Assembly: GCA_963804565.1 (NCBI GenBank)
Contig: CAWDQV010000001.1
Location: forward strand, 320,214-384,213
Length of the DNA: 64,000 nt
Direction of reading: 5' to 3'
Origin: Candidatus Dormiibacterota bacterium
Lineage (GTDB): Bacteria > Chloroflexota > Dormibacteria > Aeolococcales > Bog-877
This document shows positions 1 through 64,000 of the stretch, piece after piece. The number at the start of each line of letters is the position of its first letter. Position 1 is the first letter of the stretch. The translations under genes and the position numbers were made by a program. The notes under the pieces are model-generated. The model ran no database searches. It was not told the origin of the DNA and was given only the letters and a program-made list of their open reading frames with translations.

Positions 1-1470
<1,470 letters not shown>

Positions 1471-1608
1471 GGGCTAAAGTTCTCCAGGCAAGCGCGGACA
1501 TAAGGTGAACTTCACAGGTGGCGGAACGGAAATTCTTACCACATGTGCGACGACGCTCGCGGGCGCCCTTGGCCCCGCTCGAGTCCCCTCAGCGGGGAGA
1601 TTAGCTCA

Positions 1609-1991
1609 CTATTTGATTTCAGCTGTGGCGCCAGCCTCCTGAATCTTCTTGGCGACCGCCTCGGCCTCCTCCCGGTTGACCCCTTCCTTGACCGCCTTGG
1701 GCGCGCTATCGACCACGTCCTTGGCCTCCTTCAAGCCCAGTCCGGTGATCTCCCGGACCGCCTTGATTGCCGCGATCTTCTGGTCGCCTGCCGCCGTCAG
1801 GATGACCGAGAACTCGGTCTGCTCCTCGACCGCCGCCTCGCCAGCCGGGGTGCCGCCACCGCAACCGCCGCGACCGGGGCCGCCGCGGTGATCCCGTAGG
1901 TCTCCTCGATCTTCTTCTTGGCGTTCACCAGGTCCAGGACCGTCCAGGATCCCAGTGACTCCACGAAGTCGTCCACGCTTACCTTGGCCAA
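1609..1991 (-). CDS. rplL: 50S ribosomal protein L7/L12 (one frameshift)
   Basis: TTG start preceded by GAAGGAG. N-terminus [34 protein letters not shown] (ORF 1797..1991). The C-terminus ..[72 protein letters not shown] reads in another frame and ends at 1609. Length 383 nt is not a multiple of 3. Confidence 0.9.
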
Positions 1992-2606
1992 CTCTGCTTC
2001 TCCTTCATCTCTGCTGTCAAGTTATCTTGAATGGTCCGATCGCTCAGGCAGCGGCCGTCCGCCGACGCTTGCTCCTGGGCGTCTAGCAGTCCGACTAGGT
2101 CTCGGCTCGGCGCGTCAAGGAGCCCAGCCAACTGGGAGATCGGGGCTTCCAGGACGCCAAGCAATTGGGCGATCAGGACCTCCCTGGGCGGTAGGTCGGC
2201 GAGCTGACGCACCTCGGCGGCGTTGAGCAGCTGACCCTCAGCGATGCCGCCACGAACCATGTCGGTTCGCCTGTTGGCCCGGGCGTACTCGATCAGGAGC
2301 CGGGCCGGCGCCGAGATGTCCTCATAGCTGATGGCGATCGCCGTCGGCCCGGTCAACTGGAGGTTCAGCTCGCTGACCCCGGCTTGCTCCCCGGCCCGTC
2401 GGGCCAGGGTGTTCTTCAGCACCAGGTAATCGACCCCCGCCGTTCTCAGCGAGGCTCGCAGCTCCTGCAGTTGGGCCACGGTCAAGCCCGCGATAGTCGC
2501 TGAGCACAGCGCTGCGCATCCGGCCCAGCTTCTCGGCCAGGTCTGCGACCTGTTGCTGCTTGGCCTCAGGGATCACGGCCGCCCCGTGCTGGCCCTCGTC
2601 AGTCAT
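1979..2606 (-). CDS. rplJ: 50S ribosomal protein L10 (at least one frameshift; 3' end uncertain)
   Basis: [41 protein letters not shown] (in ORF 2322..2639) continues as [30 protein letters not shown].. (ORF 1979..2485). Position between rplA and rplL. Confidence 0.85.
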
Positions 2607-2792
2607 CTCTGCCTGCACCTCCCGGTTCCCGGGAGCCAACTTCCAGGCATCGACCGGCGACCGCCGAGGCGATCGTCCTGTCGGTAACCTGCGCGGGGTT
2701 CACTTTTGAGCAATATTGCCCCCGCGGTCTTGGGCTCCGTCGGACCGTGCTTGCTGGAACGGACGCTGAGTATACCCGGTGACGGGAGACCC

Positions 2793-3504
2793 TTAGTTGG
2801 AGCTGAGCCGACCCGCCAGCACCGGGTCGAGCTTCACGCTGGGCCCGATCGAGGGCGCCAGATAGGCGGCCCGTATGTAGGCGCCCTTGGCCGCCGACGG
2901 CTTGGCCTTGACGATCGCCTCCAACATCGCGGAGAGGTTCTCGCAGCAAAGCGTCGTCCTCGAAGCTGGTCTTGCCCACCGGGACATGGATGATCCCGTA
3001 CCGGTCGACCCGGAACTCCACCCGGCCCGCCTGGACGTCCCGGATAGCCTTGGCGATGTCGAAGGTCACCGTGCCCGCCTTGGGGTTGGGCATCAGTCCA
3101 CGCGGCCCAAGGACCTTGCCCAGCCTGCCCACCGAGCCCATCAGGTCGGGGGTGGCCAGGGCCACGTCGAAGTCGAGGAAGCCTTCCTGGACACGCTTCA
3201 CCAGGTCCTCGCCGCCGATGATCTCGGCGCCCGCCTCGCGGGCCTCGCGCTCCTTCTCCCCCTGGGCGAAGACCACGATCCGGCGGACCTTGCCGGTGCC
3301 ATGGGGAAGGACCACGCTGCCGCGCACCATCTGGTCGGCGTGGCGGGGGTCGACCCCGAGCCGGGCGTGCAGCTCGACGGTGCCGGGGAAGCTTGGAGGT
3401 GTTGACCGCCTTGACCAGGCGGACCCCCTCCTGGGGTCCACCAGCTCGTACTCCTCCAGCAGCTTGAGCGCGGCCATGTACTTCTTGCCGTGTCGTGCTG
3501 GCAT
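2793..3504 (-). CDS. rplA: 50S ribosomal protein L1 (about three frameshifts)
   Basis: [24 protein letters not shown].. then [47 protein letters not shown] (ORF 2599..3525). C-terminus [39 protein letters not shown] in ORF 2793..2987. Confidence 0.9.
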
Positions 3505-3564
3505 CCGTCTCCTCCCGTGGTCCATGCGGACGCCTCAGGCGTCCTCCCACAGCTGGCTTGCTTG

Positions 3565-3995
3565 CTAGTTGACTACTGTGACGCCCATCGACCGGGCGGT
3601 GCCCTCGACCATCCTCGCCGCGGCCTCCAGCTCGATGGCGTTGACGTCGGGCAGCTTGGTCTTGGCGATGGCCAGGGCCTGCTCACGGGTCAGCTCACCG
3701 GCCTCCTCGCGGGGTGGCTTGGCCGAGCCCTTCTCGATCCCCAGCGCCTTCTTGATCAGGTCCGTGGTCGGGCGGGGTCTTGGTGATGAAGGTGAAGGTG
3801 CGGTCCTCGAAGATGGTGATCTCCGCGGGGATCACCAGACCCGGACTGGGATTCGGTCTGCTCGTTGTAGGCACGGCAGAACTCCATGATGTTCACCTGG
3901 TGCTGGCCCAGCGCCGGCCCAATCGGGTAACCCGGAGTCGCCTTGCCCGCCTCGATGTTGAGGCGAAGCACCGCCTTGACCTTCTTCTTGCCCAC
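3565..3995 (-). CDS. rplK: 50S ribosomal protein L11 (one frameshift)
   Basis: [48 protein letters not shown] (ORF 3756..3995). Hand translation of another frame gives ..[53 protein letters not shown] ending at 3565. Confidence 0.9.
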
Positions 3996-4007
3996 CTACC
4001 AGTACTC

Positions 4008-4568
4008 CTAACGCAGCCGCTCGACCTGCAGCAGGTCGAGCTCGACCGGGGTCTCGCGGCCGAACATGTTGACCATCACCTTGAGCTTGCCCTTCTCGGG
4101 GTTGATCTCGCCGACCTTGCCGTGGAAGTCGGTGAACGGACCATCGACGACTCGGACCGAATCGCCAACCTTGAACTCGACCTGGACCCTGGTCTGCGCT
4201 TCCTTCTCGACCTGATGCAGGATCACTCGAACCTCGGACTCCTGGAGGGGAACCGGCCTGGTGCCCGAGCCGACGAAGCTGGTCACCCCCGGGGTGTTGC
4301 GGACCACGTACCAGGACTCGTCCGACATCACCATCTGGACCAGGATGTAGCCCGGAAAGATCCGCTTGGCAACATGGCGGCGCTGGCCGTCCTTGATCTC
4401 GATGACGTCCTCGGTAGGGACCATGACGTCGAAGATCTTGTCGTGCATGTCCATCGACTCAACTCGCTTCAGCAGGTTGGCCTTGACCTTCTCCTCGTGC
4501 CCGGAGTAGGCATGGATGACGTACCAGCTGGCTGGCTCGGCTGACTCGGTGGTTTTCGCAACGCTCAC
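4008..4568 (-). CDS. nusG: Transcription termination/antitermination factor NusG
   Basis: Intact 186-aa ORF. WYVIHAYSGHEEKV.. NGN domain and C-terminal KOW (FKVGDSVRVVDGPFTDFHGKV). secE-nusG-rplK synteny. Confidence 0.95.
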   Translation of the reverse strand: MSVAKTTESAEPASWYVIHAYSGHEEKVKANLLKRVESMDMHDKIFDVMVPTEDVIEIKDGQRRHVAKRIFPGYILVQMVMSDESWYVVRNTPGVTSFVGSGTRPVPLQESEVRVILHQVEKEAQTRVQVEFKVGDSVRVVDGPFTDFHGKVGEINPEKGKLKVMVNMFGRETPVELDLLQVERLR

Positions 4569-4599
4569 TTCGGGGCTCCCAATCGTTTCATTGTGCGGT

Positions 4600-4854
4600 C
4601 TACGGGCTGGCGCTTGGTGTCGCGGTAGGTGTCGCGCTCGGAGTCGGGGTCGGGGTGACGGTCACGGTCGGGGCCGGGGTGGCGGCCGACGCTACCGGCG
4701 CCGTCGTGTAGAGAGGCTTCAGCAGCGAAGTCAGGCCGAAGTCAAGTAGTCCGAGGAACGCACCCAGCAGGACCACGGTGACGATCACCACTCCGGTCAT
4801 CTGCCGCAGCTCGGGCCAGGTCGGCCAGACCGTCTTGCGCAGCTCGCTCCACAC
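4600..4854 (-). CDS. secE: Preprotein translocase subunit SecE (true start uncertain) with Thr/Pro/Ala-rich tail
   Basis: ..YLRGVWSELRKTVWPTWPELRQMTGVVIVTVVLLGAFLGLLDF matches the SecE core plus its single TM helix. The open frame continues upstream of the GTG at 4854 with no obvious start codon. Position upstream of nusG. Confidence 0.8.
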   Translation of the reverse strand: MWSELRKTVWPTWPELRQMTGVVIVTVVLLGAFLGLLDFGLTSLLKPLYTTAPVASAATPAPTVTVTPTPTPSATPTATPSASP

Positions 4855-4948
4855 CCCGCGGAGATAGCCGCCCTCGCTGGACTCCGGCCCCGGTCGGCCG
4901 GCGCGATGTTCGCCAAATCTAGCTCCTATGCACCTATACCAGGTACCT

Positions 4949-4985
4949 GCAGGGGCGACACGACTCGATCTTGCGACCTGAGGTT
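4949..4985 (-). repeat. Partial copy of the 3' 37 nt of tRNA-Trp (att-like direct repeat)
   Basis: gcaggggcgacacgactcgatcttgcgacctgaggtt versus 6557-6593 gcaggggcgacacgactcgaacgtgcgacctgcggtt. The first 20 nt are identical; 34/37 overall (hand alignment). Confidence 0.75.
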
Positions 4986-5116
4986 CGGCGTTCCGCCCGG
5001 CCTAGTTCGTATGCCCGTCGTTAGCCGGTTTTGAACGTGAAACCCTTCGGTCGGTCTGGCCAGCTTAGGCCCACTTTGGTTATTGGTGACGGTCCCATTC
5101 GCACTCATTTTGGCAG

Positions 5117-5330
5117 TCAGCCAGGTTGAGTAAGGGAAAGGCGTTCGAACCGCTGAGCGGCCGCACGCTTGAGCGAGGGTAGCACTTCGGCATAGGTTCT
5201 CGCTGTGATGGCGATGCTGCAATGGCCTAGCAGCCTGCTTACAGTGGCAGGTCGGACCCGCTGGTGCGCATCAGTCCGCCGACCGCGGGGCCTGGAAGAC
5301 GCGGAGCCGTTCTGCCAACGCCTCACCCTG
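5117..5330 (-). pseudogene. Tyrosine recombinase (phage-type integrase) C-terminal remnant
   Basis: The tail of ORF 5117..5413 reads ..PATVSRLLGHCSIAITARTYAEVLPSLKRAAAQRFE, matching the conserved LLGH-S-ITxxxY catalytic-Tyr end of integrases. Upstream sequence is degenerate and changes frame. No N-terminal or core-binding part is present. Confidence 0.55.
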
Positions 5331-5409
5331 CTCTTCCTGGCGCCTGGCGAGGGTCTAGCGTACCGGTCCCTTGGCCCCCTTCTGGCGCTGACCTGGCCCG
5401 CCCAACGGC

Positions 5410-5799
5410 TCAACCTCCCGCAACGCCGCGCTCAATGCAGAATTCGTTGCCCTCTGGATCGGCTAGGACTACCCATCCGGTTCGGTCGGGTCGGCGGTGA
5501 TCTGCTGCAACCGTCGCTCCGAGCTTGAGGACCCGCTCCACCTCCGCGTCGCGCGATTCCGGGCTAGAGTCCGCCGGCGCCAGGTCCAGGTGGACTCGGT
5601 TCTTCACCTGTTTCGACTCGGGGACTCTCATGAGGAGCATCCTGGCCGACCCATCGGGCGCGACAAGCAGCGCTTCGTCGTCCTGAGGGAGATTCGGATT
5701 ACCGGCGTCCTCGTGGTAGCCGATCACTTCAGTCCAGAATTGCGCCAGGCGATATGGGTCGCTGCAGTCCATGGTTATGGTGCGGATTCGAAGAGCCAT
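5410..5799 (-). CDS. VOC / glyoxalase-like domain protein
   Basis: 129-aa ORF. MALRIRTITMDCSDPYRLAQFWTEVIGY..RVHLDLAP..GWVVLADPEGNEFCI is typical of the glyoxalase-like (VOC) family. Confidence 0.8.
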   Translation of the reverse strand: MALRIRTITMDCSDPYRLAQFWTEVIGYHEDAGNPNLPQDDEALLVAPDGSARMLLMRVPESKQVKNRVHLDLAPADSSPESRDAEVERVLKLGATVAADHRRPDRTGWVVLADPEGNEFCIERGVAGG

Positions 5800-6322
5800 C
5801 TGTTGATCTCACTCCTGCGTGATTGGGGGCGGCATGCGCCGGTCGCCGCCGACTTGACGGCTGGGCGTCGCGCGACTCGTCGATCGGCAAATCGGCGTCA
5901 CGCAGTCGCGCGTGGTCACTCGGGTCCGGTCTCCACGCCCCCCGTGCCTAGACGCCCAGGATCTCTAACTGGGCCGTCTGTAGTGCTCAACTGAGCGGAG
6001 CGTGCTCACGCACTGGGATGCGACGAGCTGGGCAGAACATCACGATCCATACTCACACCTCTCCGCATCCGGAGGAGTCCCTCGCCTAGAGGATGCTTCT
6101 AACGCCGTCCATCGACGGCAATCCAGGGCAGGGTACCAGCGGTGCCGACCAGCCGCAATCGAAAGTGACTAGCGACGGACCCGCTTGCGTTGCGCCGGCT
6201 CCCCGGTCGGGGACCGCAGCGCCGGCTGGGAAGCCGGCCTGGTAGCCAGCAGCGAGTTCGGCACGTCCGGATCGGCGGCGCGGGGGCCGTGGTCACCACC
6301 GTCATCAGTCTCGCCCTGCCAA

Positions 6323-6353
6323 CTCTGACATTGCGGCGGCGGCGATGTCAGAG
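6323..6353. repeat. Perfect 9-bp inverted repeat with 13-nt spacer in non-coding DNA
   Basis: ctctgacat-tgcggcggcggcg-atgtcagag read directly. It lies in about 750 bp with no convincing ORF between the VOC gene and tRNA-Trp. Confidence 0.6.
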
Positions 6354-6557
6354 TGAGCGACTCTGGCCACTGTTGCCCTCAACTGGGCCAATACAGCGGT
6401 TCTAGGGCCACGGACCACGTAAGGCGTTCCAGCGAGTCAAACCTGGGACGCCGCGCGATCAAACGGCGCGCGGCCTCGCCGGTAGGAGGCGGCAAATCCG
6501 CATTTTGGGCCTAGTGGCGGGGGTGCCTAGACCACCTACTTGATCTGAGCTCGGGAG

Positions 6558-6630
6558 CAGGGGCGACACGACTCGAACGTGCGACCTGCGGTTTTGGAGA
6601 CCGCTGCTCTACCAGCTGAGCTACGCCCCT
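6558..6630 (-). tRNA. tRNA-Trp (anticodon CCA)
   Basis: Reverse complement AGGGGCG-TA-GCTC-AGCTGGTA-GAGC-A-GCGGT-CTCCAAA-ACCGC-AGGTC-GCACG-TTCGAGT-CGTGT-CGCCCCT-G folds as a 73-nt cloverleaf. CCA is not encoded. Confidence 0.93.
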
Positions 6631-6639
6631 TTGAGTCCC

Positions 6640-6798
6640 CTACTTGGTCTCGCGATGAGCCGTGTGCTGGCGACAGCGTCGGCAGTACTTCCGCAACTCC
6701 AACCGGTCGGGATCATTCCGCTTGTTCTTCTCGGTGGTGTAGTTGCGCTCGTGGCACTGACCGCACTGCAGGGTGATTATCGTGGCGGGCAAGGTCAA
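6640..6798 (-). CDS. rpmG: 50S ribosomal protein L33 (zinc-ribbon type); too short for the ORF track
   Basis: Hand translation: (TTG)[51 protein letters not shown]. 53 codons with CxxC..CxxC. Classical rpmG-tRNA-Trp-secE neighbourhood. Confidence 0.85.
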
Positions 6799-7099
6799 AG
6801 TCTCCAGACAAAAACGCCCGGCCGAGCCGAGCTGGGCTGAGTATAGCCGCCGAACGAGAACCGGTCAAACCGACACCGTCTGCGGAGCTCCGGGGCCCAG
6901 GCCGGGACTGCGGGCTCTCTCCGTACCCGAGCCGCGGGGAGAAGGGAAAGGTCTCTTCGCAACCGAACAGGAGAGGCCGTCCGAACATGCCATCTGTGAA
7001 GGCGCTTACGCTCTTCCAAGGTCGCCCAAACCAGTGCCTCTGGTGAGTTCCCTGCCCACCTCACCGGATGACTCGCGACCGCGGGCCAACTTTGCTCCA

Positions 7100-7630
7100 A
7101 TGCGGAATATGATCAGCCGCATAGTGCTTGACCCGACTGCGCTCACGACTGGTGCCTTCACCCTCGGCGGGGCAGCAGTCGGATTCGCCGGAGGGGCGGC
7201 CAACCAGGTAGTGCGCACGAGGCAGGAGCGAGCGGCGAGAGCCGAGGCTCGACAGGAACTCCGCGAAGACGGCCGACGGCAGTCGCTGATCAACTTCGAG
7301 GAAGCGCTGGTGCTCTACGTCGGAACTGTATGGCGTATCCACCAGGCGGACTTCATCGCGGCCAAGGGCAGCGCGGTCTGGGGTCGCCCGGGCCGGGCAC
7401 ACAACCTCAACCTCGAGCTGCTGGAGTGCGCCCGGCGCGCCCGCCAACGCTCGGAATGGATCGTCGACGACGACCTCCGAGAGCGGTTTGGAGCTTTGGA
7501 CCGGCATGTGTCGATCGGACTCCGACGGCTTGCTTCGGAGGCTGCCGCCGAGCGATTCGAGGCGAAGCTGAACACGCTCTTCAAGCTGACCGACGAGCGA
7601 CTGGGACAACTGCTCCGTCCCCTGCTGTGA
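7100..7630 (+). CDS. Hypothetical protein, N-terminal TM helix plus charged helical domain
   Basis: Internal ATG of ORF 6773..7630. MRNMISRIVLDPTALTTGAFTLGGAAVGFAGGAANQVV then an Arg/Glu-rich helical sequence. I do not recognise a family. Confidence 0.5.
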   Translation: MRNMISRIVLDPTALTTGAFTLGGAAVGFAGGAANQVVRTRQERAARAEARQELREDGRRQSLINFEEALVLYVGTVWRIHQADFIAAKGSAVWGRPGRAHNLNLELLECARRARQRSEWIVDDDLRERFGALDRHVSIGLRRLASEAAAERFEAKLNTLFKLTDERLGQLLRPLL

Positions 7631-7748
7631 GCCCTCCGCACCGGCAGAGCTGACTGCCACTCGACGATCGGGGTCGACTTCCGGTGTTCCGCGGCGGGGG
7701 CACCTAGCCGATGCCCGAACAATCGAGCGAGTTCCCTGGGCGCTTGTG

Positions 7749-8243
7749 CTAGGCGGCCTCGGCGCTATGCGCTTCCCGGGGACGGCTGAAGACCACTCTC
7801 TGATAGACGATGAACTTGGCCACCCAGAGGACAGCGTAAGTGCCGATATAGGCGGCCCCGACCACGACCACGTGGGCGACGTGGCCACTGGGCGAGTGGG
7901 CCGCGGCAAGACTGGTGCCGGCAGTGGATACGACCAAGCTGACCACCGACGTCGCCCAGTAGAGCCCCACCTGGCGAGCGGCCCCGCTGCGATCCGCCTC
8001 CGGCCAAATCCAGTAGCGGCTCAGGAGGTACGAAGGAACCGCTCCCGCCAAGTTGGCGATCACGGACGCCCCGGTCGCACCCAGCAGCCCGGTGGAGTAC
8101 GAGACCAGCAAGGTCGCCTCGCTGATCCCTGTGGCCACACCGGAGGTGAAGGTATAGCGAAGCACCTTCTGAGCCCTCGGGGTTCTGATCAGGCGTAAGG
8201 CCTGCCGCACGCGGGATTGGGGAGACGCTAGCGGGCTCTCCAT
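7749..8243 (-). CDS. GtrA-like membrane protein
   Basis: From MESPLASPQSRVRQALRLIRTPRAQKVLRYTFTSGVATGISEATLLV..LLSRYWIWP..: four hydrophobic segments and the RY-F..G / SRYW.. pattern of the GtrA family. The longer 235-aa ORF start looks spurious. Confidence 0.7.
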   Translation of the reverse strand: MESPLASPQSRVRQALRLIRTPRAQKVLRYTFTSGVATGISEATLLVSYSTGLLGATGASVIANLAGAVPSYLLSRYWIWPEADRSGAARQVGLYWATSVVSLVVSTAGTSLAAAHSPSGHVAHVVVVGAAYIGTYAVLWVAKFIVYQRVVFSRPREAHSAEAA

Positions 8244-8587
8244 CGCCGGCGACGCTGCGCCTGGGCGGGGATGCGCCGTCTGGGGGCCCGGAAGCAGGTC
8301 CGTACCTTGCAATGTCACCTCCCCAGCCTCCCACACAGACCTGTGCTCTTCCTGAGAGCCGATCGCCACGATCGGGATACCGTGCGCGATCCCCGACATC
8401 ACCGCGCGGGCGATGATAATCCACCGCCCCCAGCGGACCTCTTGGGTGCAGACCACCCCTTAGCAGAGGGGAACCTCGCGACGGCCCCACGCGAGCGCGG
8501 CATTCGCAACCCCATGAGGAGTGCCCGCGCCCCTGTTGGGATGTGCAGGACGGATCTGCCTAGACTCCCATTTAGTGGACTTCCGTC

Positions 8588-9196
8588 GTGTCGCGACCCG
8601 CCGGCGGTATCGCTTCCAAGCCCGCCGTTGTTCGTTTGCCGTGGTGCGTCCGAAACGCACCACTCCTCGGAACTGCCCGGTCGCGCGGTCGGGTCGACTC
8701 TATCGGGTCACGAGCCGACGGACGGGAATTCGCGGTGTCGGCTAGCGGGATCAACTCCGGGTGGCGTGGCGGCGTCGGCCGCAGCAAGATCCGCAGGGTC
8801 CGGCCGATCCTCGAGCCGCTGATCGGTGAACGAGCATTTCACGCCTGCGTGAGGGCCCAGCGCTTCGCAAGGTTCCTCATTTTTCCCTTCGCCCTCGGCG
8901 TGGGGGCCGTCGTCGCCTCCGTGTTCACGAGGGAAACGGTGCAACCTTTCTTGGCCTGCGTCTGGGGAGCATGCGTCGTCTATTGCCTGGTCGGGCTCCC
9001 TTTCCTGATCTTCTGGGTTAGGCGGTCATCCCGCCTCGCCAGTCGAAAACTGAGCGACGAACTGGGGTACCCAATCCGGATTCGGGGCGTGGGCGGCTCG
9101 CTGGATGTAGAGGTGTGGCGTAGGCAGGTCGACCGGGCGCTGAGGAGGTACAGGGATCGCCACCCGGTGCCTCAGCGCGAGGCCGGCCCCGGCTAG
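8588..9196 (+). CDS. Hypothetical membrane protein (start very uncertain, possibly about 8850)
   Basis: Only the C-terminal ~115 aa look protein-like: two TM helices (FLIFPFALGVGAVVASVF, ACVWGACVVYCLVGLPFLIFWV) then a basic tail. Confidence 0.3.
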   Translation: MSRPAGGIASKPAVVRLPWCVRNAPLLGTARSRGRVDSIGSRADGREFAVSASGINSGWRGGVGRSKIRRVRPILEPLIGERAFHACVRAQRFARFLIFPFALGVGAVVASVFTRETVQPFLACVWGACVVYCLVGLPFLIFWVRRSSRLASRKLSDELGYPIRIRGVGGSLDVEVWRRQVDRALRRYRDRHPVPQREAGPG

Positions 9197-9333
9197 GAAC
9201 CAGGTGGTCTAGCCGAAACTGGGCGGTGATTGTGGCTGAGCGAGACCCGCGGTCCGATGTCGCTGGCGCCGGCGCCGGAACGTTAGACGCGGCCAGCCTC
9301 TCCGATCCGGAACCCTTCAGGTCGACTCCCACT

Positions 9334-9945
9334 TCAGTTCGCAGCGCTGCAGGAGTAGGGACTGCTGACGTATGCCTTCACCGAGGCTGGGGTGTAGGGC
9401 GCACCCTCGTCCACCAGTGAGAGAAACATGCTCACAACTGGCGCGTTCGACGCTTTTAGCTTGGTTGCCAAGGTCGTCGTCGCGATCTTGATAGTGATTA
9501 GCCCCGCGGATGACGGGGAGCCCAGCCCAGGGATCGCACCCACGATCGAGCTATGAACCAGCACCCAAGCGCAGCCCGGGTCGACCTCCTTCCACAGGAC
9601 CTGCCTGTCGTTGGGGAGCTGCTTGATCGCGGCCTTCTCGGCCGAGGCGAGAGAGGTGTGGTCGGGCAACCAGATGATGAGGTCCGACACGTGGCCCCCG
9701 GTTTGGGCTTCGATCAGGTATCGGCAGCCAGCGCGGTTGTCGTTCTCGGACGAGTGGGAGGCCCAGCCGTAGCAGGTGTCCTTTGGGAACTTGGCGCTTC
9801 CGTGCTTTGTGATCATCTTGTGCGCCGAATTCCATGCCGAAATGGTGGCCCCGTAGCCGGTCACTGACGGGCCCTGAGCCGCCTCCACTGTGGCCGGCGC
9901 AGAGACCGCGACCAGCGCCAAGGCGATAGCGACGACGGCCTTCAC
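9334..9945 (-). CDS. Secreted hypothetical protein (signal peptide)
   Basis: MKAVVAIALALVAVSAPATVEAAQG signal peptide, several Cys. No family recognised. Locally lower GC by eye. Confidence 0.6.
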   Translation of the reverse strand: MKAVVAIALALVAVSAPATVEAAQGPSVTGYGATISAWNSAHKMITKHGSAKFPKDTCYGWASHSSENDNRAGCRYLIEAQTGGHVSDLIIWLPDHTSLASAEKAAIKQLPNDRQVLWKEVDPGCAWVLVHSSIVGAIPGLGSPSSAGLITIKIATTTLATKLKASNAPVVSMFLSLVDEGAPYTPASVKAYVSSPYSCSAAN

Positions 9946-10325
9946 GATACGACCCTCAGTTGGCGATAGCGCCGAGAAGTCGGCCCGCTGCCTCGTTCTC
10001 TGGAGCTCTACTTGGAGTCAATCCCACCTTCCTCCATCCCTTCACTGTCTCGGGCCGACCAACCGCCTCCGTCTCCCGCTCGCGCCCCCCTCCGCCGACT
10101 CGACGAGGCGCGATCGCCCCGGATCGTAACCTCAGTGTCGGCGCCCCGGCCTGCAAGCTACTCGGAGCACGATCCGTGCCTCCACCGCGCCACCCATAGA
10201 AGGTACCGTCGGATGTGTCCGGCGGAGCTCCTCGAGCCAGCTGTGCTCCGAGTGTGCGAGATCGGTCGGAGCGCTCGAGGGACTATCGTTTCGCTACCTA
10301 TACGACTGGGATCTGGGGGGACCAC

Positions 10326-10835
10326 ATGGGTCGTTGGGCGATGTCGCTAGTCACCGCGAGCTTCGCTGCGAGCCTGATTGTCGCGGGATGCGGCCACAGC
10401 GAGCCGAGCGTGACCCCTAGCCCTAGGCGGTCCGCCAACCCCTCGCCGACGGCGCTCACCGTCGGTGAGGCGGGCGAGGTCTACCTGGGTGCGGTCGGCC
10501 CTCGCAACATAGCGGCCAAAACCTTCAACCAACAGGTTCAGAGCTGGACACCATCGACCAGCAACGCACTGGCTGTGGCTGAGGCGGCAGTGCTGGTCAC
10601 TGCCGATCGTAAGTTCGCCACAATTCTCGAGGACGCGCGGTGGCCGGCGGTCGCTGCAGGGGGCATCCAGTCGCTGGGTCTCAACATCACCCAAGCCATC
10701 CAAAGCCTGGAGACCCTATCCACCCTCAACTTTGCCGATGTGTCCACGTGGGTTCACAACTTCGACGCCATCTTGAATGCCGGAACCGCTGACGCGGACG
10801 CCATTCGTCACGACCTAGACCTACCTCCGGCCTAG
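10326..10835 (+). CDS. Hypothetical lipoprotein
   Basis: ATG at 10326. MGRWAMSLVTASFAASLIVAGCGH carries a lipobox (IVAGC). The remainder is helical and Ala-rich. Confidence 0.65.
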   Translation: MGRWAMSLVTASFAASLIVAGCGHSEPSVTPSPRRSANPSPTALTVGEAGEVYLGAVGPRNIAAKTFNQQVQSWTPSTSNALAVAEAAVLVTADRKFATILEDARWPAVAAGGIQSLGLNITQAIQSLETLSTLNFADVSTWVHNFDAILNAGTADADAIRHDLDLPPA

Positions 10836-10867
10836 CGCGGACTCGCTCCCCTCCCCCGTCTACATCT

Positions 10868-11062
10868 TCAGGCGGTGGGCGGCCGGCCCCGCTTGGGCAG
10901 TGGCCTAGCTTTCTTCGGCATTCTCCCGGCGCTATCAAGGGCTCGGCGCAGCAGCATCTCGATCTGCGCATTAAGGCTGCGGAACTCATCGGCCGCCCAC
11001 TGCGCCAGGGCATCGTGGACGGCCGGATCCATTCGTAGCAGTACCTGCTTGCGGTCAACCAC
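10868..11062 (-). CDS. Ribbon-helix-helix (Arc/CopG-type) DNA-binding protein
   Basis: MVDRKQVLLRMDPAVHDALAQWAADEFRSLNAQIEMLLRRALDSAG.. shows the beta-strand/helix/helix pattern with RSLN..IE.LL typical of RHH proteins. Starts 7 nt downstream of the SPFH gene. Confidence 0.65.
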   Translation of the reverse strand: MVDRKQVLLRMDPAVHDALAQWAADEFRSLNAQIEMLLRRALDSAGRMPKKARPLPKRGRPPTA

Positions 11063-11068
11063 GGATTA

Positions 11069-11984
11069 CTAATAGAGAGAGCCGGTGTTGACGATTGGTG
11101 AGGCCGGCTGGTCACTGCACAGCACGACCATCAGGTTGCTCACCATGGCCGCCTTGCGCTCCTCGTCAAGCTTGACGATTCCGCGCTCCTGCAGCCGTTC
11201 GAGCGCAAGTTCCACCATTCCGACCGCACCGTCAACGATCCGAGTCCGAGCCGCGACCACTGCATTGGCCTGCTGCCGACGCAGCATCGCCTGGGCGATC
11301 TCCGGTGCGTAGGCGAGATGGCTGATGCGCACTTCGACGATCTCCACCCCGGCGATGACGACGCGCTGGGCCATCTCGGCGGCAAGCTCTCCGGCGACGA
11401 TGTCGGTCGAGCCGCGCAGCGACAGGCCCTTGTCGGCAGGGTCGTCGTAGGGATGCGTGGTCGCGACGTGCCGAAGCGCTGACTCGGCCTGGACCCGGAC
11501 GAAATTGAGGTAGTCATCCACGGCGTAGACGGCACGCGAGGTATCGGCGACCTGCCAGACGACAATGGCGGCTATCTCCACCGGATTGCCATCGGCGTCG
11601 TTGACCTTCAGATGGTTGGTCTCAAAGTTCCTGACTCGGGTGCTGACAGTCCGTCGGTCCGAGAGGGGAAGGATCCACGACAGGCCGGTCTTGCGCACAG
11701 TGCCGACGTAGCTGCCGAAGAAGCGCACGACCTTGGTCTCACCCGGCTGCACGATGACCAACGAGGCCAGCGATCAGAACGGCCACTAGGATCGGAACGG
11801 CGAGGACGCCCTTGATCGAGCTGTGGGCAAGCGGGAAACAAACCCCGATGCAGATGGCGATGACGATGACGCCGAACCATCCGCTCAGGGACCACGCGGT
11901 CCGCTCCCGGATCACGACTCGGGTTCCCGAGTGGCCGACTGGAGTCGCCTGGGGGTCCTGCGTCGACTGGACGGACTGGCTCAT
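11069..11984 (-). CDS. SPFH / band-7 domain membrane protein (one frameshift near 11760)
   Basis: ORF 11739..11984 supplies the TM N-terminus ([34 protein letters not shown]). ORF 11069..11761 supplies the SPFH body ([63 protein letters not shown]). Confidence 0.85.
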
Positions 11985-12451
11985 GATTCGCTCCTAATTG
12001 CTGGCTCCACTAAACTGATATCTGAAAGCTATCACATTCTCCTCCGTCGAGCAATAGTCCCGGGGTCGACCCGGGGGGGGTCATGTGAGTTCCGTTGGGG
12101 CCGAAATCGGGATTGATCCTCCCCCCTCCTCCTCATCCGGGTCCAGAGCCTCAGCTTCGTGCCCGCGACTTCCGATAAGTCGGTGTGAGCCGTCAATTTG
12201 GATGCTCGCCGATGGGTGACACGGCCGATCCAAGTAGGTGGTTCGGATGGGCCCAGCGGTAGACCGCGCTAGTCTGTGGGCTGGGCTAGCGGCAACACTC
12301 ACTCGGCCCAAGGGAATCCTGGGCGGCACCGCGGTGATCGCAGCGAATCGGAGGTGCGACCATTCTCGACCGGCAACCAACGCTGAGCAGGCGGACGGCT
12401 TCCCGGTGGGCGGCGAGCCGGCGCCGGTGCGCCACACTGCTCACTGCCGTC

Positions 12452-13954
12452 TTGGTCACGGGCCTAGCCATGGTCGCGCCGGGCGCCGCTGAGGCGGCCT
12501 CGCCCGGCGCCTCGGCGCCGTCGGGCGCATGGCCGTATCCAAACGGAGACCTCGCCAACAGTCGCGACGCGCCCGCTGCTTTGATCTCCTCCACTAACGT
12601 GGCCGAGCTCAAGGAGGCCTGGAGCTTCACTCTCACCGGCAAAGGGGGCACCAGCGTCGACGGCGCTGGTGCAATTACCTCGGAGCCGATCGTGGTGGGC
12701 GGGACGGTCTACTTCCAAGACCAAGAGTCGAACGTCTACGCGCTCAACTTCACCACCGGGAAGCTGCGGTGGGAGTATCGGCTGAACGAGCCGCTGAAAA
12801 GCGGCCCGGGGCCGAACGGAGTCGCAGTCGCCAACGGTGCCGTCTTCGGTGCTTCCCCCACGACCGTATTCGCCCTCAATTCCACGACAGGGCATCCGAT
12901 CTGGATCGACCGCCATCTGCTCAAGAGCGGCCAGGGCACCTTTGGCATTCAGCCGCAGGTAGCCAATGGGCGCGTCTACCTCGGCAGTCAATACGGATCG
13001 GGGCCGGGAGGGGGCGTGCTCCTGGGCCTGAACGCCTCAACCGGAAAGCTGCTCTGGACTTTCAACACGGTGGTAGGCCCTGAGAAGGGGGTCAAGGCGC
13101 TGGGACTCGGCGCGGGAGGGGCCTGGGAGACGCCGCTCGTCGGAGCCGATGGATCGGTCTCCTTCGGCATCGGCAACCCTTACCAGAGCGCTGCTGCGGC
13201 AATTAAGTACCCATCGAAAATTCTCTACACCGACAGCGTCGTGAACCTTTCGGGGGCGACCGGCAAGCTGCGCTGGTACTACCAGGGCGCACCGGACGAT
13301 TTCTACGACCACGACATGCAGGCGTCCCCGATCGCAGCGGTGGTGAACGGCGTGCCTGCGGTGATCGGTGGGGGCAAGCTGGGATACGTGGACGCGATGA
13401 ACGCTGAAACCGGCGCGCTCCTCTGGAAGACTCCCGTGGGCGCACACGACGGCCACGACAACGACTCTCTCCATGCCCTGGAGCACCGAAGCAAATTGAA
13501 GGTGCCCTACACCTACCTTCCGGGAGCGCTCGGAGGCATCCTCTCCAACTTGGCTCTGGCCGGGAACAGTGTCTATCTGGCCACGATCAACCTGCCGTTC
13601 CGGATCAAGTCGTTCAGCGATGTCCTGGGAGTCCCGAACGGTGCAGAAGTCGGAGAGATCGAAGCGCTGAACCTCTCAACCGGCAAAGTGGAATGGGCTA
13701 CGAAGGTGCCCGACCTACCGCTGGGCGCGACGACGGTCTCGGGCAATCTGGTCTTCACGACATTGATCCACGGCACGCTCATCGCCCTCAACAGCACGAC
13801 GGGTGCCGTCGTGTATCGACATAAGCTCCCGGCCTCAACGAACGCCCCGCTCGCAATCGCTGGCAACACAGTGCTCGTCCCAGTCGGGGCCTTGAAGGTG
13901 TCGAAGACAAAGCCGCGAGGTACGCCCCAGTTGGTTGCGTACACCGTGCCCTAG
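12452..13954 (+). CDS. PQQ-like beta-propeller repeat protein, secreted (start unresolved)
   Basis: Repeated motifs GGTVYFQDQESNVYALNFTTGKLRWEY / VFALNSTTGHPIW / LLGLNASTGKLLWTF / IALNSTTGAVVY. The frame is open from 12338 and encodes a signal-like RRRCATLLTAVLVTGLAMVAPGAAEAA. Confidence 0.85.
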   Translation: MVTGLAMVAPGAAEAASPGASAPSGAWPYPNGDLANSRDAPAALISSTNVAELKEAWSFTLTGKGGTSVDGAGAITSEPIVVGGTVYFQDQESNVYALNFTTGKLRWEYRLNEPLKSGPGPNGVAVANGAVFGASPTTVFALNSTTGHPIWIDRHLLKSGQGTFGIQPQVANGRVYLGSQYGSGPGGGVLLGLNASTGKLLWTFNTVVGPEKGVKALGLGAGGAWETPLVGADGSVSFGIGNPYQSAAAAIKYPSKILYTDSVVNLSGATGKLRWYYQGAPDDFYDHDMQASPIAAVVNGVPAVIGGGKLGYVDAMNAETGALLWKTPVGAHDGHDNDSLHALEHRSKLKVPYTYLPGALGGILSNLALAGNSVYLATINLPFRIKSFSDVLGVPNGAEVGEIEALNLSTGKVEWATKVPDLPLGATTVSGNLVFTTLIHGTLIALNSTTGAVVYRHKLPASTNAPLAIAGNTVLVPVGALKVSKTKPRGTPQLVAYTVP

Positions 13955-14027
13955 CAGAGCCGGCTCAAAACGTCAAATACGTTCCTGCTTCCCTCGGAGT
14001 CTCGAGCCCGACGCTGAGCCGATCCGA

Positions 14028-14564
14028 TCAACCGTCCACTCGGAAGTCGAGGAGGAGGTATCCGGACGGAGAGGCGACGTGACCGGTGAGCGTCAATCGC
14101 TTCGGCAACCCCTTATCGAATAGCTTTCGCCCGCGCCGGTGGATGGCGGGGGCGATGACAAGCCGCAGCTCGTCCACCAGGCCGTATTCGAGCAGTGACT
14201 GCGCCACCGAGATGCTCCCGTGAACACCGATGTCTCCGCCGGACCGTGTTCTGAGTTCGGTCACGAACTCCGCGAGGTCGCCATCGACAACTGCGGTCGC
14301 GTTCCAGGTTGGGTCCGGAGTTGTCGAGGTCACCACGAATTTCTCGACGCCATTGATGAAGCTGGCGAAGGGTTCGATGGCACTCGTGGGCCAGAACTCG
14401 GCCCAGTCGTCGTATGTGCGACGGCCGAGGATTACGGTGTCCTGACTGGAGATCACTCGGGCCAAGTTGTTCCTCATCACCTCATCGAAGTCGGTAATGA
14501 ACTCATCCGGTTGCTCCGCGACACCGTCGAGCGACAACAACTCATAGGCGACTACTTTGCGCAC
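14028..14564 (-). CDS. Dihydrofolate reductase family protein (RibD C-terminal-like)
   Basis: MRKVVAYELLSLDGVAE..DTVILGRRTYDDWAEFWP..FVVTST..GDIGVHGSISVAQSLLEYGLVDELRLVIAP is the typical family pattern. Confidence 0.85.
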   Translation of the reverse strand: MRKVVAYELLSLDGVAEQPDEFITDFDEVMRNNLARVISSQDTVILGRRTYDDWAEFWPTSAIEPFASFINGVEKFVVTSTTPDPTWNATAVVDGDLAEFVTELRTRSGGDIGVHGSISVAQSLLEYGLVDELRLVIAPAIHRRGRKLFDKGLPKRLTLTGHVASPSGYLLLDFRVDG

Positions 14565-14910
14565 GAGCTCATCTCCTTACCGTTGTGGGTCGACTGAAGA
14601 GACGTTGCGCCCCTCCGAATCTCATCACCGCTGGCTCTTTTGGACCACTTGTGGTCGTCCAGTTGACCATCTGCGTGTGCTACCGCGCACTCAGGCGGAG
14701 CGGTTCGTGCGTCTTCGAGACCAGCTTCCGATCCTTGTGGTGAAGCTGGGTTAGCAGCAGGCTTTCAGTCCCGAACTCCCCCTCCCCGCCTGCATGGTGG
14801 CCGTCAGCCAGGGTCCGTCTTCTAGGCATGGCGCGGGTCGCGTGCCTACAGGCAACAGCTGATGCCGCCAGCTTTTGCCGCCTCGGCATCGCACAAGAGG
14901 GTTTGGCGCG

Positions 14911-15429
14911 TTAGTGGCCACCCAAGCGGACCCTGCCGTCCAGGAGCTCTCTCGCGATGTCTAGGTGCCCGAGGTGCCGGGCCGTCTCCTCGATCATGTG
15001 CGAAACCACCCAACGAACATTCGGCGGCTCGACGTCTTCGAGCCCGTGCTTGCCCAGTGGTGCCGCCGAGAGAGGGGTTGTCGCGAGCACTTCGTCAGAC
15101 TGCGCACACTGATCGCGGTAGAAGGAGACGACTTCGGCCGATGGGTCGTCGGTTGTGAACACCACCGTCAGAGGGTCGTAGGGGTGGCGATCCTCGTCGA
15201 GATCGCCGGGCAACTCCGGTTGCTTACCAGCCACGACGCCTTGGAACCAGTGCCACTCGGCCCCGCCCAGATGCTCTACCAACCCTGCCGGCGTCCACCC
15301 TGTCGGCACCACAGTGCGGTGCCAGGCCGCCTCGTCCAGACCCTCGACGACCGCCAAAATCGACTCGCGCTGGCGGCGTAGGAAATCGCGCAGCATCTCG
15401 TCGGCAGCGCTCTCGGGATCCTCAGTCAA
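14911..15429 (-). CDS. DinB-family (DUF664 / mycothiol-transferase-like) protein
   Basis: ..RESILAVVEGLDEAAW..GWTPAGLVEHLGGAEWHWF..WVVSHMIEETARHLGHLDIARELLDG carries the His-rich DinB four-helix signature. Confidence 0.8.
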   Translation of the reverse strand: MTEDPESAADEMLRDFLRRQRESILAVVEGLDEAAWHRTVVPTGWTPAGLVEHLGGAEWHWFQGVVAGKQPELPGDLDEDRHPYDPLTVVFTTDDPSAEVVSFYRDQCAQSDEVLATTPLSAAPLGKHGLEDVEPPNVRWVVSHMIEETARHLGHLDIARELLDGRVRLGGH

Positions 15430-15612
15430 ATCCGCGCTCCTCGCACAACGTCTGGTTGAAGGCAGGCTCCTCGGGCCGGCCGGCCCCGAGTGCCGTCGAT
15501 TATCATCCTAGCCACCAGGTGAATGTCGACGCTTCCAAGGCCCGCCAACAGGTAGGCGGTCCTTCGGGATTACTCGTCGCGGGGGCCCCCGCGATCGCTT
15601 CGCCTGGATCGA

Positions 15613-15945
15613 TCACTCGACCAGGAGCGCTCGGAGCTCAACCCTTCGGTTGCAGTGCTTCGACCCCACGGTCGCGAGACGGAGCGCGATGGCGGGGTCA
15701 GTGGCCTGAATGATCCAGAAGCCAGCGACGAACTCCTTCGCCTCTACGAAGGGCCCGGCAGTGACAACCGGCTCCCCGCCACGACCGTCAATGACGGTGG
15801 CCGTGCTGGGCGACGCGAGGCCACCGGCGAAGACCCAGTGACCCTCGGCCCGGAGTTGCTCATTGAAGATGTCGATCGCGGCCATTTCCTCCGCGGTTGC
15901 GGCATCGGACGACTCGGCAAGAACGGAAATCAGGTATTCAGCCAT
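15613..15945 (-). CDS. YciI-family protein
   Basis: 110 aa. ..FNEQLRAEGHWVFAGGLASPSTATVID..VTAGPFVEAKEFVAGFWII is the typical YCII/DGPF pattern. Confidence 0.8.
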   Translation of the reverse strand: MAEYLISVLAESSDAATAEEMAAIDIFNEQLRAEGHWVFAGGLASPSTATVIDGRGGEPVVTAGPFVEAKEFVAGFWIIQATDPAIALRLATVGSKHCNRRVELRALLVE

Positions 15946-16060
15946 CGGGTCGCCTCCTCTTCTGGCGTTATCTTCCCCGCGACCTTCCTCTCACTCCAAT
16001 ACGATCCCCGAAGAACCGGTCCGACACAAGCCGCGGACAACCTGGATGAGTTCTCGAGGG

Positions 16061-16100
16061 AGCCCAGGGCGGGGATTGAATCGGCTAACCCTTCCCCAGC
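16061..16100 (-). repeat. Degenerate tRNA-Thr 3'-end copy C (att-like scar)
   Basis: agcccagggcggggattgaa is an exact 19-20 nt match to the acceptor/T-arm end seen in copies A and B and in the tRNA-Thr region. Similarity decays after that. Confidence 0.6.
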
Positions 16101-16296
16101 GCCTGCTCGAGCTTGGGCGTTGGGAGGTCGAAATCAGCTGGGCGACGATCACCTGTCCACTTATGGCAAGTCACTTTCGGAAGAGGCCGTCGGTCCGATG
16201 CCAGATCAAGCTTGAGCCGGAGGCGCCGGAAGGCCGGCTAATGACGACGACGTAGTGAACACACCCAAAAGCAGGCCCCGCCAAAGGCGTTGAGGC

Positions 16297-17364
16297 CTAG
16301 GTGGCCGGACAAGGCGGGGTGTCGGCGCTCATCAACTGCGTCTGCAAAGAGAGCAACTTGACCGGCTGGGACCCATTCGAAGGCACAAACAGCGCCACTT
16401 GGATCAGCGAGTCGACCTCGATCTGCTCATATTGGATACCGAAGGGGACCAAGGTCGAGTACTCGGCGGTATTGGACGGGCTCGCAGTTACACACTGAAG
16501 GCCCGACGAGGCCCGCTCGGTAGATACCTCATCGATGCCGGCGAACTCGAGACTGCCACCGCTCACCGCGATGGATGTGACGGGATTTCGATCCACCGTG
16601 AGTCTCAGGCCGACGGAGATCCCATTGTCAGCAAAACTGCTGATCGCCTGCTGGTCGGTGGCGTAGAAACTGTTGGCGTTGGGGCTCGCGGCCACATCTC
16701 CCTGACCAGTGGTGAGGTACTTGACCAGCGCGACCACGCCGGACTTAGGCGCCGCGGACTGAATCTGCGCTTTGCCGTTTGTCATGGTCACGGCGCCGGG
16801 CAAATTGGTGTCCAGAATGGCAGCTCCGAAATCGAGACGCCAGGCGGTCTTCTTGGAGTCCTTGCGAAACACCCCGTACAAGGTGTAGGCAGGCGTGGGG
16901 TTGCTTCCGGTCGTGGCCTCCTCGGGAATCGTGGCCAAAAACTCGGCGGGGGTCTTGCCGGAGCCGGTCACGTAGACCGCGATGCTGGCTGCACTGGGAG
17001 CCGCGCCGGCCGTTATCGCGGCAGCAGCGGCCCGGCTCAACAGGCTGAAGTTCGAGTCATCCTGACGAGCCTCGACTCCCTCCTCGAGCTCGTTCTGGAG
17101 GCCGATATCGTAGGTGGCGCTGGCTTTGATCTCGGCCTTGCTGTAGTGGATCACCGTCTGGGTCGCTTGTTTCTGGCTCAAAGCTGCCGGGTAGGAGGCC
17201 CCGGTCAGGGTGGCCACCGACGCACTCGCCAAGAGCAGGGTGGCCCCCGCTAGTCGGGCAGTCCGCGTGGTTGATCGGACCGCCGCCGTACTTCCGCCGG
17301 GGTCGCTCCTGGCCCGACGGTGTGTATCCGAGCGTCCAGCTGACGCGGCTCGAGGAGCCATCAA
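16297..17364 (-). CDS. Secreted hypothetical protein
   Basis: 355-aa ORF. An Arg-rich N-terminus is followed by a hydrophobic signal-like LAGATLLLASASVATLTGA. No family recognised. Confidence 0.55.
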   Translation of the reverse strand: MMAPRAASAGRSDTHRRARSDPGGSTAAVRSTTRTARLAGATLLLASASVATLTGASYPAALSQKQATQTVIHYSKAEIKASATYDIGLQNELEEGVEARQDDSNFSLLSRAAAAAITAGAAPSAASIAVYVTGSGKTPAEFLATIPEEATTGSNPTPAYTLYGVFRKDSKKTAWRLDFGAAILDTNLPGAVTMTNGKAQIQSAAPKSGVVALVKYLTTGQGDVAASPNANSFYATDQQAISSFADNGISVGLRLTVDRNPVTSIAVSGGSLEFAGIDEVSTERASSGLQCVTASPSNTAEYSTLVPFGIQYEQIEVDSLIQVALFVPSNGSQPVKLLSLQTQLMSADTPPCPAT

Positions 17365-17597
17365 CAGGAGAGCGCGGAGCTCAGTCCTATCCTCGCGTCG
17401 GTTTTCTCGTCATAGCAGCCTAAGATCGCCCGATCATAGCCTTAGGGGCAACGGCCTCAAGCTGGCGTCGTCGCGTTGTTGCGGTCCCGGTACATCGATG
17501 GCGACCACTCGCGATCCTCAGTACTCAGCCCAGAACGGGCCGTGCTGGCTCTCCTCCTCGCGTCGATGTACGAGGACGTCGGTGGGGCCAATGCGAC

Positions 17598-17650
17598 ACA
17601 TTCAATCCACAACCTGTTCCGTCCCGAGTATTTGAGGCTGAGCGCTGCGC
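17598..17650 (-). repeat. Degenerate copy D of the tRNA-Thr-half / element-arm repeat
   Basis: 36/53 ungapped identity (hand count) to copy A 26332-26384, including gctgagcgc. It lacks the acceptor end. Confidence 0.4.
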
Positions 17651-17759
17651 TCCTGGGAAAGGGCAACTCTAGGGCTTCCAGTGAAAGGTCTTCACCGGCT
17701 CACTCGGCCGACTTCGTGCTGGGACTCCAATTATTCGTCCAGGTCGGAGTTCGGTCCCC

Positions 17760-18113
17760 TTACTCCGGAAACGCCTGAGCGAGTCGAACCCTGACCAGCT
17801 TCTCGACAAGCGGCTTCGGTAGAGGCTGGTCGATGGGGAACTGGAGTGCCCCAGTCGATGTCCGGTACGAAGCAACTTCCTTCTGCAGCTGCGGGAAGAC
17901 CGACCCGCTGTGGGGCAGATAGCTCAGATGGTTCTTGAACGCGGCGAATCCAGCAACGACCTTCCCATGAAGCCTGAATGCTGGCAGCTGGTAGGAGATC
18001 CCCTCCTCCGCTTCGGGGATCACCTCTAGGATCGTGTGTCGCAACTCCTCCAACGTGGACCGCTTAGGGTCGTCGAGTCTCGCCAAGTAGGCGTCGATTT
18101 CGCTACTGGACAT
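17760..18113 (-). CDS. DUF1801 (YdhG-like) domain protein
   Basis: MSSSEIDAYLARLDDPKRSTLEELRHTILEVIPEAEEGISYQLPAFRLHGKVVAGFAAFKNHLSYLP is the characteristic family pattern. Confidence 0.75.
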   Translation of the reverse strand: MSSSEIDAYLARLDDPKRSTLEELRHTILEVIPEAEEGISYQLPAFRLHGKVVAGFAAFKNHLSYLPHSGSVFPQLQKEVASYRTSTGALQFPIDQPLPKPLVEKLVRVRLAQAFPE

Positions 18114-18526
18114 GGATCGATTCTGGGTCCCCCGTCGAGAACGGGCAAGTCATTGACATCCACGCACCGCAGCGACCCGGCGGCTGCGCCGATACCACGA
18201 TCGGCCCCGGCAAGACGAGAGTTGAGGGCGGCAGGGCTACGTCCGTTGTTGCTAGTTATCTGATCATCGTTCGAGTCGGCGACTGTCGGGATGGCGGCCA
18301 CGTCCACGAAGGAGGCGATCAGAGACACGCCCCACGCGGTCAGGTGGGGCCTGATGGGCCATCACTAGCAGGGAGAGGGCAACCTCCCGGCCGGGCTGGG
18401 ATCCAAGCTGGCGGGCAGCACTCCGATGCGCTGTTTTCGGGAGATGGCGATGGCGTAGATTGCGGCATGATGCCCGGCAAGTTGGGTTCCTGGCGCCTGC
18501 CCGCGCCCGGGGCGCGCCGGGGACAG

Positions 18527-19375
18527 TTACAGTCCGGCTCGGGCTCGAAGTAGGTCGAGCTCGTCGCGCACGGCGCCTGGCTTCTCCATCCACACCATGT
18601 GCCCGCAGTCGGCCAGCACCCTCAGGCTGGCCCCGGGGATAAGGGCTGCGGAGGCGATCCCGTGGTGGGGCGGTATCGGGCTATCGGCACCGAGCAAAAA
18701 GGTGGTGGGAACCGACACCCGGGGCAGCTTGGAGACCAGTGTCTGGCGCTGGAAATGCTGGTGGATGGAGTCGAAGATCTGAGAGTAGCTCTCCAGCGAG
18801 ATCTGCATCTCGGGCATCGGCACCGCGGTCTGCGGGTTGGCGAAGTACCCGGGCCAGACCAGCTTCAGCGCCTCGATTGCCTCCTCGGGAGTTCCCTCGC
18901 CCTGCATAGCCCGCTGGTCCAGCTCTTCGGCCCGCGCCGCTGCCTCAGGGCTGGCCCTCTCACCGAGGATGCGGCTGAGGTCTGCCTCCCCACCGTCGGG
19001 GACCGCTCCCAGCGGATCGACGATTAGGGCTCCAGCGATCCGCTCCGGTCGGGCGGCGAGCAGATGCAGCAACAGATGGCCGCCCCAGGAGTGCCCGATC
19101 ACGAGGGCCTGGGCCAGTCCAAACTGATCCAGCACCCTGATCACGTCCTCGATCGCGCTCTCAACGTCGAACGGGCCTGCCGTCGATGAGGGTGACAGCC
19201 CTCGTTGTTGGAAGCGAATCACGGTGTAGCCGTCGGCCAGCTCGTCCTCAAGTCCCGCCGTGTACTCGGAGAGGCCGGGGCCCCCATGGAGCACCAGCAC
19301 CGCTGCACCGCTACCGGTCTTCCAGCCGGCGAGCCGGTTGTTCCCGGCCCCAATCTCGAAGTCGGGATCCCTCAT
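18527..19375 (-). CDS. Alpha/beta hydrolase (proline-iminopeptidase-like)
   Basis: From the internal MRDPDFEIGAGNNRLAGWKTGSGAAVLVLHGGPG..; nucleophile elbow GHSWGG; C-terminal CGHMVW. The 393-aa ORF start looks like a spurious extension. Confidence 0.85.
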   Translation of the reverse strand: MRDPDFEIGAGNNRLAGWKTGSGAAVLVLHGGPGLSEYTAGLEDELADGYTVIRFQQRGLSPSSTAGPFDVESAIEDVIRVLDQFGLAQALVIGHSWGGHLLLHLLAARPERIAGALIVDPLGAVPDGGEADLSRILGERASPEAAARAEELDQRAMQGEGTPEEAIEALKLVWPGYFANPQTAVPMPEMQISLESYSQIFDSIHQHFQRQTLVSKLPRVSVPTTFLLGADSPIPPHHGIASAALIPGASLRVLADCGHMVWMEKPGAVRDELDLLRARAGL

Positions 19376-19714
19376 CTCAGCGGAAATTCTATCGAGGCGA
19401 ACTGGGCGTGCAAAGGCTACTTGCGGCGACTCAGGAGGAGATGGGCGGGGGCAACCCTGTGTGGGCTTGCGGATTGGGACGTTCCCCCTCCCGGTGCCGT
19501 CCGGGTGCGTTGCCGGAAGCGCCCTGGGGGGTAGCTGGAGAATCCCCTGGGCTGGCCCGGTCCAGTGGTGCCCCGGCCACCGACTATGGGCGGTGCGGCT
19601 GACTTCCAGAGGTCGAGCGTACGGTGCCCAATTGAAGTAGTGGTGAGGATCAGACCTGACCAGACGCGGGGCGAAGGGCGCCCGGGGGCAGATCCGCCCA
19701 CCTCGCACTGCTGC

Positions 19715-20989
19715 TTAGCGTCCGGGATCAGTTGGCCGCAACCATAGCGAGAGGTGCGCCGGCTCTACGGAGGACTGAACGGCCCGGACGAACTCGGAGC
19801 TGACCACTTCCAAGTCGATATCCTGCCGAAGGCGATGCGCGAATGCCTCGATGGTGGCCGCGGCATCGTATCGAGCTCGGTTGAATCGCCGATCCACCAG
19901 CCGTTGGACCCCCCTGCGCAGGGGGTTGAATAGGGCCACAGCGATCAGGGTGGAAGCGGCCACTCCCAGCGGTGACGAGAACGGTAGAACCCTGGTCGCC
20001 AAGGTGACCAGGCCAACATAGACCCCGACCAGAAGCCCGGTGACGATGGCGTAGGACAAGGTCCGGCTGATCAGGCGGTCGACATCATAGAGACGGTACT
20101 TGAGGATCCCCACACCGAGGGCGAGCGGGAGTGCCCCCAGCAGTAGACCGGACACCAGGCCAGTCACCTGAGCAGTCACGGAGGCGTTAGCGGGAGTGGC
20201 AAACGAAAGCAGGAGGCCGACTCCGCTCACGGTGGCGCCAGCCACGAACCACTTCAGTTGCTGACGCTGCTCCCCAGTCGCTCGCCTGTAGCTACCGACC
20301 AGCCTCACGACCCAGACCGACCAGAACACTAGGTAGATCGGAAGTATCGTCTCTGCGCCGTTGTACACCAGCGCCGCCAGCCCAGTCGGGTGATCGAGGA
20401 CCGTGAGCTGGCCGGTTGCGTCCACTTTGATGGATTGCCCGACGACTCCGCTCGCGGCGACCCCCACATTCGCCACGATCCACACCGCGCCGATCCCCAA
20501 ATACGACCGCAGAACCCACCGCCAACGCTGAGACGGCAAACGTCCGTCCGGAAACAGCAGCACTGGCAATGGGAAGAGAGCTATCGCTGGCGCCCAGCCG
20601 AGCTGGAGGAACACCGCCACTACTCCCAACGGCAGCGCTCCATGCCTGAACCGGTAGTCCCAGGCGGCGTATGCCCCGCCGGTGATGCTCAGCAGTCCGA
20701 ACAGTGCCGTACCCAACAGGATCCAACCCAGGGCGTTACGCGGCTTGCGCAGCGATACCACGAAGCCCGCCACAGCCAGGAAGCCGAAGGCAAGTGGAAG
20801 GGCCGAGTCGGCCAGCGTTACTGGTTGGCGTGCAGGGCCACTGAGCACAACACGTGCGATCAGGAGTACCAGCACCACGCCTAGGAGTGCCGCCGCCGCG
20901 TGCGTCGCCACGGGGAAGCTCCTAGCCCTCGGGGCTATGGCAGCCCGATTGCCACCGCTGTGCGGCGCTGCTTGGGACGGATGCGGCAT
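19715..20989 (-). CDS. Polytopic membrane protein with C-terminal RRFNRxRYD-type cytoplasmic domain
   Basis: About 10 hydrophobic segments, then ..LFNPLRRGVQRLVDRRFNRARYDAAATIEAFAHRLRQDIDLEVVSSEFVRAVQSSVEPAHLSLWLRP. Confidence 0.7.
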   Translation of the reverse strand: MPHPSQAAPHSGGNRAAIAPRARSFPVATHAAAALLGVVLVLLIARVVLSGPARQPVTLADSALPLAFGFLAVAGFVVSLRKPRNALGWILLGTALFGLLSITGGAYAAWDYRFRHGALPLGVVAVFLQLGWAPAIALFPLPVLLFPDGRLPSQRWRWVLRSYLGIGAVWIVANVGVAASGVVGQSIKVDATGQLTVLDHPTGLAALVYNGAETILPIYLVFWSVWVVRLVGSYRRATGEQRQQLKWFVAGATVSGVGLLLSFATPANASVTAQVTGLVSGLLLGALPLALGVGILKYRLYDVDRLISRTLSYAIVTGLLVGVYVGLVTLATRVLPFSSPLGVAASTLIAVALFNPLRRGVQRLVDRRFNRARYDAAATIEAFAHRLRQDIDLEVVSSEFVRAVQSSVEPAHLSLWLRPTDPGR

Positions 20990-21495
20990 GGGTGTAGCTC
21001 CTCCGGTGCCACCAGGGGCGGTCGGCGGTTCAGATGGACTCTAGGCCGCGAACGTTCCCGGATCGTTACCGTAACCGGGCCATCTGGGTCACCCGAAAAG
21101 GGTTGGCCCCGATCTGAGCCGCCCGCTCGGACCCCGGCCGAGCGATCGGTGAGGCGAAGCGGGCGGTGCGGAGCGGTATGTCGCCCACTTCTCGGGTGGC
21201 CGTGATTCCGAATGAGCCCAGGGCGGAAGTCGACCGCGCGACCTCCTCTCTACCAAGGATTTTGGCCCCGGCGTTATGCACCTAGGCGTGGGAGGGCAAG
21301 CGTTTGGGACCAACTAAAGTGCTCTACGATTGGCCCTCCAGAGGCGCCACGCGACCGCCAAGGGCGGGCGCGCCACCGGACACCGAACGCCGGTGCTTGC
21401 CCCATCAGGGACTGGAGAGGGCCCTCTGCTCGCCGCCAGCAGTAACTGAGCCGCGTCCTCAGCGTTTCCAGGGACATGGCTCGAGCTTCGCCGGA

Positions 21496-22605
21496 ATGAA
21501 ACGGCTGACAACGTACCTCGGCTTGGCCCTAGTGGCGCTAGCTGCGACCGGCTGCAGCTCCCAATTGGCTGCCCCGCGATCACAACAACACGCATCCCCG
21601 GTTGCTACCAAGCAGACCTCCGGCACCCCCACGCCCGATGGCGTGGCTTTCTGGGACGCGAAGCACGGCCTCCTCATCGTCGACCTGACCACGCCCGCCT
21701 GCGCCGCCTCCGGCTGCACCCGTTCCGATAGCGTCATTGAGAGGACCGAGGATGGAGGTAAGCACTGGAAGGTGGTCGACCGGCTGGCGCGCGCGCTTCA
21801 GGCGGTGGCGGTAGCGGGAACCGAGGTCGCATGGGTGACGATGCGAAGCCCCTACTGCTCGTTGGAGTGCGACTCCAACAGCCTGCTCCTGACCCGGGAC
21901 GGCGGGGCTAGCTGGCGGAAGGCAACTTCGAACAAGCCTGTCGGATCTGTGTCGCCGGTGTCGGCCAGCACCGCCTGGGCAATTTCTAACGTCAGCGCCA
22001 CCTCCGCAGATCCGACGGGCACCAGCCTGGTCCAAAGCACGGACGGAGGCCGTACCTGGCACGTGCAACCCTATCCCTGCAACTCTTTCGCGGGACTGGG
22101 CATCGCGATCAGCACGGTCAACTTCAGCGGACTCAGCCGTGGCTCCGCTGTCTGCGCCGGGGTGCCTGCCACCGACATGCAGGCCAAGGCCATGTATGCC
22201 ACCACTGATCGCGGTGCGAGTTGGACTCTCCAGTCGGAATGTCCGAATGTCACGTCTGTGGGACAGCAGCCCGGCGCCATCGGAATCTTGGACTGCGTCG
22301 GTGTCGATCCCACGCTGCAGCTCCTCGCCGGTGGGCACGGCTGGATGTGGAGCAGTCGGCTTGGGCTGGAATCTACCAGCGATGGGGGACGGATCTGGAA
22401 TCTGATAGCTCGGAAGGTCGTCTTTGACGACACCAGTGAAGTCGTCACGGCATCTTTGGTGAGCGATTTGGTCGGCTTCGTGCTGATCGGGCCCCGCCCG
22501 GAATCCCCGGCCGGATGCCCTCCACGAGGCTGCGGGCCACGGCTCCTGTCAACCAAGGATGGTGGAGAAAGTTGGGCGATCCTCACTACCTGGCCAGCAC
22601 CATAA
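21496..22605 (+). CDS. Lipoprotein with BNR/Asp-box repeats (Ycf48/sialidase-like beta-propeller)
   Basis: ATG at 21496. MKRLTTYLGLALVALAATGCSS has a lipobox. Repeated S/T-x-D-G-G-x-x-W motifs: TEDGGKHWK, TRDGGASWR, STDGGRTWH, TTDRGASWT, TSDGGRIWN, TKDGGESWA. Confidence 0.75.
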   Translation: MKRLTTYLGLALVALAATGCSSQLAAPRSQQHASPVATKQTSGTPTPDGVAFWDAKHGLLIVDLTTPACAASGCTRSDSVIERTEDGGKHWKVVDRLARALQAVAVAGTEVAWVTMRSPYCSLECDSNSLLLTRDGGASWRKATSNKPVGSVSPVSASTAWAISNVSATSADPTGTSLVQSTDGGRTWHVQPYPCNSFAGLGIAISTVNFSGLSRGSAVCAGVPATDMQAKAMYATTDRGASWTLQSECPNVTSVGQQPGAIGILDCVGVDPTLQLLAGGHGWMWSSRLGLESTSDGGRIWNLIARKVVFDDTSEVVTASLVSDLVGFVLIGPRPESPAGCPPRGCGPRLLSTKDGGESWAILTTWPAP

Positions 22606-22845
22606 CGGTCCCGATCGTTAGCAATATGCTTCGGCGGTGGCGTCCGGCGTCCCCGGTTTTCGGCTTGCCTGGGTCGCCTGGGCCAATTCGGGCGAAGTCG
22701 ACCGAGTGGCCGGAGCACTCGTCGCCGTTCCCCGGCGGAGTGCTCGGAGGCGCGGCCTGATGGGCTGTGGCGGAGTGAATGGGTCGATCGGCAAGCTGTA
22801 TGCTCGTGCGCCGTCCGGTCCGTCGAGGCGAACCACGTTAGGGAC

Positions 22846-23331
22846 ATGCCGAAACGCAAGACTGCTAGAACCGATCGGATCATCCAGCGCGCCGGCTGGA
22901 TTCTCGGCGCATTAGCCTGCCTGGGTCTTGCCCTGACTGGCTGCCAGGCTCACACCAGTTCGCCTTCCAAAGCGCCCCACCCGTCAACCGCAACCACCCC
23001 TGTTGGCGACGGTGCGGTGGTGGGCGGAATCGACGGATGCAACGCAATCCCCCTGAACGGAGGTGACGGCTTAGTCGCGGGCACGGTGACCGTGCTCACG
23101 GGTGCCGTTTCCTACATGCTTGAACCGAACGGCGGGCGTAGGGTGGTTCTTCCGACGAACCAGATCAAGCACCAATCTGTGCGCGCGGGCCAGGAATTTC
23201 GGATCGACCTCCCTCCCGGCACCTACGTCTTGGCAGCCAACTTTGGTTCACCGGGCTACGCGCCGTGGGTGTCGGTGGTCGTCCGACTCGGCGTGGTGGA
23301 GCACAAAGACATCGGGGACGGGTGCGTCTGA
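22846..23331 (+). CDS. Lipoprotein, paralog 1 (carboxypeptidase-regulatory-like fold suspected)
   Basis: Lipobox LALTGC. GDGAVVGGIDGC..VAGTVTVLTGAVS..GQEFRIDLPPGTYVLAA..GDGCV*. Confidence 0.65.
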   Translation: MPKRKTARTDRIIQRAGWILGALACLGLALTGCQAHTSSPSKAPHPSTATTPVGDGAVVGGIDGCNAIPLNGGDGLVAGTVTVLTGAVSYMLEPNGGRRVVLPTNQIKHQSVRAGQEFRIDLPPGTYVLAANFGSPGYAPWVSVVVRLGVVEHKDIGDGCV

Positions 23332-23476
23332 TTCAGACCTTCGAGAAGCGAACAAGCTCAGATTCGATAGGGTCTCGGCCAAGGACGGCGCGATGCGGCT
23401 GACTTCGGGACGGCGAGCGCGGAGCGCCCAATAAAGTGGCGGTGAGCAGGGCGGATCCGCCCCAGAGACCGCCCAG

Positions 23477-23965
23477 TCAGATGCACGGGCTGGGAATGGT
23501 CTGGTTGGTTATCCTGCCCTCTCGAATTACGACCGGCACCCAGGAGATGATGTCCCCCTGGGCGTAGTGGGCTACCAGTACGTAACGCCCAGGCCCCAGG
23601 TAGATCCGGAATCGGTGGCCCTTCAGCACCCGCTGGGATGCCACTCGGTCCCTTGGTAGCACGTCGGCATTGCCGTTTGCCTCGGTGGGGGTCTTAGACA
23701 CCGTTCCACGGAGAACTACCACCGTGCCCGCGACATATCCGGGACGATGCAGTTCACGCGCTCCGACGCATGCGGCGATGCCTCCCACGACGGCACCATC
23801 ACCGCTCGGAATGGCCGATGCCGCTGAGCACCCGGTGAGAGCAACCATCAGTACGCTCAACGCCGCCCCGACCACGGAGGCCCGTGAAATGCATTGACCG
23901 GTCGCCTTCCACATCCGACGCATGATGACAGTGGGGCCGAGCCATCGGGTGCCATCCGAGATCAA
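23477..23965 (-). CDS. Lipoprotein, paralog 2 (convergent with paralog 1; start may be the internal MRRMW)
   Basis: Lipobox VALTGC. GDGAVVGGIAAC..VAGTVVVLRGTVS..GHRFRIYLGPGRYVLVA..SPCI*. Confidence 0.65.
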   Translation of the reverse strand: MISDGTRWLGPTVIMRRMWKATGQCISRASVVGAALSVLMVALTGCSAASAIPSGDGAVVGGIAACVGARELHRPGYVAGTVVVLRGTVSKTPTEANGNADVLPRDRVASQRVLKGHRFRIYLGPGRYVLVAHYAQGDIISWVPVVIREGRITNQTIPSPCI

Positions 23966-23987
23966 ACTGGGCCTGGCCGGTCAAAAG

Positions 23988-24053
23988 AGCCCAGGGCGGG
24001 GAGTGAACCAGCGACCTCTTCGTTACCCAGAATCTGAAGCTGAGCGCTGTGCC
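23988..24053 (-). repeat. tRNA-Thr 3'-half copy B plus shared element arm (att-like scar)
   Basis: agcccagggcggggagtgaaccagcgacctcttcgttacccag is 38/43 identical to tRNA-Thr 27543-27585. It is followed by aatctgaagctgagcgctgtgcc, which is shared with copy A. No 5' acceptor or D arm can be formed. Confidence 0.7.
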
Positions 24054-24167
24054 AATGACTTCCAGGAGGTCACCATAAGGCGTCCAGTCAAGTCGTCTGC
24101 ACCGCGCCACCCATAGAGCGGCGCTAGAGCAACAAAGCCTCCCTCCGTAACCTGGACCTAGGCCGAA

Positions 24168-24443
24168 TTGACGTTCCCGGGAGTCAGGCCACCCGTCCCA
24201 CCCTTCACGCGCCATGCGAGACTGGGACCCGTGAGGCCAGCGGAACTGACGGGATTCTTTGCCGCCTCCGCGGCCGTGGTCAGTAGCCTGGTCGGCCTGC
24301 TCTTCGTCGCTATCAGCCTTCGCTATGAGGCCGTTCTTGGCTCAGACGCCCAGGGTACGAATCGAGCCGTCGCGGCCGCCGCTCTCACGCCCCTTGCCAA
24401 TGCGCTGATAGTTCCGCTCTGGGCTCTCATCCCGGGATGTTGA
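24168..24443 (+). CDS. Small two-TM ORF (possibly a gene fragment)
   Basis: ..LTGFFAASAAVVSSLVGLLFVAISL..AAAALTPLANALIVPLWALIPGC*. Overlaps the next gene by 7 nt. Weak evidence. Confidence 0.3.
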   Translation: MTFPGVRPPVPPFTRHARLGPVRPAELTGFFAASAAVVSSLVGLLFVAISLRYEAVLGSDAQGTNRAVAAAALTPLANALIVPLWALIPGC

Positions 24444-26302
24444 AGCCTGAGGACGAGCTGGGGACGGGGCCAGACTGCACACCGGTTCGCTTGCTGCCGG
24501 GTCCGCGCATCGACGGCTGTCGCATCCTCTCCCCGCAACAGTCGGTCTATCTTGACGGGGCCGAGGCCCAACTGTTCAAGGTCCTGAGCGCCGCCCACGA
24601 CCTCTCCTCCGGGAGCGACGAACTGGCCGACCAGGCGACCAACTGGCCAGAGCGATATCACCTGAGTCCCGCTCGAGCGAACTTGCTGCGCGCACTCGAG
24701 CTCGACGCCGGGCTGGCGGTTCTCGAGATCGGCGCAGGGTGTGGGGCTCTGACCCGCTATCTAGGCGAGAGGTGTCGACTGGTTGACGCCATTGAGCCGG
24801 TGATTGAACGCGCGCGCGTCGCCCGGGCTCGCACACGGGACCTGGCGCACGTGGAAGTGTTCGTCGGCTCCCTCGGGGATATTCCCTCCCAGAAGACGTA
24901 TGACCTAATCGTGATCGCGGGAGTCCTCGAATATGTGGGCCATGGGTCGTCCGATACCTCACATCACCGCTCGTTCCTCGCGGATTCGGCCGCGCGGCTG
25001 GCGCCGGGCGGAACTCTCCTCATCGCCATCGAAAACTCTTTGGGTGTGAAGTATCTCGTCGGCGCCCCAGAAGACCACAGTGGACGACCGTTCGACTCGT
25101 TGGAGGGATACCCAGAAGGTTCGCCAGCGCGCACCTTCCCGCGAAGCGCCCTTGCCAGCTGGATCGTCGAGTTAGGGCTGCGGCCCACCTTCCTCGGCGC
25201 CTTCCCCGACTACAAGTTCACTCGCACGCTCCTCGCTGACCGGCTGTTCGAGATTCAACCTGACCTGGCGTGGCGACTCGCGAAGTTCCCGAGCCCGGAC
25301 TGGCCCGAGCCGGCGCCGCGCGTCGCCCGGGAAGCGGCTGCGTGGAGGACTCTGGTCGAGGCTGGGCTCGGTCCTCAGACTCACAACTCCTTCGTCATCC
25401 TCGCTTCGGATGGATCTGGCGAAGCCCTCTGGCCAGACGACATGATCGCGGCCGTCTTCCAGAACGACCGACGTGCCGCCTTCTCCACCCAGACGATGGT
25501 GTCCGACGGTGGCGGACAGCTGCATTTCAACCGGCAAGAAGCGGAAGACGAACAGGGCCCCAACGTCAAGGATCAGCCCGCAGCGAGCCGCGCCGCGCCG
25601 CGCCTGACACTTAGGGACGGGAAGGTCGAGTTCGTTACGGGCACAGACATGATCGAGGTGCTGGCGGCTTCGACGGTGGCCGAGTTCGAGCGCCTCATGC
25701 GGCTATGGTTGGACCTGATCGATAGAATCTTGGAATCGCCCCACGAGGGAACTCCCTTCGACGCGCTGCCCCATAACGTGGTCATCACGCCTGCCGGGGA
25801 ATTGGTCCTAGTCGACTGCAAGTGGGCGAATGCCGACGCGACTCGGTCCGACCTCCTCGCACGGTGCGCCCTCGTAACCTCGCTCCAACTGGCTGAGCGC
25901 GCCGACTTCTCGCGGTGGGGCGACGCAAATGGCGAGGCCCTCGCACGGCGAATTGGCGAACTGGTTGGCCTGCCGGGTGAAACAGCGTGGCTCACAGCCG
26001 CCGTAGCCTGGGAGGCACGCCTTCAGGACGCGGTCACGGTCAGGGTCGGATCATTGCCGCCTGGTCCTGCTCGAGTACAAGAGTTCGAGTCTCTGCTCTG
26101 GCGGCGCCTCCAGGACCTCCGATCAAACCTCTCACCCCAAAGGTCGGAGAGCCTATCTCAGATCCTCGCTTTACTGGCCGAGTCGGAGGTGAGGTTGGCG
26201 CGTCTTCGAGGCTCACTGAGTTGGCGGATCACCAAACCACTTCGAACTGCCAATGCCGTACGCCGATCGCTAGTCGCCCGAACCGCCCCCCACCGCCGCT
26301 GA
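24437..26302 (+). CDS. Class I SAM-dependent methyltransferase fused to a kinase-like domain and a short C-terminal coiled coil (WbdD-like architecture)
   Basis: Intact 621-aa ORF. SAM motif I VLEIGAGCGALTRYLG; LLIAIENSLGVKYLVGAPEDHSGRPF. Later FDALPHNVVITPAGELVLVDCKW shows D-x4-N then D, a Brenner-type kinase-fold signature. Heptad-like LLWRRLQDLRSNL..LALLAESEVRLARLRGSLSWRITKPLR near the end. Confidence 0.8.
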   Translation: MLKPEDELGTGPDCTPVRLLPGPRIDGCRILSPQQSVYLDGAEAQLFKVLSAAHDLSSGSDELADQATNWPERYHLSPARANLLRALELDAGLAVLEIGAGCGALTRYLGERCRLVDAIEPVIERARVARARTRDLAHVEVFVGSLGDIPSQKTYDLIVIAGVLEYVGHGSSDTSHHRSFLADSAARLAPGGTLLIAIENSLGVKYLVGAPEDHSGRPFDSLEGYPEGSPARTFPRSALASWIVELGLRPTFLGAFPDYKFTRTLLADRLFEIQPDLAWRLAKFPSPDWPEPAPRVAREAAAWRTLVEAGLGPQTHNSFVILASDGSGEALWPDDMIAAVFQNDRRAAFSTQTMVSDGGGQLHFNRQEAEDEQGPNVKDQPAASRAAPRLTLRDGKVEFVTGTDMIEVLAASTVAEFERLMRLWLDLIDRILESPHEGTPFDALPHNVVITPAGELVLVDCKWANADATRSDLLARCALVTSLQLAERADFSRWGDANGEALARRIGELVGLPGETAWLTAAVAWEARLQDAVTVRVGSLPPGPARVQEFESLLWRRLQDLRSNLSPQRSESLSQILALLAESEVRLARLRGSLSWRITKPLRTANAVRRSLVARTAPHRR

Positions 26303-26319
26303 GGCGCCGCTAGCGCCGG

Positions 26320-26384
26320 CGCCCAGGGCGGGGATTGAACCCGCGCCCTCTTCCTTTCCAAGAAACTGAAGCTGAGCGCGGTGC
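26320..26384 (-). repeat. tRNA-Thr 3'-half copy A plus shared element arm (att-like scar)
   Basis: gcccagggcggggattgaacccgcgccctcttcctttccaag is 41/44 identical to the tRNA-Thr 3' end through the anticodon loop. It is followed by aaactgaagctgagcgcggtgc. The upstream part cannot make a D arm or a correctly spaced acceptor. Confidence 0.75.
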
Positions 26385-26525
26385 TACCGAGATCCTGGGG
26401 CCTAGCGAGACCTGTCCAGCTAAGTGGCAATCCCTGGTGCTGTGACTGCGCCTGATGCGAACACGTGCAGAGGAGTCCACCTGAACGTCGATTCTGTTCG
26501 CCGTCGGAGGGGACCCAGGCGCTGG

Positions 26526-27383
26526 TTACCGGTCGTGGTGAGCGGCGTTTGGGCGCGGGTCGCCGAGTGGGAAGGCGACATCGCAAACTAGGTCGTTTGG
26601 TCCGATATCGTCTGGCTCGACGAGGTATACCTCACGGCAGGACAATCGGCTGCCAGGGCGGGAGGTCACGTCGAGCGAGCACGCTACGGCGTCGTAGGCG
26701 GCAAGGATTACCGGGTAGTCCCATTGGGCCTTCGTAATTCTCGTGTATGCCTCCTCGTGGGATGGTTCGGTGCGAACACCGACGATGTTGTCGGGCTGTA
26801 TCTGCGGAGGGCAGGGCAGCACCGCCTCGAGCGGACCGTCGTGCTCGGCATCGACGACGCCGTGGAAGATCAGCATGAAGGGGCCGGTCGCAGGTGCTCC
26901 TCGCAGGCGGACGGCGAAGGCCTTCTTCGCCTCTCGCACGAAACCGTCGGTCTCGTTCCCGTGGAGGCGCCGCTGGATCGACATGACGCTCTGGGCCGGT
27001 ACGCGACGTACGTGGATCGGGAACATAGGGTCGCCTCCCTGGCTAAAAGTCGCTTGGATGTGGTGGATGAGCAACTGGCGATCAGCCTGGCGGCGCGCAA
27101 AGTCCGCGAGGATCTGGTCCAGTCGTCGGATTGCCAAATCGGAGTTCCGTGCGACATCGTCGAGCATGAGTTGGATGTCGGCGAGACTTAGATCTGCACC
27201 GCGCAGCAGACCGATCAGCTGCCCGGTTCGAATCTGCCTGGTCCCATAGCGCCGGTAGCCGGTGGAGGCGTCAGTGAGGGCCGGCGTGAGGAGACCGTTC
27301 CGGTCGTAGATACGTAGCGCCTTGGGCGTCAGACGCGTCCGGCGAGCAAACTCGCCGATCGACAGCCGATCGACGTTGTCCAC
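26526..27383 (-). CDS. MerR-family transcriptional regulator with GyrI-like effector-binding domain
   Basis: LSIGEFARRTRLTPKALRIYDRNGLLTPALTDASTGYRRYGTRQI (MerR HTH) plus a ~150-aa C-terminal GyrI-like region. Confidence 0.85.
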   Translation of the reverse strand: MDNVDRLSIGEFARRTRLTPKALRIYDRNGLLTPALTDASTGYRRYGTRQIRTGQLIGLLRGADLSLADIQLMLDDVARNSDLAIRRLDQILADFARRQADRQLLIHHIQATFSQGGDPMFPIHVRRVPAQSVMSIQRRLHGNETDGFVREAKKAFAVRLRGAPATGPFMLIFHGVVDAEHDGPLEAVLPCPPQIQPDNIVGVRTEPSHEEAYTRITKAQWDYPVILAAYDAVACSLDVTSRPGSRLSCREVYLVEPDDIGPNDLVCDVAFPLGDPRPNAAHHDR

Positions 27384-27542
27384 GACCGAGATCCTCGTCC
27401 CTGCCCCAGGGGCAAGGTCAAGCTAGCCCTGATGCCGGCACAGAATCCACCTGGCTGGCCAACACCTAGCGCCGGATCAGCGTCTCGAACCCCGCTCGAC
27501 ACCCCGCCACAGTCGATTGCGACCTGTCCAAGAGATCAGCGG

Positions 27543-27614
27543 AGCCCAGGGCGAGGATTGAACCCGCGACCTCTTCCTTACCAAGGAAGCGCTCTACCAC
27601 TGAGCTACCTGGGC
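27543..27614 (-). tRNA. tRNA-Thr (anticodon GGT)
   Basis: Reverse complement GCCCAGG-TA-GCTC-AGTGGTA-GAGC-G-CTTCC-TTGGTAA-GGAAG-AGGTC-GCGGG-TTCAATC-CTCGC-CCTGGGC-T is a 72-nt cloverleaf. Confidence 0.93.
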
Positions 27615-27615
27615 G

Positions 27616-27699
27616 TGGGCGGGAAGGGATTCGAACCCCTGTAGGCGTAAAGCCAGCTGATCTACAGTCAGCCCCGTTTAACCACTTCGGTACCCGCCC
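27616..27699 (-). tRNA. tRNA-Tyr (anticodon GTA, long variable arm)
   Basis: Reverse complement GGGCGGG-TA-CCG-AAGTGGTTAAA-CGG-G-GCTGA-CTGTAGA-TCAGC-(15-nt variable arm)-AGGGG-TTCGAAT-CCCTT-CCCGCCC-A, 84 nt. One nt separates it from tRNA-Thr. Confidence 0.9.
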
Positions 27700-27780
27700 G
27701 CGCCGGAGTATACCGAGGGTCAGCTTCCGGGCCGGAAGCGGCCGTGCAGCCGATTTGCTTCCACTCGCGGAGGAGAAGAC

Positions 27781-28149
27781 TTGACAAACGCAGCGCCGGA
27801 GGTACGGCCGGAAGTCGACTTCGAAACCTTTCAGAAGCTGGATATCCGCGGCGGCTTGGTGATCGAGGCGGGACCATTTCCCGAAGCTCGCAAGCCCGCC
27901 ATCAAGCTCAAGATCGACTTCGGCGCTCCGATTGGAATCCGCCAGTCGAGCGCTCAGCTCACCCTGCACTACACGCCGGAGGAGCTGGTTGGAAAGGCGG
28001 TGCTGGCCGTGGTCAACTTTCCGCCCCGCCGCATTGCCGGCTTCTCGAGTCAGGTCCTGGTGCTGGGGCTGATCGCCGCCGATGACCCGGGCGACGTCGT
28101 GCTGATTGGCCCGGACCGACCTGGCGCCGTTGGAAGGCGGCTCGGCTGA
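27781..28149 (+). CDS. csaA: tRNA-binding domain protein (CsaA/EMAP-like)
   Basis: ..FQKLDIRGGLVIEAGPFPEARKPAIKLKIDFG..IRQSSAQLTLHYTPEELVGKAVLAVVNFPPRRIAGFSSQVLVLG is the CsaA pattern. Confidence 0.8.
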   Translation: MTNAAPEVRPEVDFETFQKLDIRGGLVIEAGPFPEARKPAIKLKIDFGAPIGIRQSSAQLTLHYTPEELVGKAVLAVVNFPPRRIAGFSSQVLVLGLIAADDPGDVVLIGPDRPGAVGRRLG

Positions 28150-28249
28150 TCCCGCATGCCCAGACCACTCAGATTCGAAAGGTCGGCTCAGCAAGTAACA
28201 TCAGCTTTGGGTTAGTAATGGTTCCGCGGGGGCGGACAAGGAGACGGCA

Positions 28250-29342
28250 ATGAGCATCATGCGACGGATGTCCGACCTGTTCCAGCAGAAGGCCAACAAG
28301 GTCCTGGACCGGGCCGAGGACCCGGTGGATGCCCTCGACCTCTCCTACCAAAAGCAGCTCGAGGCACTCCAGCAGGTAAAGCGAAGCGTGGCCGAGGTAC
28401 TCACCTCGGAGAAGCGGCTGGAGATGCAGGCCGCCCAGCTGCAGCAAACCGCGGACAAATCCCAAGCACAGGCCAAGGTGGCTATCCAGCAGGGGCGGGA
28501 GGACCTTGCTCGTCTCGCCCTGACTAGGGCGCAGCAGGCTCAGGCTCAACTGGACGGGATGCAGGGGCAGATCCAGCAGCTCAAAGACCAGGAGCAGAAG
28601 CTAGAGGTGACCGCCCAGAAGCTGACCGCGAAGGTCGAGTCGTTCCGGACCCAGCGCGAGACCATAAAGGCCCAGTACTCGGCAGCGAAGGCCTCCACCC
28701 AGATCGGCGAAGCGGTCACCGGTCTATCCGAGCAGATGACCGATGTGAACCTCATGATGGAGCGGGCTCAGGACAAGACCCAGCAGATGCAGGCTCGCTC
28801 GGCCGCCATCGACTCCCTGGTCGACAGCGGCACCCTCGACACCATCGGAACCTCATCCGGTGACGACATCGACCGCCAGCTTCAGGGCCAGCTGACTGAT
28901 ACCCAGGTGGACGCCCAGCTCGCTGCTCATGAAGCAAGAGGTGCTCGCCAGCTCAGACGCTACCCCGAGGATCTCGGCCGCACCCGCACCGACTGTACCG
29001 GCCGCCACTAGCCCGCCGGCTACCAATTCCCCGGACGATCAGAACGTAGTGGTGCGTATCTCGGGCGAGGACCAGTACCGACTGAACGTGGCCGAACGAC
29101 CGCAATTGGAACCCCTCGATGCAACGCTCAGCAAAGCCATCGACAGCCAGGACCAAGGCGCCTATTCCAAGGCGCTCAGCGACCTCCTCAACTTTGTCCG
29201 CTCCCACGGCAGCAAGCTGCCCTCCGATTCCCTCGAGCCATCCGATGTGGTCCTGCCTTCAGAGGACATGACCCTGGACGAAGCGACCAAGCTTCTCTCG
29301 GATGGAGATGTCGTGGAGGCAGGCGCTCCGGCAGCTTCGTAA
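28250..29342 (+). CDS. pspA: PspA/IM30 family protein, paralog 1, with apparent C-terminal extra domain (frame switch near 28925-28930)
   Basis: MSIMRRMSDLFQQKANKVLDRAEDPVDALDLSYQKQLEALQQVKRSVAEVLTSEKRLEMQ.. is the PspA coiled-coil body. After ..VDAQLAA the protein-like sequence continues in ORF 28929..29342 (MKQEVLASSDA..), which parallels the paralog 2 tail (LSQLRHEVLAKPDDA..). Confidence 0.85.
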
Positions 29343-29419
29343 ATTGGACCGTCGAGGATAACTGGACCGCGCCGCGGACCCTTCCCGGGGCGGAGTGATT
29401 GTGCGGCCGGGGTCTCGGC

Positions 29420-29995
29420 TTAGACCGGAACGCCCCAGAGAGGGAACCAGGAGCTCAGGTTCGGCTCGACTGGGAGATCGTCCTTGACGATCGCCGCCAG
29501 GCGCAACTCTTCGGCGTTGTCTCGCTGTCGCTGGCCGGTTGGGACGAAGGGGTAGAACGTCCCCTGTTTGTAACCGTAGATCCAGTAGATCTTGCGAGAG
29601 CCCTGGAGGAAGGGGAACACCGAGGCCAGCAGACAGTCCCCCAGTCCTTCGTCGACCAGCCCCTGGGCCACGCCGTGCAGGGCGGCGATCAGGGACTCGA
29701 ACTCGGAACCCTCGATCACCAGCCAGGCAAAGCCCAGGTCGTCCTTGACCTCCCTAGCCTTCAGAGCGTCGCCGGGGGCGGTGGTGTCCTGGACCTGCAG
29801 CATGTCCATGGTGTCCTTGGTCAGCTGATCGAAGCGCCCCGGCGGCAGCGACTTGAAGAGGACACCCACCTGCCCGGCCGGCTGGAGCGATGCGGAGACC
29901 TGCATGGTCACCAGAGCGGTGCTCATGGCGAAGACCTTGTCTTCGTTGGGCTTGGGGAGCCGAGTCCGCCCGGTGAGCGAGTCCAGGAATCCCAA
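29420..29995 (-). CDS. Conserved hypothetical protein co-transcribed with htpX (possibly the PspA-associated PspAB family)
   Basis: Intact 191-aa ORF starting 13 nt after the htpX stop. The family name is from memory of Psp neighbourhood annotations and is not verified. Confidence 0.5.
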   Translation of the reverse strand: MGFLDSLTGRTRLPKPNEDKVFAMSTALVTMQVSASLQPAGQVGVLFKSLPPGRFDQLTKDTMDMLQVQDTTAPGDALKAREVKDDLGFAWLVIEGSEFESLIAALHGVAQGLVDEGLGDCLLASVFPFLQGSRKIYWIYGYKQGTFYPFVPTGQRQRDNAEELRLAAIVKDDLPVEPNLSSWFPLWGVPV

Positions 29996-30007
29996 AGGAG
30001 ATCTGCT

Positions 30008-30944
30008 CTAGCTGGAGAGCTCAGACTCCAGGTCGCGCAGCTTGGCCAGCCGGTGCTCCAACGAGGGATGGGTCGAAAAGACCTCCGCCAGGCTGCCCTT
30101 GCCGATGTGGACCGCGGGAAAGATCATCAGGGCGTTTGCACTCTGTACCTGGCGTAGATCTTGGGTCGGGATCCGGGACATCGTTCCGCTGATTTTCTGG
30201 AGCGCTGAGGCAAGCTGGGCGGGATCCCTGGTGATGATCGCCGAGCCCCGGTCGGCCGCGTATTCCCGGTAGCGCGAGAGGGCTCGAATCAGCACGAAGC
30301 TGATCGCCCAGACCACCGCCGCGACCAGGATGATCAAGATCATCCCTTGCCCTTCGCTGCGGCCGCCGCCACGCCCGCGACCGCCGTAGCCGGCGCCCAT
30401 CATGCCGAAGCCGCCGAACATCCCGAACCACATCCCCGACTGGACGATCAGCGCTGCCACCGTGGCGAAGAAGCTGGCCATAGCCATGACCTTCACGTCC
30501 TTGTGGATCACGTGGCTCAACTCGTGGGCCAGGACAGCCTCGAGTTCCTGGGGCTCGAGCTGGGAAAGGATCCCGCGTAGTAACCGCCATCACTGCGTGC
30601 TTGGGATTGCGTCCAGTGGCCAGCGCGTTGGGGACCGGAGAAGGAATCACCGCGATTTGAGGCATTGGCGTTCCGGTGATCTGGCAGAGGCGACCCACGA
30701 TGTCGAACAACTGCGGCTGCTGCTGAGCTGTCACCAGGTGAGCGTGGAGACTGCTCAGGACCAGCTTGTCGGAAAAGAAGTACTGGGCGACCAGCAAGAT
30801 CGCCACCACCACCACGATCAGGGCTACGCCGGTGTGGAGCAGCAACAAGACCCCGATAAAGGCCAGATAGACGAGCGCCAGCAAGAAAAGCGCCAGAAAC
30901 ATCCGGGCAGTCAGGCCAGCATCGGCGCCCAGTTTTCGGTGCAT
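30008..30944 (-). CDS. htpX: M48-family zinc metalloprotease HtpX (one frameshift near 30572-30580)
   Basis: N-terminal TM part in ORF 30021..30944 (..PNALATGRNPKHAVMAVTT). The other frame gives ..GILSQLEPQELEAVLAHELSHVIHKDV (HExxH) ..YREYAADRGSA..HPSLEHRLAKL (ORF 30008..30520). Confidence 0.85.
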
Positions 30945-30961
30945 ACGTCCCCTATATACCC

Positions 30962-30988
30962 GTTTCCACTGGATTTACGCGTGGAACC
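30962..30988. promoter_or_regulatory. Inverted repeat GTTTCCAC-N11-GTGGAACC in the htpX / pspA-2 divergent spacer (candidate operator)
   Basis: Read directly; 7 of 8 positions pair. Lies 18-44 nt upstream of the htpX ATG (30944), next to an AT-rich TATATA at 30953-30958. Function is inferred only. Confidence 0.3.
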
Positions 30989-31203
30989 GTCATCCTCCAC
31001 CCGCCGGCTGGGAATCAGCTGGGATTTCCCGTCGACTCGCTCCAGAGAGAAGCCGGCTCAGCCGTTCGGCTCGATCGGTGGCACCTGGGATCGCTCCGCG
31101 GCGGGGCACTTCCTCTGTGAGCGGCCCCGATCTGGAGTCGGCGCTAACATGTCGGCGACGAACGCGGCTGCTGAGACTCTGACCTGAGGGAGCGCTTTAC
31201 ATA

Positions 31204-32022
31204 GTGGAACTGATCTACATCGTGATCGCCGTGGTCGTGCTGGGAGGCGCCTCGCGTACTTCGGTTGGCAAGCGCACCGTCAACTTGGCCCAGCAGAAGA
31301 TCACCCACCTGCTCAACCGAGCCGAGAACCCCGTCGAGGCGCTCGACCTCGCCTACCAGAAGCAGATCGAGGCGCTGCAGCAGGTCAAGCGTGGCGTGGC
31401 CGAGGTGGTGACCTCGGAAAAGCGCCTGGAGCTTCAGGCAGCCCAACTGCGGCAGAACCAGGTGAAGCTACAGGGCCAGGCCAAGCTGGCGGTGCAGCAG
31501 GGGCGGGATGACTTGGCGAGGCTGGCGCTGACGCGGTCCCAGGCTGCCGACGTCCAGCTTCAGTCTCTTGATCAGCAGATCCAACAGCTCAAGGACCAGG
31601 AACAGAAACTGCAGCTCACCGCTCAAAAGTTGCAAGGCCGGGTTGAGTCATTTCGGACTCAGAAGGACACCCTGAAGGCGCAGTACTCCGCCGCCCAGGC
31701 GTCCGCTCGAATCGGAGAGACGGTCACGGGCATCTCCACCGACATGACCGACGTCAACCTCATGTTGGAGCGGGCCCAGGACAAAACCTCCCAGATGCAG
31801 GCCCGAGCGGCGGCCATCGACGAACTCGTCTCGTCGGGGACCCTCGATGCGCTGGGAAGCTCTGGCGATGACATCGACCGCCAGTTGCAGGCGGTATCTG
31901 GGGACGCTGCCATCGAGGCGCAACTCAGCCAATTGCGGCATGAGGTGCTGGCCAAGCCCGACGACGCCGCCAAGCTCACCACACCGGACCCGTCAACGAA
32001 GCCGCCGAAAGAGGGAGATTAG
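31204..32022 (+). CDS. pspA: PspA/IM30 family protein, paralog 2, with hydrophobic N-terminal segment
   Basis: Intact 272-aa ORF (GTG start). ..KRTVNLAQQKITHLLNRAENPVEALDLAYQKQIEALQQVKRGVAEVVTSEKRLELQ.. is highly similar to paralog 1. Confidence 0.88.
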   Translation: MELIYIVIAVVVLGGASRTSVGKRTVNLAQQKITHLLNRAENPVEALDLAYQKQIEALQQVKRGVAEVVTSEKRLELQAAQLRQNQVKLQGQAKLAVQQGRDDLARLALTRSQAADVQLQSLDQQIQQLKDQEQKLQLTAQKLQGRVESFRTQKDTLKAQYSAAQASARIGETVTGISTDMTDVNLMLERAQDKTSQMQARAAAIDELVSSGTLDALGSSGDDIDRQLQAVSGDAAIEAQLSQLRHEVLAKPDDAAKLTTPDPSTKPPKEGD

Positions 32023-32025
32023 GGA

Positions 32026-32292
32026 ATGCTGCACGCCGTCGCATTTATCGTCATTGGACTGGTCATCGGCGCCTTCTTCATCCGCAAGGCTCGGGCAACC
32101 GCTGCGGTCATCCGAGTCGTCGGCGGCTTGATAGGGTCACTTGGTGGGGGGTTCATCTCACTGGCCGCCCTGGGTAGCAAGACTGACACGGGGAAGTACG
32201 GATCGATCGTGATCGCGATTGTGGTGGCGATCGTGTTCGCTGCGATCGCGTCGGCGATCAGCAACGTGGCGCAGGTTAGCGGCAGGAACTGA
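32026..32292 (+). CDS. Small three-TM membrane protein, GlsB/YeaQ/YmgE-like
   Basis: 88 aa. IVIGLVIGAFF / VVGGLIGSLGGGFISLAAL / GSIVIAIVVAIVFAAIASAI. Starts 4 nt after the pspA-2 stop. Confidence 0.55.
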   Translation: MLHAVAFIVIGLVIGAFFIRKARATAAVIRVVGGLIGSLGGGFISLAALGSKTDTGKYGSIVIAIVVAIVFAAIASAISNVAQVSGRN

Positions 32293-32354
32293 CGATCCGC
32301 CGCCCCCCAGGAAGCGGCGAGAGCGACGATCTCGCGCTCTCTATGAGGAGCAGT

Positions 32355-33332
32355 TCAGAGGGCGCGCCCGGCCAGGTAGGCGGCCGCCGCCTCGGCGTCC
32401 CTGACCATGCGCCCGATCAACGCACGATCACTGGCGAAGCTCTCCTGGTCGCGCAACTTCGCGAGCACGCCCACCAGTACTAACTCGCCGTAGAGATCCC
32501 CGGGATCCTCCAGACAGTGGACCTCAAAGCGGCGCTCCGTTCCACCAAAGTGCGGCCTGGTGCCGATGCTCCCAACGGCTCCGCAGGTGACGCCACGCTC
32601 GCTCGTGAGTTCCATCGCATACACGCCGTCCGAAGGCAATGCTTGATTGGAGGAGAAGGAGACGTTGGCGGTGGGGAAGCCGAGTTTCCGCCCCATCCTC
32701 TCCCCGTGGACGACCTCGCCCAACACCTGTAGCGGCCGACCGAGCATCGCTTGAACTGCGTCCAGTGAGCCGCGCGCTAGTTGCTGGCGAATCGCCGAGC
32801 TGCTAACCGGCTCGCCCTGCCATTCCAGAGGATCCACGACCCTCACCGTGAATCCGGCCGGCCCGGCGTAGCCCTGCAGGAAGTCGAGCCGGCCCTCGGT
32901 TCCCTTGCCGATCGAGAAGGTGGGGCCGACAACCATCACCTGGAGCTTCAGACGCTCCCGGAGACGGTTCATGAAGGTATCCGGTGTCATGCGCATCAAT
33001 CGGTGGTCGAAGGGAATCACCCAGAGCCTGTCTACCCCACGCTCGACCAGCAACCGCCGGCGCAGATCGAAAGTACTGAGCAGGCGGAAGTCCAGCTCAG
33101 GATCGATCACAGTCCGGGGGTGGGGCTCAAAGGTGATCGCGGTCAGCGAGACGGCCAGCCGATCGGCTTCCTCTCGGGCCGCGGCCAGGATCGCCTGGTG
33201 ACCGATGTGTACTCCATCGAAGTTCCCGAGGACCAGGCAGGTCGGGAGTTTCACTCGAGGCTCAATGTCCAGCCCCAACCCGAAGTCGGCCCGTCCCGCC
33301 GGACTCGGTGGGGAGTTCGCCGATTCAGCCAC
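32355..33332 (-). CDS. ribF: Bifunctional riboflavin kinase / FMN adenylyltransferase
   Basis: ..VLGNFDGVHIGHQAILAAA.. plus C-terminal kinase GERMGRKLGFPTANV..RPHFGG. truB-ribF synteny. Confidence 0.93.
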   Translation of the reverse strand: MAESANSPPSPAGRADFGLGLDIEPRVKLPTCLVLGNFDGVHIGHQAILAAAREEADRLAVSLTAITFEPHPRTVIDPELDFRLLSTFDLRRRLLVERGVDRLWVIPFDHRLMRMTPDTFMNRLRERLKLQVMVVGPTFSIGKGTEGRLDFLQGYAGPAGFTVRVVDPLEWQGEPVSSSAIRQQLARGSLDAVQAMLGRPLQVLGEVVHGERMGRKLGFPTANVSFSSNQALPSDGVYAMELTSERGVTCGAVGSIGTRPHFGGTERRFEVHCLEDPGDLYGELVLVGVLAKLRDQESFASDRALIGRMVRDAEAAAAYLAGRAL

Positions 33333-34293
33333 TGATCGGCAGGAAGACCTTGGTCGGCCGAAAGCGCAGCCCCGTCACCTCTCCCAGTGCTACCAATCTC
33401 CCATCGGGCCCATGCGCCCTCACCTCACGGTCGGCGGGTGGCTCATCCGGGAGGGTTTTTGGGGCACGCTGGATCCAGACCGACTGGCCACGCTGCACCG
33501 CGAGGGCTCCGGCCGGAAGAAGGTCGACGCGGGGCAGCATCTCCACCGCAACCTCCGGTGGCAGCAGATACCCACGCGGGTTTGGGGACTCCATCAGCTC
33601 GTCCAGCCTCACCGCATCGGCGATCTTGAAGGGGCCGTACTCGGTCCGTTCAAGCCAGGCGAGAACCCCGCCAACCTGGAGGCGCTCCCCGAGATCCGTG
33701 GCCAAGACTCGGAGATAGGTACCCCGACCGCACACCACCTCCACCTCGGCCTCTGCCACGTCTCCCGGAGTGAACGACCGGAGAGTGATGCGACGGATCT
33801 CTGCGGGTCGGGACTTCCGCTCAACGGTTACCCCCTGCCGCGCTAGCTCGTAGAGATGGCGGCCCTGATGCCGCACCGCCGAGTGCATGGGTGGCACCTG
33901 CTGCACGATCCCGACGAACTCCTCCAACGCGGCGGCCACCTCCGACTCGGCTAGGTGGGCCGCCGAACCGGATCGATGCACCTCGCCCTCGAGGTCCCCG
34001 GTGTCGCTGACCTCCCCCAGTCTGAGCCGCGCATGGTACGTCTTGGGCTGGCGCAGGATGTACTCGACCAGCCTGGTGGCACGTCCCACACACAGAGGAA
34101 GGACACCCGTCGCAGCCGGGTCCAGCGTGCCAGCGTGCCCCACGTGGCGCTCGTCGAGCGCGCGCCGCGCCATCTTGATAGCCATGAAGGAGGTGATTCC
34201 CTCAGGCTTCGATAGATTGAGCAGGCCCGTCAGCATTTGGGCTTCGCCCTTGGTGCTGCTGCGGTTACGCCCGACCCCGGGGGCTGCGGTCAC
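33325..34293 (-). CDS. truB: tRNA pseudouridine(55) synthase (start may be the internal ATG at 34236)
   Basis: LLNLSKPEGITSFMAIKMARRAL..VGHAGTLDPAATGVLPLCVGRATRL. Confidence 0.93.
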   Translation of the reverse strand: MTAAPGVGRNRSSTKGEAQMLTGLLNLSKPEGITSFMAIKMARRALDERHVGHAGTLDPAATGVLPLCVGRATRLVEYILRQPKTYHARLRLGEVSDTGDLEGEVHRSGSAAHLAESEVAAALEEFVGIVQQVPPMHSAVRHQGRHLYELARQGVTVERKSRPAEIRRITLRSFTPGDVAEAEVEVVCGRGTYLRVLATDLGERLQVGGVLAWLERTEYGPFKIADAVRLDELMESPNPRGYLLPPEVAVEMLPRVDLLPAGALAVQRGQSVWIQRAPKTLPDEPPADREVRAHGPDGRLVALGEVTGLRFRPTKVFLPISG

Positions 34294-35261
34294 TGGGGAG
34301 CGGCTCTGATCAGCCGTCGCGCCTCGGTTAGCACAGCTGTCTCCACCTCTGAGATCGCCCCCTGGATTTCAGCTCCGGCGGCCCGACGGTGGCCGCCGCC
34401 TCCGAACGGAGCCACCAGGCTGTGAGCCTCGATCGGGTCGCGGCTGCGGACGCTGACCCTGGTGAGCCCGGGTTCCGCCTCCTTGAAAAGTACCGCGCAG
34501 AGCATGGTGTCGAGAGTTTGGAGGATGTCGATGATCCCCTCGCTCTCCTCCATCTCGGCTCCGACCTTCCCGAGGCTGGCCAACGTGACCTCGCTCCACA
34601 CCAGCCTGCTCTGCAGCTCGTATCTGGTGGCCGCGAGCACGAGTGCCTGCAGCTTGAGGGTGGTCTCTGGACGGGACTTGTAACTCTTGAGCGCCACCCA
34701 GGCAGGGTCGGCCCCTAGTCCAGCCAACTCGGCGCCGATCTGTAGTACCGCTCCGGTCGTGTTGTCGTGGCGAAAGCCGCCGGTGTCGGTGAAGATCGCA
34801 GCGTAGAGATTGGTCGCCGCCTCCGGATTCACCCGTGCCCCCCAGGCCTGCAGCGCCTCGAACACGATCACTCCGGTCGCGGCCACCTCCGGCTTGACCA
34901 GTGAGATGTCCCCGAAACCCTCGTTGCTGGCGTGGTGGTCGATCACGATCGTCAGAGGCGCAGCCTCGATCCGCTCGCGCAGGTTGCCAAATCGACTTGG
35001 GCTTCCGGCGTCGAAGGCGATGGCGACGGCATCCGGCGGCGCGGCTCGTTGGTTGACCGCCTCGTATCCGGGCAGGTAACCAAGCCCGGCAGGCAGTGGA
35101 TCTGGAACCCATGGGTACGGCCGCTTCCCCTCCCCCTTCAGGTAGTCGGCGAACGCCAGGACGCTGCCAAGCGAGTCGGCATCGGCATCCTTATGAGCGA
35201 CCAGCAGGAAGTCCTGGTGGTCCGCCACCACCTGATGGATCCGTTCGAGCGCGTCAGTCAC
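34290..35261 (-). CDS. nrnA: DHH-family phosphoesterase (NrnA-type oligoribonuclease / pAp phosphatase)
   Basis: LLVAHKDADADSLGS.., VIDHHASN, DTGGFRH, GGGHRRAAG motifs. Confidence 0.85.
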   Translation of the reverse strand: MTDALERIHQVVADHQDFLLVAHKDADADSLGSVLAFADYLKGEGKRPYPWVPDPLPAGLGYLPGYEAVNQRAAPPDAVAIAFDAGSPSRFGNLRERIEAAPLTIVIDHHASNEGFGDISLVKPEVAATGVIVFEALQAWGARVNPEAATNLYAAIFTDTGGFRHDNTTGAVLQIGAELAGLGADPAWVALKSYKSRPETTLKLQALVLAATRYELQSRLVWSEVTLASLGKVGAEMEESEGIIDILQTLDTMLCAVLFKEAEPGLTRVSVRSRDPIEAHSLVAPFGGGGHRRAAGAEIQGAISEVETAVLTEARRLIRAAPQ

Positions 35262-35655
35262 CGGCTCTACTCCGGCGCAGCTTGGGCGGATTGTCCAAGG
35301 TGTTCAGAATCTGGCTCACCCGCACCCCGTAGGCGATTGAATCGTCGAGGCGTATGTCCAGCTGAGGGATCCGACGCATGTGTTCCAGGCGTTCACCCAA
35401 ACGGTGGCGCAGGAACCCGGTCATGCTCCGAAGCACCTTGAGCACCTGCTCGCGCTCGGGGTCCTCGGCCAGCACGCTGACCTTCACCCGAGCGTACGAG
35501 AGATCGGGGGCGCAGGCGACAGCTACCACGGTCACCATCGAGAGCCTCGGGTCTTTCACATCGCCGGCAATTGCCAGAGCCAACTCCTGTCGAAGCTGAA
35601 CGTCGATCCGCTCCCGACGGTGGCTGGCCGTTGACTCGCGGGCTGATCTCACCAA
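35254..35655 (-). CDS. rbfA: Ribosome-binding factor A
   Basis: ..RRERIDVQLRQELALAIAGDVKDPRLSMVTVVAVACAPDLSYARVKVSVL. Confidence 0.9.
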   Translation of the reverse strand: MVRSARESTASHRRERIDVQLRQELALAIAGDVKDPRLSMVTVVAVACAPDLSYARVKVSVLAEDPEREQVLKVLRSMTGFLRHRLGERLEHMRRIPQLDIRLDDSIAYGVRVSQILNTLDNPPKLRRSRAGD

Positions 35656-35682
35656 CAGTTCAGACCGCAGGTCGCGCCCGAG

Positions 35683-37512
35683 CTAGCGATTTCGCTGTTC
35701 CACCACGTAGCACTCCAGGATGTCCCCCTCGGCAAAATCCTGGTAGTCGCCCAGGTCGATTCCGCACTCATAACCCTGGGCAACCTCCCGGACGTCGTCC
35801 TTGAAGCGCCGCAGCGAGACCACCTGGGTGCGGTGGATCTCCTTGCCGTCTCGCAGGACGACCGCCAACGATCCCCGGGTGATCTTGCCCTCGCTCACCT
35901 GGCTCCCGGCGATTACCCCTACCCTGGGCACTCGGATCCGCGCCTTGACCTCCGCCCTCCCCTCGAAAACCTCCTCAAAGGTGGGCTCGTGGAGTCCGCG
36001 GATGGCCTTTTCGATGTCCTCGGTGATCTGGTAGATCACGTCGTAGGTTCGAACGTCGATGCCGTGGCTGTCCGCCAGCGCCTTGGCGGTGGGGTCCGGC
36101 CGAACGTTGAATCCCACCACGATCGCGTTGGCGGCGGCGGCCAGGTCGACGTCGGCTTCAGAGATCGGCCCGACCCCGTCGGCTACCAGCCGGAGCCGCA
36201 CCAGCGGATCCGAGAACCTGAGCAGCGCCGCGCGCAGCGCCTCGAGCGAACCGTGGCTGTCGGCCTTGATTACGAGGTCCAGGTCGCGCAGGCCCTCCCC
36301 CGACTGCTTGCTGAGCTCAGCCAGGCTGACTCGGTTGACGTCCGACTGACCAGATCGCAGCGCAAGCCGGCGCTGCTCCGCCAGCGCCCGGGACTCGCGC
36401 TCCGTCTCCTCGACCAGGAGCCGATCCCCGGATGTGGCTACTTCAGGGAAACCGGTGACCAGCGCCGGCAGCCCGGGAGTCACCTCGTCGGTCCGCTTCC
36501 CGCGGTCGTCGAAGAGAGCTCGAACCCGACCGGCGACTGCACCGACCACAAAGTAATCCTGAACCCGAAGAGTCCCTTCCTGGACCAGCACGGTCGCCAC
36601 CGGGCCCTGGCCACGCTGAAGGTTTGAGTCGATTACCACAGCCTCCCCTGGCCGATCGGGGTTGGCCCGGGGCTCGCCCAGGTCGCTGACCAGCAGGATC
36701 ATCTCCAAAAGGTGGTCGACCCCCTCTCCGGTCTTGGCCGAGACCGGGACGCAGACGACGTCGCCGCCGAAGTCCTCGACCACGACCCCGTGCTCGGCCA
36801 GCTGCTGCTTCACCCGGTCGGGGTTGGAGTCGTCTCGGTCCATCTTGTTCAGGGCGACCAGTAGCGGCACTCCCGCGTTGCGGGCATGCTTGATGGCCTC
36901 TTCGGTCTGGGGCATCACGCCGTCATCGGCGGCCACCACCAGGACCGCCAGGTCGGTGATGTTGGCCCCACGCGCCCTCATGGCCGTGAATGCCTCGTGC
37001 CCAGGGGTGTCGATGAAGGTGATCTTCCGACCTTCACGCTCCACCACTGAGGCCCCGATGCGCTGGGTGATTCCGCCGGCTTCCCCAGCCGCCACCGAGG
37101 TCTTCCGGATGGCGTCGAGAAGGCTGGTCTTGCCGTGGTCGACGTGACCCAGGACCGTTACCACCGGCGGCCTCGGCTGGAGGTGCCCGGCATCTGCGTC
37201 TGCCTGGAACTGGTCACGGTCGAGCATTCGCTCGACCGGGGCGGCCGCTTCCGGTTCCGCGTCGGCAATCTCGATCTCAAGTTGCTCCGCGACCAGGCGC
37301 GCAGTCCCGGCGTCGATGCTCTGGTTGATGGTGGCGAGAATCCGGTTCTGCATCAGAACCTTGGAAACCTCGGCGGGCGAGACGCCTAGGGCATCTGCGA
37401 GCGACTTGACGGTGAGGTTGGCGGGAAGCGAAGCCTGCTTGACCTGTGCGATGAACTCATCCTCCTTGGACTGGAGCTTGCGACCCCGAGCCGATGTGGC
37501 GGGGAGAACCAG
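35683..37512 (-). CDS. infB: Translation initiation factor IF-2 (start unresolved)
   Basis: GTPase motifs VLGHVDHGKTSLLD, DTPGHEAF, NKMD. The IF2_N-like LTVKSLADALGVSPAEVSKVLMQNRILATINQSID lies upstream of the ATG at 37353. The frame opens at 37515 and the only candidate start there is CTG at 37512. Confidence 0.93.
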   Translation of the reverse strand: MVLPATSARGRKLQSKEDEFIAQVKQASLPANLTVKSLADALGVSPAEVSKVLMQNRILATINQSIDAGTARLVAEQLEIEIADAEPEAAAPVERMLDRDQFQADADAGHLQPRPPVVTVLGHVDHGKTSLLDAIRKTSVAAGEAGGITQRIGASVVEREGRKITFIDTPGHEAFTAMRARGANITDLAVLVVAADDGVMPQTEEAIKHARNAGVPLLVALNKMDRDDSNPDRVKQQLAEHGVVVEDFGGDVVCVPVSAKTGEGVDHLLEMILLVSDLGEPRANPDRPGEAVVIDSNLQRGQGPVATVLVQEGTLRVQDYFVVGAVAGRVRALFDDRGKRTDEVTPGLPALVTGFPEVATSGDRLLVEETERESRALAEQRRLALRSGQSDVNRVSLAELSKQSGEGLRDLDLVIKADSHGSLEALRAALLRFSDPLVRLRLVADGVGPISEADVDLAAAANAIVVGFNVRPDPTAKALADSHGIDVRTYDVIYQITEDIEKAIRGLHEPTFEEVFEGRAEVKARIRVPRVGVIAGSQVSEGKITRGSLAVVLRDGKEIHRTQVVSLRRFKDDVREVAQGYECGIDLGDYQDFAEGDILECYVVEQRNR

Positions 37513-37765
37513 AGATCATACCCGCCACCACATGTGCCACGGCGTCACCGTCTACGACCTCCGCGCGCAGCCGGAGTGCGCGACCCAGGGCCCGGCGCCT
37601 CCTGGCGGCGTCCCAGCAACTCATCTTGGCACACAGATACGCGCCGCGACCAGGGCCTCGAGTCCCCAAGACTTCGGCGACTACCCGGTGGCCGTCCCAG
37701 CGCAGCCGCAGCAGGCTCTCCTGCGGTGCCTTGGTGCGACAGCCGATGCAGGTGCGAATCGGCAG
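37457..37765 (-). CDS. ylxR: YlxR/RnpM-family RNA-binding protein (DUF448); start uncertain
   Basis: Hand translation PIRTCIGCRTKAPQESLLRLRWDG..GTRGPGRGAYLCAKMSC. nusA-ylxR-infB synteny. No canonical start after the nusA stop (CTG at 37765 is possible). Confidence 0.75.
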   Translation of the reverse strand: MPIRTCIGCRTKAPQESLLRLRWDGHRVVAEVLGTRGPGRGAYLCAKMSCWDAARRRRALGRALRLRAEVVDGDAVAHVVAGMISGSPRHIGSGSQAPVQGG

Positions 37766-37785
37766 ATGGACCGGATCGGGAGCGG

Positions 37786-38872
37786 CTACGAATCCTCTCC
37801 TTGGGCCCGAATGTCGATCCGCCAGCCGGTCAGCCGGGCCGCCAGCCTGGCATTCTGGCCCTCTTTGCCAATCGCCAAGGAGAGGCTCTGAGGGGCCACC
37901 AGGACAGTCGCCCGATGGGCCGCTTGATCGAGGTGCACCGAGATCACCGGGGCCGGCGAAAGCGCCCGGGCAACCAGCTCAGCGGGATCTCCAGACCACT
38001 CCAAGATGTCCACCTTCTCGCCGTTCAGTTCCTCGACCACCGAGCGAATCCGCACCCCCTTGGGCCCGATGCAAGCTCCCTTGGGGTCGATCCCTTGGCG
38101 CAGCGATTCCACCGCCACCTTGCTGCGCTCACCAGCTTCGCGGGAGATCGCCTTCACCACCACCGAGCCGTCGGTCAGTTCGGGGACCTCGGCCTCCAGC
38201 AACCGCCGAAGAAGAAGCACGTTTGACCGGGACGCCCGGACCTGAAGCATCTCCTCCCCCGCTCCCGGGTGGGACTCCATCAAGACCACTTTCAAGTGCC
38301 GCCCTCGAATCAGTCGCTCGCCCCGAATCTGTTCCGCTGGTGGCAGGTAAGCCTGGAGCTCGCCGGCCCGAAGAAGCACGGTCCCGTCCTCAGCTCGCTC
38401 CACGATGCTCGCCACCAGCAGGCCGCGGCTGGCCTCCGCCTTGCCCTCCAGGCGAGAGCGCTTGGCTTCGCGCACCCGCTGCCCGACCGCGGCTTTCACC
38501 AGCCGGGCAGCCCGGGCAGCGACTGCTTTCGGGAACCTCGGCCGGCTGCCTCACCGAACAGCCCACTTCGGCCAGCGGATCCAGCTCCAGGGCCTGCCCC
38601 AGGGAGATCTCGGCATCACTCGCCGGTTCCCCTTCGACAACCGTCCGGAGCAACTCCACCACCAGCCGACCGGTCTCCGGGTCGAGCTTTACGTCGATCC
38701 GGGGCAAGCTCGGATCAAGTTGCGTCCAAGCGGTCGGGATGGCCGACTCGATCGCCTCCACCACACCACCCGTCGGAACACCGTGGACTTCCCTAAGGGT
38801 CCGCAGAACCTCACCTAGTTCCCCGGCGCTTCCCTCGGATGCACTTGGGACGGAACCGGCCGCCGTCTTCAA
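37786..38872 (-). CDS. nusA: Transcription termination/antitermination factor NusA (one frameshift near 38500-38530)
   Basis: N-terminal domain in ORF 38390..38872 (ELGEVLRTLREVHGVPTGGVVEAIESAI..). S1/KH part in ORF 37786..38499 (..GIDPKGACIGPKGVRIRSVVEELNGEKVDI..AIGKEGQNARLAARLTGWRIDI). Confidence 0.9.
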
Positions 38873-39348
38873 AGGTCGACCACGACCCGGGCCGCGGCCA
38901 CGGCCTCCCGGCTGACCCTCCAGGAACGCAGCCTCGCCCCTTTGGTTCGGCGGACTTCGAGGTCCATCTCCGTCGGGCCGAGCGAGATGAGTCTCCCCTC
39001 CACCACCGTCTGGGAATCACCGTCTCGAAGGGTCAGGCGGACCTTGCGTCCGAGTGCGGCGGCGAAGTCCTCATCTGAAGAGAGCGCTCGCTCTGCACCG
39101 GGCGAAGAGACCTCGAGCGCATACGGACCAGGCAGCAGCTCCTCGCGACGATCGAGCAGAGCGGAGAGCGCCTCGCTGGCCTGACCGCATTCATCGATGG
39201 TGACTCCCCCAGGGCGATCGACGGTGACTCGCAGAACAGACCGTCCTTTGCCGGGATGCCAAGCCACATCGATTAACTGCAGTCCCAGCTGGGTGGTGAC
39301 CGGCTCGAGCAGGTCCCTGACCAGCTCCACCGCCGACTCGTGAGCCAC
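38869..39348 (-). CDS. rimP: Ribosome maturation factor RimP
   Basis: GTG at 39348. VAHESAVELVRDLLEPVTTQLGLQLIDVAW..VLRVTVDRPGGVTIDECGQASEALSALLD..YALEVSSPGAERAL. The longer ORF start overlaps secDF and looks spurious. Confidence 0.88.
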   Translation of the reverse strand: MAHESAVELVRDLLEPVTTQLGLQLIDVAWHPGKGRSVLRVTVDRPGGVTIDECGQASEALSALLDRREELLPGPYALEVSSPGAERALSSDEDFAAALGRKVRLTLRDGDSQTVVEGRLISLGPTEMDLEVRRTKGARLRSWRVSREAVAAARVVVDL

Positions 39349-39457
39349 GTATTTCAGCCTCAGGTAAACGGGAATCCAGGCATGTCCCGCCCTCGGGTAA
39401 GGAGGTGTACCCGGCTGCCTCCGTGGCGCGATTCTAACCTTGGGAGGGTGCTGGTCG

Positions 39458-42019
39458 TTAGTGGCGCGCTGCGGTTGCTGCCCCAGCCGGAACTCGTGCC
39501 GTGCTGCGTCGGGCCAAGCGACGGTCGAGCCCACGCCAGGCGGTCAGGAGCGTCGCCGCGTTGAAGATCGAGCTGTAAGTCCCAGAGACGATTCCTACCA
39601 GCAACGCCAGCACGAATCCCTGGATGGACGCTCCGCCGAAGAGGAAAAGGGTCAACAGCACGAAGACCACGGTAAGCGAAGTGTTGAGCGAGCGCGACAG
39701 GGTCTGCGCGATCGACAGGTTGACCACCTGGTCGAAGTTCATCCGTGATCCCTGTACTCTCAGGTTCTCGCGAATCCGGTCGAATACCACGATGGTGTCG
39801 TGGACGGAGAAGCCGACCACGGTGAGAACGGCGGTGACGAACAACGTGTTGACCTGCCCGAGCAGGCTGAAGTGACCCAATATCGCCCAGATTCCCACCA
39901 GCACGAAGATGTCGTGGAGCAGGGCTGCCATGGCACAGAGCGCAAATCGGCGGGCCCGGATCTGGGTGCCGGCGAACCGCAATGCCAGGTAACAGGAGAT
40001 CAGAACCGCCGAAATTATCACGAGGAATACCGAGCCCACCACCAGGCTGCTGGCGATTGTCGGCCCGACGGTTGACTCACTCTCCGTGAGCGGGTTGCCG
40101 GAGCTGTCCTTGGGCAGGTCGAAATGGTCGTTGACAGCGCGCAGGATGGTGTCGACCTTGCTGGTCACGATGGGCAAGGTCGTGATCACGTAGGTGTTGC
40201 CGCCCTCCCCCTCAACGGTGGCCTGCCCTGGGCGATAGGCAGAAAGGGCGACCCTCTGAACCGCGGCCGCGGTCGTGTGAACCTTTGGGTGGACGGTGAG
40301 GCTCACCCCGCCAGTGAAGTCGACCCCTAGGTTGAACCCGCCGATCAAGATGGCGAAGATGCCGGGGACGATGATCGCGAGTGAGGCCGCGAAGTAGGCG
40401 TTGCGGTGAGTCACCACGTCAAACCGCCCGCCACTGCGGAACTGCTTGGCTAGATTCTCGTGGGGCAGGATCCGCGTGTATAGGCCGGGGCGCCTGGCAA
40501 AGCTGAACCAGCGCTGCACGTAATGCAGCAGCGAGTGGGTGATCACGATCGACGAGAACATGCTCGCGGCCACCCCGATGAAGAGGGTCAGCGCGAAGCC
40601 CTGTACCTCCGTGGAGCCAAAGAAGTACAGGACAGTGCAAGTGATCATGGTGGAGATGTTGGAGTCGCGAATCGCGGGCCAGGCGCGGCGGAAGCCGTAC
40701 TCGGTGGCCAACTCCAATGGTCGATCTTGGCGCAGTTCTTCCTTCATTCGCTCAAAAATGAGCACGTTGGCATCAACCGCCATGCCCACGCTGAGGATGA
40801 ATCCCGCCAACCCGGGGAGCGTCAAAACCACCGGGATCAACTTGAAAACCGCGAGAACGATTGCTGCGTAGAAGAGCAGAGCGACGCTGGCCAGGAAACC
40901 GGGGAACCGGTAGTACAGCATCATGAAGATGACGACAAGGAGCAGTCCGAATGCCCCAGCGGACAGGCTCTGCTGAACTGATTGCTTGCCCAGGCTGGCG
41001 GACACCCCGCTCACACCCTCGACCTGAATCTGGGCTGGCAACGCGCCGGCGTTGATGTCGTCTACCAGCCTGGTCGCGCTGTTGAAGGTGAAGTTCCCGG
41101 TGATCTGAGTCTGGTTGCTGCTGGGACTCGCGACCGCGGGCGCGGTCAGCACCTGACCATCCAGGAAGATGGCCAACTGCGAGGTGGGGGGCGCGGAGGT
41201 GGTCGTTCCGCCAGTCGCCGAGCAGCCGGGGTTCTCTTTGCAGGCTGCGGTGGTCAGCTTCGACCACACCGCTGCTCCCTGACTGTTGAAATCGATGTCG
41301 ACGGCGTAACCGCCGGCAGCCTGGGCGACAGCCGCCGAGGTCACGTCAGACGCAGGCAGGCTGGGCACGATCTTCCAGTGGTAGGCCTGACCCGTGCTGG
41401 TGTCGACTGGATAGTAGAGCGTGTTGCTGAACTGGCAGGTCGACTTGGGGTGGGCCGGGGGCCAGCACCCCGCCGGAACCAACTGCTTTTGATCGGCACA
41501 GGTTTTGGTCGAGCAGACTCCGGGTGAACCGTTCACCGACGGCTTCCCCGCCACCGGGGTGGCGAAGTGCAGCTCCGCAGTCTGCCCCAAGGCCGCCTCA
41601 GCGGTGGCCACGTCAACTCCCGGGAGCTGAACCAGTATTTGGCTTGTGCCCTGGGTCTGGAGCTGTGCCCCGGAAACACCCAGGGTGTCGACCCGCTTCT
41701 GCAAGATGGTGAGGGTGTCGGCCTGAGCCTCAGCCAGGGTCCTGCCCTTCGGTATCCCACTTGTGCAGCCGATCCCGACCGGGTTATCGGGGCCCTGACA
41801 GATTTGGATCGTCAGAGAGGTACCGCCCTGGAGGTCCAGGCCCCGGTGGATATAGATCGGCGTGCCGACCAGGGTCGGCTGCTTGCCGTCGGGGAGTGAG
41901 GCGGTGGGGCTGATGTGCTTGACCAGCACGTTGTAGATGGGGCCATAGGCATCGATGAAGATCGCGCCCAGGACGAGCACTACTACCAGCGCCAACCACC
42001 AACGGCTGATCCGGATCAT
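39458..42019 (-). CDS. secDF: Fused protein translocase subunit SecDF
   Basis: Intact 853-aa ORF. GLDLQGGTSL, SecD periplasmic domain, 12 TM segments. The second half is SecF-like (..TVGPTIASSL..). Confidence 0.93.
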   Translation of the reverse strand: MIRISRWWLALVVVLVLGAIFIDAYGPIYNVLVKHISPTASLPDGKQPTLVGTPIYIHRGLDLQGGTSLTIQICQGPDNPVGIGCTSGIPKGRTLAEAQADTLTILQKRVDTLGVSGAQLQTQGTSQILVQLPGVDVATAEAALGQTAELHFATPVAGKPSVNGSPGVCSTKTCADQKQLVPAGCWPPAHPKSTCQFSNTLYYPVDTSTGQAYHWKIVPSLPASDVTSAAVAQAAGGYAVDIDFNSQGAAVWSKLTTAACKENPGCSATGGTTTSAPPTSQLAIFLDGQVLTAPAVASPSSNQTQITGNFTFNSATRLVDDINAGALPAQIQVEGVSGVSASLGKQSVQQSLSAGAFGLLLVVIFMMLYYRFPGFLASVALLFYAAIVLAVFKLIPVVLTLPGLAGFILSVGMAVDANVLIFERMKEELRQDRPLELATEYGFRRAWPAIRDSNISTMITCTVLYFFGSTEVQGFALTLFIGVAASMFSSIVITHSLLHYVQRWFSFARRPGLYTRILPHENLAKQFRSGGRFDVVTHRNAYFAASLAIIVPGIFAILIGGFNLGVDFTGGVSLTVHPKVHTTAAAVQRVALSAYRPGQATVEGEGGNTYVITTLPIVTSKVDTILRAVNDHFDLPKDSSGNPLTESESTVGPTIASSLVVGSVFLVIISAVLISCYLALRFAGTQIRARRFALCAMAALLHDIFVLVGIWAILGHFSLLGQVNTLFVTAVLTVVGFSVHDTIVVFDRIRENLRVQGSRMNFDQVVNLSIAQTLSRSLNTSLTVVFVLLTLFLFGGASIQGFVLALLVGIVSGTYSSIFNAATLLTAWRGLDRRLARRSTARVPAGAATAARH

Positions 42020-42112
42020 CGCGCCGAGCTCGCCTGTGCAGAGGTCAAGTGCATTTGAGGAATCATGATTTTAGGGGAGGCGCCACTCTCGCTCGGAAAT
42101 TATGGTCGGAGT

Positions 42113-43237
42113 TCAGGAATCCACCCCCCGGACTAGTCCTCGACGATGTCGTTCGATGAAGTCCTGAAGCTGGCGCTCCTCGATCGCCTTCCGCGCCCCG
42201 GCCATCAGGCGACCAAGGTGCCACAGGTTGTGGAGGCTGAGAAGTCGGTGGGCCAGAATCTCGCCAGCAAGGTAGAGGTGGCGCAGATAGGCGCGGCTGA
42301 ACCCTGCACAGGCGGGGCATTTGCAAGCTCCGTCAAGCGGCTCGCCGTCCCGGCGGAACCTGGCCTGGCGCAGCGAAAGCCTGCCTCGGTTGGTGAGTGC
42401 CGTCCCGGTCCTCGCCAGTCGGGTGGGGAGCACGCAGTCGAATAGATCGACCCCCCGCGACACCGCGTCCAGCAGGTCGAGGTCGGTGCCCAGTCCCATC
42501 AAGTAGCGGGGCAGGTTGTCAGGCAGGTGGCCCACACAGGCGTCGATGGCGGGCTGCCTGACCTGGGGTGGCTCGCCCAGGACAAGCCCTCCGATTGCGG
42601 CCCCGTCGAAGCCCAGATTCGCGATCACCTCGGCTGACTCGGCCCGGCGCCCGACATCGAACCCTCCCTGGATGATCCCGAAGAGAAGCGATGAGCCGGT
42701 ATCTACCTGGCGGCACCTGGCAGCCCAGAGGTGGGTTCGCCGGGTGGCCTCCTCGGCCACGGGCGCCGAGCTGCCGAATGGAACCGGCTGGTCCAAGGCC
42801 ATGATCACGTCGCTGCCCAACTTGAGCTGGCCCTCGACCACCGATCGGGGGCTGAGCTTGATCGTGTCCCCGTCGTAGGGCGACCGGAAGGTCACGCCCT
42901 CATCGTCGAGCTCGACGAGCTGGCCCAGGCTCACAAGCTGGTAGCCTCCGCTATCGGTCAGGAGCGACCCGCTCCAGCCCATGAACCGGTGCAGCCCTCC
43001 CATCTCCGTGATCAAATCGACTCCCGGGCGCAACGAGAGGTGGTAGAAGTTCGCCAGCAGCATCTCCGCTCCTGACTGGGTCACCTCAGCCGGATCACAG
43101 GCCTTCACCGCCGCGTGAGTGCCGACCGGCATGAAGGCGGGGGTCTCGACCTGGCCGTGTGCGGTCTGCAAGGTGCCCCGGCGGGCCCTCCCGTCCCGGG
43201 TCAAGACGTTGAAACGATCAGACGTGGCGAGGCTCAA
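42113..43237 (-). CDS. tgt: Queuine tRNA-ribosyltransferase
   Basis: ..GTLQTAHGQVETPAFMPVGTHAAVKA..LTDSGGYQ..C-x-C-x2-C zinc site (GACKCPACAG). Confidence 0.95.
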   Translation of the reverse strand: MSLATSDRFNVLTRDGRARRGTLQTAHGQVETPAFMPVGTHAAVKACDPAEVTQSGAEMLLANFYHLSLRPGVDLITEMGGLHRFMGWSGSLLTDSGGYQLVSLGQLVELDDEGVTFRSPYDGDTIKLSPRSVVEGQLKLGSDVIMALDQPVPFGSSAPVAEEATRRTHLWAARCRQVDTGSSLLFGIIQGGFDVGRRAESAEVIANLGFDGAAIGGLVLGEPPQVRQPAIDACVGHLPDNLPRYLMGLGTDLDLLDAVSRGVDLFDCVLPTRLARTGTALTNRGRLSLRQARFRRDGEPLDGACKCPACAGFSRAYLRHLYLAGEILAHRLLSLHNLWHLGRLMAGARKAIEERQLQDFIERHRRGLVRGVDS

Positions 43238-44283
43238 GGGTTACGCCAGCCGAACATGCAGTCTCCGAAACTGAGGAAGCGGTACCCTCGATCAAGGGCG
43301 GCCTGGTAGGCGGCGCGAATCCGGTCTCTCCCGTAGAAGGCGCTGACCAAGACCAGCAGTGACGACCGTGGCTGATGAAAGTTGGTCAGCAGCCCGTCGA
43401 CCACCCGGAGCTGTTCCGGCGAACGCAGGTAGAGATCCGTCTCACCATCTCCCGCTACCACTCTTCCGGTGTCGTTCGAACCGGACTCCAAACAGCGCAC
43501 CACCGTCGTGCCCACGGCGACCAGCCGGCCTCCCCCATCCCGGGCTTGATTTACCTCAGCTGCGGCACCAGATGAGATCCGAAAGCGCTCCGAATGCATC
43601 GGGTGTTCCTCGATCGTCGCAGCCCTGATCGGTGCGAAGGTTGCGATCCCAACTTCGAGCTGGATCCGGACGATTCGCGCCCCTACAGCCTCGATCTCCT
43701 CCAGTAGCCGTTCTGTGATGTGAAGCCCGGCTGTAGGCGCGGCCGCGGATACCGCGGGCCCCTGCGAGTAGACCGTCTGGTAGCGCTCGGGGTCACTAAG
43801 CCCCTCCTTCAGATATGGGGGCAGAGGGACCTCTCCGATCTCCTCGATGTCGACCCCAGGGTCGGCTTCGACCTTGACCTCGCGGCCTGCCACGTGTCCC
43901 TTCCAGAGCGACTCGACGAGCACCCGCCAGCCCTTGCCCTCGAGGGCCGTCCCCGGTACAAGCCGCCGGGACGGGCGGGCCAGCGCCCGGTACCGGCTGG
44001 CCCCCAGATCACGGAGCAAGAGCACCTCGCCGGCACGCCCGTCGACCGCGCCTCGCAGCCGGGCAGCACGGACGCGAGTGTCGTTCACCACCAGGCAATC
44101 CCCGGGCCGGAGAAGGTGGGGCAATCGTTCAACCCGCGAGTCCTCCCAGCCGCCGTCGGAGTTCAGCACGAGCATTCGGCTGGAACTGCGGTCCGCCAGC
44201 GGCTGCTGGGCTATCGCGGTGGCGGGGAGCAGATAGTCGAACTCCGCGCTGGGAGTCCCCCCTGACTCAGTCCTCGCCGGCAA
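43234..44283 (-). CDS. queA: S-adenosylmethionine:tRNA ribosyltransferase-isomerase
   Basis: FDYLLPATAIAQQPLADRSSSRMLVL..GEVPLPPYL..VAVGTTVVR..LTNFHQPRSSLL. Confidence 0.95.
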   Translation of the reverse strand: MPARTESGGTPSAEFDYLLPATAIAQQPLADRSSSRMLVLNSDGGWEDSRVERLPHLLRPGDCLVVNDTRVRAARLRGAVDGRAGEVLLLRDLGASRYRALARPSRRLVPGTALEGKGWRVLVESLWKGHVAGREVKVEADPGVDIEEIGEVPLPPYLKEGLSDPERYQTVYSQGPAVSAAAPTAGLHITERLLEEIEAVGARIVRIQLEVGIATFAPIRAATIEEHPMHSERFRISSGAAAEVNQARDGGGRLVAVGTTVVRCLESGSNDTGRVVAGDGETDLYLRSPEQLRVVDGLLTNFHQPRSSLLVLVSAFYGRDRIRAAYQAALDRGYRFLSFGDCMFGWRNP

Positions 44284-45325
44284 AGAGGTCCGTTGCCTGA
44301 GCCATCACTGCGCCGGGGGCCTCGGCCGGGACGGTCAGACCCAGGTGGCGGTAAGCGCCACCGGTGGCGACCCGTCCCCTGGGCGTCCTGGCCAGGAACC
44401 CCAGCTGGATCAGATATGGCTCCAGCACCTCCTCAATGGTGTGCGGCTCTTCGGCCAGGGCGGCTCCAAGTGTGCCGAGGCCGACGGGTCCTCCACCAAA
44501 TTGCTCGCAGATCAGCCGAAGAAGCCGTCGATCCGAGGCGTCCAAGCCCTGCTCATCCACAGCCATCAGACGGAGAGCTTCGGCCGCGAGCTGCTCGCTG
44601 ACCGTGCCATCTCCACGCACCTGGGCGTAGTCGCGGACTCTCCGCAGCAAGCGGTTGGCAACTCTCGGCGTGCCCCTTGATCGGCTGGCCAAGAGCACCA
44701 CCGCCTCATCTTCGATCGGCACCTGTAGCAGGCCCGCCGATCGCCTGACGATGGTCGCCAGCTCATCCTTGGAGTAGAACTCCAGCCGGAACGTAGCGCC
44801 GAAGCGATCTCGAAGCGGGGCAGAGATCATCCCCACCATCGTGGTGGCGCCGATCACCGTGAACCGCTGGAGGGAGATTCTGAGCGCTTGAGCCCCGACC
44901 CCCTTCCCCGAGACGAAGTCGAAGGAGAACTCCTCCATCGCTGGATAGAGGCTCTCCTCGACAACTCGCTGCAGACGGTGGACTTCATCTATGAATAGAA
45001 CGTCGCCCTCCCCAAGGCTGGTCAGCAGGCTTGCCAGAGCACCTTGGAACTCGATGGCGGGGCCACTGGTGACCCGCATTGCCACCCCTGTTTCGGCGGC
45101 GACGATGTTGGCGAGGGTGGTCTTTCCCAGGCCCGGGGGACCCGATAGCAGTAGGTGCTCGATCGGTTCACCTCGAGAACGGGCGGCATCGATGAGAATT
45201 GCCAACTGCTCACGAACCTGCTCCTGACCGACAAACTCCTCCAAGCGCCGAGGGCGAAGCTGGCGGTCGATCTCTGGTTCGTCCCCAACAGTGTCAGGAG
45301 CCAGCAACCGCTCCTCATTTATCAC
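44267..45325 (-). CDS. ruvB: Holliday junction helicase RuvB
   Basis: LRPRRLEEFVGQEQVREQL..LLSGPPGLGKTTLA..DVLFIDEVHRL.. Confidence 0.96.
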   Translation of the reverse strand: MINEERLLAPDTVGDEPEIDRQLRPRRLEEFVGQEQVREQLAILIDAARSRGEPIEHLLLSGPPGLGKTTLANIVAAETGVAMRVTSGPAIEFQGALASLLTSLGEGDVLFIDEVHRLQRVVEESLYPAMEEFSFDFVSGKGVGAQALRISLQRFTVIGATTMVGMISAPLRDRFGATFRLEFYSKDELATIVRRSAGLLQVPIEDEAVVLLASRSRGTPRVANRLLRRVRDYAQVRGDGTVSEQLAAEALRLMAVDEQGLDASDRRLLRLICEQFGGGPVGLGTLGAALAEEPHTIEEVLEPYLIQLGFLARTPRGRVATGGAYRHLGLTVPAEAPGAVMAQATDLFAGED

Positions 45326-45951
45326 AGCGCACTCCTGATCCCGAACTGGCCTAGCCGCTGGAGGGCCGACTTCACCACATCCTCCAATGTCCTCTGAGCG
45401 CCATCGGATCCGGCCGGGCTCTTCAATGTCTCACCCACAGCTTGCCTCGCCTCGCCGACTGGGAACCCGAGCGCCACCAAGGCCGCGGTCGCGCGCTCGC
45501 CCTGCGGCCCATCGCCGCCCACCGGTGCTGCGACTCCCGGCCCCGCCAACTGATCGACCCGACCCTTCAGTTCCAGGACGATCCTCTGGGCCGTCTTGGC
45601 TCCAATTCCGGGGACCGAGGCGAGGAGCGCGTGATCCTCGCTGACAATCGCCGCCACGAGAGACGGCCACTCCGCCCGGGCCAGGATCGCCAGAGCCGCC
45701 TTGGGTCCGATACGCTCCACCGTCAAGAGGTCGCGGAAGAAGACCAACTCCTGTTCGGTCAGGAAGCCGTACAGTGAGATGGAGTCCTCTCGAACCACCG
45801 TGTGGATGTGGAGGCTGACCTCTCCGGAAGCACTCAACAATTGAGCAGCCGTCCGGGGGTGGACGTAAACCTGGTAGCCGACCCCCCTCACCTCGATGAC
45901 CGCCCACTCCTCGTCGATCCTCGCCACCGCCCCACGAAGCGATGCGATCAA
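45322..45951 (-). CDS. ruvA: Holliday junction DNA-binding protein RuvA
   Basis: TTG at 45951 (4-nt overlap with the ruvC stop). LIASLRGAVARIDEEWAVIEVRGVGYQVYV.., HhH motifs. The 287-aa ORF start is a spurious extension. Confidence 0.9.
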   Translation of the reverse strand: MIASLRGAVARIDEEWAVIEVRGVGYQVYVHPRTAAQLLSASGEVSLHIHTVVREDSISLYGFLTEQELVFFRDLLTVERIGPKAALAILARAEWPSLVAAIVSEDHALLASVPGIGAKTAQRIVLELKGRVDQLAGPGVAAPVGGDGPQGERATAALVALGFPVGEARQAVGETLKSPAGSDGAQRTLEDVVKSALQRLGQFGIRSAL

Positions 45952-46451
45952 GGCTGGGCCCCGGCCGCCACCGCCCTCCTGAGCCCTGCCGCGTGCTGGT
46001 GACAGATGCCGACCGCGCAGGCATCGGCGATGTCGTCCGGGCGGAGCGGAACCCCCTCTCCGAGGAGCATCCGTACCAGCCTGCCGACCTGCTGTTTGGG
46101 GGCCGACCCGCTCCCGGTGACCGCCTGCTTTACCTCGTTGGGGGTGTATTCGTGGAGCTGAATTCCGGCTCTGGCGGCGGCGCACACCAGCACGCCGCGA
46201 GCCTGGCTCACCGCCATCGCCGTGGACACGTTGCGGCTGAAATAGAGACGCTCTAGCGAAACCGCCTCCGGACGCTGGGTAGCCACCAGTTCGGCGAAGC
46301 TATCCCAGAGCGACAGGAGCCGCCGGCCCTGGTCGTGATCTGACGGGGTCGACCACACGCCGGCCTCCCGCAACGTGACGCGACCGCTTCCACCGTCGAT
46401 CAGGGCCCAGCCGGTTAGAGCAATTCCCGGGTCCAATCCCAGGACTAGCAA
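45948..46451 (-). CDS. ruvC: Crossover junction endodeoxyribonuclease RuvC
   Basis: MLVLGLDPGIALTGWALID..EAVSLERLYF..NEVKQAVTGSGSAPKQQV..DIADACAVGICH. Confidence 0.93.
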   Translation of the reverse strand: MLVLGLDPGIALTGWALIDGGSGRVTLREAGVWSTPSDHDQGRRLLSLWDSFAELVATQRPEAVSLERLYFSRNVSTAMAVSQARGVLVCAAARAGIQLHEYTPNEVKQAVTGSGSAPKQQVGRLVRMLLGEGVPLRPDDIADACAVGICHQHAAGLRRAVAAGAQP

Positions 46452-46492
46452 GGTGTCGCCCCCAGCCGCCCCCGGGCCACGGCCTCGGCCGC

Positions 46493-47236
46493 CTAGACCT
46501 CGGCCATAACGTCGTCCGGAAGCACTGCATTGCAGTGCACCTCGCGGACGTCGTCGTCCTCGTCGAGCGCCTCCAACAGCCGGACCACCGCGGGAGCACT
46601 TTTGGAATCGACGTCGACGGTGTTGCTGGGAAGCATCGTGACCTCTGCACTCTCCACCTCGACCTTCGCCTCCTCGAGCGCCAGTCGGAGCGCCTCCAAC
46701 CGTTCTGGGGCAACGTAGACCTCGACCCCGCCGTCGTCGATCTGGACGTCGTCGGCGCCAAGTTCAATCGCCTGCAGGGCGAGCTCCTCCGGGTCCTGGG
46801 AACCCGGGTTGACGCGAATTAGCCCGGTTCGATTGAACATCCATCCGACCGAGTTGGACTCGCCCAGGCTCCCGCCGGAACGAGCGAAGAGATTGCGGAT
46901 CGCAGCCACTGTGCGGTTGCGGTTGTCACTCAGGACGTCGACTAGGATCGCTACTCCACTCGGGCCGTACCCCTCGTAGCGGATCTCTTCGATCGCCGCC
47001 CCCTGGAGTTCGCCGGTGCCCCGCTTGATGGCCCGCTCGATGTTGTCCGCCGGCATGTTGACCTCGCGCGCCTTCTGCATCGCCAGTCGGAGCCGAAAGT
47101 TGCTGTTGGGGTCGCTGCCAGACTCCCGGGCAGCAACAGTGATCTCGTTGGCGACCTTGGTGAAGGTCTGACCTTTGCGAGCGTCAACAACCGCCTTCTT
47201 GTGCTTTATCCCCGCCCACTTGGAGTGCCCAGACAC
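46493..47236 (-). CDS. yebC: YebC/PmpR-family transcriptional regulator
   Basis: MSGHSKWAGIKHKKAVVDARKGQTFTKVANEITVAARESGSDPNSNFRLR.. Confidence 0.93.
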   Translation of the reverse strand: MSGHSKWAGIKHKKAVVDARKGQTFTKVANEITVAARESGSDPNSNFRLRLAMQKAREVNMPADNIERAIKRGTGELQGAAIEEIRYEGYGPSGVAILVDVLSDNRNRTVAAIRNLFARSGGSLGESNSVGWMFNRTGLIRVNPGSQDPEELALQAIELGADDVQIDDGGVEVYVAPERLEALRLALEEAKVEVESAEVTMLPSNTVDVDSKSAPAVVRLLEALDEDDDVREVHCNAVLPDDVMAEV

Positions 47237-47405
47237 CGATTACCTCCGAGCTCGGCCGCCACTGCCCGCTGGCGGCTCGGAACGAACATACATTCCCAAC
47301 AGCTCCAGTCTACCCGGGGCTCCTCGACCAAGCCTATCAGTCCCTCAACACGATCTTCGAGGAGCGCTCGGGTCGAGTTCCCGCTTCGCTCCCATAGCCT
47401 CAGCC

Positions 47406-48737
47406 TCAGCCGCGAACGAGCCTGGCCACTCGGCGGGCCCCAACCCGCAGCACGGTGTCCTGGTTGACTGTCACAGGCACCCTCCAATCCCCCACCCGCT
47501 CTCCGGCCAGCTCTACAGCTCCGCCCTGGACCAGCCGGGCGGCCTCCCCCTTGGACTTCGCCATGCCGGACGCAACCAGCAGCTCGCGGATATCCCAACT
47601 TCCCAACGCCGGGAGGGCGACGTCGGCGATCTCGCTCGGCAGGTCGTGGTCGCGATGCACCCGGAAGAACTCCTCCCGAGCTGTCCGTGCCTGATCCGGG
47701 TCGTGCAAGAAACCGACCAACTGCTGAGCCAAGTCGGCCTTGGCATCCCGGGGATTCAGCGACCCGTCTTGGAGCTGCTCCTCTATCCGGGCCAGTTCCT
47801 CTTCCGGGGTGTCAGTGAGCAGCGACATGTATCGCGCGATGAGCCGATCGGGAATCGACATCAGCTGGCCGAACTGGGAGGCCGCAGGATCCGCCACCGC
47901 CACCGCATTACCCAGCGATTTGCTCATCTTCTTCTCGCCATCGAGGCCCTCCAGGAGGGGCACCGTGACGATGTCTTGCGGTGCCTGTCCGTAGGCGACC
48001 TGCACGTCCCGACCGCGCATGAGATTGAAAAGCTGGTCGCTTCCACCGAGCTCGACGTCGGCCTGGATCGCCACCGAGTCGTATCCCTGGAGCAAGGGAT
48101 AGAAGAGCTCGTGCACCCCGATGGGCTGCTCGGACCGCATGCGTTGCTCAAAGTCGCTGCGCTGGAGAAGTTGCGCGACAGTGGCGGTGTTGGCCAGCCT
48201 CAGCACGGCCACCAGGTCAAATGGGTCGTACCACTCACTCTGCCGGCGCACTTCTGCGTGATCCGGGTCGACCACGCAGAAGATCTGCTCCAAGTAGGTC
48301 CTGGCGTTTTCCTCGACCTCGTCGACGGTGAGCTGGGGCCGGGTCGCGGAGCGACCGGACGGGTCTCCGATGCGGGCCGTGAAGTCGCCAATCACCAGCA
48401 CCGGCAGATGGCCCTCGCCCTGCCAAGTGCGCAAAAGCCGCATCGGAACCAAATGCCCCAGGTGTATGTCGGGGGCGCTGGGATCGATCCCGAACTTGAT
48501 GCGCAGCCGATCCCCCCGGTTGAGCCGCTCCGAGAGACGCTCTCGGCTCTCACAGTGGACGACGCCGCGCAGCAGTCGATCGGCCGTGGTCACAGCCGCA
48601 GAGCCTAACGCGCGCAGGTTGCACCCCGGGTCGCCAGCCAGTAGCTCGACTTCAAATTCGGGATTGACGCCGGTCCGATCAAGATCAATTTGCCCCGCCA
48701 CGGACACCGGGTGGGATCGGGTCTCTGGGCTCGGCAA
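47406..48737 (-). CDS. tyrS: Tyrosine--tRNA ligase (Thermus-type; true start probably the internal GTG at 48593)
   Basis: FGIDPSAPDIHLGHLV (HIGH), KMSKSLGN, C-terminal S4-like domain. The first ~48 codons of the ORF are not TyrRS-like. Confidence 0.93.
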   Translation of the reverse strand: MPSPETRSHPVSVAGQIDLDRTGVNPEFEVELLAGDPGCNLRALGSAAVTTADRLLRGVVHCESRERLSERLNRGDRLRIKFGIDPSAPDIHLGHLVPMRLLRTWQGEGHLPVLVIGDFTARIGDPSGRSATRPQLTVDEVEENARTYLEQIFCVVDPDHAEVRRQSEWYDPFDLVAVLRLANTATVAQLLQRSDFEQRMRSEQPIGVHELFYPLLQGYDSVAIQADVELGGSDQLFNLMRGRDVQVAYGQAPQDIVTVPLLEGLDGEKKMSKSLGNAVAVADPAASQFGQLMSIPDRLIARYMSLLTDTPEEELARIEEQLQDGSLNPRDAKADLAQQLVGFLHDPDQARTAREEFFRVHRDHDLPSEIADVALPALGSWDIRELLVASGMAKSKGEAARLVQGGAVELAGERVGDWRVPVTVNQDTVLRVGARRVARLVRG

Positions 48738-49050
48738 GAAGAAACTCGAGTGAGCGCGGTGACCAACGAAGCCTCAGTCGAATCGAACGCGGGTCGCAAG
48801 GACTCGGAGACCGATCGCTTGGGGCAGACGGGCAGCGGCCGTCGACACTTTTGACTCCGGTGGTGGTACGTTGCACGGGTAGGTTCCAGCCCGACGGAGG
48901 TATCACCGATGCGAACCGTCTGGAGCTTCCTGAGGCAAACTCGGGCGGACTGACCGGCCCTCCGGGGCCAGAGCAGGGCGGCGGCCGAAGGCTTGCCTCC
49001 CGCAAGGTCAACGGCCCCGGGGAAGGGCATCTCACCACCCGATATTTGTT

Positions 49051-49085
49051 CCCGGCTGATCCGCCGGGACTGGTGCCATGGCACC
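49051..49085 (-). terminator. Two adjacent GC hairpins just after the mpg stop (possible terminator lacking a U tract)
   Basis: Palindrome ggtgccatggcacc (49072-49085) and cccggc-tgatcc-gccggg (49051-49068), followed on the transcript by AACAAAUAU. Confidence 0.3.
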
Positions 49086-49091
49086 GGCTAA

Positions 49092-49688
49092 TCACATGAG
49101 CGAGCCCTTCGGGGCTCGCTTTCTCTTCCCGGCTTTGTCTGAATCCTCGCTGCCCAACTTGTTCACCAGGAACCTCAGCGGGGCCTGGTCGCGCACTCCC
49201 ACCCGAGGCGTCACCTGAACCGCCACCTCGTCGAGCTTGCCGGGCTGTATCCAGATCGAACTCGAGCCGGGCGAACAGAGGTCGACCCCGTTGCAGGTCA
49301 GGTCAATTCCAAGGCCCCGGCAGAGCAGAGCGGGCCCTGGCAGCTTGGCTCGCTCCGTACCCACCCCGTTTACCCCCCCACGCAGCAGCACCGCCTGGGG
49401 ATCCCCAACGTCCCCAGTCACCACGTTGAAGCAGTAGTGCATCCCGTAGATGAAATAGACATAGGCGACGCCAGCCCTGCCGAACATCACTCCGTTTCGG
49501 GGAGTCCGGCCGCGGTAGGCGTGGGAGGCCGGATCGTCGGAACCCAAGTACGCCTCGGTCTCGGAGATCTGTGCCCGTAGCTCTGCCTGGCCGCTGCGGC
49601 GGACCAGCCAGCATCCCAGGAGGTCTCGGGCCACTAACGGGCTGGCCCGGGCGAAGAACTCCCTGGGCAGTGAAATCGGCTTCGTCAT
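49092..49688 (-). CDS. mpg: DNA-3-methyladenine glycosylase (Mpg/AAG family)
   Basis: ATG at 49688. MTKPISLPREFFARASPLVARDLLG..ISETEAYLGSDDPASHAYRGRTPRNGVMFGRAGVAYVYFIYGMHYCFNVV. Confidence 0.88.
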   Translation of the reverse strand: MTKPISLPREFFARASPLVARDLLGCWLVRRSGQAELRAQISETEAYLGSDDPASHAYRGRTPRNGVMFGRAGVAYVYFIYGMHYCFNVVTGDVGDPQAVLLRGGVNGVGTERAKLPGPALLCRGLGIDLTCNGVDLCSPGSSSIWIQPGKLDEVAVQVTPRVGVRDQAPLRFLVNKLGSEDSDKAGKRKRAPKGSLM

Positions 49689-49725
49689 GGACCTTGGCGC
49701 TTTGCGTCCTGCCGCCGGTCGTGGC

Positions 49726-50483
49726 TCAGCGGAGCGCGGCCACCACGGCGGCTTGACCTCGCCTCCAGACGATCCCCGCCTCGGCGAAGCCTGCCCGAGC
49801 AAGTGCTCAACGTGCCACTCGGCGGCCGGGTTGAATTCCGCCGGGTGGAGTTCTCCCCCAAAGCGCCTTTGGCGCTCTGCGAGCAACTCGACGAACTCGG
49901 GCGTTCGGGCTACCCTCTCCCACCACTCCTCCCAGTCCTCCCCGGTGCCATCCGAGACAGGCCTGAGTGCCTCCGCCAAATGGTCCAGGCGCGGCGTGTT
50001 CACCAGACCGACTTGGTCGGAGTCGGCGAAGAGTCCGCCCGGGCGGAGCAGCCCGGCCAGAGAGCCGTACACGGCCGCCAGTCGATCTGGCTCCAACCAG
50101 TGCAACGCAGTCGCGGTGACGACTGCGTCGAACGATCCCCGGGCAAACTTGGCGGCCCACTCGGGGGACCTGAGGTCAACCTCCTCCAGGGTCACTCGCG
50201 CATCCCCTTCGAATACTCCCGCGGCAATTCGCAGCAGCACCGGGTCGATGTCGACCGCCACCACCTGTGCCGCTGGGAACCGCTCCAGGAGTCGCGCGCT
50301 GATCGAGCCGCAACCACACGCCAGGTCGAGCACCCTGGGCGCGCTGTCGCCCGAGACGGCGCCGACCAGCGCTCCCAGGACGGCGAACCGCTCCTCGCGA
50401 TCTGGCAGGTAACGTGCCTGCTGCCGATCCCAGCTGGTCTGCCACTCGGTCCAGAAGGACCGGTCGGGCTCGGTGGTGCTCAT
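49726..50483 (-). CDS. Class I SAM-dependent methyltransferase (one frameshift near 49786-49793)
   Basis: VLDLACGCGSISARLLE.., VVAVDIDP, ..ALHWL. After ..EHLLGQA a 1-nt shift gives GFAEAGIVWRRGQAAVVAALR* ending at 49726. The uncorrected frame runs on into mpg. Confidence 0.8.
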
Positions 50484-52894
50484 GAGGAGACCAAGCGCAC
50501 CGCGGCACCAACCGACTCAAGGGCGCCCAGGACCTGGGCTCTCAAGCGCTCACCCTGCCGATGGGTGAGCGTCTGCTCGGGATCGCGGAAAACCAGCCGG
50601 AAGGTCCACCCCTTCGTACCGGCCGGAAGTTGGCTGCCACGGTACTGGTCGACCAGCTTGATCTCCTCCAACTCGGCGACGCGCGAATCTCGGACCGCAG
50701 CCAGTGCCGCTCCCAGCGCCGCCCGCTCGGGAACCGTGACCGAAAGATCCAGGGACAGAGGTGGAGTCTTGGCCAGACTGACTCCCTTCGCCGGACGGCC
50801 TCCATCAACCAGCCACCCGTCGACACGCATCTCCGCGACCATAGTTGAACCTCGCAGTTCGGGATCCGGCGCTGCGGCCCAGTCAAGCTGCCCGACCACA
50901 CCGCGCAGTTCGCCAATCACCCAAATGCCAGCGCATCGGTGCGGATGAAACCCGTGGCGGCGTTCTGGACGGAACTCGACCTCATTTAGCCCGACCCGAT
51001 CTCCCAATGCCTGAATCATCTGCAGCAGGTGATCGAGTGCCCCGGCCGCCTCGTCGGGCTGCGGTGCGACCGAATGGTCCACAAGCGCGAGGACCTCTGG
51101 CTCATCGGGTCGCCCAGAGCGATCCAAACTCGGCCAGAACACCCTGCCCCATTCAAAGACGCGGCTTCTCTCCCATCCCCGAGACTGGTTGAGTCGGCAG
51201 GCGTCGAGAAGCCCCGGAAGGCAGCTGACACGGAGTTCGCCGAGCTGCGATGAGAGCGGATTTGCAATCCGAAGCGGTGAGAACTCCGAGCCGAGTCCGC
51301 GCACCAGAGAGGCCTGATCCTGGCTGACCAGGCTCGAGGTGATGGCCTCGGTGAAGCCCGCGCCAAGGCAGATCTCTCCGGCCAGTCGGGAGGCGCCACT
51401 GAGCTCGGGATGCCCGCTCGGAGGAGTTCGCAGTGCCGGCAGGGTCGCCGGTACCAGGTCGTACCCCAGCACGCGACCCACCTCCTCAGTGATGTCCGCG
51501 GCAATCTTGATGTCAGTCCGCACGGAGGGTGGCACGACACGCAGTTCGTCGCCGCTCTGGTCCACTTCGAACTGAAGCCGGCGCAGCGCGTCCGCCGCCC
51601 GGTCCGGGCCGACTTCGAGCCCTAGCAGATGGGAGATCTCGCGCAAGGAGGTCTGGATGGGACCAGTTGGCGCTGGCACGGCTCCGGCGATCACCGGACC
51701 TGGTCTGACGCGGCCCCCCGTCACCGCACCCACGAGGTGAGTGAAGCGTCGGGCCGCGATCGGAACCAGTGCCGGGGAGAGCGCTCGCTCGAACCGCGAA
51801 GAGGCTTCCGTCCGAATTCCAAGACTCCGGGTGGTCTTGCGGATCGACACCCAGTTGAAGCTAGCTGCTTCGAGAATGATCCTGGTGGTGTCAGCCTGGA
51901 CGGAAGTCTCGCTTCCCCCGATGATTCCGCCCAGGGCAACCGGGCGGTCATCGGCGGTGATCGCTAGCGACTCTTCGTTGAGCCGGCGGGTGGCGCCGTC
52001 GAGGCAGGCAAGGGTCTCTCCGAGCCGACCGTGGCGGACCCCGATCCTCACGCGGGCCGGAGCACCAGGGAGTCGATCCAGGTCAAAGGTGTGAACCGGT
52101 TGGCCCACATCCAGCATCACGTAGTTGGCCAGATCGACCACGGCGGAGATCGAACGAGCTCCGACCGACATCAGTCTGCGCTGCAACCACAGCGGCGACG
52201 GTCCGGTCCCTAAGCCGTCGATGCACTCAGCCAGGTAGATCGGACAGTCGGCGGGCGCCTCGATCTCTACATCGACCGCGTCCGCAGCCGGAGCGCCTTC
52301 CCGGGAGGGCTCCTCCAGCGCTGGCTCGCGCAGCGGTCGATCGAGCACCGCCGCCAGTTCTCTGGCGACCCCCCAATGGGAGAGGCTGTCCGCCCGATGG
52401 CTGAGGATCTCCAGCTCATAGATGATGTCCTCAGGGAAGAGCTCGCTCAGGGGCTGGCCTGGCTCAGCGTCTCCCGATGCCAAGAGCAACACCCCGTCGT
52501 GTTCGGGGCCGAGCCCGAGCTCGTCGGCGGCGCAAATCATGCCGTTGCTCAACTCCCCGCGGATCCGTCGCTGCCCCAGCCGGAGACCGCCGGGCAGCAC
52601 CGTTCCCGGACGGGCCCAGGCGACCACTGCGCCGAGAGTCAGGTTCTGGGCCCCACAGACGACCTCGAGAGGCTCTTGGCCGGGGACACGGACCCTGGTC
52701 TTCCAAAGGTGGTCGCTGCCCTCCATCCTCCCCAGCTCGACCACTTCGGCGACCGTCACACCCTCCAACCCCTGGGCGAATCCGACAATCCGCTCTACCT
52801 CGGTGCCGCTCAGCGTCAGAAGCTCGGCGATCCGGGCTGGGGTAACACCGTCCAGCTCGACGAAGTCCTGGAGCCACTCCTGGCTCACCCGCAT
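50480..52894 (-). CDS. pheT: Phenylalanine--tRNA ligase beta subunit
   Basis: ATG at 52894 overlaps the pheS stop (TGATG). [34 protein letters not shown].., B3/4, B5 and FDX-ACB regions. The 882-aa ORF start is a spurious extension. Confidence 0.95.
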   Translation of the reverse strand: MRVSQEWLQDFVELDGVTPARIAELLTLSGTEVERIVGFAQGLEGVTVAEVVELGRMEGSDHLWKTRVRVPGQEPLEVVCGAQNLTLGAVVAWARPGTVLPGGLRLGQRRIRGELSNGMICAADELGLGPEHDGVLLLASGDAEPGQPLSELFPEDIIYELEILSHRADSLSHWGVARELAAVLDRPLREPALEEPSREGAPAADAVDVEIEAPADCPIYLAECIDGLGTGPSPLWLQRRLMSVGARSISAVVDLANYVMLDVGQPVHTFDLDRLPGAPARVRIGVRHGRLGETLACLDGATRRLNEESLAITADDRPVALGGIIGGSETSVQADTTRIILEAASFNWVSIRKTTRSLGIRTEASSRFERALSPALVPIAARRFTHLVGAVTGGRVRPGPVIAGAVPAPTGPIQTSLREISHLLGLEVGPDRAADALRRLQFEVDQSGDELRVVPPSVRTDIKIAADITEEVGRVLGYDLVPATLPALRTPPSGHPELSGASRLAGEICLGAGFTEAITSSLVSQDQASLVRGLGSEFSPLRIANPLSSQLGELRVSCLPGLLDACRLNQSRGWERSRVFEWGRVFWPSLDRSGRPDEPEVLALVDHSVAPQPDEAAGALDHLLQMIQALGDRVGLNEVEFRPERRHGFHPHRCAGIWVIGELRGVVGQLDWAAAPDPELRGSTMVAEMRVDGWLVDGGRPAKGVSLAKTPPLSLDLSVTVPERAALGAALAAVRDSRVAELEEIKLVDQYRGSQLPAGTKGWTFRLVFRDPEQTLTHRQGERLRAQVLGALESVGAAVRLVSS

Positions 52895-53925
52895 CAGAAG
52901 TTCTCCAGAAGGCGAAGGTCGTTTTCGTAAAGGTCCCGCACGTCCTCCAGCCCGTACTTCAGGGCGGCGATCCGGTCGGGGCCCATCCCGAAGGCGAATC
53001 CGCTGAAGCGCTCTGGATCGACGCCAGCGTTGCGCAGCACCGCCGGGTGCACCATGCCGGATCCCAGGATCTCGATCCACCCCTTGCCGTGACAGCTCCG
53101 GCAGCCCGCGCCGTCGCAGAACCAGCATGAGACGTCCGCTTCCAAGCTGGGCTCCGTGAAAGCGAAGAAGCTGGCGCGCAGCCTGACCCGACGCTCCTTA
53201 CCGAAAAGCGCCTGGATGAAGTAGATGAGGGTCCCCTTCAGATCGCCGAGGGTCACTCCCTGGTCGACGCACAGTCCCTCGACCTGGAAGAACATCGGGT
53301 TGTGCGTCGGGTCTGGGTTGTCCCTCCGATAAACCCTGCCCGGGGCCAGGATTCGATAGGGCGGCGGTCCCGCCATCATGGTGCGAAGCTGCACCGGCGA
53401 GGTATGGGTGCGCAAGAGCCACCCTCCCGGACCATCCAGGTAGAAGGTGTCGTGCGTGTCGCGGGCGGGATGCTCTGGGGGCAGGTTGAGCAGCTCAAAG
53501 TTGAACTGGTCATCCTCGATCTCGGGTCCGTCCACCGACTGGTACCCCAGAGCTGCTCCGATATCTTCCATCTCGCGAACCAGTCGACCGACCGGGTGCT
53601 GGTGTCCACGCTCCAGCGGCCGGCTGGGGTAGCTGAGGTCCAACCAGTCGCTGTCGCTTTTCGCCTGTTGCTGAGCCAGTTGCAGTTCCGTCAGGCGGCG
53701 CTCCAGGGCGGCCTCTGTCCCCTGCTTGGTGGCATTGAAGGCGCGCCCCAGCGATGCCCGCTCCAGCGGCGGTGCCAGAGCCAACGCCTGTGCCCCGGAG
53801 CTGATCAGGCCCCCGTGGCGAGCCAGATACTTGAGGCGCACCAGCTCCAGTTGGGCCGCATCGACCGCCCCGGCGATCTCCTCCAGGGCCTGCGCGCCGA
53901 GTGCCTGGAGGTCGCCCTCAGTCAC
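52894..53925 (-). CDS. pheS: Phenylalanine--tRNA ligase alpha subunit
   Basis: ..[46 protein letters not shown].. Confidence 0.96.
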
Positions 53926-54284
53926 TGGCCGGGCGCGGCCTCCCGCACTACCTCAACCAGTCGAGCAAAGGCCGCCGGGTCGTGGATCGCCAACTCGGAA
54001 ATCTGCTTGCGTGAGAGCTCCACTCCGGAGCGGCTGAGCCCCGCGATGAACCGGCTGTAGGGGATCCCCGCCTGGCGCGAGGCTGCGTTGATGCGAGCGA
54101 TCCAAAGCCGCCGGAAGTTGCCCTTGCGCTTGCGTCGATCACGGTACTGGTAGGCCAGCGAGTGCATCACCGCCTCGTTGGCCGGGCGGAAGAGCCGGTT
54201 GTGAGTGCCGGTGAACCCCGAGGCTAGCTCGAGGACCTTCTTGTGGCGCTTGCGCGCGGTTACCCCGCGCTTGACCCGGGCCAC
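53922..54284 (-). CDS. rplT: 50S ribosomal protein L20
   Basis: [46 protein letters not shown]. Confidence 0.96.
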
Positions 54285-54287
54285 CGC

Positions 54288-54491
54288 TCAGCCCTTCAGG
54301 TAGGGCGCATTACGCCTGATCGACTTGGCGTCACCCGAGGTCACGTCGTGCATGGCGGCGTAGCCGCGCTTGCGCTTGGCCGATTTGTGCTCGAGCATGT
54401 GCGACTGGAAAGCGCCTCGGCGCAGCAGCTTACCCGTCCCCGACAGGCGGAACCGCTTCTGGGTTCCCTTGTGGGTGCGGATCTTCGGCAT
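54288..54491 (-). CDS. rpmI: 50S ribosomal protein L35
   Basis: MPKIRTHKGTQKRFRLSGTGKLLRRGAFQSHMLEHKS. Confidence 0.95.
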   Translation of the reverse strand: MPKIRTHKGTQKRFRLSGTGKLLRRGAFQSHMLEHKSAKRKRGYAAMHDVTSGDAKSIRRNAPYLKG

Positions 54492-55035
54492 GGTTGCTGG
54501 CGCCTCCTTTGGGTAGCTTCTTCGAGACCGGATTGAGGATCATGATCATATTGCGCCCCTCGACCAGAGGCGAGCGCTCGATCTGGGCCACGTCCTTGAC
54601 TTCCTCGGCGAGCCGGTCGAGCAGGGCCCGACCAATCTCCTGGTGAACCAGCTCGCGACCCCGGAACATGATAGTGAGCTTGACCTTGTCGCCCTCCTCC
54701 AGGAAGTGGCGCACGTAGCCGTACTTGGTCTGGAAGTCGTGCTCGCTGATCTTGGGACGGAGCTTCATCTCCTTTAGCCGGATCGCGTTGTGCTCGCGCC
54801 GGGCGTCCTTCTCGCGTTTCAGCGCCTCGAACTTGAATCGGCCGTAATCCATCAGACGGCAGACGGGAGGCTGGGCCTGGGGCGCCACCTCCACCAGGTC
54901 GAGGCCACGCTCTTGGGCGAGTTGCTGGGCATCCGCCAGGGAGACGATTCCCAGCGCCTCTTCATTGGTGTCGTCGAAAAGTCGAACCGAAGGTACCCGG
55001 ATCTGGTCGTTGATGCGCAATTCGCGAAACGCTAT
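54430..55035 (-). CDS. infC: Translation initiation factor IF-3 (probable ATA start; 3' end overlaps rpmI)
   Basis: ..RINDQIRVPSVRLFDD..VEVAPQAQPPVCRLMDYGRFKFE..KLRPKISEHDFQTK..GRNMIMILNP. AAGGAGG (55044-55050) lies 8 nt upstream of ATA at 55035. The ORF-track start is TTG at 55020. Confidence 0.92.
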   Translation of the reverse strand: MAFRELRINDQIRVPSVRLFDDTNEEALGIVSLADAQQLAQERGLDLVEVAPQAQPPVCRLMDYGRFKFEALKREKDARREHNAIRLKEMKLRPKISEHDFQTKYGYVRHFLEEGDKVKLTIMFRGRELVHQEIGRALLDRLAEEVKDVAQIERSPLVEGRNMIMILNPVSKKLPKGGASNHAEDPHPQGNPEAVPPVGDG

Positions 55036-55114
55036 GGACGAATCCTCCTTATTGCGGGAATCGAAGCCCGGATGCTATCACGCAACCTGGCCGCTTCCGA
55101 CCCCCAGCGACGCT

Positions 55115-56851
55115 TCAGCCGCCAACCTCGGTGCGCAACAGCTCGATCAGCTCTTCGACCGAGATCGGGCGCTCATCGCCGCTGCGGTTGTTGCGGAGAT
55201 TGACGTTGTTGGCATCCACTTCCTTCCTACCCACAATCGCAGCGTAGGGAACTTTGGCCAACTGCGAGTCCCGGATCTTGGCGCCCATCCGGTCTCCCGG
55301 GCGATCAGGGACCTCGGTGCGAAACCCCGCCTGCTCAAGCCTGACCGCCACTTGGTGAGCATAGTCCAGCTGGTCGTCGCTCACTGTGATCACCTGCAGC
55401 TGGACTGGCGACAGCCAGGTCGGCAGGGCGCCCGCGTAGTGCTCGAGGAGAACCCCGAAGAACCGCTCCATCGCCCCAAGGAGAGTCCGATGGATCATCA
55501 CCGGCTGGTGGGGCTGGCCATCCACTCCGGTGTACTCAAGGCCGAAGCGAGCCGGCTCGTTGAAGTCGAACTGAACGGTCGCACACTGCCAGCGTCTCCC
55601 GATGGCGTCGCGGATGTGAACATCCACCTTGGGCCCGTAGAAGGCACCCTCCCCGGGATTCACCTTGTATTCGAGCCCCTCCGCCTCCAGCACGCGCGCC
55701 AGAGATGACTCGGCCTGGGTCCAGAGCTCGTCGGCGCCCACCGCCTTGTTCGGGCGGGTGCTGAGGTCGACCTCGACCTCCTCGAAGCCGAAGCGTTGGT
55801 ACATCTCCCGCACCAGCCGCAGCACCCCTGCCACCTCGGCATCTACCTGCTCCGGGCGGCAGAAGAGGTGGGCATCGTCCTGGGTGATCCCGCGTACTCG
55901 CAGGAGCCCGTGCAGCGTCCCACTGCGCTGGTAGCGATAGACACTGGCCACCTCTGCCAGTCGCAGTGGCAGCTCCCGGTAACTGCGGGCGCGAGACTTG
56001 TAGATGAGGATGTGGAAGGGGCAGCTCATGGGCTTGACCCGATAGCGGTCGCCCTCGACCTCGATCGCCCCGAACATCTCCTCCGCGAAGTAGCCGAGGT
56101 GACCGCTGGTCTCCCAGAGCTGCTCTCGGGCCAGGTGCGGGGTGTAGACCAGCTGGTAGCCAGCCCGACGGTGGACCTGACGCCAGTAGTCCTCGATCAC
56201 GGTCCTGACAGTTGCCCCGTGCGGATGCCAGAGGATCAGCCCAGGACCGAGTTCGTCCGAGATCGAGAACAGGTCCAGCTCCCGACCCAGCTTGCGATGG
56301 TCGCGCAGCGCCGCCTGCTCCAGCCGCTCCAGGTAGACGTCCAGCTCCGCCTGGGTGTTCCAGGCGGTCCCGTACACCCGCTGCAACATCGGTTGAGTCT
56401 CGTCGCCGTGCCAGTAGGCACCTGCAGGGTGGGTCAACTTGAATGCCCGGATCTGGGATGCGTCGTCCACATGGGGTCCCCGGCAGAGATCGAAGAAATC
56501 ATCGGTCCGGTAGCAGCTGATCACCTCTCCCTCGGGGATTCGCTCGATCAGCTCGACCTTGAAGCGCTGGTGCCGACGCCCGAACTCCGCGAGCGCCTGA
56601 TCCCGCGCCAGCTCCTCGCGCAGGTACCGAGGGCGACGCGCCGCGATCTCGCGCATCCGGGCCTCGATGGTGGGCAGATCGTCGTCGGTGAATCGGTGGT
56701 CACCGGGAAGCAGAAAGTCGTAGTAGAAGCCGTCCTCGATCGACGGTCCAATCCCGTACTCCGCCCCGGGCCAGAGTTCGCAGACGGCCGCCGCCATCAG
56801 GTGAGCCGCGCTGTGGCGCAGGGTTTCGAGATCGACGTCACTCTCAGCCAT
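55115..56851 (-). CDS. thrS: Threonine--tRNA ligase, short form without N-terminal TGS domain
   Basis: Begins at the editing-domain motif LRHSAAHLMAAAV. Class II core (..FRVKPMSCPFH..YRYQRSG..) and anticodon-binding domain present. Only 89 nt separate the start from tRNA-Val. Confidence 0.95.
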   Translation of the reverse strand: MAESDVDLETLRHSAAHLMAAAVCELWPGAEYGIGPSIEDGFYYDFLLPGDHRFTDDDLPTIEARMREIAARRPRYLREELARDQALAEFGRRHQRFKVELIERIPEGEVISCYRTDDFFDLCRGPHVDDASQIRAFKLTHPAGAYWHGDETQPMLQRVYGTAWNTQAELDVYLERLEQAALRDHRKLGRELDLFSISDELGPGLILWHPHGATVRTVIEDYWRQVHRRAGYQLVYTPHLAREQLWETSGHLGYFAEEMFGAIEVEGDRYRVKPMSCPFHILIYKSRARSYRELPLRLAEVASVYRYQRSGTLHGLLRVRGITQDDAHLFCRPEQVDAEVAGVLRLVREMYQRFGFEEVEVDLSTRPNKAVGADELWTQAESSLARVLEAEGLEYKVNPGEGAFYGPKVDVHIRDAIGRRWQCATVQFDFNEPARFGLEYTGVDGQPHQPVMIHRTLLGAMERFFGVLLEHYAGALPTWLSPVQLQVITVSDDQLDYAHQVAVRLEQAGFRTEVPDRPGDRMGAKIRDSQLAKVPYAAIVGRKEVDANNVNLRNNRSGDERPISVEELIELLRTEVGG

Positions 56852-56940
56852 CGCTATGGGCCCGATTGTATGAGAGCGCGCGCCGGCCTCCGAGGGGGCG
56901 ACCGGCCGAGGCTATAATCCGCTCACCCCGACCCCCGAGA

Positions 56941-57017
56941 GGGCGCATAGCTCAGGTGGTTAGAGCGCTACCCTGACACGGTAGAGGCCCCAGGTTCGAC
57001 TCCTGGTGCGCCCACCA
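56941..57017 (+). tRNA. tRNA-Val (anticodon GAC), CCA encoded
   Basis: GGGCGCA-TA-GCTC-AGGTGGTTA-GAGC-G-CTACC-CTGACAC-GGTAG-AGGCC-CCAGG-TTCGACT-CCTGG-TGCGCCC-A-CCA. Confidence 0.93.
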
Positions 57018-57235
57018 TCCTGGAACCGCTGACGGCTCGCCATGCCCGCCGCGCCGAACGCCCGAAATGCCCCGGATGGCCGCTCAGCGGAACAGGTTGC
57101 TGACAGATTGTCCACAGCTGGGGATGGGGATACTGGGCACAACCCAGAGCTCTTCGATAAACCCACAAAAGTGCCAAGTTTTATAGCAGTAATGACCATT
57201 GACAGAGCCCGTTAATGAGTCTCTAATATCGCTCC

Positions 57236-57517
57236 GTGGCCCGCCCTCTCAACCCCCGTCCGGTGTCCTTGCGGGTCTGCGCCCGGGCGGGCTGCACCGA
57301 CCGGGTCAAGAAGCGGACCGCCAAGTACTGCAGCGTCCAGTGCTCCAGCCTGGACCCCGACCGTCGGGCGAGGCTGCGTGAGCGGGCCCGCTCTGGGCAG
57401 GTCCTCCCTTTGGCGCGCCAGCTCCGACTCGACTTCGAGAGCGAGGAGATGGGGCTGGCGCTGCTGGACAACCGGCGGGAGGAGATTCCTCTCGGTCTCT
57501 CGCGCTGGGCGGTCTGA
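57236..57517 (+). CDS. Small basic protein with FCS/YacG-like four-Cys motif
   Basis: 93 aa. VCARAGC..(11)..KYCSVQC. No family verified. Confidence 0.45.
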   Translation: MARPLNPRPVSLRVCARAGCTDRVKKRTAKYCSVQCSSLDPDRRARLRERARSGQVLPLARQLRLDFESEEMGLALLDNRREEIPLGLSRWAV

Positions 57518-57527
57518 CTAGCTTTCG

Positions 57528-57710
57528 CTAGCGACGGGCGGAGCCGGCCTCGACCGAGGCTGCAGCGGTCAGAATGTCAGCTTCGGTGACGGTCACCAGA
57601 AGGCTCAACTCGCAGCGGTGGCAGACGATGTGGAAAGTGGTCGGCTCAGGAATCGCCCGGGCCACCTCCTGCCTGAGGCCGCAGCTTTCGCACGTGACGA
57701 CGGCTCGCAT
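57528..57710 (-). CDS. Small zinc-ribbon protein
   Basis: 60 aa. TCESCG..(20)..VCHRCE, i.e. CxxC..CxxC. Confidence 0.45.
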   Translation of the reverse strand: MRAVVTCESCGLRQEVARAIPEPTTFHIVCHRCELSLLVTVTEADILTAAASVEAGSARR

Positions 57711-57772
57711 GATTCCATTTAGCTCGCCGGGATCGTGAGCGGATACCGTCGCCAGCGGAATTCGACATCCCG

Positions 57773-59125
57773 CTACGCGCCCGTAACCGGCTTCATCGGT
57801 TCCTCTGGCACTGCCCCCCAGTCCCGCCGCCAGCCGAGAAATCCGGTCACGATCAAGGCCAGGCCCAGACCTCCCACCACGTCGCTCGCCCCGACCACGT
57901 CGGCTATCGCTCCGGCCGCCAGCAGGGGCACGGCGATGGCCAGATTGATCGCCAGAAAGGCGCCGCCGAAGATCTTCCCCCTGGTCGCCTCCTCCGTCTC
58001 CTCCTGGATCAGCACCAGGCAGGGGATCAGAACCGCCCCCAGGCCGAGTCCGAAGCCCACCGCCAGGGTGATCGCCAACGGGACCAGGGCTCCCACGAAA
58101 TGAACTCGATCCAGGATCGGGGGCAGGACGCCTAGCACCACCATTGCCGCACCCGCCAGTACCAGGCCCCCAACCACCGTCGCCGGACCCGGGCCCCGGG
58201 CCCCAGCCCGCCGGCTCACCACCGTTCCCGCCACCACCATCCCCACCGTCGCCGGGATCAGGAGGATGTAGCTGTCGTGGGGGCTGCGCAGCAGAACATG
58301 CTGCATGTAGCCCGCGGAGAGGGCGAAGATCGTAAACACGATGGCCAGTGCCAGAGTCAGCATGGCAAAGGCGAAGGGCAGCACCCGACTGGCCCGCACG
58401 ACTTCCCAGGTATCTAGGATCTCCTTCCAGGTACTGCTCCAGGGCGACCGAATAGCAGGTCCTCCGGAGGCTGCTGGGGCGGCCAGCTTGGGCCGGATCA
58501 GCCAGATGGCGCCCGCTGCCACCGCGAACAGTCCCGCCCCGAAGTAGTAGGGACCCTCCAGTCCCAGCAGCCCTTGCGCGGCCGACGCCAGCGGGACCGA
58601 CAAGACGATGGTGACAACGATCGTGATGGTGAACAGCGAGGTCGCCGCAGCAAGGTCACGGCGCTTCACCAAACTCGGGATGCTGGCCGCCTCGGCCGGG
58701 GCGAAGAGCTGGCCCACCCCAGCGAAGATGAAGGTGATCACGTAGAGCGGAAGCACCTGGTGCTGGGCCACCCCCGTGATCTCCAGCGCGGGAACGCCCA
58801 GCACCATCAGCCCACGGGAGAGATTGGTCCAGATCATCAGGGTCTTCTTGTCGTAGCGGTCGGCGAAGATCCCGGCCGGTATCGACAGGAAGACCGCGGG
58901 GATGGTGTAGGCGAGCAGGAGCGCAGCGTCGCTGAGATAGAGGTGAGTCAGAGAGTAGATCGATAGGAGCAGCGAAAAGGCGAAGAACTTGTCACCCAGC
59001 TGGGCCGCGACCTGGGCCCCCCAGAGGAGCCGAAAGTCCCGGACCCGAAGGACTTCGCGGAAGCCAGTCGAATCGTTATCGACCACCGCCTCTGTGGAAG
59101 CTCCGGGCGGGGCCTCGACCGGCAT
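57773..59125 (-). CDS. MFS transporter
   Basis: From the internal MPVEAPPGAS..: 12-14 hydrophobic segments and the FADRYDKK loop motif. The longer ORF start overlaps rsmA. Confidence 0.85.
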   Translation of the reverse strand: MPVEAPPGASTEAVVDNDSTGFREVLRVRDFRLLWGAQVAAQLGDKFFAFSLLLSIYSLTHLYLSDAALLLAYTIPAVFLSIPAGIFADRYDKKTLMIWTNLSRGLMVLGVPALEITGVAQHQVLPLYVITFIFAGVGQLFAPAEAASIPSLVKRRDLAAATSLFTITIVVTIVLSVPLASAAQGLLGLEGPYYFGAGLFAVAAGAIWLIRPKLAAPAASGGPAIRSPWSSTWKEILDTWEVVRASRVLPFAFAMLTLALAIVFTIFALSAGYMQHVLLRSPHDSYILLIPATVGMVVAGTVVSRRAGARGPGPATVVGGLVLAGAAMVVLGVLPPILDRVHFVGALVPLAITLAVGFGLGLGAVLIPCLVLIQEETEEATRGKIFGGAFLAINLAIAVPLLAAGAIADVVGASDVVGGLGLALIVTGFLGWRRDWGAVPEEPMKPVTGA

Positions 59126-59156
59126 GGCGGCGAATATATCACCCGATCCGGTCCGT

Positions 59157-59984
59157 TTAGCTTCGAACGGCCGCCACCAACCGGCGCCACTCCTCCAGGT
59201 CCAGGCTGCCAGGTCGCCGGACCGGATCGATCTCGATTGAACGCAAAAGCGCCATCGCCTCACCCGGGGTACTCCCCATCGAAAGGGCCAACCCGTGATG
59301 CAGCTGCTTGCGCCTGGCCTGGAACATCGGGCGCGCCAGGCGGGCCAGCTGATCGCTCAGCTGTGGGTCCGCCTCAGGGCGTGGGCGAAGCGTGATCAGG
59401 CTGCTGTGCACCCGCGGCGATGGCCAGAAACTGGACGGCGGGACGTCGAACTCAATCTCCACATCGGCGATCACCCGTAGGACCAGCGTGGACAGGGACC
59501 AGTCTCCCCGGGCAGCCGCCAGACGGTGACCCACCTCGCGCTGGACGAGCAGATGGCAGACCACGGGCGGCGGGTCCCAGGCCAAGATCCAGGGTAGGAG
59601 TGCACCGGTGATTTGGTAAGGAAGGTTGCCGAGCACGGTGGGCGCCTCCAGCCCCAACTGACTGGGCACCACCCTCAGGATGTCGGCCTCCACCACCCTG
59701 AGTCCGGGATACCGGCTCCGCAGAAGTCCCAGGGCGGATACGCAGCGGGGGTCGAGCTCGACCCCGACAACCTTGACCTCGCGCTCCAAGAGGCCTTGGG
59801 TGAGAGCGCCTAGCCCTGGGCCGATCTCCAGCACCTCCTCAGCCGGCCCGGCGGTGGCGGCGATCGCGTCTCGGACTTGCCGGTCGACCAGGAAGTTCTG
59901 GCCCATCTCCCGACTAGGACTGATCCCGAAACGGCGAGCGACGGCGCGAGCGGTCCTCTGGGAGCACAGGTCGGGTACGCTCAA
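59157..59984 (-). CDS. rsmA: 16S rRNA (adenine1518/1519-N6)-dimethyltransferase
   Basis: TTG at 59984 overlaps the tatD stop (TTGA). ..MGQNFLVDRQV..VLEIGPGLGALT..NLPYQIT. Confidence 0.92.
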   Translation of the reverse strand: MSVPDLCSQRTARAVARRFGISPSREMGQNFLVDRQVRDAIAATAGPAEEVLEIGPGLGALTQGLLEREVKVVGVELDPRCVSALGLLRSRYPGLRVVEADILRVVPSQLGLEAPTVLGNLPYQITGALLPWILAWDPPPVVCHLLVQREVGHRLAAARGDWSLSTLVLRVIADVEIEFDVPPSSFWPSPRVHSSLITLRPRPEADPQLSDQLARLARPMFQARRKQLHHGLALSMGSTPGEAMALLRSIEIDPVRRPGSLDLEEWRRLVAAVRS

Positions 59985-60781
59985 GGGGCGGGCATCCCCA
60001 AGGCTCGCCTGGTGTTCTCGGTGGTGACCGCGGAGACCGACTCCAAGCAGTCGCCCCGAAGGACGGCCAGCCATTGGGCGGTGGTCCGGACCATGGCCGG
60101 CTGGCTTGTCTGGCCTCGGTCTGGCTCGGGTGCCAGAAACGGTGCGTCTGTCTCCACCAGGAGCAGCTCCGAGGGCACCGCACGGGCCGCCTGCTGCAGC
60201 TCCACCGCCGACTTGAACGTCAGGTTGCCCGCAAAAGAGCAGTAGAGCCCTCGATCAGCCGCCTCCCGGGCAAACGCCTCATCGCCACTGAAGCAGTGCA
60301 GGATCCCGGTAACCGGGGGACCAGCGTCCAGTACCTGTAGCAGATCGGCGTGAGCCTGGCGCTGGTGAATCACCACGGGCTTCGACAGCTCGGCGGCGAG
60401 CTCCAGCATGTCGGCGAAGACCTTCCGCTGCAGCTCTTTGGGGGTCTCCAGATATCCGGGGCGAAAGAAGAAGTCGAGGCCGACTTCGCCCACCGCCACC
60501 GCCTTGGGGTGCGCCAGCAGTTCTCGCATCTCGGCTATCTCTTCACTTCTTGGGGGGAGCCGGTTCACCGGGTGCCAACCGACGGTGAAGTAGACCTCCG
60601 TAAAGGCCTCGGCCAGGGCGAGCGCAGCGCGACTCTGGGGCAGGTCATCGCCGCTCGTGACGATCTGCTCGACGCCAGCCGCCCGAGCCCGGTCCACCAC
60701 CTCTATGGCTGATAGCCCACGCCGCGAAACTTCATCCAGATGGCAGTGGGCATCGATCAGCACGACCGAGCGCTCAGCCAC
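59981..60781 (-). CDS. tatD: TatD-family metal-dependent hydrolase
   Basis: LIDAHCHLD.., VGEVGLD, VIHQRQAH, LLVETDAPFL. Confidence 0.9.
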   Translation of the reverse strand: MAERSVVLIDAHCHLDEVSRRGLSAIEVVDRARAAGVEQIVTSGDDLPQSRAALALAEAFTEVYFTVGWHPVNRLPPRSEEIAEMRELLAHPKAVAVGEVGLDFFFRPGYLETPKELQRKVFADMLELAAELSKPVVIHQRQAHADLLQVLDAGPPVTGILHCFSGDEAFAREAADRGLYCSFAGNLTFKSAVELQQAARAVPSELLLVETDAPFLAPEPDRGQTSQPAMVRTTAQWLAVLRGDCLESVSAVTTENTRRALGMPAP

Positions 60782-61463
60782 TTTGTGCCGCCCTCCTGCT
60801 GGGCGGGGCTTCCACGACGACTGTGCACTCGCCGCGGGGCGGATCTGCTCGGAACGTGCTGGCTAGATCGCCTGCGGTCCCCAGGTACCAGCTCTCATGG
60901 AGCTTGGAGATCTCCCGTGCGACGGCAACCCGACGCTGGCCCAGCACCTCGGCAGCCCACTCCAGCGTCGCCGCCAGTCGGTGGGGCGACTCGTGGAAAA
61001 CCAAAGCCCATTGGTCTGAGGCCTTCAGAAGGCTCTGCGCCCTGGACTTGGTCCGCGGCAGGAAGCCGAGGAAGAGGAAGCGATCCGCCCTCAGACCGCT
61101 GGCCGAGATGGCGGCCACCAGCGCCGACGGACCTGGTACTGCGACGACCTCGATGCCAGCCTCCCTTGCGGCCGCCACCAAGTGGCGACCCGGGTCGCTG
61201 ACGGTCGGGGTGCCGGCATCCGACACCAGCGCCACGTCACCGACCGCCAGCTGCTCCAGCACGAGCGGGATCCGGCGCTCCTCCTGGTCGCCCGGCAGGG
61301 AGATCAGGCGGGGCCTTGCCTGCAGCCCTCGCAGGAGAAGTCCGCTTCGCCGTGTGTCCTCTGCGACCACCGCGCTGACCTGACCCAGAATCTGGGCTGC
61401 TCTCGGTGATAGATCGGCCAGGTTGCCGATCGGCGTCGCCACCACGTAGAGGACCCCGGCCAA
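60774..61463 (-). CDS. rsmI: 16S rRNA (cytidine1402-2'-O)-methyltransferase
   Basis: GVLYVVATPIGNLADLSPRAAQILGQVSAVVAEDTRRSG..SDAGTPTVSDPG. Confidence 0.9.
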   Translation of the reverse strand: MAGVLYVVATPIGNLADLSPRAAQILGQVSAVVAEDTRRSGLLLRGLQARPRLISLPGDQEERRIPLVLEQLAVGDVALVSDAGTPTVSDPGRHLVAAAREAGIEVVAVPGPSALVAAISASGLRADRFLFLGFLPRTKSRAQSLLKASDQWALVFHESPHRLAATLEWAAEVLGQRRVAVAREISKLHESWYLGTAGDLASTFRADPPRGECTVVVEAPPSRRAAQSG

Positions 61464-61468
61464 CCCGC

Positions 61469-62290
61469 TCAGTGGCCCCAGTCGCGCGGGTAGCGAAAGT
61501 CCTGACCGATGCTTCGGCCGGAGAGTTTGGCGATAAGCGGTGGACGTCGCTTGAACTGGGAGCCGCGCACCCGCTCCCAGATGACCTGGACCAGCTCGGG
61601 GTCGAGGCCGAGCTCGGCCAGCTCATCCGGCCGCCGACGTTCGTCTATCAGGCGAAACAGGATGCGGTCCGCCTGCAGGTAGCTGAACCCCAGGTCCTCC
61701 TCATCCGACTGGCCGGCGAAGAGGTCGGCCGAAGGAGCCTTGTCGACGATCCGCTGGGGCATCCCGAGGTGTTGGGCCAGCTGGAACACCTGGGTCTTGT
61801 ATAGGTCTCCGAGCGGGTTGAGGGCGTGTGCCCCGTCGCCCCACAGGGTGCTGTAGCCGAGGAGCAGCTCCGACTTGTTGCTGGTGCCCAGCACCAGGGC
61901 TGCTTTGATCGCCGATAGGTCGTAGAGGATGCTCATCCGTTCCCTGGCCATCTTGTTGCCCCGCCTGGTCGGATCGGCGTCAGGGAATTTGGCGAAATAG
62001 GCGTCGATCTGGGGGCTGATCTCGATCACCGTGAGCTCGATCCCCAGCTGGTCCGCCACCAGCTGAGCGTCCTCCAGGCTGCTGGCGGTGCTCTCGCGGT
62101 AGGGCAGCGCCAGTCCGGTGACCGCCGCCTCGCCCAGGGCGGCGACCGCGAGGTGGGCCGAGACCGCCGAGTCGATCCCACCCGAGATACCGACCACGAC
62201 TCCCTTGGAGCCGACCTTGAGAACCTCGTCTCGAATGAACTCGGTCAAGATTCGCTTGACCAGATCGACGTTGATGGAAAGCTCAGTCAT
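61469..62290 (-). CDS. nadE: NAD+ synthetase, synthetase (N-type ATP pyrophosphatase) subunit
   Basis: ATG at 62290. ..VVVGISGGIDSAVSA (SGGxDS).., GTSNKSELLLGYSTLWGDG, ..SADL.. The 349-aa ORF start is a spurious extension. Confidence 0.9.
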   Translation of the reverse strand: MTELSINVDLVKRILTEFIRDEVLKVGSKGVVVGISGGIDSAVSAHLAVAALGEAAVTGLALPYRESTASSLEDAQLVADQLGIELTVIEISPQIDAYFAKFPDADPTRRGNKMARERMSILYDLSAIKAALVLGTSNKSELLLGYSTLWGDGAHALNPLGDLYKTQVFQLAQHLGMPQRIVDKAPSADLFAGQSDEEDLGFSYLQADRILFRLIDERRRPDELAELGLDPELVQVIWERVRGSQFKRRPPLIAKLSGRSIGQDFRYPRDWGH

Positions 62291-63155
62291 CGCCTTCGAG
62301 GCCGAGTTGACGCTGGACCACGTCGATCCTCTCGTCGCGGAGGAGCGGGAAGGCGATGCGGGCGCGGCGCAGATCGCCCCGGTCCAACTCGGCACGGAGT
62401 ACTCCCGGGGAGTCGTCCAGAGGACCCGCCAGCGAGCGCCCGTTGGGGCCGACCACTCGGCTGCCCCCCCAGAAATGAAAGCCGTCCTCGAAACCCACCC
62501 GGTTGCAGTAGACGGCAAATACGGTAAAGAGTTCGGAGTAGGTCCTCAGCATGGCGCCGTAGGAGGCTGCACTTCCCAGCTCGCCCTCACCACTGGCCAC
62601 TCCCCTGCCTGGGCTAGAGGATGGGCACAGCAGAAGGTCGACGCCTGCCCGGCTGAGCAGATACGGCGAGCTGGGGTGCCAGAGGTCTTCGCAGACGAGA
62701 ATGCCGATCCTCCAAGTGTCCCCTGCGCCGAGCGGCACTTCGACGACCTCGAACTGGTCGCCGGCCGCCAGGTGGCGCTGCTCGTCGAAGATCCCGTAGG
62801 TGGGCAGGTAGACCTTGCGATGCACCTGCCGGACGGCGCCGTCGGAGATCAGCACCGCCGCGTTGTAGAAGCTGAACTGGTCCGACTCAAGTACCACGCC
62901 GATCAACGAAGCCCCCCGGCCCGTCGCCCGGATCAGCTGATTCATCTCCGGTCCGTCCAGGGTGACCGCCGTCTCCGGTGTCAGATCCTTGAGGAAATAT
63001 CCCGTAAGTCCCAGCTCGGGGAAGATCACCAGGTCAGTCCCCTGCCCGACCTCGGCCGAGATCCGCTCGGCAGTCCAGTCGAGATTGGCCCGGAGGTCTC
63101 CCAACACCGGCTGGTGCTGGACCAGTGCGAGCCTCAGCCGGTTGGCAATTGGCAA
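62283..63155 (-). CDS. Carbon-nitrogen hydrolase (nitrilase-superfamily) protein, probable glutaminase partner of NadE
   Basis: LRLALVQHQPVLGDL..LVIFPELGLTGY..KVYLP..ILVCEDLWHP carries the E-K-C catalytic triad context. Its end overlaps the nadE start by 8 nt. Confidence 0.85.
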   Translation of the reverse strand: MPIANRLRLALVQHQPVLGDLRANLDWTAERISAEVGQGTDLVIFPELGLTGYFLKDLTPETAVTLDGPEMNQLIRATGRGASLIGVVLESDQFSFYNAAVLISDGAVRQVHRKVYLPTYGIFDEQRHLAAGDQFEVVEVPLGAGDTWRIGILVCEDLWHPSSPYLLSRAGVDLLLCPSSSPGRGVASGEGELGSAASYGAMLRTYSELFTVFAVYCNRVGFEDGFHFWGGSRVVGPNGRSLAGPLDDSPGVLRAELDRGDLRRARIAFPLLRDERIDVVQRQLGLEGDD

Positions 63156-63156
63156 G

Positions 63157-64000
63157 TCAGCCGACCACCGCGCTCGGCTTCTCGCCCCTCAGGAAGGCGC
63201 CCACCAGCGGGGCCAGCGCCTCGGGAGGCTCATATAGGAAACCCGCCTTGGGCAAAGCCCGCACGAACTCCTCTCCGTAGCGTCGCTCGAGGATCCGTGG
63301 ATCACAGATCACCACCGCCCCCCGGTCGCCCTGTCGCCTCACCAGCCGGCCGAACCCCTGCTTCAGTCGAAGGACTGCTTCCGGCAGGGAGAGCTGGCTG
63401 AAGGAGTCGGCACTGCCGCGTGCCCGCGCCTGGAAGATGGGATCGGTGGGGACTGGGAAAGGCAGCTTGTCGATGACCACACACTGGAGGGCATCCCCCG
63501 GCAGGTCAATCCCCTCCCAGAAGCTGTTGGTGCCCAAGAGGACCGTCCTTGGCTCCCTGCGGAAATTCCGCAGCACCTGGTTGCGAGTGCCATCCAGCCC
63601 CTGTCCGAGGACCGCTATGCCCTCGCCTTGGAGCAGCTGGCGAAGCTGCCCATGGACCTCCCGCAGGGCCTGGTACCCGGTGAACAGCACCATCGTCCGC
63701 CCGCCCAGCTCAACCGCCAAATCGGCTACAAGCTGGGCCACCACCCGGGCGTGTTGCGGATCGCCGTGACCCGGCATCCCCCGGGGTAGACAGCAGAGCG
63801 ACTGTTGCAGGTAGTCAAAGGGCGAGTCCAGCACCAGCTCGGCGGCGTCATCCAGGCCCAGGCGGCTTCGTATGTAGCGGAATGACCCGGCCACGGCCAT
63901 GGTCGCCGAAGTCAACACAACTGTCTCGCAGCGCTCGAAGAGATGCTCGTTGAGTGAGCTGGCGACCTCCGCTGGTGCGGTCCGGATCACTGCCCGGTCC
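63157..64000 (-). CDS. dinG: DinG/XPD-family ATP-dependent helicase, C-terminal part (gene runs off the window end)
   Basis: ..VVLTSATM..RTMVLFTGYQAL..VLLGTNSFWEGIDLPGDALQCVVIDKLPFP..GRLVRRQGDRGAVVICDPR. Confidence 0.8.
   Translation of the reverse strand, partial: DRAVIRTAPAEVASSLNEHLFERCETVVLTSATMAVAGSFRYIRSRLGLDDAAELVLDSPFDYLQQSLCCLPRGMPGHGDPQHARVVAQLVADLAVELGGRTMVLFTGYQALREVHGQLRQLLQGEGIAVLGQGLDGTRNQVLRNFRREPRTVLLGTNSFWEGIDLPGDALQCVVIDKLPFPVPTDPIFQARARGSADSFSQLSLPEAVLRLKQGFGRLVRRQGDRGAVVICDPRILERRYGEEFVRALPKAGFLYEPPEALAPLVGAFLRGEKPSAVVG

Follow-up and report, generated by a model that had tools for sequence, protein, structure and literature searches.

The interval from 12 to 27.6 kb of the window (the whole 64-kb stretch of DNA analysed here) is best read as a series of small integrative cassettes that accreted serially at the 3′ half of a tRNA-Thr(GGT) gene and were mobilised in trans; we give this reading a probability of about 0.55. 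The host is an uncultured soil bacterium of the Dormibacterota, whose relatives share the module stack downstream of tRNA-Thr. Serial site-specific integration at tRNA-Thr was supported, and the proposal of the first-pass annotation that elements of one attP family had integrated repeatedly at this 3′ half, leaving att-type scars, was upheld. The observation behind that annotation was confirmed, and its interpretation was partly supported.

Locus and target tRNA gene

The variable interval is bounded by the following features:

27615-27699, minus strand: tRNA-Tyr(GTA) (ARAGORN, Rfam), conserved upstream flank, with no spacer to tRNA-Thr
27541-27614, minus strand: intact tRNA-Thr(GGT) (ARAGORN, Rfam), integration target
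27513-27540, minus strand: P′-side motif 3′ of tRNA-Thr, GCTGATCTC TTGGACAGGTC
6557-6798, minus strand: conserved far flank, rpmG (6640-6798) and tRNA-Trp (6557-6630)

The tRNA-Thr gene lay on the minus strand as first described, and the sequence that recurs in every unit is that of its 3′ half. The Dormibacterota loci keep the order tRNA_bind gene, tRNA-Tyr, tRNA-Thr; at the far end, secE and nusG are found further left of rpmG and tRNA-Trp. The distance from tRNA-Thr to rpmG was 20.7 kb in the window versus ~6.2 kb in L140, with identical flanks. The intact tRNA-Thr is an attL-type junction, composed of the chromosomal 5′ half and a 3′ half from the last cassette. The P′-side motif, to which the external HMM match extends (to 27513) and which was aligned across loci, is a shortened form of TGATCTC-N-CAC(A/T)TAACTGGAC.

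Repeat units

An HMM trained solely on 26 units from other genomes, with the window units left out, matched eight repeat copies in the 64-kb window in addition to the tRNA, and nothing beyond these at E < 0.1. All were on the tRNA strand between 12.1 and 27.6 kb, downstream of tRNA-Thr (all minus strand):

26319-26431: unit A, P arm, junction and tRNA-Thr 3′ half (HMM E = 2e-28)
23979-24102: unit B (HMM E = 8e-30)
23388-23439: X2, arm-only remnant, tRNA part lost (HMM E = 4e-4)
21182-21331: unit E, HMM match (E = 7e-13); the unit proper is 21214-21321, with a P′-like stretch after it
19583-19634: X1, arm-only remnant (HMM E = 2e-6)
17585-17693: unit D, HMM match 17600-17693 (E = 8e-9), arm well kept
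16053-16165: unit C, tRNA part 32/37, last 22 nt 21/22 (HMM E = 5e-10)
12109-12214: unit F, strongly decayed (HMM E = 7e-3), adjoining the Band_7 block

The first-pass annotation had listed only A to D and thus missed at least four copies (E, F, X1, and X2). A BLAST search of tRNA-Thr against the window recovered A (26321-26362, 39/42, E = 3.6e-12), B (23987-24027, 37/41, E = 3.5e-9), and C (16059-16080, 21/22, E = 5e-5), and these three copies are real. Unit D gave no significant BLAST match to tRNA-Thr by itself, but 39 nt of its non-tRNA arm matched A and B at 72-77%. It is also a real copy; its acceptor part, described earlier as missing, is kept in a decayed acceptor/T-arm (21/29 aligned), which exceeded all 300 shuffles.

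The repeat unit is ~108 nt long and consists of a conserved non-tRNA arm of ~60 nt followed by the tRNA-Thr 3′ half. Identity to the tRNA begins inside the anticodon stem (T[T/A]CTTGG in the units versus TCCTTGG in the tRNA) and covers the 3′ end as well as TGATCTC. The arm opens with the motif CAC(A/T)TAACTGGAC, which occurs a second time ~17-31 nt (about 20 nt) 3′ of the core. A core with a flanking arm motif repeated in this manner corresponds to an attP-like anatomy. Conservation of the arm was patchy and motif-like (CACNTAACTGGAC, GGAAGTCAG, and GCACAGCGC). The arm shared by A and B had been noticed before, at a length of ~27 nt; the similarity spans 78 nt at 82% and runs ~65 nt past the tRNA part.

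The tRNA parts of the window units decayed with distance from tRNA-Thr, from 42/45 in A (against the clade consensus) to 40/44 in B, 35/44 in E, and then 21/29 in D, and two units had no tRNA part. This indicated that internal sites are not maintained in the window, and they may be dead scars.

Cassettes and cargo

The units delimit the following cassettes and blocks:

26526-27383, minus strand: cassette 1, 285-aa MerR-family regulator (Pfam MerR_1, 7e-13)
24437-26302, plus strand: cassette 2, 621-aa class-I SAM methyltransferase-domain protein (Pfam Methyltransf_12/23/25)
23477-23965, minus strand: cassette 3, 162-aa ORF without a family match (Pfam, PHROGs)
21304-23331, plus strand: cassette 4, 161-aa ORF (22846-23331) and 433-aa BNR/Asp-box repeat protein (21304-22605; Pfam)
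19715-20989, minus strand: cassette 5, 424-aa polytopic membrane protein (translation)
17760-19582, minus strand: cassette 6, alpha/beta hydrolase (ORF 18527-19708) and DUF1801 (17760-18113; Pfam)
16297-17364, minus strand: cassette 7, 355-aa ORF without a family match (Pfam, PHROGs)
12452-15945: composite distal block (Pfam; homology to L140, L142, and L131), with YCII (15613-15945, minus), MST/DinB (14911-15429, minus), RibD_C (14028-14564, minus), and PQQ beta-propeller (12452-13954, plus)
6799-12108, no strand assigned: oldest part of the variable interval, with Band_7 (11069-11761), GtrA-like (7749-8456), and unannotated ORFs (Pfam)

There are at least eight modules instead of the four counted before, and the single module drawn from 17.6 to 24.0 kb comprises four. 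There is little spare space in the cassettes; the MerR gene, for example, takes 858 nt of the 1.2 kb of cassette 1. Most cargo genes run in the same direction as the units, with the unit 3′ of the gene. The methyltransferase, BNR, and PQQ genes lie on the opposite strand, and unit orientation tracks the tRNA, not the neighbouring genes.

The MerR gene adjoins tRNA-Thr in the window, L135, and L138 (88 and 84% amino acid identity to the genes in L138 and L135, respectively), and L148 has a truncated homologue ~1.2 kb downstream of its tRNA-Thr. The MerR gene has diverged to a degree that resembles housekeeping genes, which indicated that this 'newest' cassette is old. The 424-aa protein showed 73-74% amino acid identity to its homologues in L002, L138, and L146, and 54-60% to those in L117, L142, and L152. 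Its cassette family recurs in other arrays, where a unit trails the gene in each copy; X1 is the remnant of that unit, and its position matches L117 810-916 and L138 4467-4559. The true start of the hydrolase ORF is probably 3′ of X1. DUF1801 together with its arm shared 85% nucleotide and 94% amino acid identity with a cassette in L152.

The MST and PQQ genes of the composite block form separate single-gene cassettes with their own units in relatives, and these units have been lost in the window. Unit F occupies the site of an intact unit in L142 (1496-1604), and the Band_7 block next to it was 86% identical to L142 at the nucleotide level. No units were detectable within 6799-12108.

Arrays in related genomes

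The same array was found at the same locus in nine other Dormibacterota genomes or contigs. Together with the window, they contained 33 inter-unit intervals of 0.5-4.0 kb (median 1.7 kb), within a reading range of ~10 kb on each side in the relatives and 64 kb of the window genome. Presence/absence and replacement polymorphism among related genomes, a comparison proposed with the first-pass annotation, broke exactly at the repeats.

L138 and L139 were 99.9% identical on both sides and differed only in the first cassette, which carried MerR and small ORFs in the former and SBP_bac_5 in the latter. The breakpoints were located ~10 nt 3′ of the tRNA and within the arm of the first unit. Homologous recombination in the identical DNA on either side could also account for this replacement, with no site-specific step involved. 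The PQQ cassette was the first in L142 and the second in L140, and its homology (88.6% over 1.9 kb) stopped at the anticodon-loop position. Cassette order also varied: MST was followed by PQQ in the window versus PQQ by MST in L142, and the 424-aa cassette was fifth in the window and second in L138, L139, and L146. Toxin-antitoxin cassettes were present in the L140 array.

Search for a recombinase

Neither an integrase nor a remnant of one was detected in the tRNA-Thr cassettes, in two complete intervals, or elsewhere in the window, in agreement with the first-pass annotation. Pfam searches of all substantial ORFs in the window, six-frame translation of its intergenic gaps, PHROGs, and scans of L002, L003, L117, L119, and L131 detected no recombinase, and none was listed in the precomputed Pfam tables for the 10-kb flanks of L135 to L152.

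In the neighbouring 1.6-kb module at tRNA-Trp, a possible integrase C-terminal motif was observed beside the tRNA fragment of that module. This module may hold a tyrosine-recombinase C-terminal remnant.

Evolution of the array

We propose that cassettes would arrive one after another and insert by tyrosine-integrase-type site-specific recombination; the ~60-nt arm with motifs repeated on both sides points to a tyrosine integrase. Each ~108-nt repeat would be an attR-type junction, in which the P arm of a cassette (~60 nt) is fused at the anticodon stem-loop to the displaced tRNA 3′ half, and it would be followed by the P′ arm of the older cassette beside it. With each insertion, the incoming cassette would supply its own 3′ half to restore the tRNA, and the earlier cassettes would be pushed outward. 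A cassette contains both attP arms and between one and a few cargo genes. Since the cassettes lack a recombinase, we infer from this absence that one encoded elsewhere moves them. After insertion, the internal junctions would be free to decay or be deleted, whereby neighbouring cassettes fuse.

It is possible, though we consider it rather doubtful, that the modules are decayed, once-autonomous islands or prophages from which deletions removed the integrase and core genes, and that the repeats are now without a function. Such a history is the usual one for tandem islands at tRNA and tmRNA genes (10.1101/2020.12.28.424599; PMC5704250; PMC3146451), and it agrees with the decay, loss, or fusion of the window units and with the arms, which between orthologous cassettes were no better conserved (59-71%) than the adjacent spacers (57-68%). 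The possible motif in the tRNA-Trp module, if true, would mean that the decay route is also at work in the window genome. However, none of the 33 intervals from ten genomes kept an integrase or a detectable fragment, whereas an integration module is kept in about half of the Dehalococcoides islands (PMC3146451). The youngest cassettes, with near-perfect units and differing between 99.9%-identical genomes, also lacked one, and many intervals were 0.9-1.7 kb with a single gene and hardly any spare DNA. More than 20 independent clean deletions would be needed, and the inverted cassette order between genomes cannot come from deletion alone. The history implied by the first-pass annotation, in which each island lost its integrase, was therefore a poor fit to the integrase-free intervals and reshuffled order, and we consider CIME-like or integron-like cassettes mobilised in trans more likely than autonomous islands that decayed.

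An improbable explanation is that, with the units in place, deletion, excision, re-insertion, and allelic replacement following DNA uptake now all proceed by RecA-dependent homologous recombination between these 45-110-bp repeats, and that a dedicated site-specific recombinase is no longer active. The units and the tRNA share 45-55 near-identical nucleotides, enough for low-frequency homologous recombination, and long identical DNA flanks the L138/L139 replacement. The tRNA-like parts are 91-98% identical while the arms drift, which fits gene conversion with the tRNA. However, this explanation accounts neither for the same-motif P and P′ arms in every cassette nor for motif-like conservation over 26 units with unrelated cargo, and it offers no way to create new cassettes.

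It is very improbable that the repeats are functional RNA or DNA signals of the genes (terminators or tRNA-like processing elements), duplicated tRNA pseudogenes, or a dispersed REP/MITE-like family: the mostly co-oriented genes with a unit 3′ of them and a weak similarity of the 5′ part of A to the tRNA 5′ half would suit this, but orientation tracks the tRNA even beside the opposite-strand genes, unit folding energies were no better than those of shuffles (z from -0.6 to +1.5), neither ARAGORN nor Rfam called any unit as a tRNA (as the first-pass annotation had held), the modules are not duplications because their contents are unrelated, no copy lay outside the interval in the 64-kb window or in ~100 kb of the relatives' flanks, and a metagenome-wide scan for the junction pattern returned only array-like loci and chance matches in coding sequence.

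Comparison with known systems

In the streptococcal ICE/IME/CIME arrays, integrative elements and cis-mobilizable elements (CIMEs) accrete in tandem at tRNA 3′ ends (PMC5704250). As in those arrays, direct repeats of the 3′ end of the target gene bound tandem modules, modules have attL/attR without integrase or transfer genes, and newcomers enter the regenerated site (PMC5704250). However, CIMEs were described as occasional decay products adjoining an intact ICE or IME (PMC5704250), whereas all modules in the ten genomes were non-autonomous, mostly of one or two genes, with no adjacent helper.

The ssrA islands of Dehalococcoides are likewise numerous and arranged in tandem. They lie downstream of a small RNA gene present in single copy, each is delimited by a direct repeat of the 3′ end of this gene together with a conserved motif from outside the gene, immediately upstream of the repeat, and they differ in content between strains (PMC3146451). 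About half of them have no integration module, and for these cis-mobilization was proposed (PMC3146451). They differ in their target (tmRNA), 20-bp repeat, T-loop crossover, much larger size, and the serine recombinase DsiB in 16 of 31 islands (PMC3146451); here the target is tRNA-Thr, the shared core is ~55 nt long and begins at the anticodon stem, and no module has a recombinase. The tycheposon islands of Prochlorococcus also adjoin tRNA genes in streamlined genomes, where successive integrations push older elements inward to the island and partial tRNAs are scattered (10.1101/2020.12.28.424599). However, tycheposons are by definition elements with a tyrosine recombinase of their own, and fragmented integrases occur among the remnants (10.1101/2020.12.28.424599), whereas none was seen here.

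Chromosomal integrons and CALINs are similarly ordered arrays of mostly single-gene, mostly co-oriented cassettes without a recombinase, each ending in a recombination site, with one fixed insertion end and an order that varies by strain; toxin-antitoxin cassettes occur in them, as in L140. Unlike in integrons, there is no intI beside the insertion point, which is a tRNA gene, and in contrast to the imperfect palindromes of attC, the sites here are attP-like and double-strand, with arms and no excess folding.

Staphylococcal SCC and pseudo-SCC arrays at rlmH (orfX) consist of tandem cassettes bounded by integration-site repeats, and some cassettes without ccr recombinases rely on ccr from another element. 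These arrays resemble ours in both the tandem cassettes between such repeats and the lack of a recombinase in some of them. However, their recombinases are of the serine type, their target is a protein gene, the elements are much larger, and one that bears ccr is usually present, whereas here the target is a tRNA and the cassettes are much smaller. The array resembles a lineage-wide system of small non-autonomous cassettes, not accidental decay at one locus.

Repeat copies downstream of the tRNA-Thr gene

The intact tRNA-Thr(GGT) gene directly abutted tRNA-Tyr, and both were called by ARAGORN and Rfam. In a BLAST search of the tRNA against the window, copies A, B and C, which had been described in the first-pass annotation, were significant, and a colinear pair of short matches represented a fifth copy (E). 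Against the tRNA alone, copy D of that annotation fell short of significance; the non-tRNA arm was indeed common to D, A and B. A hidden Markov model (HMM) was trained on 26 units, all from other genomes because circularity was to be avoided, and searched against the 64-kb window. It recovered eight copies (A–F and the arm-only X1 and X2) together with the tRNA, and no further match had E < 0.1. The earlier count of four copies and four modules was therefore too low: E had been missed, and the region contained at least eight modules.

Features of the tRNA-Thr array in the window
27615–27699: tRNA-Tyr
27541–27614, minus: tRNA-Thr(GGT)
27513–27606, minus: tRNA-Thr with its downstream flank, HMM E = 1e-21
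26319–26431, minus: copy A, HMM E = 2e-28; BLAST at 26321–26362, 39/42, E = 3.6e-12
23979–24102, minus: copy B, HMM E = 8e-30; BLAST at 23987–24027, 37/41, E = 3.5e-9
23388–23439, minus: X2, HMM E = 4e-4
21182–21331, minus: copy E, HMM E = 7e-13; paired BLAST matches at 21214–21259
19583–19634, minus: X1, HMM E = 2e-6
17600–17693, minus: copy D, HMM E = 8e-9
16053–16165, minus: copy C, HMM E = 5e-10; BLAST at 16059–16080, 21/22, E = 5e-5
12109–12214, minus: copy F, HMM E = 7e-3

All eight copies lay on the minus strand, in the same orientation as the tRNA and within 15.5 kb downstream of it. The tRNA-derived 45 nt agreed with the clade consensus at 42/45 positions in A, 40/44 in B and 35/44 in E, and the tRNA-derived part at 32/37 in C, 21/29 in D and 19/25 in F; X1 and X2 had lost the tRNA part and kept the arm alone. 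Neither the remaining 48 kb of the window nor the housekeeping flanks at 10 loci contained a unit. Over this DNA, the result and the single orientation spoke against a dispersed REP- or MITE-like repeat, an alternative that the first-pass annotation had named. As it had also proposed, the copies were not tRNA genes: ARAGORN called none of them, and neither did Rfam at the gathering score. Given in addition the conserved non-tRNA arm upstream of the anticodon stem, a tRNA gene or pseudogene formed by duplication was ruled out. A GCCCCAGG/GCCCAG stretch in A and C could pair with the acceptor 3′ strand. A full-length tRNA-like gene with a 10-nt insertion was nevertheless rejected, since the pairing stretch was not conserved across the units and gave no folding signal.

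Structure of the repeat unit

The unit was about 108 nt long and comprised an arm of ~60 nt followed by the tRNA 3′ half. The arm consensus was ...GAAGACCAC(A/T)TAACTGGACGCCTT...CTGGAAGTCAGNNGCACAGCGCTCAGCTTCAGAT. Identity to the tRNA began inside the anticodon stem (T(T/A)CTTGGTAAGGAAG in the units, TCCTTGGTAAGGAAG in the tRNA) and extended through ...GGGCTCC plus a further TGATCTC; the junction, T(T/A)CTTGGTAAGG... against TCCTTGGTAAGG... in the tRNA, was of the kind left by an att scar. A motif, CAC(A/T)TAACTGGAC, recurred about 17–31 nt past the core, and the window's own tRNA carried a shortened version of it, GATCTCTTGGACAGGTC. Over 26 units with unrelated cargo conservation was patchy: motif positions were conserved at 75–90% or more and the intervening positions were variable.

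At the boundary of identity lay the anticodon stem-loop, whose 5-bp inverted repeat is perfect and encloses 7 nt, and repeated motifs flanked the site on both sides. An inverted repeat so placed, with motifs on both flanks, is the attP layout of a heterobivalent tyrosine integrase with crossover in the anticodon loop, and we infer from this layout that the site is attP-like and of that type. Single-strand DNA folding of eight units showed no excess over shuffles (z-scores −0.6 to +1.5), and thus the units were neither attC-like hairpins nor structured RNAs. The arm was also inspected as a sigma-70 promoter and rejected, the spacing of the TTGACT-like to TANNNT-like hexamers being 8 or 21 nt.

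The T-stem of the tRNA-Thr gene in the window (27558 region) read AATCCTCGCC, and all units here read AATCCCCGCC, as did all tRNA-Thr genes and units of the relatives. The G-U pair in the T-stem was specific to the current tRNA-Thr gene copy of the window.

The locus in related genomes

The G+C content was about 64% throughout the window, with no compositional break. On its right side the tRNA pair was bordered by genes for a tRNA_bind protein, PspA, PspAB and an M48 peptidase and by ribF, while rpmG, tRNA-Trp, nusG and presumably secE stood on the left, at 6.6 kb. The 20.7 kb between these flanks contained accessory genes only. The tRNA_bind protein, with 75–80% amino acid identity to its best matches, marked the organism as a relative of Candidatus Dormibacterota, and the order tRNA_bind/tRNA-Tyr/tRNA-Thr was conserved in relatives, whose loci (L numbers below) were read over ±10 kb, the source genome being read over 64 kb. 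Units in the same orientation were found downstream of tRNA-Thr in L002/L139, L135, L138, L140, L142/143, L146/147 and L152 and on the metagenome contigs L117, L119 and L131; none was present within the available flank in the more divergent Dormibacterota L003, L004, L005 and L148. In L140, tRNA-Thr and rpmG were only about 6.2 kb apart, with three units. This indicated that the flanks were ancestral neighbours and that everything between them had accreted.

The 33 inter-unit intervals in the window and relatives (ten genomes) measured 485–3997 bp, with a median of 1721 bp. Many consisted of a single gene followed by a unit, such as MST, YceI, PQQ, DUF1801, the 424-aa membrane protein or a FitA/PIN pair. 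A metagenome scan with GCACNGCGCNNNNCTTCAGNTTCTNGG gave 19 loci, of which only L117, L119, L125, L131 and L133 held real units (three distinct sequences, as L119 equals L125 and L131 equals L133), the genome and metagenome DNA scans each being a single pass and their junction pattern covering one arm subtype only. The other loci were chance matches in coding sequence.

Many assemblies, among them the contigs L001, L141, L149, L150, and L151, broke off exactly at or just after tRNA-Tyr/tRNA-Thr, as expected if assembly fails on the repeated units and on cassettes that vary from strain to strain. Contig L001 (DATKSI010000010.1) is titled "Candidatus Micrarchaeaceae archaeon"; it showed Dormibacterota tRNA_bind/PspA synteny with 79–94% amino acid identity and is probably mis-binned or mislabelled. 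An 84-nt "tRNA-Thr(ggt)" called by ARAGORN in L142/L143 (19923–20006, minus strand), overlapping the ylxR 3′ end into the ylxR-nusA spacer, is probably a false positive.

Other insertions repeatedly entered the tRNA-Tyr/tRNA-Thr junction, normally of zero length, and the first bases 3′ of tRNA-Thr (L002/L139, 8547–9811; L135, 8331–9533; L146, 8368–9836; L152, 8685–9889). One was an IS481-family element at two different positions (between tRNA-Tyr and tRNA-Thr in L002 and L139); the insertion in L146 consisted of small ORFs and a PIN-domain gene, and that in L152 of small ORFs. A search of the relatives for partial copies of tRNA-Tyr beside these insertions found none.

Cassette boundaries and order

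Presence/absence polymorphism breaking at the repeats, which the serial integration proposed in the first-pass annotation predicts, was observed between L138 and L139, for the PQQ cassette of L140 and L142, and in the 6.2-kb and 20.7-kb intervals. Between loci L138 and L139, identity was 99.9% in the distal cassettes and 98.8% in the tRNA with the DNA upstream of it. The first cassette was MerR with five small ORFs (3.25 kb) in L138 and one SBP_bac_5 gene (2.2 kb) in L139; one breakpoint fell about 10 nt beyond the 3′ end of the tRNA and the other within the first unit's arm. The PQQ cassette was first in L142 and second in L140, after the RibD_C cassette. Its homology (88.6% over 1.9 kb) reached from the distal unit's 3′ end up to the anticodon-loop position and stopped exactly there; past this point, L142 continued into the tRNA 5′ half and L140 into the arm.

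Cassettes shared between the window and relatives
MerR: 84–88% amino acid identity
424-aa protein: 54–74% amino acid identity; several paralogous cassettes, two in L152
DUF1801 with its arm: 94% amino acid, 85% nucleotide identity
MST: 82–84% amino acid identity
PQQ: 83–84% amino acid identity
Band_7: 95% amino acid identity

The order of the cassettes varied. MST preceded PQQ in the window and PQQ preceded MST in L142; the 424-aa cassette was fifth in the window and second in L138, L139, and L146. X1 and F occupied exactly the positions where intact units stand in relatives, and the units between MST, RibD_C and PQQ were missing from the window. This indicated that old junctions decay and their cassettes fuse.

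The most recurrent cargo was a membrane-protein family of ~424–431 aa with no Pfam or PHROG match (window 19715–20989; L152 285–1574 and 3087–4382; L142 1815–3101; L135 4888–6183), and ~150 nt upstream of its gene, on the P′ side, was conserved along with the gene. The longest ORF of the alpha/beta hydrolase (18527–19708, minus strand) overlapped the X1 arm remnant; its Pfam domain began only at residue 136, and translation probably begins well downstream of 19583.

Search for a recombinase

The modules had been described as lacking an integrase, and broader searches bore this out. Neither PF00589 nor PF00239 matched any cassette in the window or relatives. No recombinase was detected by Pfam in any substantial ORF of the 64-kb window, by PHROGs in unannotated ORFs, in six-frame translations of the intergenic gaps at 4.9–6.6 kb (the tRNA-Trp module) and 15.9–27.5 kb, in scans of L002, L003, L117, L119, and L131, or in the precomputed Pfam tables of L135 to L152. 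The only integrase- or transposase-type matches were IS transposases (IS481, IS630-like HTH, and IS1595). The two complete intervals, in the window and L140, were recombinase-free. The first cassette of the window was 1222 nt long, with a MerR gene of 858 nt and a unit of about 110 nt. The recurrent 424-aa protein was rejected as a recombinase, being a polytopic membrane protein.

Patterns for the junction, the arm and the tRNA 3′ half (two patterns) gave 0 true matches to an attP or autonomous element in IMG/VR. Among INPHARED phages and PLSDB plasmids only tRNA genes matched, and no autonomous relative was found among the metagenome matches. A literature search of incomplete coverage gave no paper describing mobile elements at the locus in Dormibacterota.

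A copy-bounded module was also present at tRNA-Trp (6557–6630). A downstream copy of its own 3′ half (4949–4985, minus strand; 37 nt, 92%, E = 3e-9) enclosed a 1.6-kb module (4986–6556) with a Glyoxalase_6 gene (5410–5799), between tRNA-Trp and secE. Its arm was unlike the tRNA-Thr arm, and L140 was without this insertion. Just upstream of the tRNA-Trp fragment (5183–5233, minus strand), an ORF end, ...VSRLLGHCSIAITARTYAEVLPSL..., resembled the LGH...T..Y box at the C-terminus of tyrosine recombinases and could be what is left of an integrase (candidate LLGHCSIAITARTYAEV). It had no Pfam match, PDB relative or homologue, and the remnant is a motif-level suspicion only.

Evolution of the array

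In the mechanism that we consider most likely, the tRNA-Thr anticodon stem-loop would be the point of recombination with circular cassettes carrying arm, core and P′. The 3′ half brought by the cassette would restore the tRNA, and the former 3′ half would be displaced and, lying behind the arm of the cassette, form the next unit. Repeated insertion would stack the cassettes, with the oldest nearest rpmG, and recombination between units, site-specific or homologous, would delete or move them.

Here, two explanations mainly compete: the first is that the cassettes are mobilized by a putative recombinase encoded elsewhere; the other is that the modules are autonomous islands, each of which decayed independently. 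We favour the first, with a probability of roughly 0.55, because no cassette, even the youngest, encodes a recombinase and because the cassette order has been reshuffled. Both observations speak against decayed islands, which we consider possible but clearly less probable. Nevertheless, several findings count against mobilization in trans. The units decay in the window. In orthologous cassettes, whose genes were 84–93% and tRNA-like parts 91–98% identical, the arms (59–71%) were not better conserved than the spacers (57–68%). The MerR gene adjoined tRNA-Thr in the window, L135 and L138 with housekeeping-like divergence, and L148 had a truncated MerR homologue about 1.2 kb downstream of tRNA-Thr. 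Homologous recombination via identical flanks could also explain the replacement between L138 and L139; as the sole process, working on old scars, it seems improbable. The weakest candidate, and a very improbable one, is that the repeats are an RNA signal tied to the genes or a dispersed family.

Mobilization in trans could be part of a broader reading, which we put forward tentatively and regard as rather doubtful. A Dormibacterota clade may have independently evolved an integron-like gene-capture platform, in which the tRNA-Thr 3′ half is the fixed insertion site, a double-stranded attP-like unit of ~108 bp (CACNTAACTGGAC, GGAAGTCAG, and GCACAGCGC arm motifs plus the tRNA 3′ half) is the cassette site, and a dedicated unlinked tyrosine recombinase carries out the insertion, excision and reshuffling of cassettes that hold one gene each and never a recombinase gene of their own.

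Comparison with known systems

It is well established that elements integrate one after another at tRNA or tmRNA genes and leave repeats of part of the gene, as in the ssrA islands of Dehalococcoides (PMC3146451), tycheposon islands (10.1101/2020.12.28.424599) and CIME/ICE accretion (PMC5704250), and as described for tRNA fragments in general (PMC9897764). Most similar to the array was the ssrA system of Dehalococcoides, which likewise has a conserved motif upstream of the repeat and in which 15/31 islands have no integration module (PMC3146451). The array differed from known accretion systems in the complete absence of recombinase genes across ten genomes, in its one-gene-sized modules, in tRNA-Thr as the target, and in a uniform unit of ~108 bp that has arm motifs at either side.

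The 3′-portion direct repeats, the start in the anticodon stem and the polymorphism at repeats resembled the att scars of tRNA-targeting elements; however, unlike elements with an internal integrase, no integrase gene lay next to the att site in the window or relatives. Partial tRNAs were present as in tycheposons, but no module had a recombinase. As in CIMEs, attL/attR-type flanks lacked recombination and transfer genes, and both P-arm and P′-arm motifs were kept. Like an integron, the locus was an array of small cassettes with one recombination site each, whose order varied between strains. In contrast to integrons, there was no intI by the insertion site (the neighbours being the tRNA_bind protein, PspA, PspAB and M48 peptidase genes), no recombinase in the 64-kb window, and no attC hairpin in the eight folded units. 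The array thus behaves like an integron array and fails two defining integron features, an adjacent intI and attC hairpins. It was filed as a CIME-like variant of site-specific accretion arrays and belongs to no named family.

Significance for Dormibacterota

The Dormibacterota, uncultured bacteria that are abundant in soil, have small genomes (about 2.4–2.5 Mb), and to our knowledge almost nothing is known of their gene exchange. The locus seems to rank among the main sites of flexible gene content and is organized as exchangeable one-gene units, with cargo ranging over regulators, transporters, detoxification enzymes, toxin-antitoxin pairs and a recurrent membrane-protein family. The ~108-nt unit provides a searchable signature for such arrays and helps to explain assembly breaks, many contigs ending at tRNA-Thr. 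Should the cassettes be moved by a recombinase from elsewhere in the genome, the integron principle would have been reached by a second route, using a tRNA gene and ordinary attP-type sites, and non-autonomous cassettes, not autonomous islands, would be its normal currency.

Follow-up and report, generated by a model that had tools for sequence, protein, structure and literature searches.

The genome of an uncultured soil bacterium of the Dormibacteria carries a 4-kb cluster in which two PspA-family genes flank the gene for the membrane protease HtpX, and its arrangement raises the question of whether these genes and their smaller neighbors act as one membrane-stress system, and of what is to be made of the two genes that are interrupted as assembled. 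The cluster lies within the window, the 64,000-nt stretch of Candidatus Dormiibacterota bacterium DNA analyzed here (GCA_963804565.1 CAWDQV010000001.1:320214-384213). A check of the sequence found six coding regions at the coordinates and on the strands given in the initial annotation, in the convergent, divergent and 3-nt-gap arrangement described there; its listing of pspA-1 and htpX as single open frames did not hold, each being split by one extra base. The locus is a real, conserved membrane-stress gene cluster, composed as follows:

28250 to 28927, plus strand: pspA-1, PspA/IM30 domain (PF04012), the N-terminal part of a PspA-linker-PspAA fusion gene
28929 to 29342, plus strand: Pro/Ala/Thr-rich linker and PspAA domain (PF22743; domain at ~29046 to 29312), in the +1 frame relative to pspA-1
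29420 to 29995, minus strand: pspAB (PF22742), encoding a soluble alpha/beta protein of 191 aa; TTG start, 12 nt past the htpX stop
30008 to 30574, minus strand: htpX C-terminal part, M48 catalytic domain and C-terminal TM segments (PF01435)
30576 to 30944, minus strand: N-terminal part of htpX, with two TM segments and the beginning of the M48 domain (from orthologue alignment)
31204 to 32022, plus strand: pspA-2, PspA/IM30 paralogue without a PspAA domain (PF04012)
32026 to 32292, plus strand: small three-TM membrane protein of 88 aa, 3 nt after pspA-2, weakly GlsB/YeaQ-like

Components of the Cluster

Proteins of the PspA/IM30 family have an ESCRT-III-like helical hairpin fold and polymerize on membranes, and the products of pspA-1 and pspA-2, the only PspA_IM30 genes in the genome, would by family membership be ESCRT-III-like as well. 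The pspA-1 product matches PF04012 over profile positions 2-194 of 220 (E 9.6e-24, 84.7 bits against a cut-off of 33.9) and is 88-97% identical to its orthologues in the genus. As assembled, the gene (28250-29342) consists of a PspA frame at 28250-29011 and a PspAA-bearing frame, shifted by +1, at 28929-29342, such that PspAA directly follows the PspA domain with the fusion interrupted there by the extra base; in all Dormibacteria relatives the two parts share one contiguous frame, and in one of them (L003) a single 367-aa ORF holds both PspA_IM30 and PspAA. A profile search of the region after residue ~230 of pspA-1 bore out the guess in the initial annotation that the extra C-terminal domain is PspAA: residues 40-128 of the shifted ORF align to positions 1-89 of 92 in PF22743 (E 1.2e-25, 90 bits, cut-off 27). 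The companion guess that the 191-aa protein is PspAB proved equally sound, with PF22742 matched end to end (E 2.6e-60, 203.9 bits, cut-off 27; residues 1-191 on profile positions 1-189 of 189), and neither the protein nor the extra domain falls into an unrelated family. The PspAB alignment retains 37 invariant columns across 18 sequences; its AF2 model (pLDDT 77, pTM 0.74) has no fold match in the PDB at E<1e-3 and gives no functional lead, the best match being to a generic ferredoxin-like alpha+beta fold (E 7.5e-3, TM 0.34).

Escherichia coli HtpX is an M48 inner-membrane zinc protease involved in membrane-protein quality control, and the window protein shares with it the N-terminal TM segments and an M48 domain (PF01435, E 2.8e-23, 83.2 bits against a cut-off of 20.3) with its HEXXH zinc site, here HELSH at 30526-30512 on the minus strand. 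The N-terminal part is 82-94% and the C-terminal part 79-92% identical to same-genus orthologues; an uninterrupted ORF running from the N-terminal TM segments into the catalytic domain is missing from the window, whereas the two parts are joined in all relatives, and the intact orthologue in L002 scores 412 bits against a cut-off of 341 on the NCBIfam HtpX equivalog NF002669. Unlike the monocistronic E. coli htpX, which has no PspAB partner, the gene here is always followed by pspAB and appears leaderless.

The four-part arrangement has already been published, and the families of its parts were named in 2024: the passages of Ravi et al. (2024, mSystems 9:e00847-23, PMC11237479) on which we draw use comparative genomics to describe a PspA-PspAA dyad together with a membrane metallopeptidase-PspAB dyad, exemplified by Tfu_1009, Franean1_2534 and MOTHE_c06560, as well as PspA-PspAA fusions in some Actinobacteria and Chloroflexi. 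Like the system in those passages, the locus combines these four Pfam families, places the metallopeptidase immediately upstream of PspAB, fuses PspA to PspAA, and has neither PspC (in the genome) nor PspF (in the window). It differs in that its dyads converge instead of forming one co-directional operon, that no SHOCT-like third gene is seen, that it includes an additional PspA paralogue, hydrophobically extended at the N terminus, together with a small three-TM gene, and that its host belongs to the Dormibacteria, which those passages do not name. Judged from these sequence comparisons, the locus is most likely a Dormibacteria copy of this membrane-stress system, in which the pspA-1 fusion gene converges on an htpX-pspAB operon, with pspA-2 and its small partner gene as a second, lineage-specific unit alongside.

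A Proposed Second PspA Unit

The pspA-2 product matches PF04012 over profile positions 4-216 of 220 (E 3.9e-21, 76.1 bits, cut-off 33.9), and the earlier description of the two PspA bodies as very similar is borne out by 69% identity over 224 residues. It starts with a hydrophobic extension of ~17 residues (31204 to ~31260), which, along with the SD sequence and a GTG or ATG start codon, is kept in most same-genus orthologues, the one in L002 having no equivalent start. The small three-TM gene follows pspA-2 in all same-genus loci that include the latter, its product has 24 invariant columns, GKYGS among them, and the family is lineage-restricted, being found in 2 of 98 genera sampled. Here the initial annotation was right about the gene, its position and its three TM segments, but its GlsB/YeaQ label has only sub-threshold matches behind it: the protein resembles GlsB/YeaQ/YmgE in size (82-88 aa) and in its three predicted Gly-rich TM segments, and it gives weak, near-full-length matches to PF04226 (Transgly_assoc; 18.2 bits, cut-off 25.3) and NCBIfam PRK10457 (E 0.007, 16.9 bits, cut-off 129), both below the curated cut-offs. 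Matches to PF04226 at E<0.05 were obtained for 5 of 15 orthologues, with a best E of 2.5e-4.

In Bacillus subtilis, LiaI-LiaH pairs a small membrane anchor with a PspA homologue, and by analogy the coupling in one operon of a PspA-family gene and a small polytopic membrane protein would fit membrane recruitment of a PspA polymer. The parallel has its limits, as the small protein is encoded downstream of pspA-2, the reverse of the LiaI-LiaH order, it has no LiaI-LiaF-TM match, PspA-2 has a hydrophobic N terminus of its own, and no LiaFSR-type regulator lies nearby.

Promoter-Like Elements and Candidate Regulators

Three putative promoter elements precede the genes of the cluster:

28196 to 28201, plus strand: TAACAT, a -10-like hexamer ~50 nt ahead of pspA-1, in the conserved block AGTAACATCAG..TGGGTTAG
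30953 to 30958, minus strand: TATATA, a -10-like box in the conserved block AAACGGGTATATAGGGG, 8 nt ahead of the htpX ATG
31145 to 31150, plus strand: TAACAT, a putative -10 element in a conserved GCGCTAACATGAC block ~55 nt upstream of pspA-2

All 19 orthologous upstream regions keep the block that precedes pspA-1, and a promoter role for its hexamer may be proposed on that pattern; the pspA-2 hexamer, which recurs in each of 14 pspA-2 upstream regions, at times slightly altered (to TACCAT or TAATAT, for example), is likewise a candidate -10 element. The hexamers upstream of the two pspA genes are identical. The AAACGGGTATATAGGGG block is conserved in Dormibacteria loci, and a related GGGTATA(T/C/G) box is found at a similar position in the distant loci L020-L022; since the TATATA box lies only 8 nt before the ATG, the htpX mRNA is probably leaderless or near-leaderless. 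Scans for consensus sigma-70 promoters and for intergenic terminators returned none, and the convergent spacer at 29343-29419 is not unusually structured.

Several other regulatory candidates were set aside. The inverted repeat TTCCAC-N11-GTGGAA, which precedes htpX in the window and was considered as a shared operator, is not conserved in relatives. A hairpin in the pspA-1 5'UTR recurs at the same place in relatives with different sequences, yields no RNAalifold consensus on the MAFFT alignment, and has single-sequence energies no better than those of shuffled sequences (z -1.6 to +1). The MerR-family gene at 26526-27383 gave only generic MerR-family HTH matches. In contrast to the classical Psp system (PspF-PspABC), no PspC match was found anywhere in the genome and no PspF-type sigma-54 activator in the window, the genome's weak generic AAA+ matches to Sigma54_activat all lying elsewhere; the earlier statement that the window contains no PspF or PspBC is upheld for PspC and PspF.

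Conservation and Linkage

The gene htpX lies directly upstream of pspAB in all 29 related loci that have upstream sequence, and a PspA(-PspAA) gene converges on the pair throughout the Dormibacteria relatives, as well as at several Actinomycetota and Ktedonobacterales loci, so that the pspA-htpX linkage presumed in the initial annotation is a conserved one. PspAB is present in 19/19 genomes of the genus. In a set of 151 genomes from the GTDB phylum, PspAA and PspAB occur together in 28, PspAB alone in 3, PspAA alone in 5 and neither in 115 (Fisher p = 4e-22), which places PspAA in 28 of 31 PspAB-positive genomes vs. 5 of the 120 others. Of the 28 genomes that have the pair, 14 carry the genes at non-adjacent positions, and their co-inheritance is thus independent of adjacency. 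The present counts add quantitative support for joint inheritance of PspAA and PspAB even without adjacency, which argues for a functional dependency between them.

Alternatively, these genes could be neighbors and not one machine, with htpX-pspAB a PspA-independent protease unit and pspA-1 and pspA-2 independent stress effectors nearby by chance. The three separate transcription units, for which no shared operator was found, would fit such a reading, as would the separation of PspAA from PspAB in half of the genomes that have both and the loci L020-L022, where htpX-pspAB occurs without a PspA-PspAA gene in the fetched flanks (1.7-6 kb, by locus and side), L020 having a pspA-2-like gene ~1.1 kb upstream of htpX. 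We nonetheless consider it unlikely given the strength of the genome-level co-occurrence and the recurrence of the convergent arrangement across Dormibacteria, Actinomycetota and Ktedonobacterales, with the arrangement also reported from Frankia, Moorella and Methanosarcina in the passages cited above (PMC11237479). The two ABC exporter genes that lie between pspA-2 and htpX in most relatives (~10 of 16 same-genus loci) also speak for it, and they make the membership of pspA-2 in one module with htpX doubtful; the closest counterparts of the exporter pair elsewhere in this genome reach no more than 45% identity. The earlier picture of a doubled PspA around the protease therefore describes where the genes lie in the window, but the adjacency of pspA-2 and htpX is not kept among relatives. 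That the genes form a coordinated membrane-repair module, as first suggested, is an inference.

Frame Breaks in pspA-1 and htpX

The two interruptions are each due to one extra base:

28926 to 28929, plus strand: pspA-1/PspAA frame break (GCT GCT C ATG AAG in the window; GCT CTG AAG or GCC ATG AAG in relatives)
30575, minus strand: htpX frame break just before HEXXH (ACG C GGG ATC in the window; AC(C/G/T) GGG ATC, read as T-G-I, in relatives)

The extra base is absent from every aligned relative at each site, both are variable wobble sites, and the relatives all have single open frames across them. The break in htpX had gone unrecorded in the initial annotation. The genome is a MAG of 4 contigs yet of 80% estimated completeness; the window holds ~10 further frame breaks, and comparison of the genome with the continuous ORFs of a complete same-genus genome gave 29 breaks in 219 kb. 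With about one such break per 7.6 kb, both interruptions are most likely assembly indel errors of a long-read-type MAG, a conclusion whose basis is statistical.

Were the breaks real mutations, pspA-1 would have lost PspAA, htpX would be a pseudogene truncated before its catalytic HEXXH, and the cluster would be in the course of inactivation. Two of the three or four window breaks outside its first 4 kb do fall inside the 4-kb cluster, but at the genome-wide rate ~0.5 are expected there and at least two would occur with a chance of ~10%; the same rate would mean that ~12% of genes are broken, an implausible share for a free-living organism with a 2.4-Mb genome. Furthermore, beyond each break the frame stays open throughout, shows no second lesion and retains 70-92% identity to relatives, and the system is kept in every genome of the genus, which together make true inactivation very improbable. 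Programmed recoding by +1 frameshifting or four-base decoding can be dismissed almost entirely: the same +1 shift would serve at both breaks, and reading CGGG as a single Gly in htpX (ACG CGGG ATC) would restore the relatives' TTGIL motif, but general CGGN=G decoding turns htpX into nonsense through 11 in-frame CGG codons, the pspA-1 site has no CGG, nothing is conserved given that no relative carries either extra base, similar one-base insertions occur elsewhere in the window on both coding strands, and no unusual tRNA was found there, two tRNAs being the sole Rfam matches. Under the assembly-error reading, the organism most likely makes a PspA-linker-PspAA protein of ~363 aa and an HtpX of ~311 aa. 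It also follows from a frame-breaking indel roughly every 7-8 kb that split genes, missing starts and frameshifts elsewhere in this genome deserve distrust.

Discussion

The cluster adds a Dormibacteria example to a system known from comparative genomics alone; we found no experiments in the literature on PspAA, PspAB or their link to HtpX. We tentatively envisage that PspA-1 would polymerize into an ESCRT-III-like coat where the membrane is damaged or curved, displaying the PspAA domain on the polymer via the flexible Pro/Ala/Thr linker, and that soluble PspAB, made from the same mRNA as HtpX, may link the coat or its assembly state to this zinc protease, which would then clear damaged membrane proteins at the lesion. 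PspA-2 could be tethered to the membrane through a hydrophobic N-terminal helix of its own and, with the co-translated small membrane protein, may constitute a second, resident PspA unit with a logic comparable to that of LiaI-LiaH. In its most specific form, with PspAB as a physical adaptor docking HtpX onto PspAA-decorated PspA polymers and the duplicated PspA, its PspAA swapped for a hydrophobic anchor and paired with a private three-TM protein, as a second, permanently membrane-resident coat, the model is a speculative one to which we assign a low chance. The pairing of PspA-2, with its hydrophobic N terminus, and a small TM protein represents a modest variation specific to the lineage, of possible interest for the study of bacterial ESCRT-III-like proteins. 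If the adaptor model is true, a single bacterial assembly would close a membrane lesion and also break down the damaged proteins within it.

Gene layout and family membership

The cluster of envelope-stress genes is a real one, two frame breaks in pspA-1 and htpX aside, and all gene positions and strands claimed for it in the initial annotation are borne out by an ORF listing and by direct reading of the DNA.

Features of the cluster in the window
28250-29342, plus strand: pspA-1, encoding PspA, a linker and a PspAA domain
29995 to 29420, minus strand: pspAB, 191 aa
from 30944 (to 30008), minus strand: htpX
31204-32022, plus strand: pspA-2
32026-32292, plus strand: three-TM gene, 88 aa, 3 nt 3' of pspA-2

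Both PspA bodies match PspA_IM30 in Pfam (84.7 bits for pspA-1 and 76.1 for pspA-2, cut-off 33.9), their proposed similarity amounts to 69% identity across 224 residues, and a search of the whole genome (2.43 Mb) returned no other PspA_IM30 gene. The tentative identification of the two remaining parts also proved correct: the tail of pspA-1, read in the +1 frame, is PspAA (PF22743; 90 bits, cut-off 27), and the 191-aa protein is PspAB from end to end (PF22742; 203.9 bits, cut-off 27). The catalytic half of htpX matches Peptidase_M48, and a relative's intact orthologue passes the NCBIfam HtpX equivalog cut-off (412 vs. 341 bits). A CsaA-type tRNA-binding/chaperone gene (window 27781-28149) lies between a tRNA-Tyr/tRNA-Thr pair and pspA-1, a position kept in several relatives.

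Frame breaks and their origin

While the gene positions stand, neither pspA-1 nor htpX is a single open frame as assembled. In pspA-1 the PspA frame stops at 29011 and the frame reaching 29342, shifted by +1, opens at 28929; in htpX, treated initially as one gene, a frame change at 30575 that had gone unremarked leaves 123 N-terminal codons in one frame and 188 catalytic codons in the next, 16 codons ahead of the HELSH zinc site. Across a comparison set of thirty related loci, PspA runs on into PspAA within one frame in every relative, the two htpX parts do likewise, and in locus L003 a single 367-aa ORF bears PspA_IM30 and PspAA together. DNA alignments resolve each break into one additional base in the window, at a variable wobble position in both cases: relatives read GCT-C/A-TG-AAG where the window has GCTCATGAAG in pspA-1, and AC(C/G/T)-GGG-ATC where it has ACGCGGGATC in htpX. 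Past each break the reading is open and retains 70-92% identity to relatives.

The genome itself, a Dormibacteria (Ca. Dormibacterota) MAG, consists of 4 contigs yet has an estimated completeness of only 80%. Compared over 219 kb with the continuous ORFs of one complete same-genus chromosome, it shows a break every 7.6 kb (29 in total), and about ten further such breaks are found in the window relative to continuous ORFs of same-genus genomes. Those in the window fall nine within its first 4 kb (300-3900), then at 28928, 30575 and ~38530. In light of the relatives' single frames, the one-base excess, the genome-wide break rate and the open, conserved downstream sequence, both breaks are likely assembly indels. 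That they are recent real lesions is a minor alternative: at the measured rate a 4-kb cluster is expected to hold ~0.5 breaks, with two or more in ~10% of cases, and the same downstream conservation and break rate count against it. We reject recoding (+1, or CGGG as Gly), which would give back TTGIL in htpX, as CGG is missing from the pspA-1 site, neither site is shared by any relative, no unusual tRNA was found within the window and a general CGGN rule wrecks htpX. For any gene of this genome that looks split, frameshifted or deprived of its start, assembly error is the first thing to suspect. In two Actinomycetes nanopore-type MAG loci, L026 and L028, frame changes also occur in htpX, pspAB and pspA, and are the same kind of artefact in other public genomes.

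Conservation and linkage

The order of the core genes is conserved: htpX lies directly 5' of pspAB in all 29 loci having upstream sequence, a set that spans Dormibacteria, other Chloroflexota, Actinomycetota and Ktedonobacterales. All Dormibacteria loci carry the PspA-PspAA fusion convergent with htpX-pspAB, and in Actinomycetota pspA and pspAA are separate neighbouring genes. PspAB is present in 19/19 genomes of the host genus vs. 0/12 of the sister family. In a GTDB sample of the phylum (151 genomes), PspAB occurs in 31 and PspAA in 33, with both in 28, PspAB alone in 3, PspAA alone in 5 and neither in 115 (Fisher p = 4e-22, without phylogenetic correction); two of the three PspAB-alone genomes are <82% complete and the third has 420 contigs. 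Because half (14) of the 28 genomes that encode PspAA as well as PspAB have the two genes at a distance or on separate contigs, their co-inheritance is not mere adjacency.

The PspA-2 unit

PspA-2 stops where the PspA-1 linker starts and is without a PspAA domain. All its orthologues have a ~17-residue hydrophobic stretch (window 31204-31260) before a conserved RRxVNLxQQK segment that aligns with the PspA-1 N-terminus, and in most a Shine-Dalgarno sequence and a GTG or ATG start codon precede that stretch. The parts of the 2024 survey (PMC11237479) drawn on here hold no mention of a self-anchored PspA. Since the paralogues within the genus share 64-72% identity vs. ~50% to actinobacterial PspA, comparison of these sequences suggests that the duplication happened inside the host lineage.

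The proposed pairing of pspA-2 with htpX is seen in the window and only four relatives, and is split in about ten others, and so in most same-genus genomes, by a heterodimer-type ABC exporter pair whose products, of 577 aa and 596 aa, carry ABC_membrane and ABC_tran. The pair sits at L002:1453-4976 and in the same region of related loci L001, L004, L005, L008, L012-L014, L018 and L030; it is missing from the window, L003, L006, L016 and L019, and a search of the source genome found no close copy elsewhere. Wherever a same-genus locus includes pspA-2, the small TM gene adjoins it, as it also does in two loci from further afield; its product occurs in 2 of 98 sampled genera, in the second not beside a PspA. 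Its earlier label, "GlsB-like," holds as resemblance only, because Transgly_assoc scores 18.2 bits, below the cut-off of 25.3, and a GlsB-type match at E<0.05 is obtained for just 5/15 orthologues (PRK10457, E 0.007 for the window protein).

Regulatory features

A AAACGGGTATATAGGGG block (window 30945-30965, minus strand) ends 5 nt ahead of the htpX ATG, with its TATATA box 8 nt ahead; it is near-invariant across Dormibacteria loci, and a related box is found in the more distant L020-L022. Such proximity, kept across loci, suggests a leaderless htpX mRNA. A conserved TAACAT-bearing block lies ~50-55 nt 5' of both pspA genes. A small GC-rich stem-loop (TCCGC-GGGG-GCGGA, window 28220-28240) immediately precedes the Shine-Dalgarno of pspA-1 and recurs at that site in relatives with other stem sequences, its stability no greater than that of shuffled controls. 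An inverted repeat near htpX is not kept in related loci, and scans for Rfam families, consensus promoters and intergenic terminators gave none. No PspF-like match falls in the window, in line with the initial annotation, and PspC was not found genome-wide.

Proposed mechanism and relation to the published system

PspA/IM30 proteins are ESCRT-III-like membrane-remodelling polymers and HtpX is a membrane-protein quality-control protease. PspA-1 could accordingly coat stressed membrane and present PspAA on its flexible linker, with PspAB, produced together with HtpX, acting as the link between that protease and the PspA coat or the coat's assembly state. This bridging would be the feeblest step of the mechanism. 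In its AF2 model (pLDDT 77) PspAB is a soluble alpha/beta protein, and comparison with the PDB returned no informative neighbour. PspA-2, with its own putative anchor and private small membrane protein, may form a second unit.

PspAA and PspAB were defined by Ravi et al. 2024 (PMC11237479), where, in the parts drawn on here, PspAA is described as usually solo and at times fused to the PspA C-terminus in Actinobacteria and Chloroflexi, with examples from Thermobifida (Tfu_1009), Frankia, Moorella and Methanosarcina, Streptomyces coelicolor and Thermobifida fusca among the listed carriers, at times a SHOCT-like third gene, and no functional test of either family. The published system already covers our reading of the cluster, which is supported, and the locus is a further example of it. 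The data show directly the family assignments, the order of the genes, how far that order is conserved, and the co-occurrence of PspAA and PspAB; the unlinked co-inheritance of the latter two suggests a functional dependency between them and is its best support in these data. The PspA-2 unit is a minor, lineage-specific addition to an otherwise ordinary instance of the published system.
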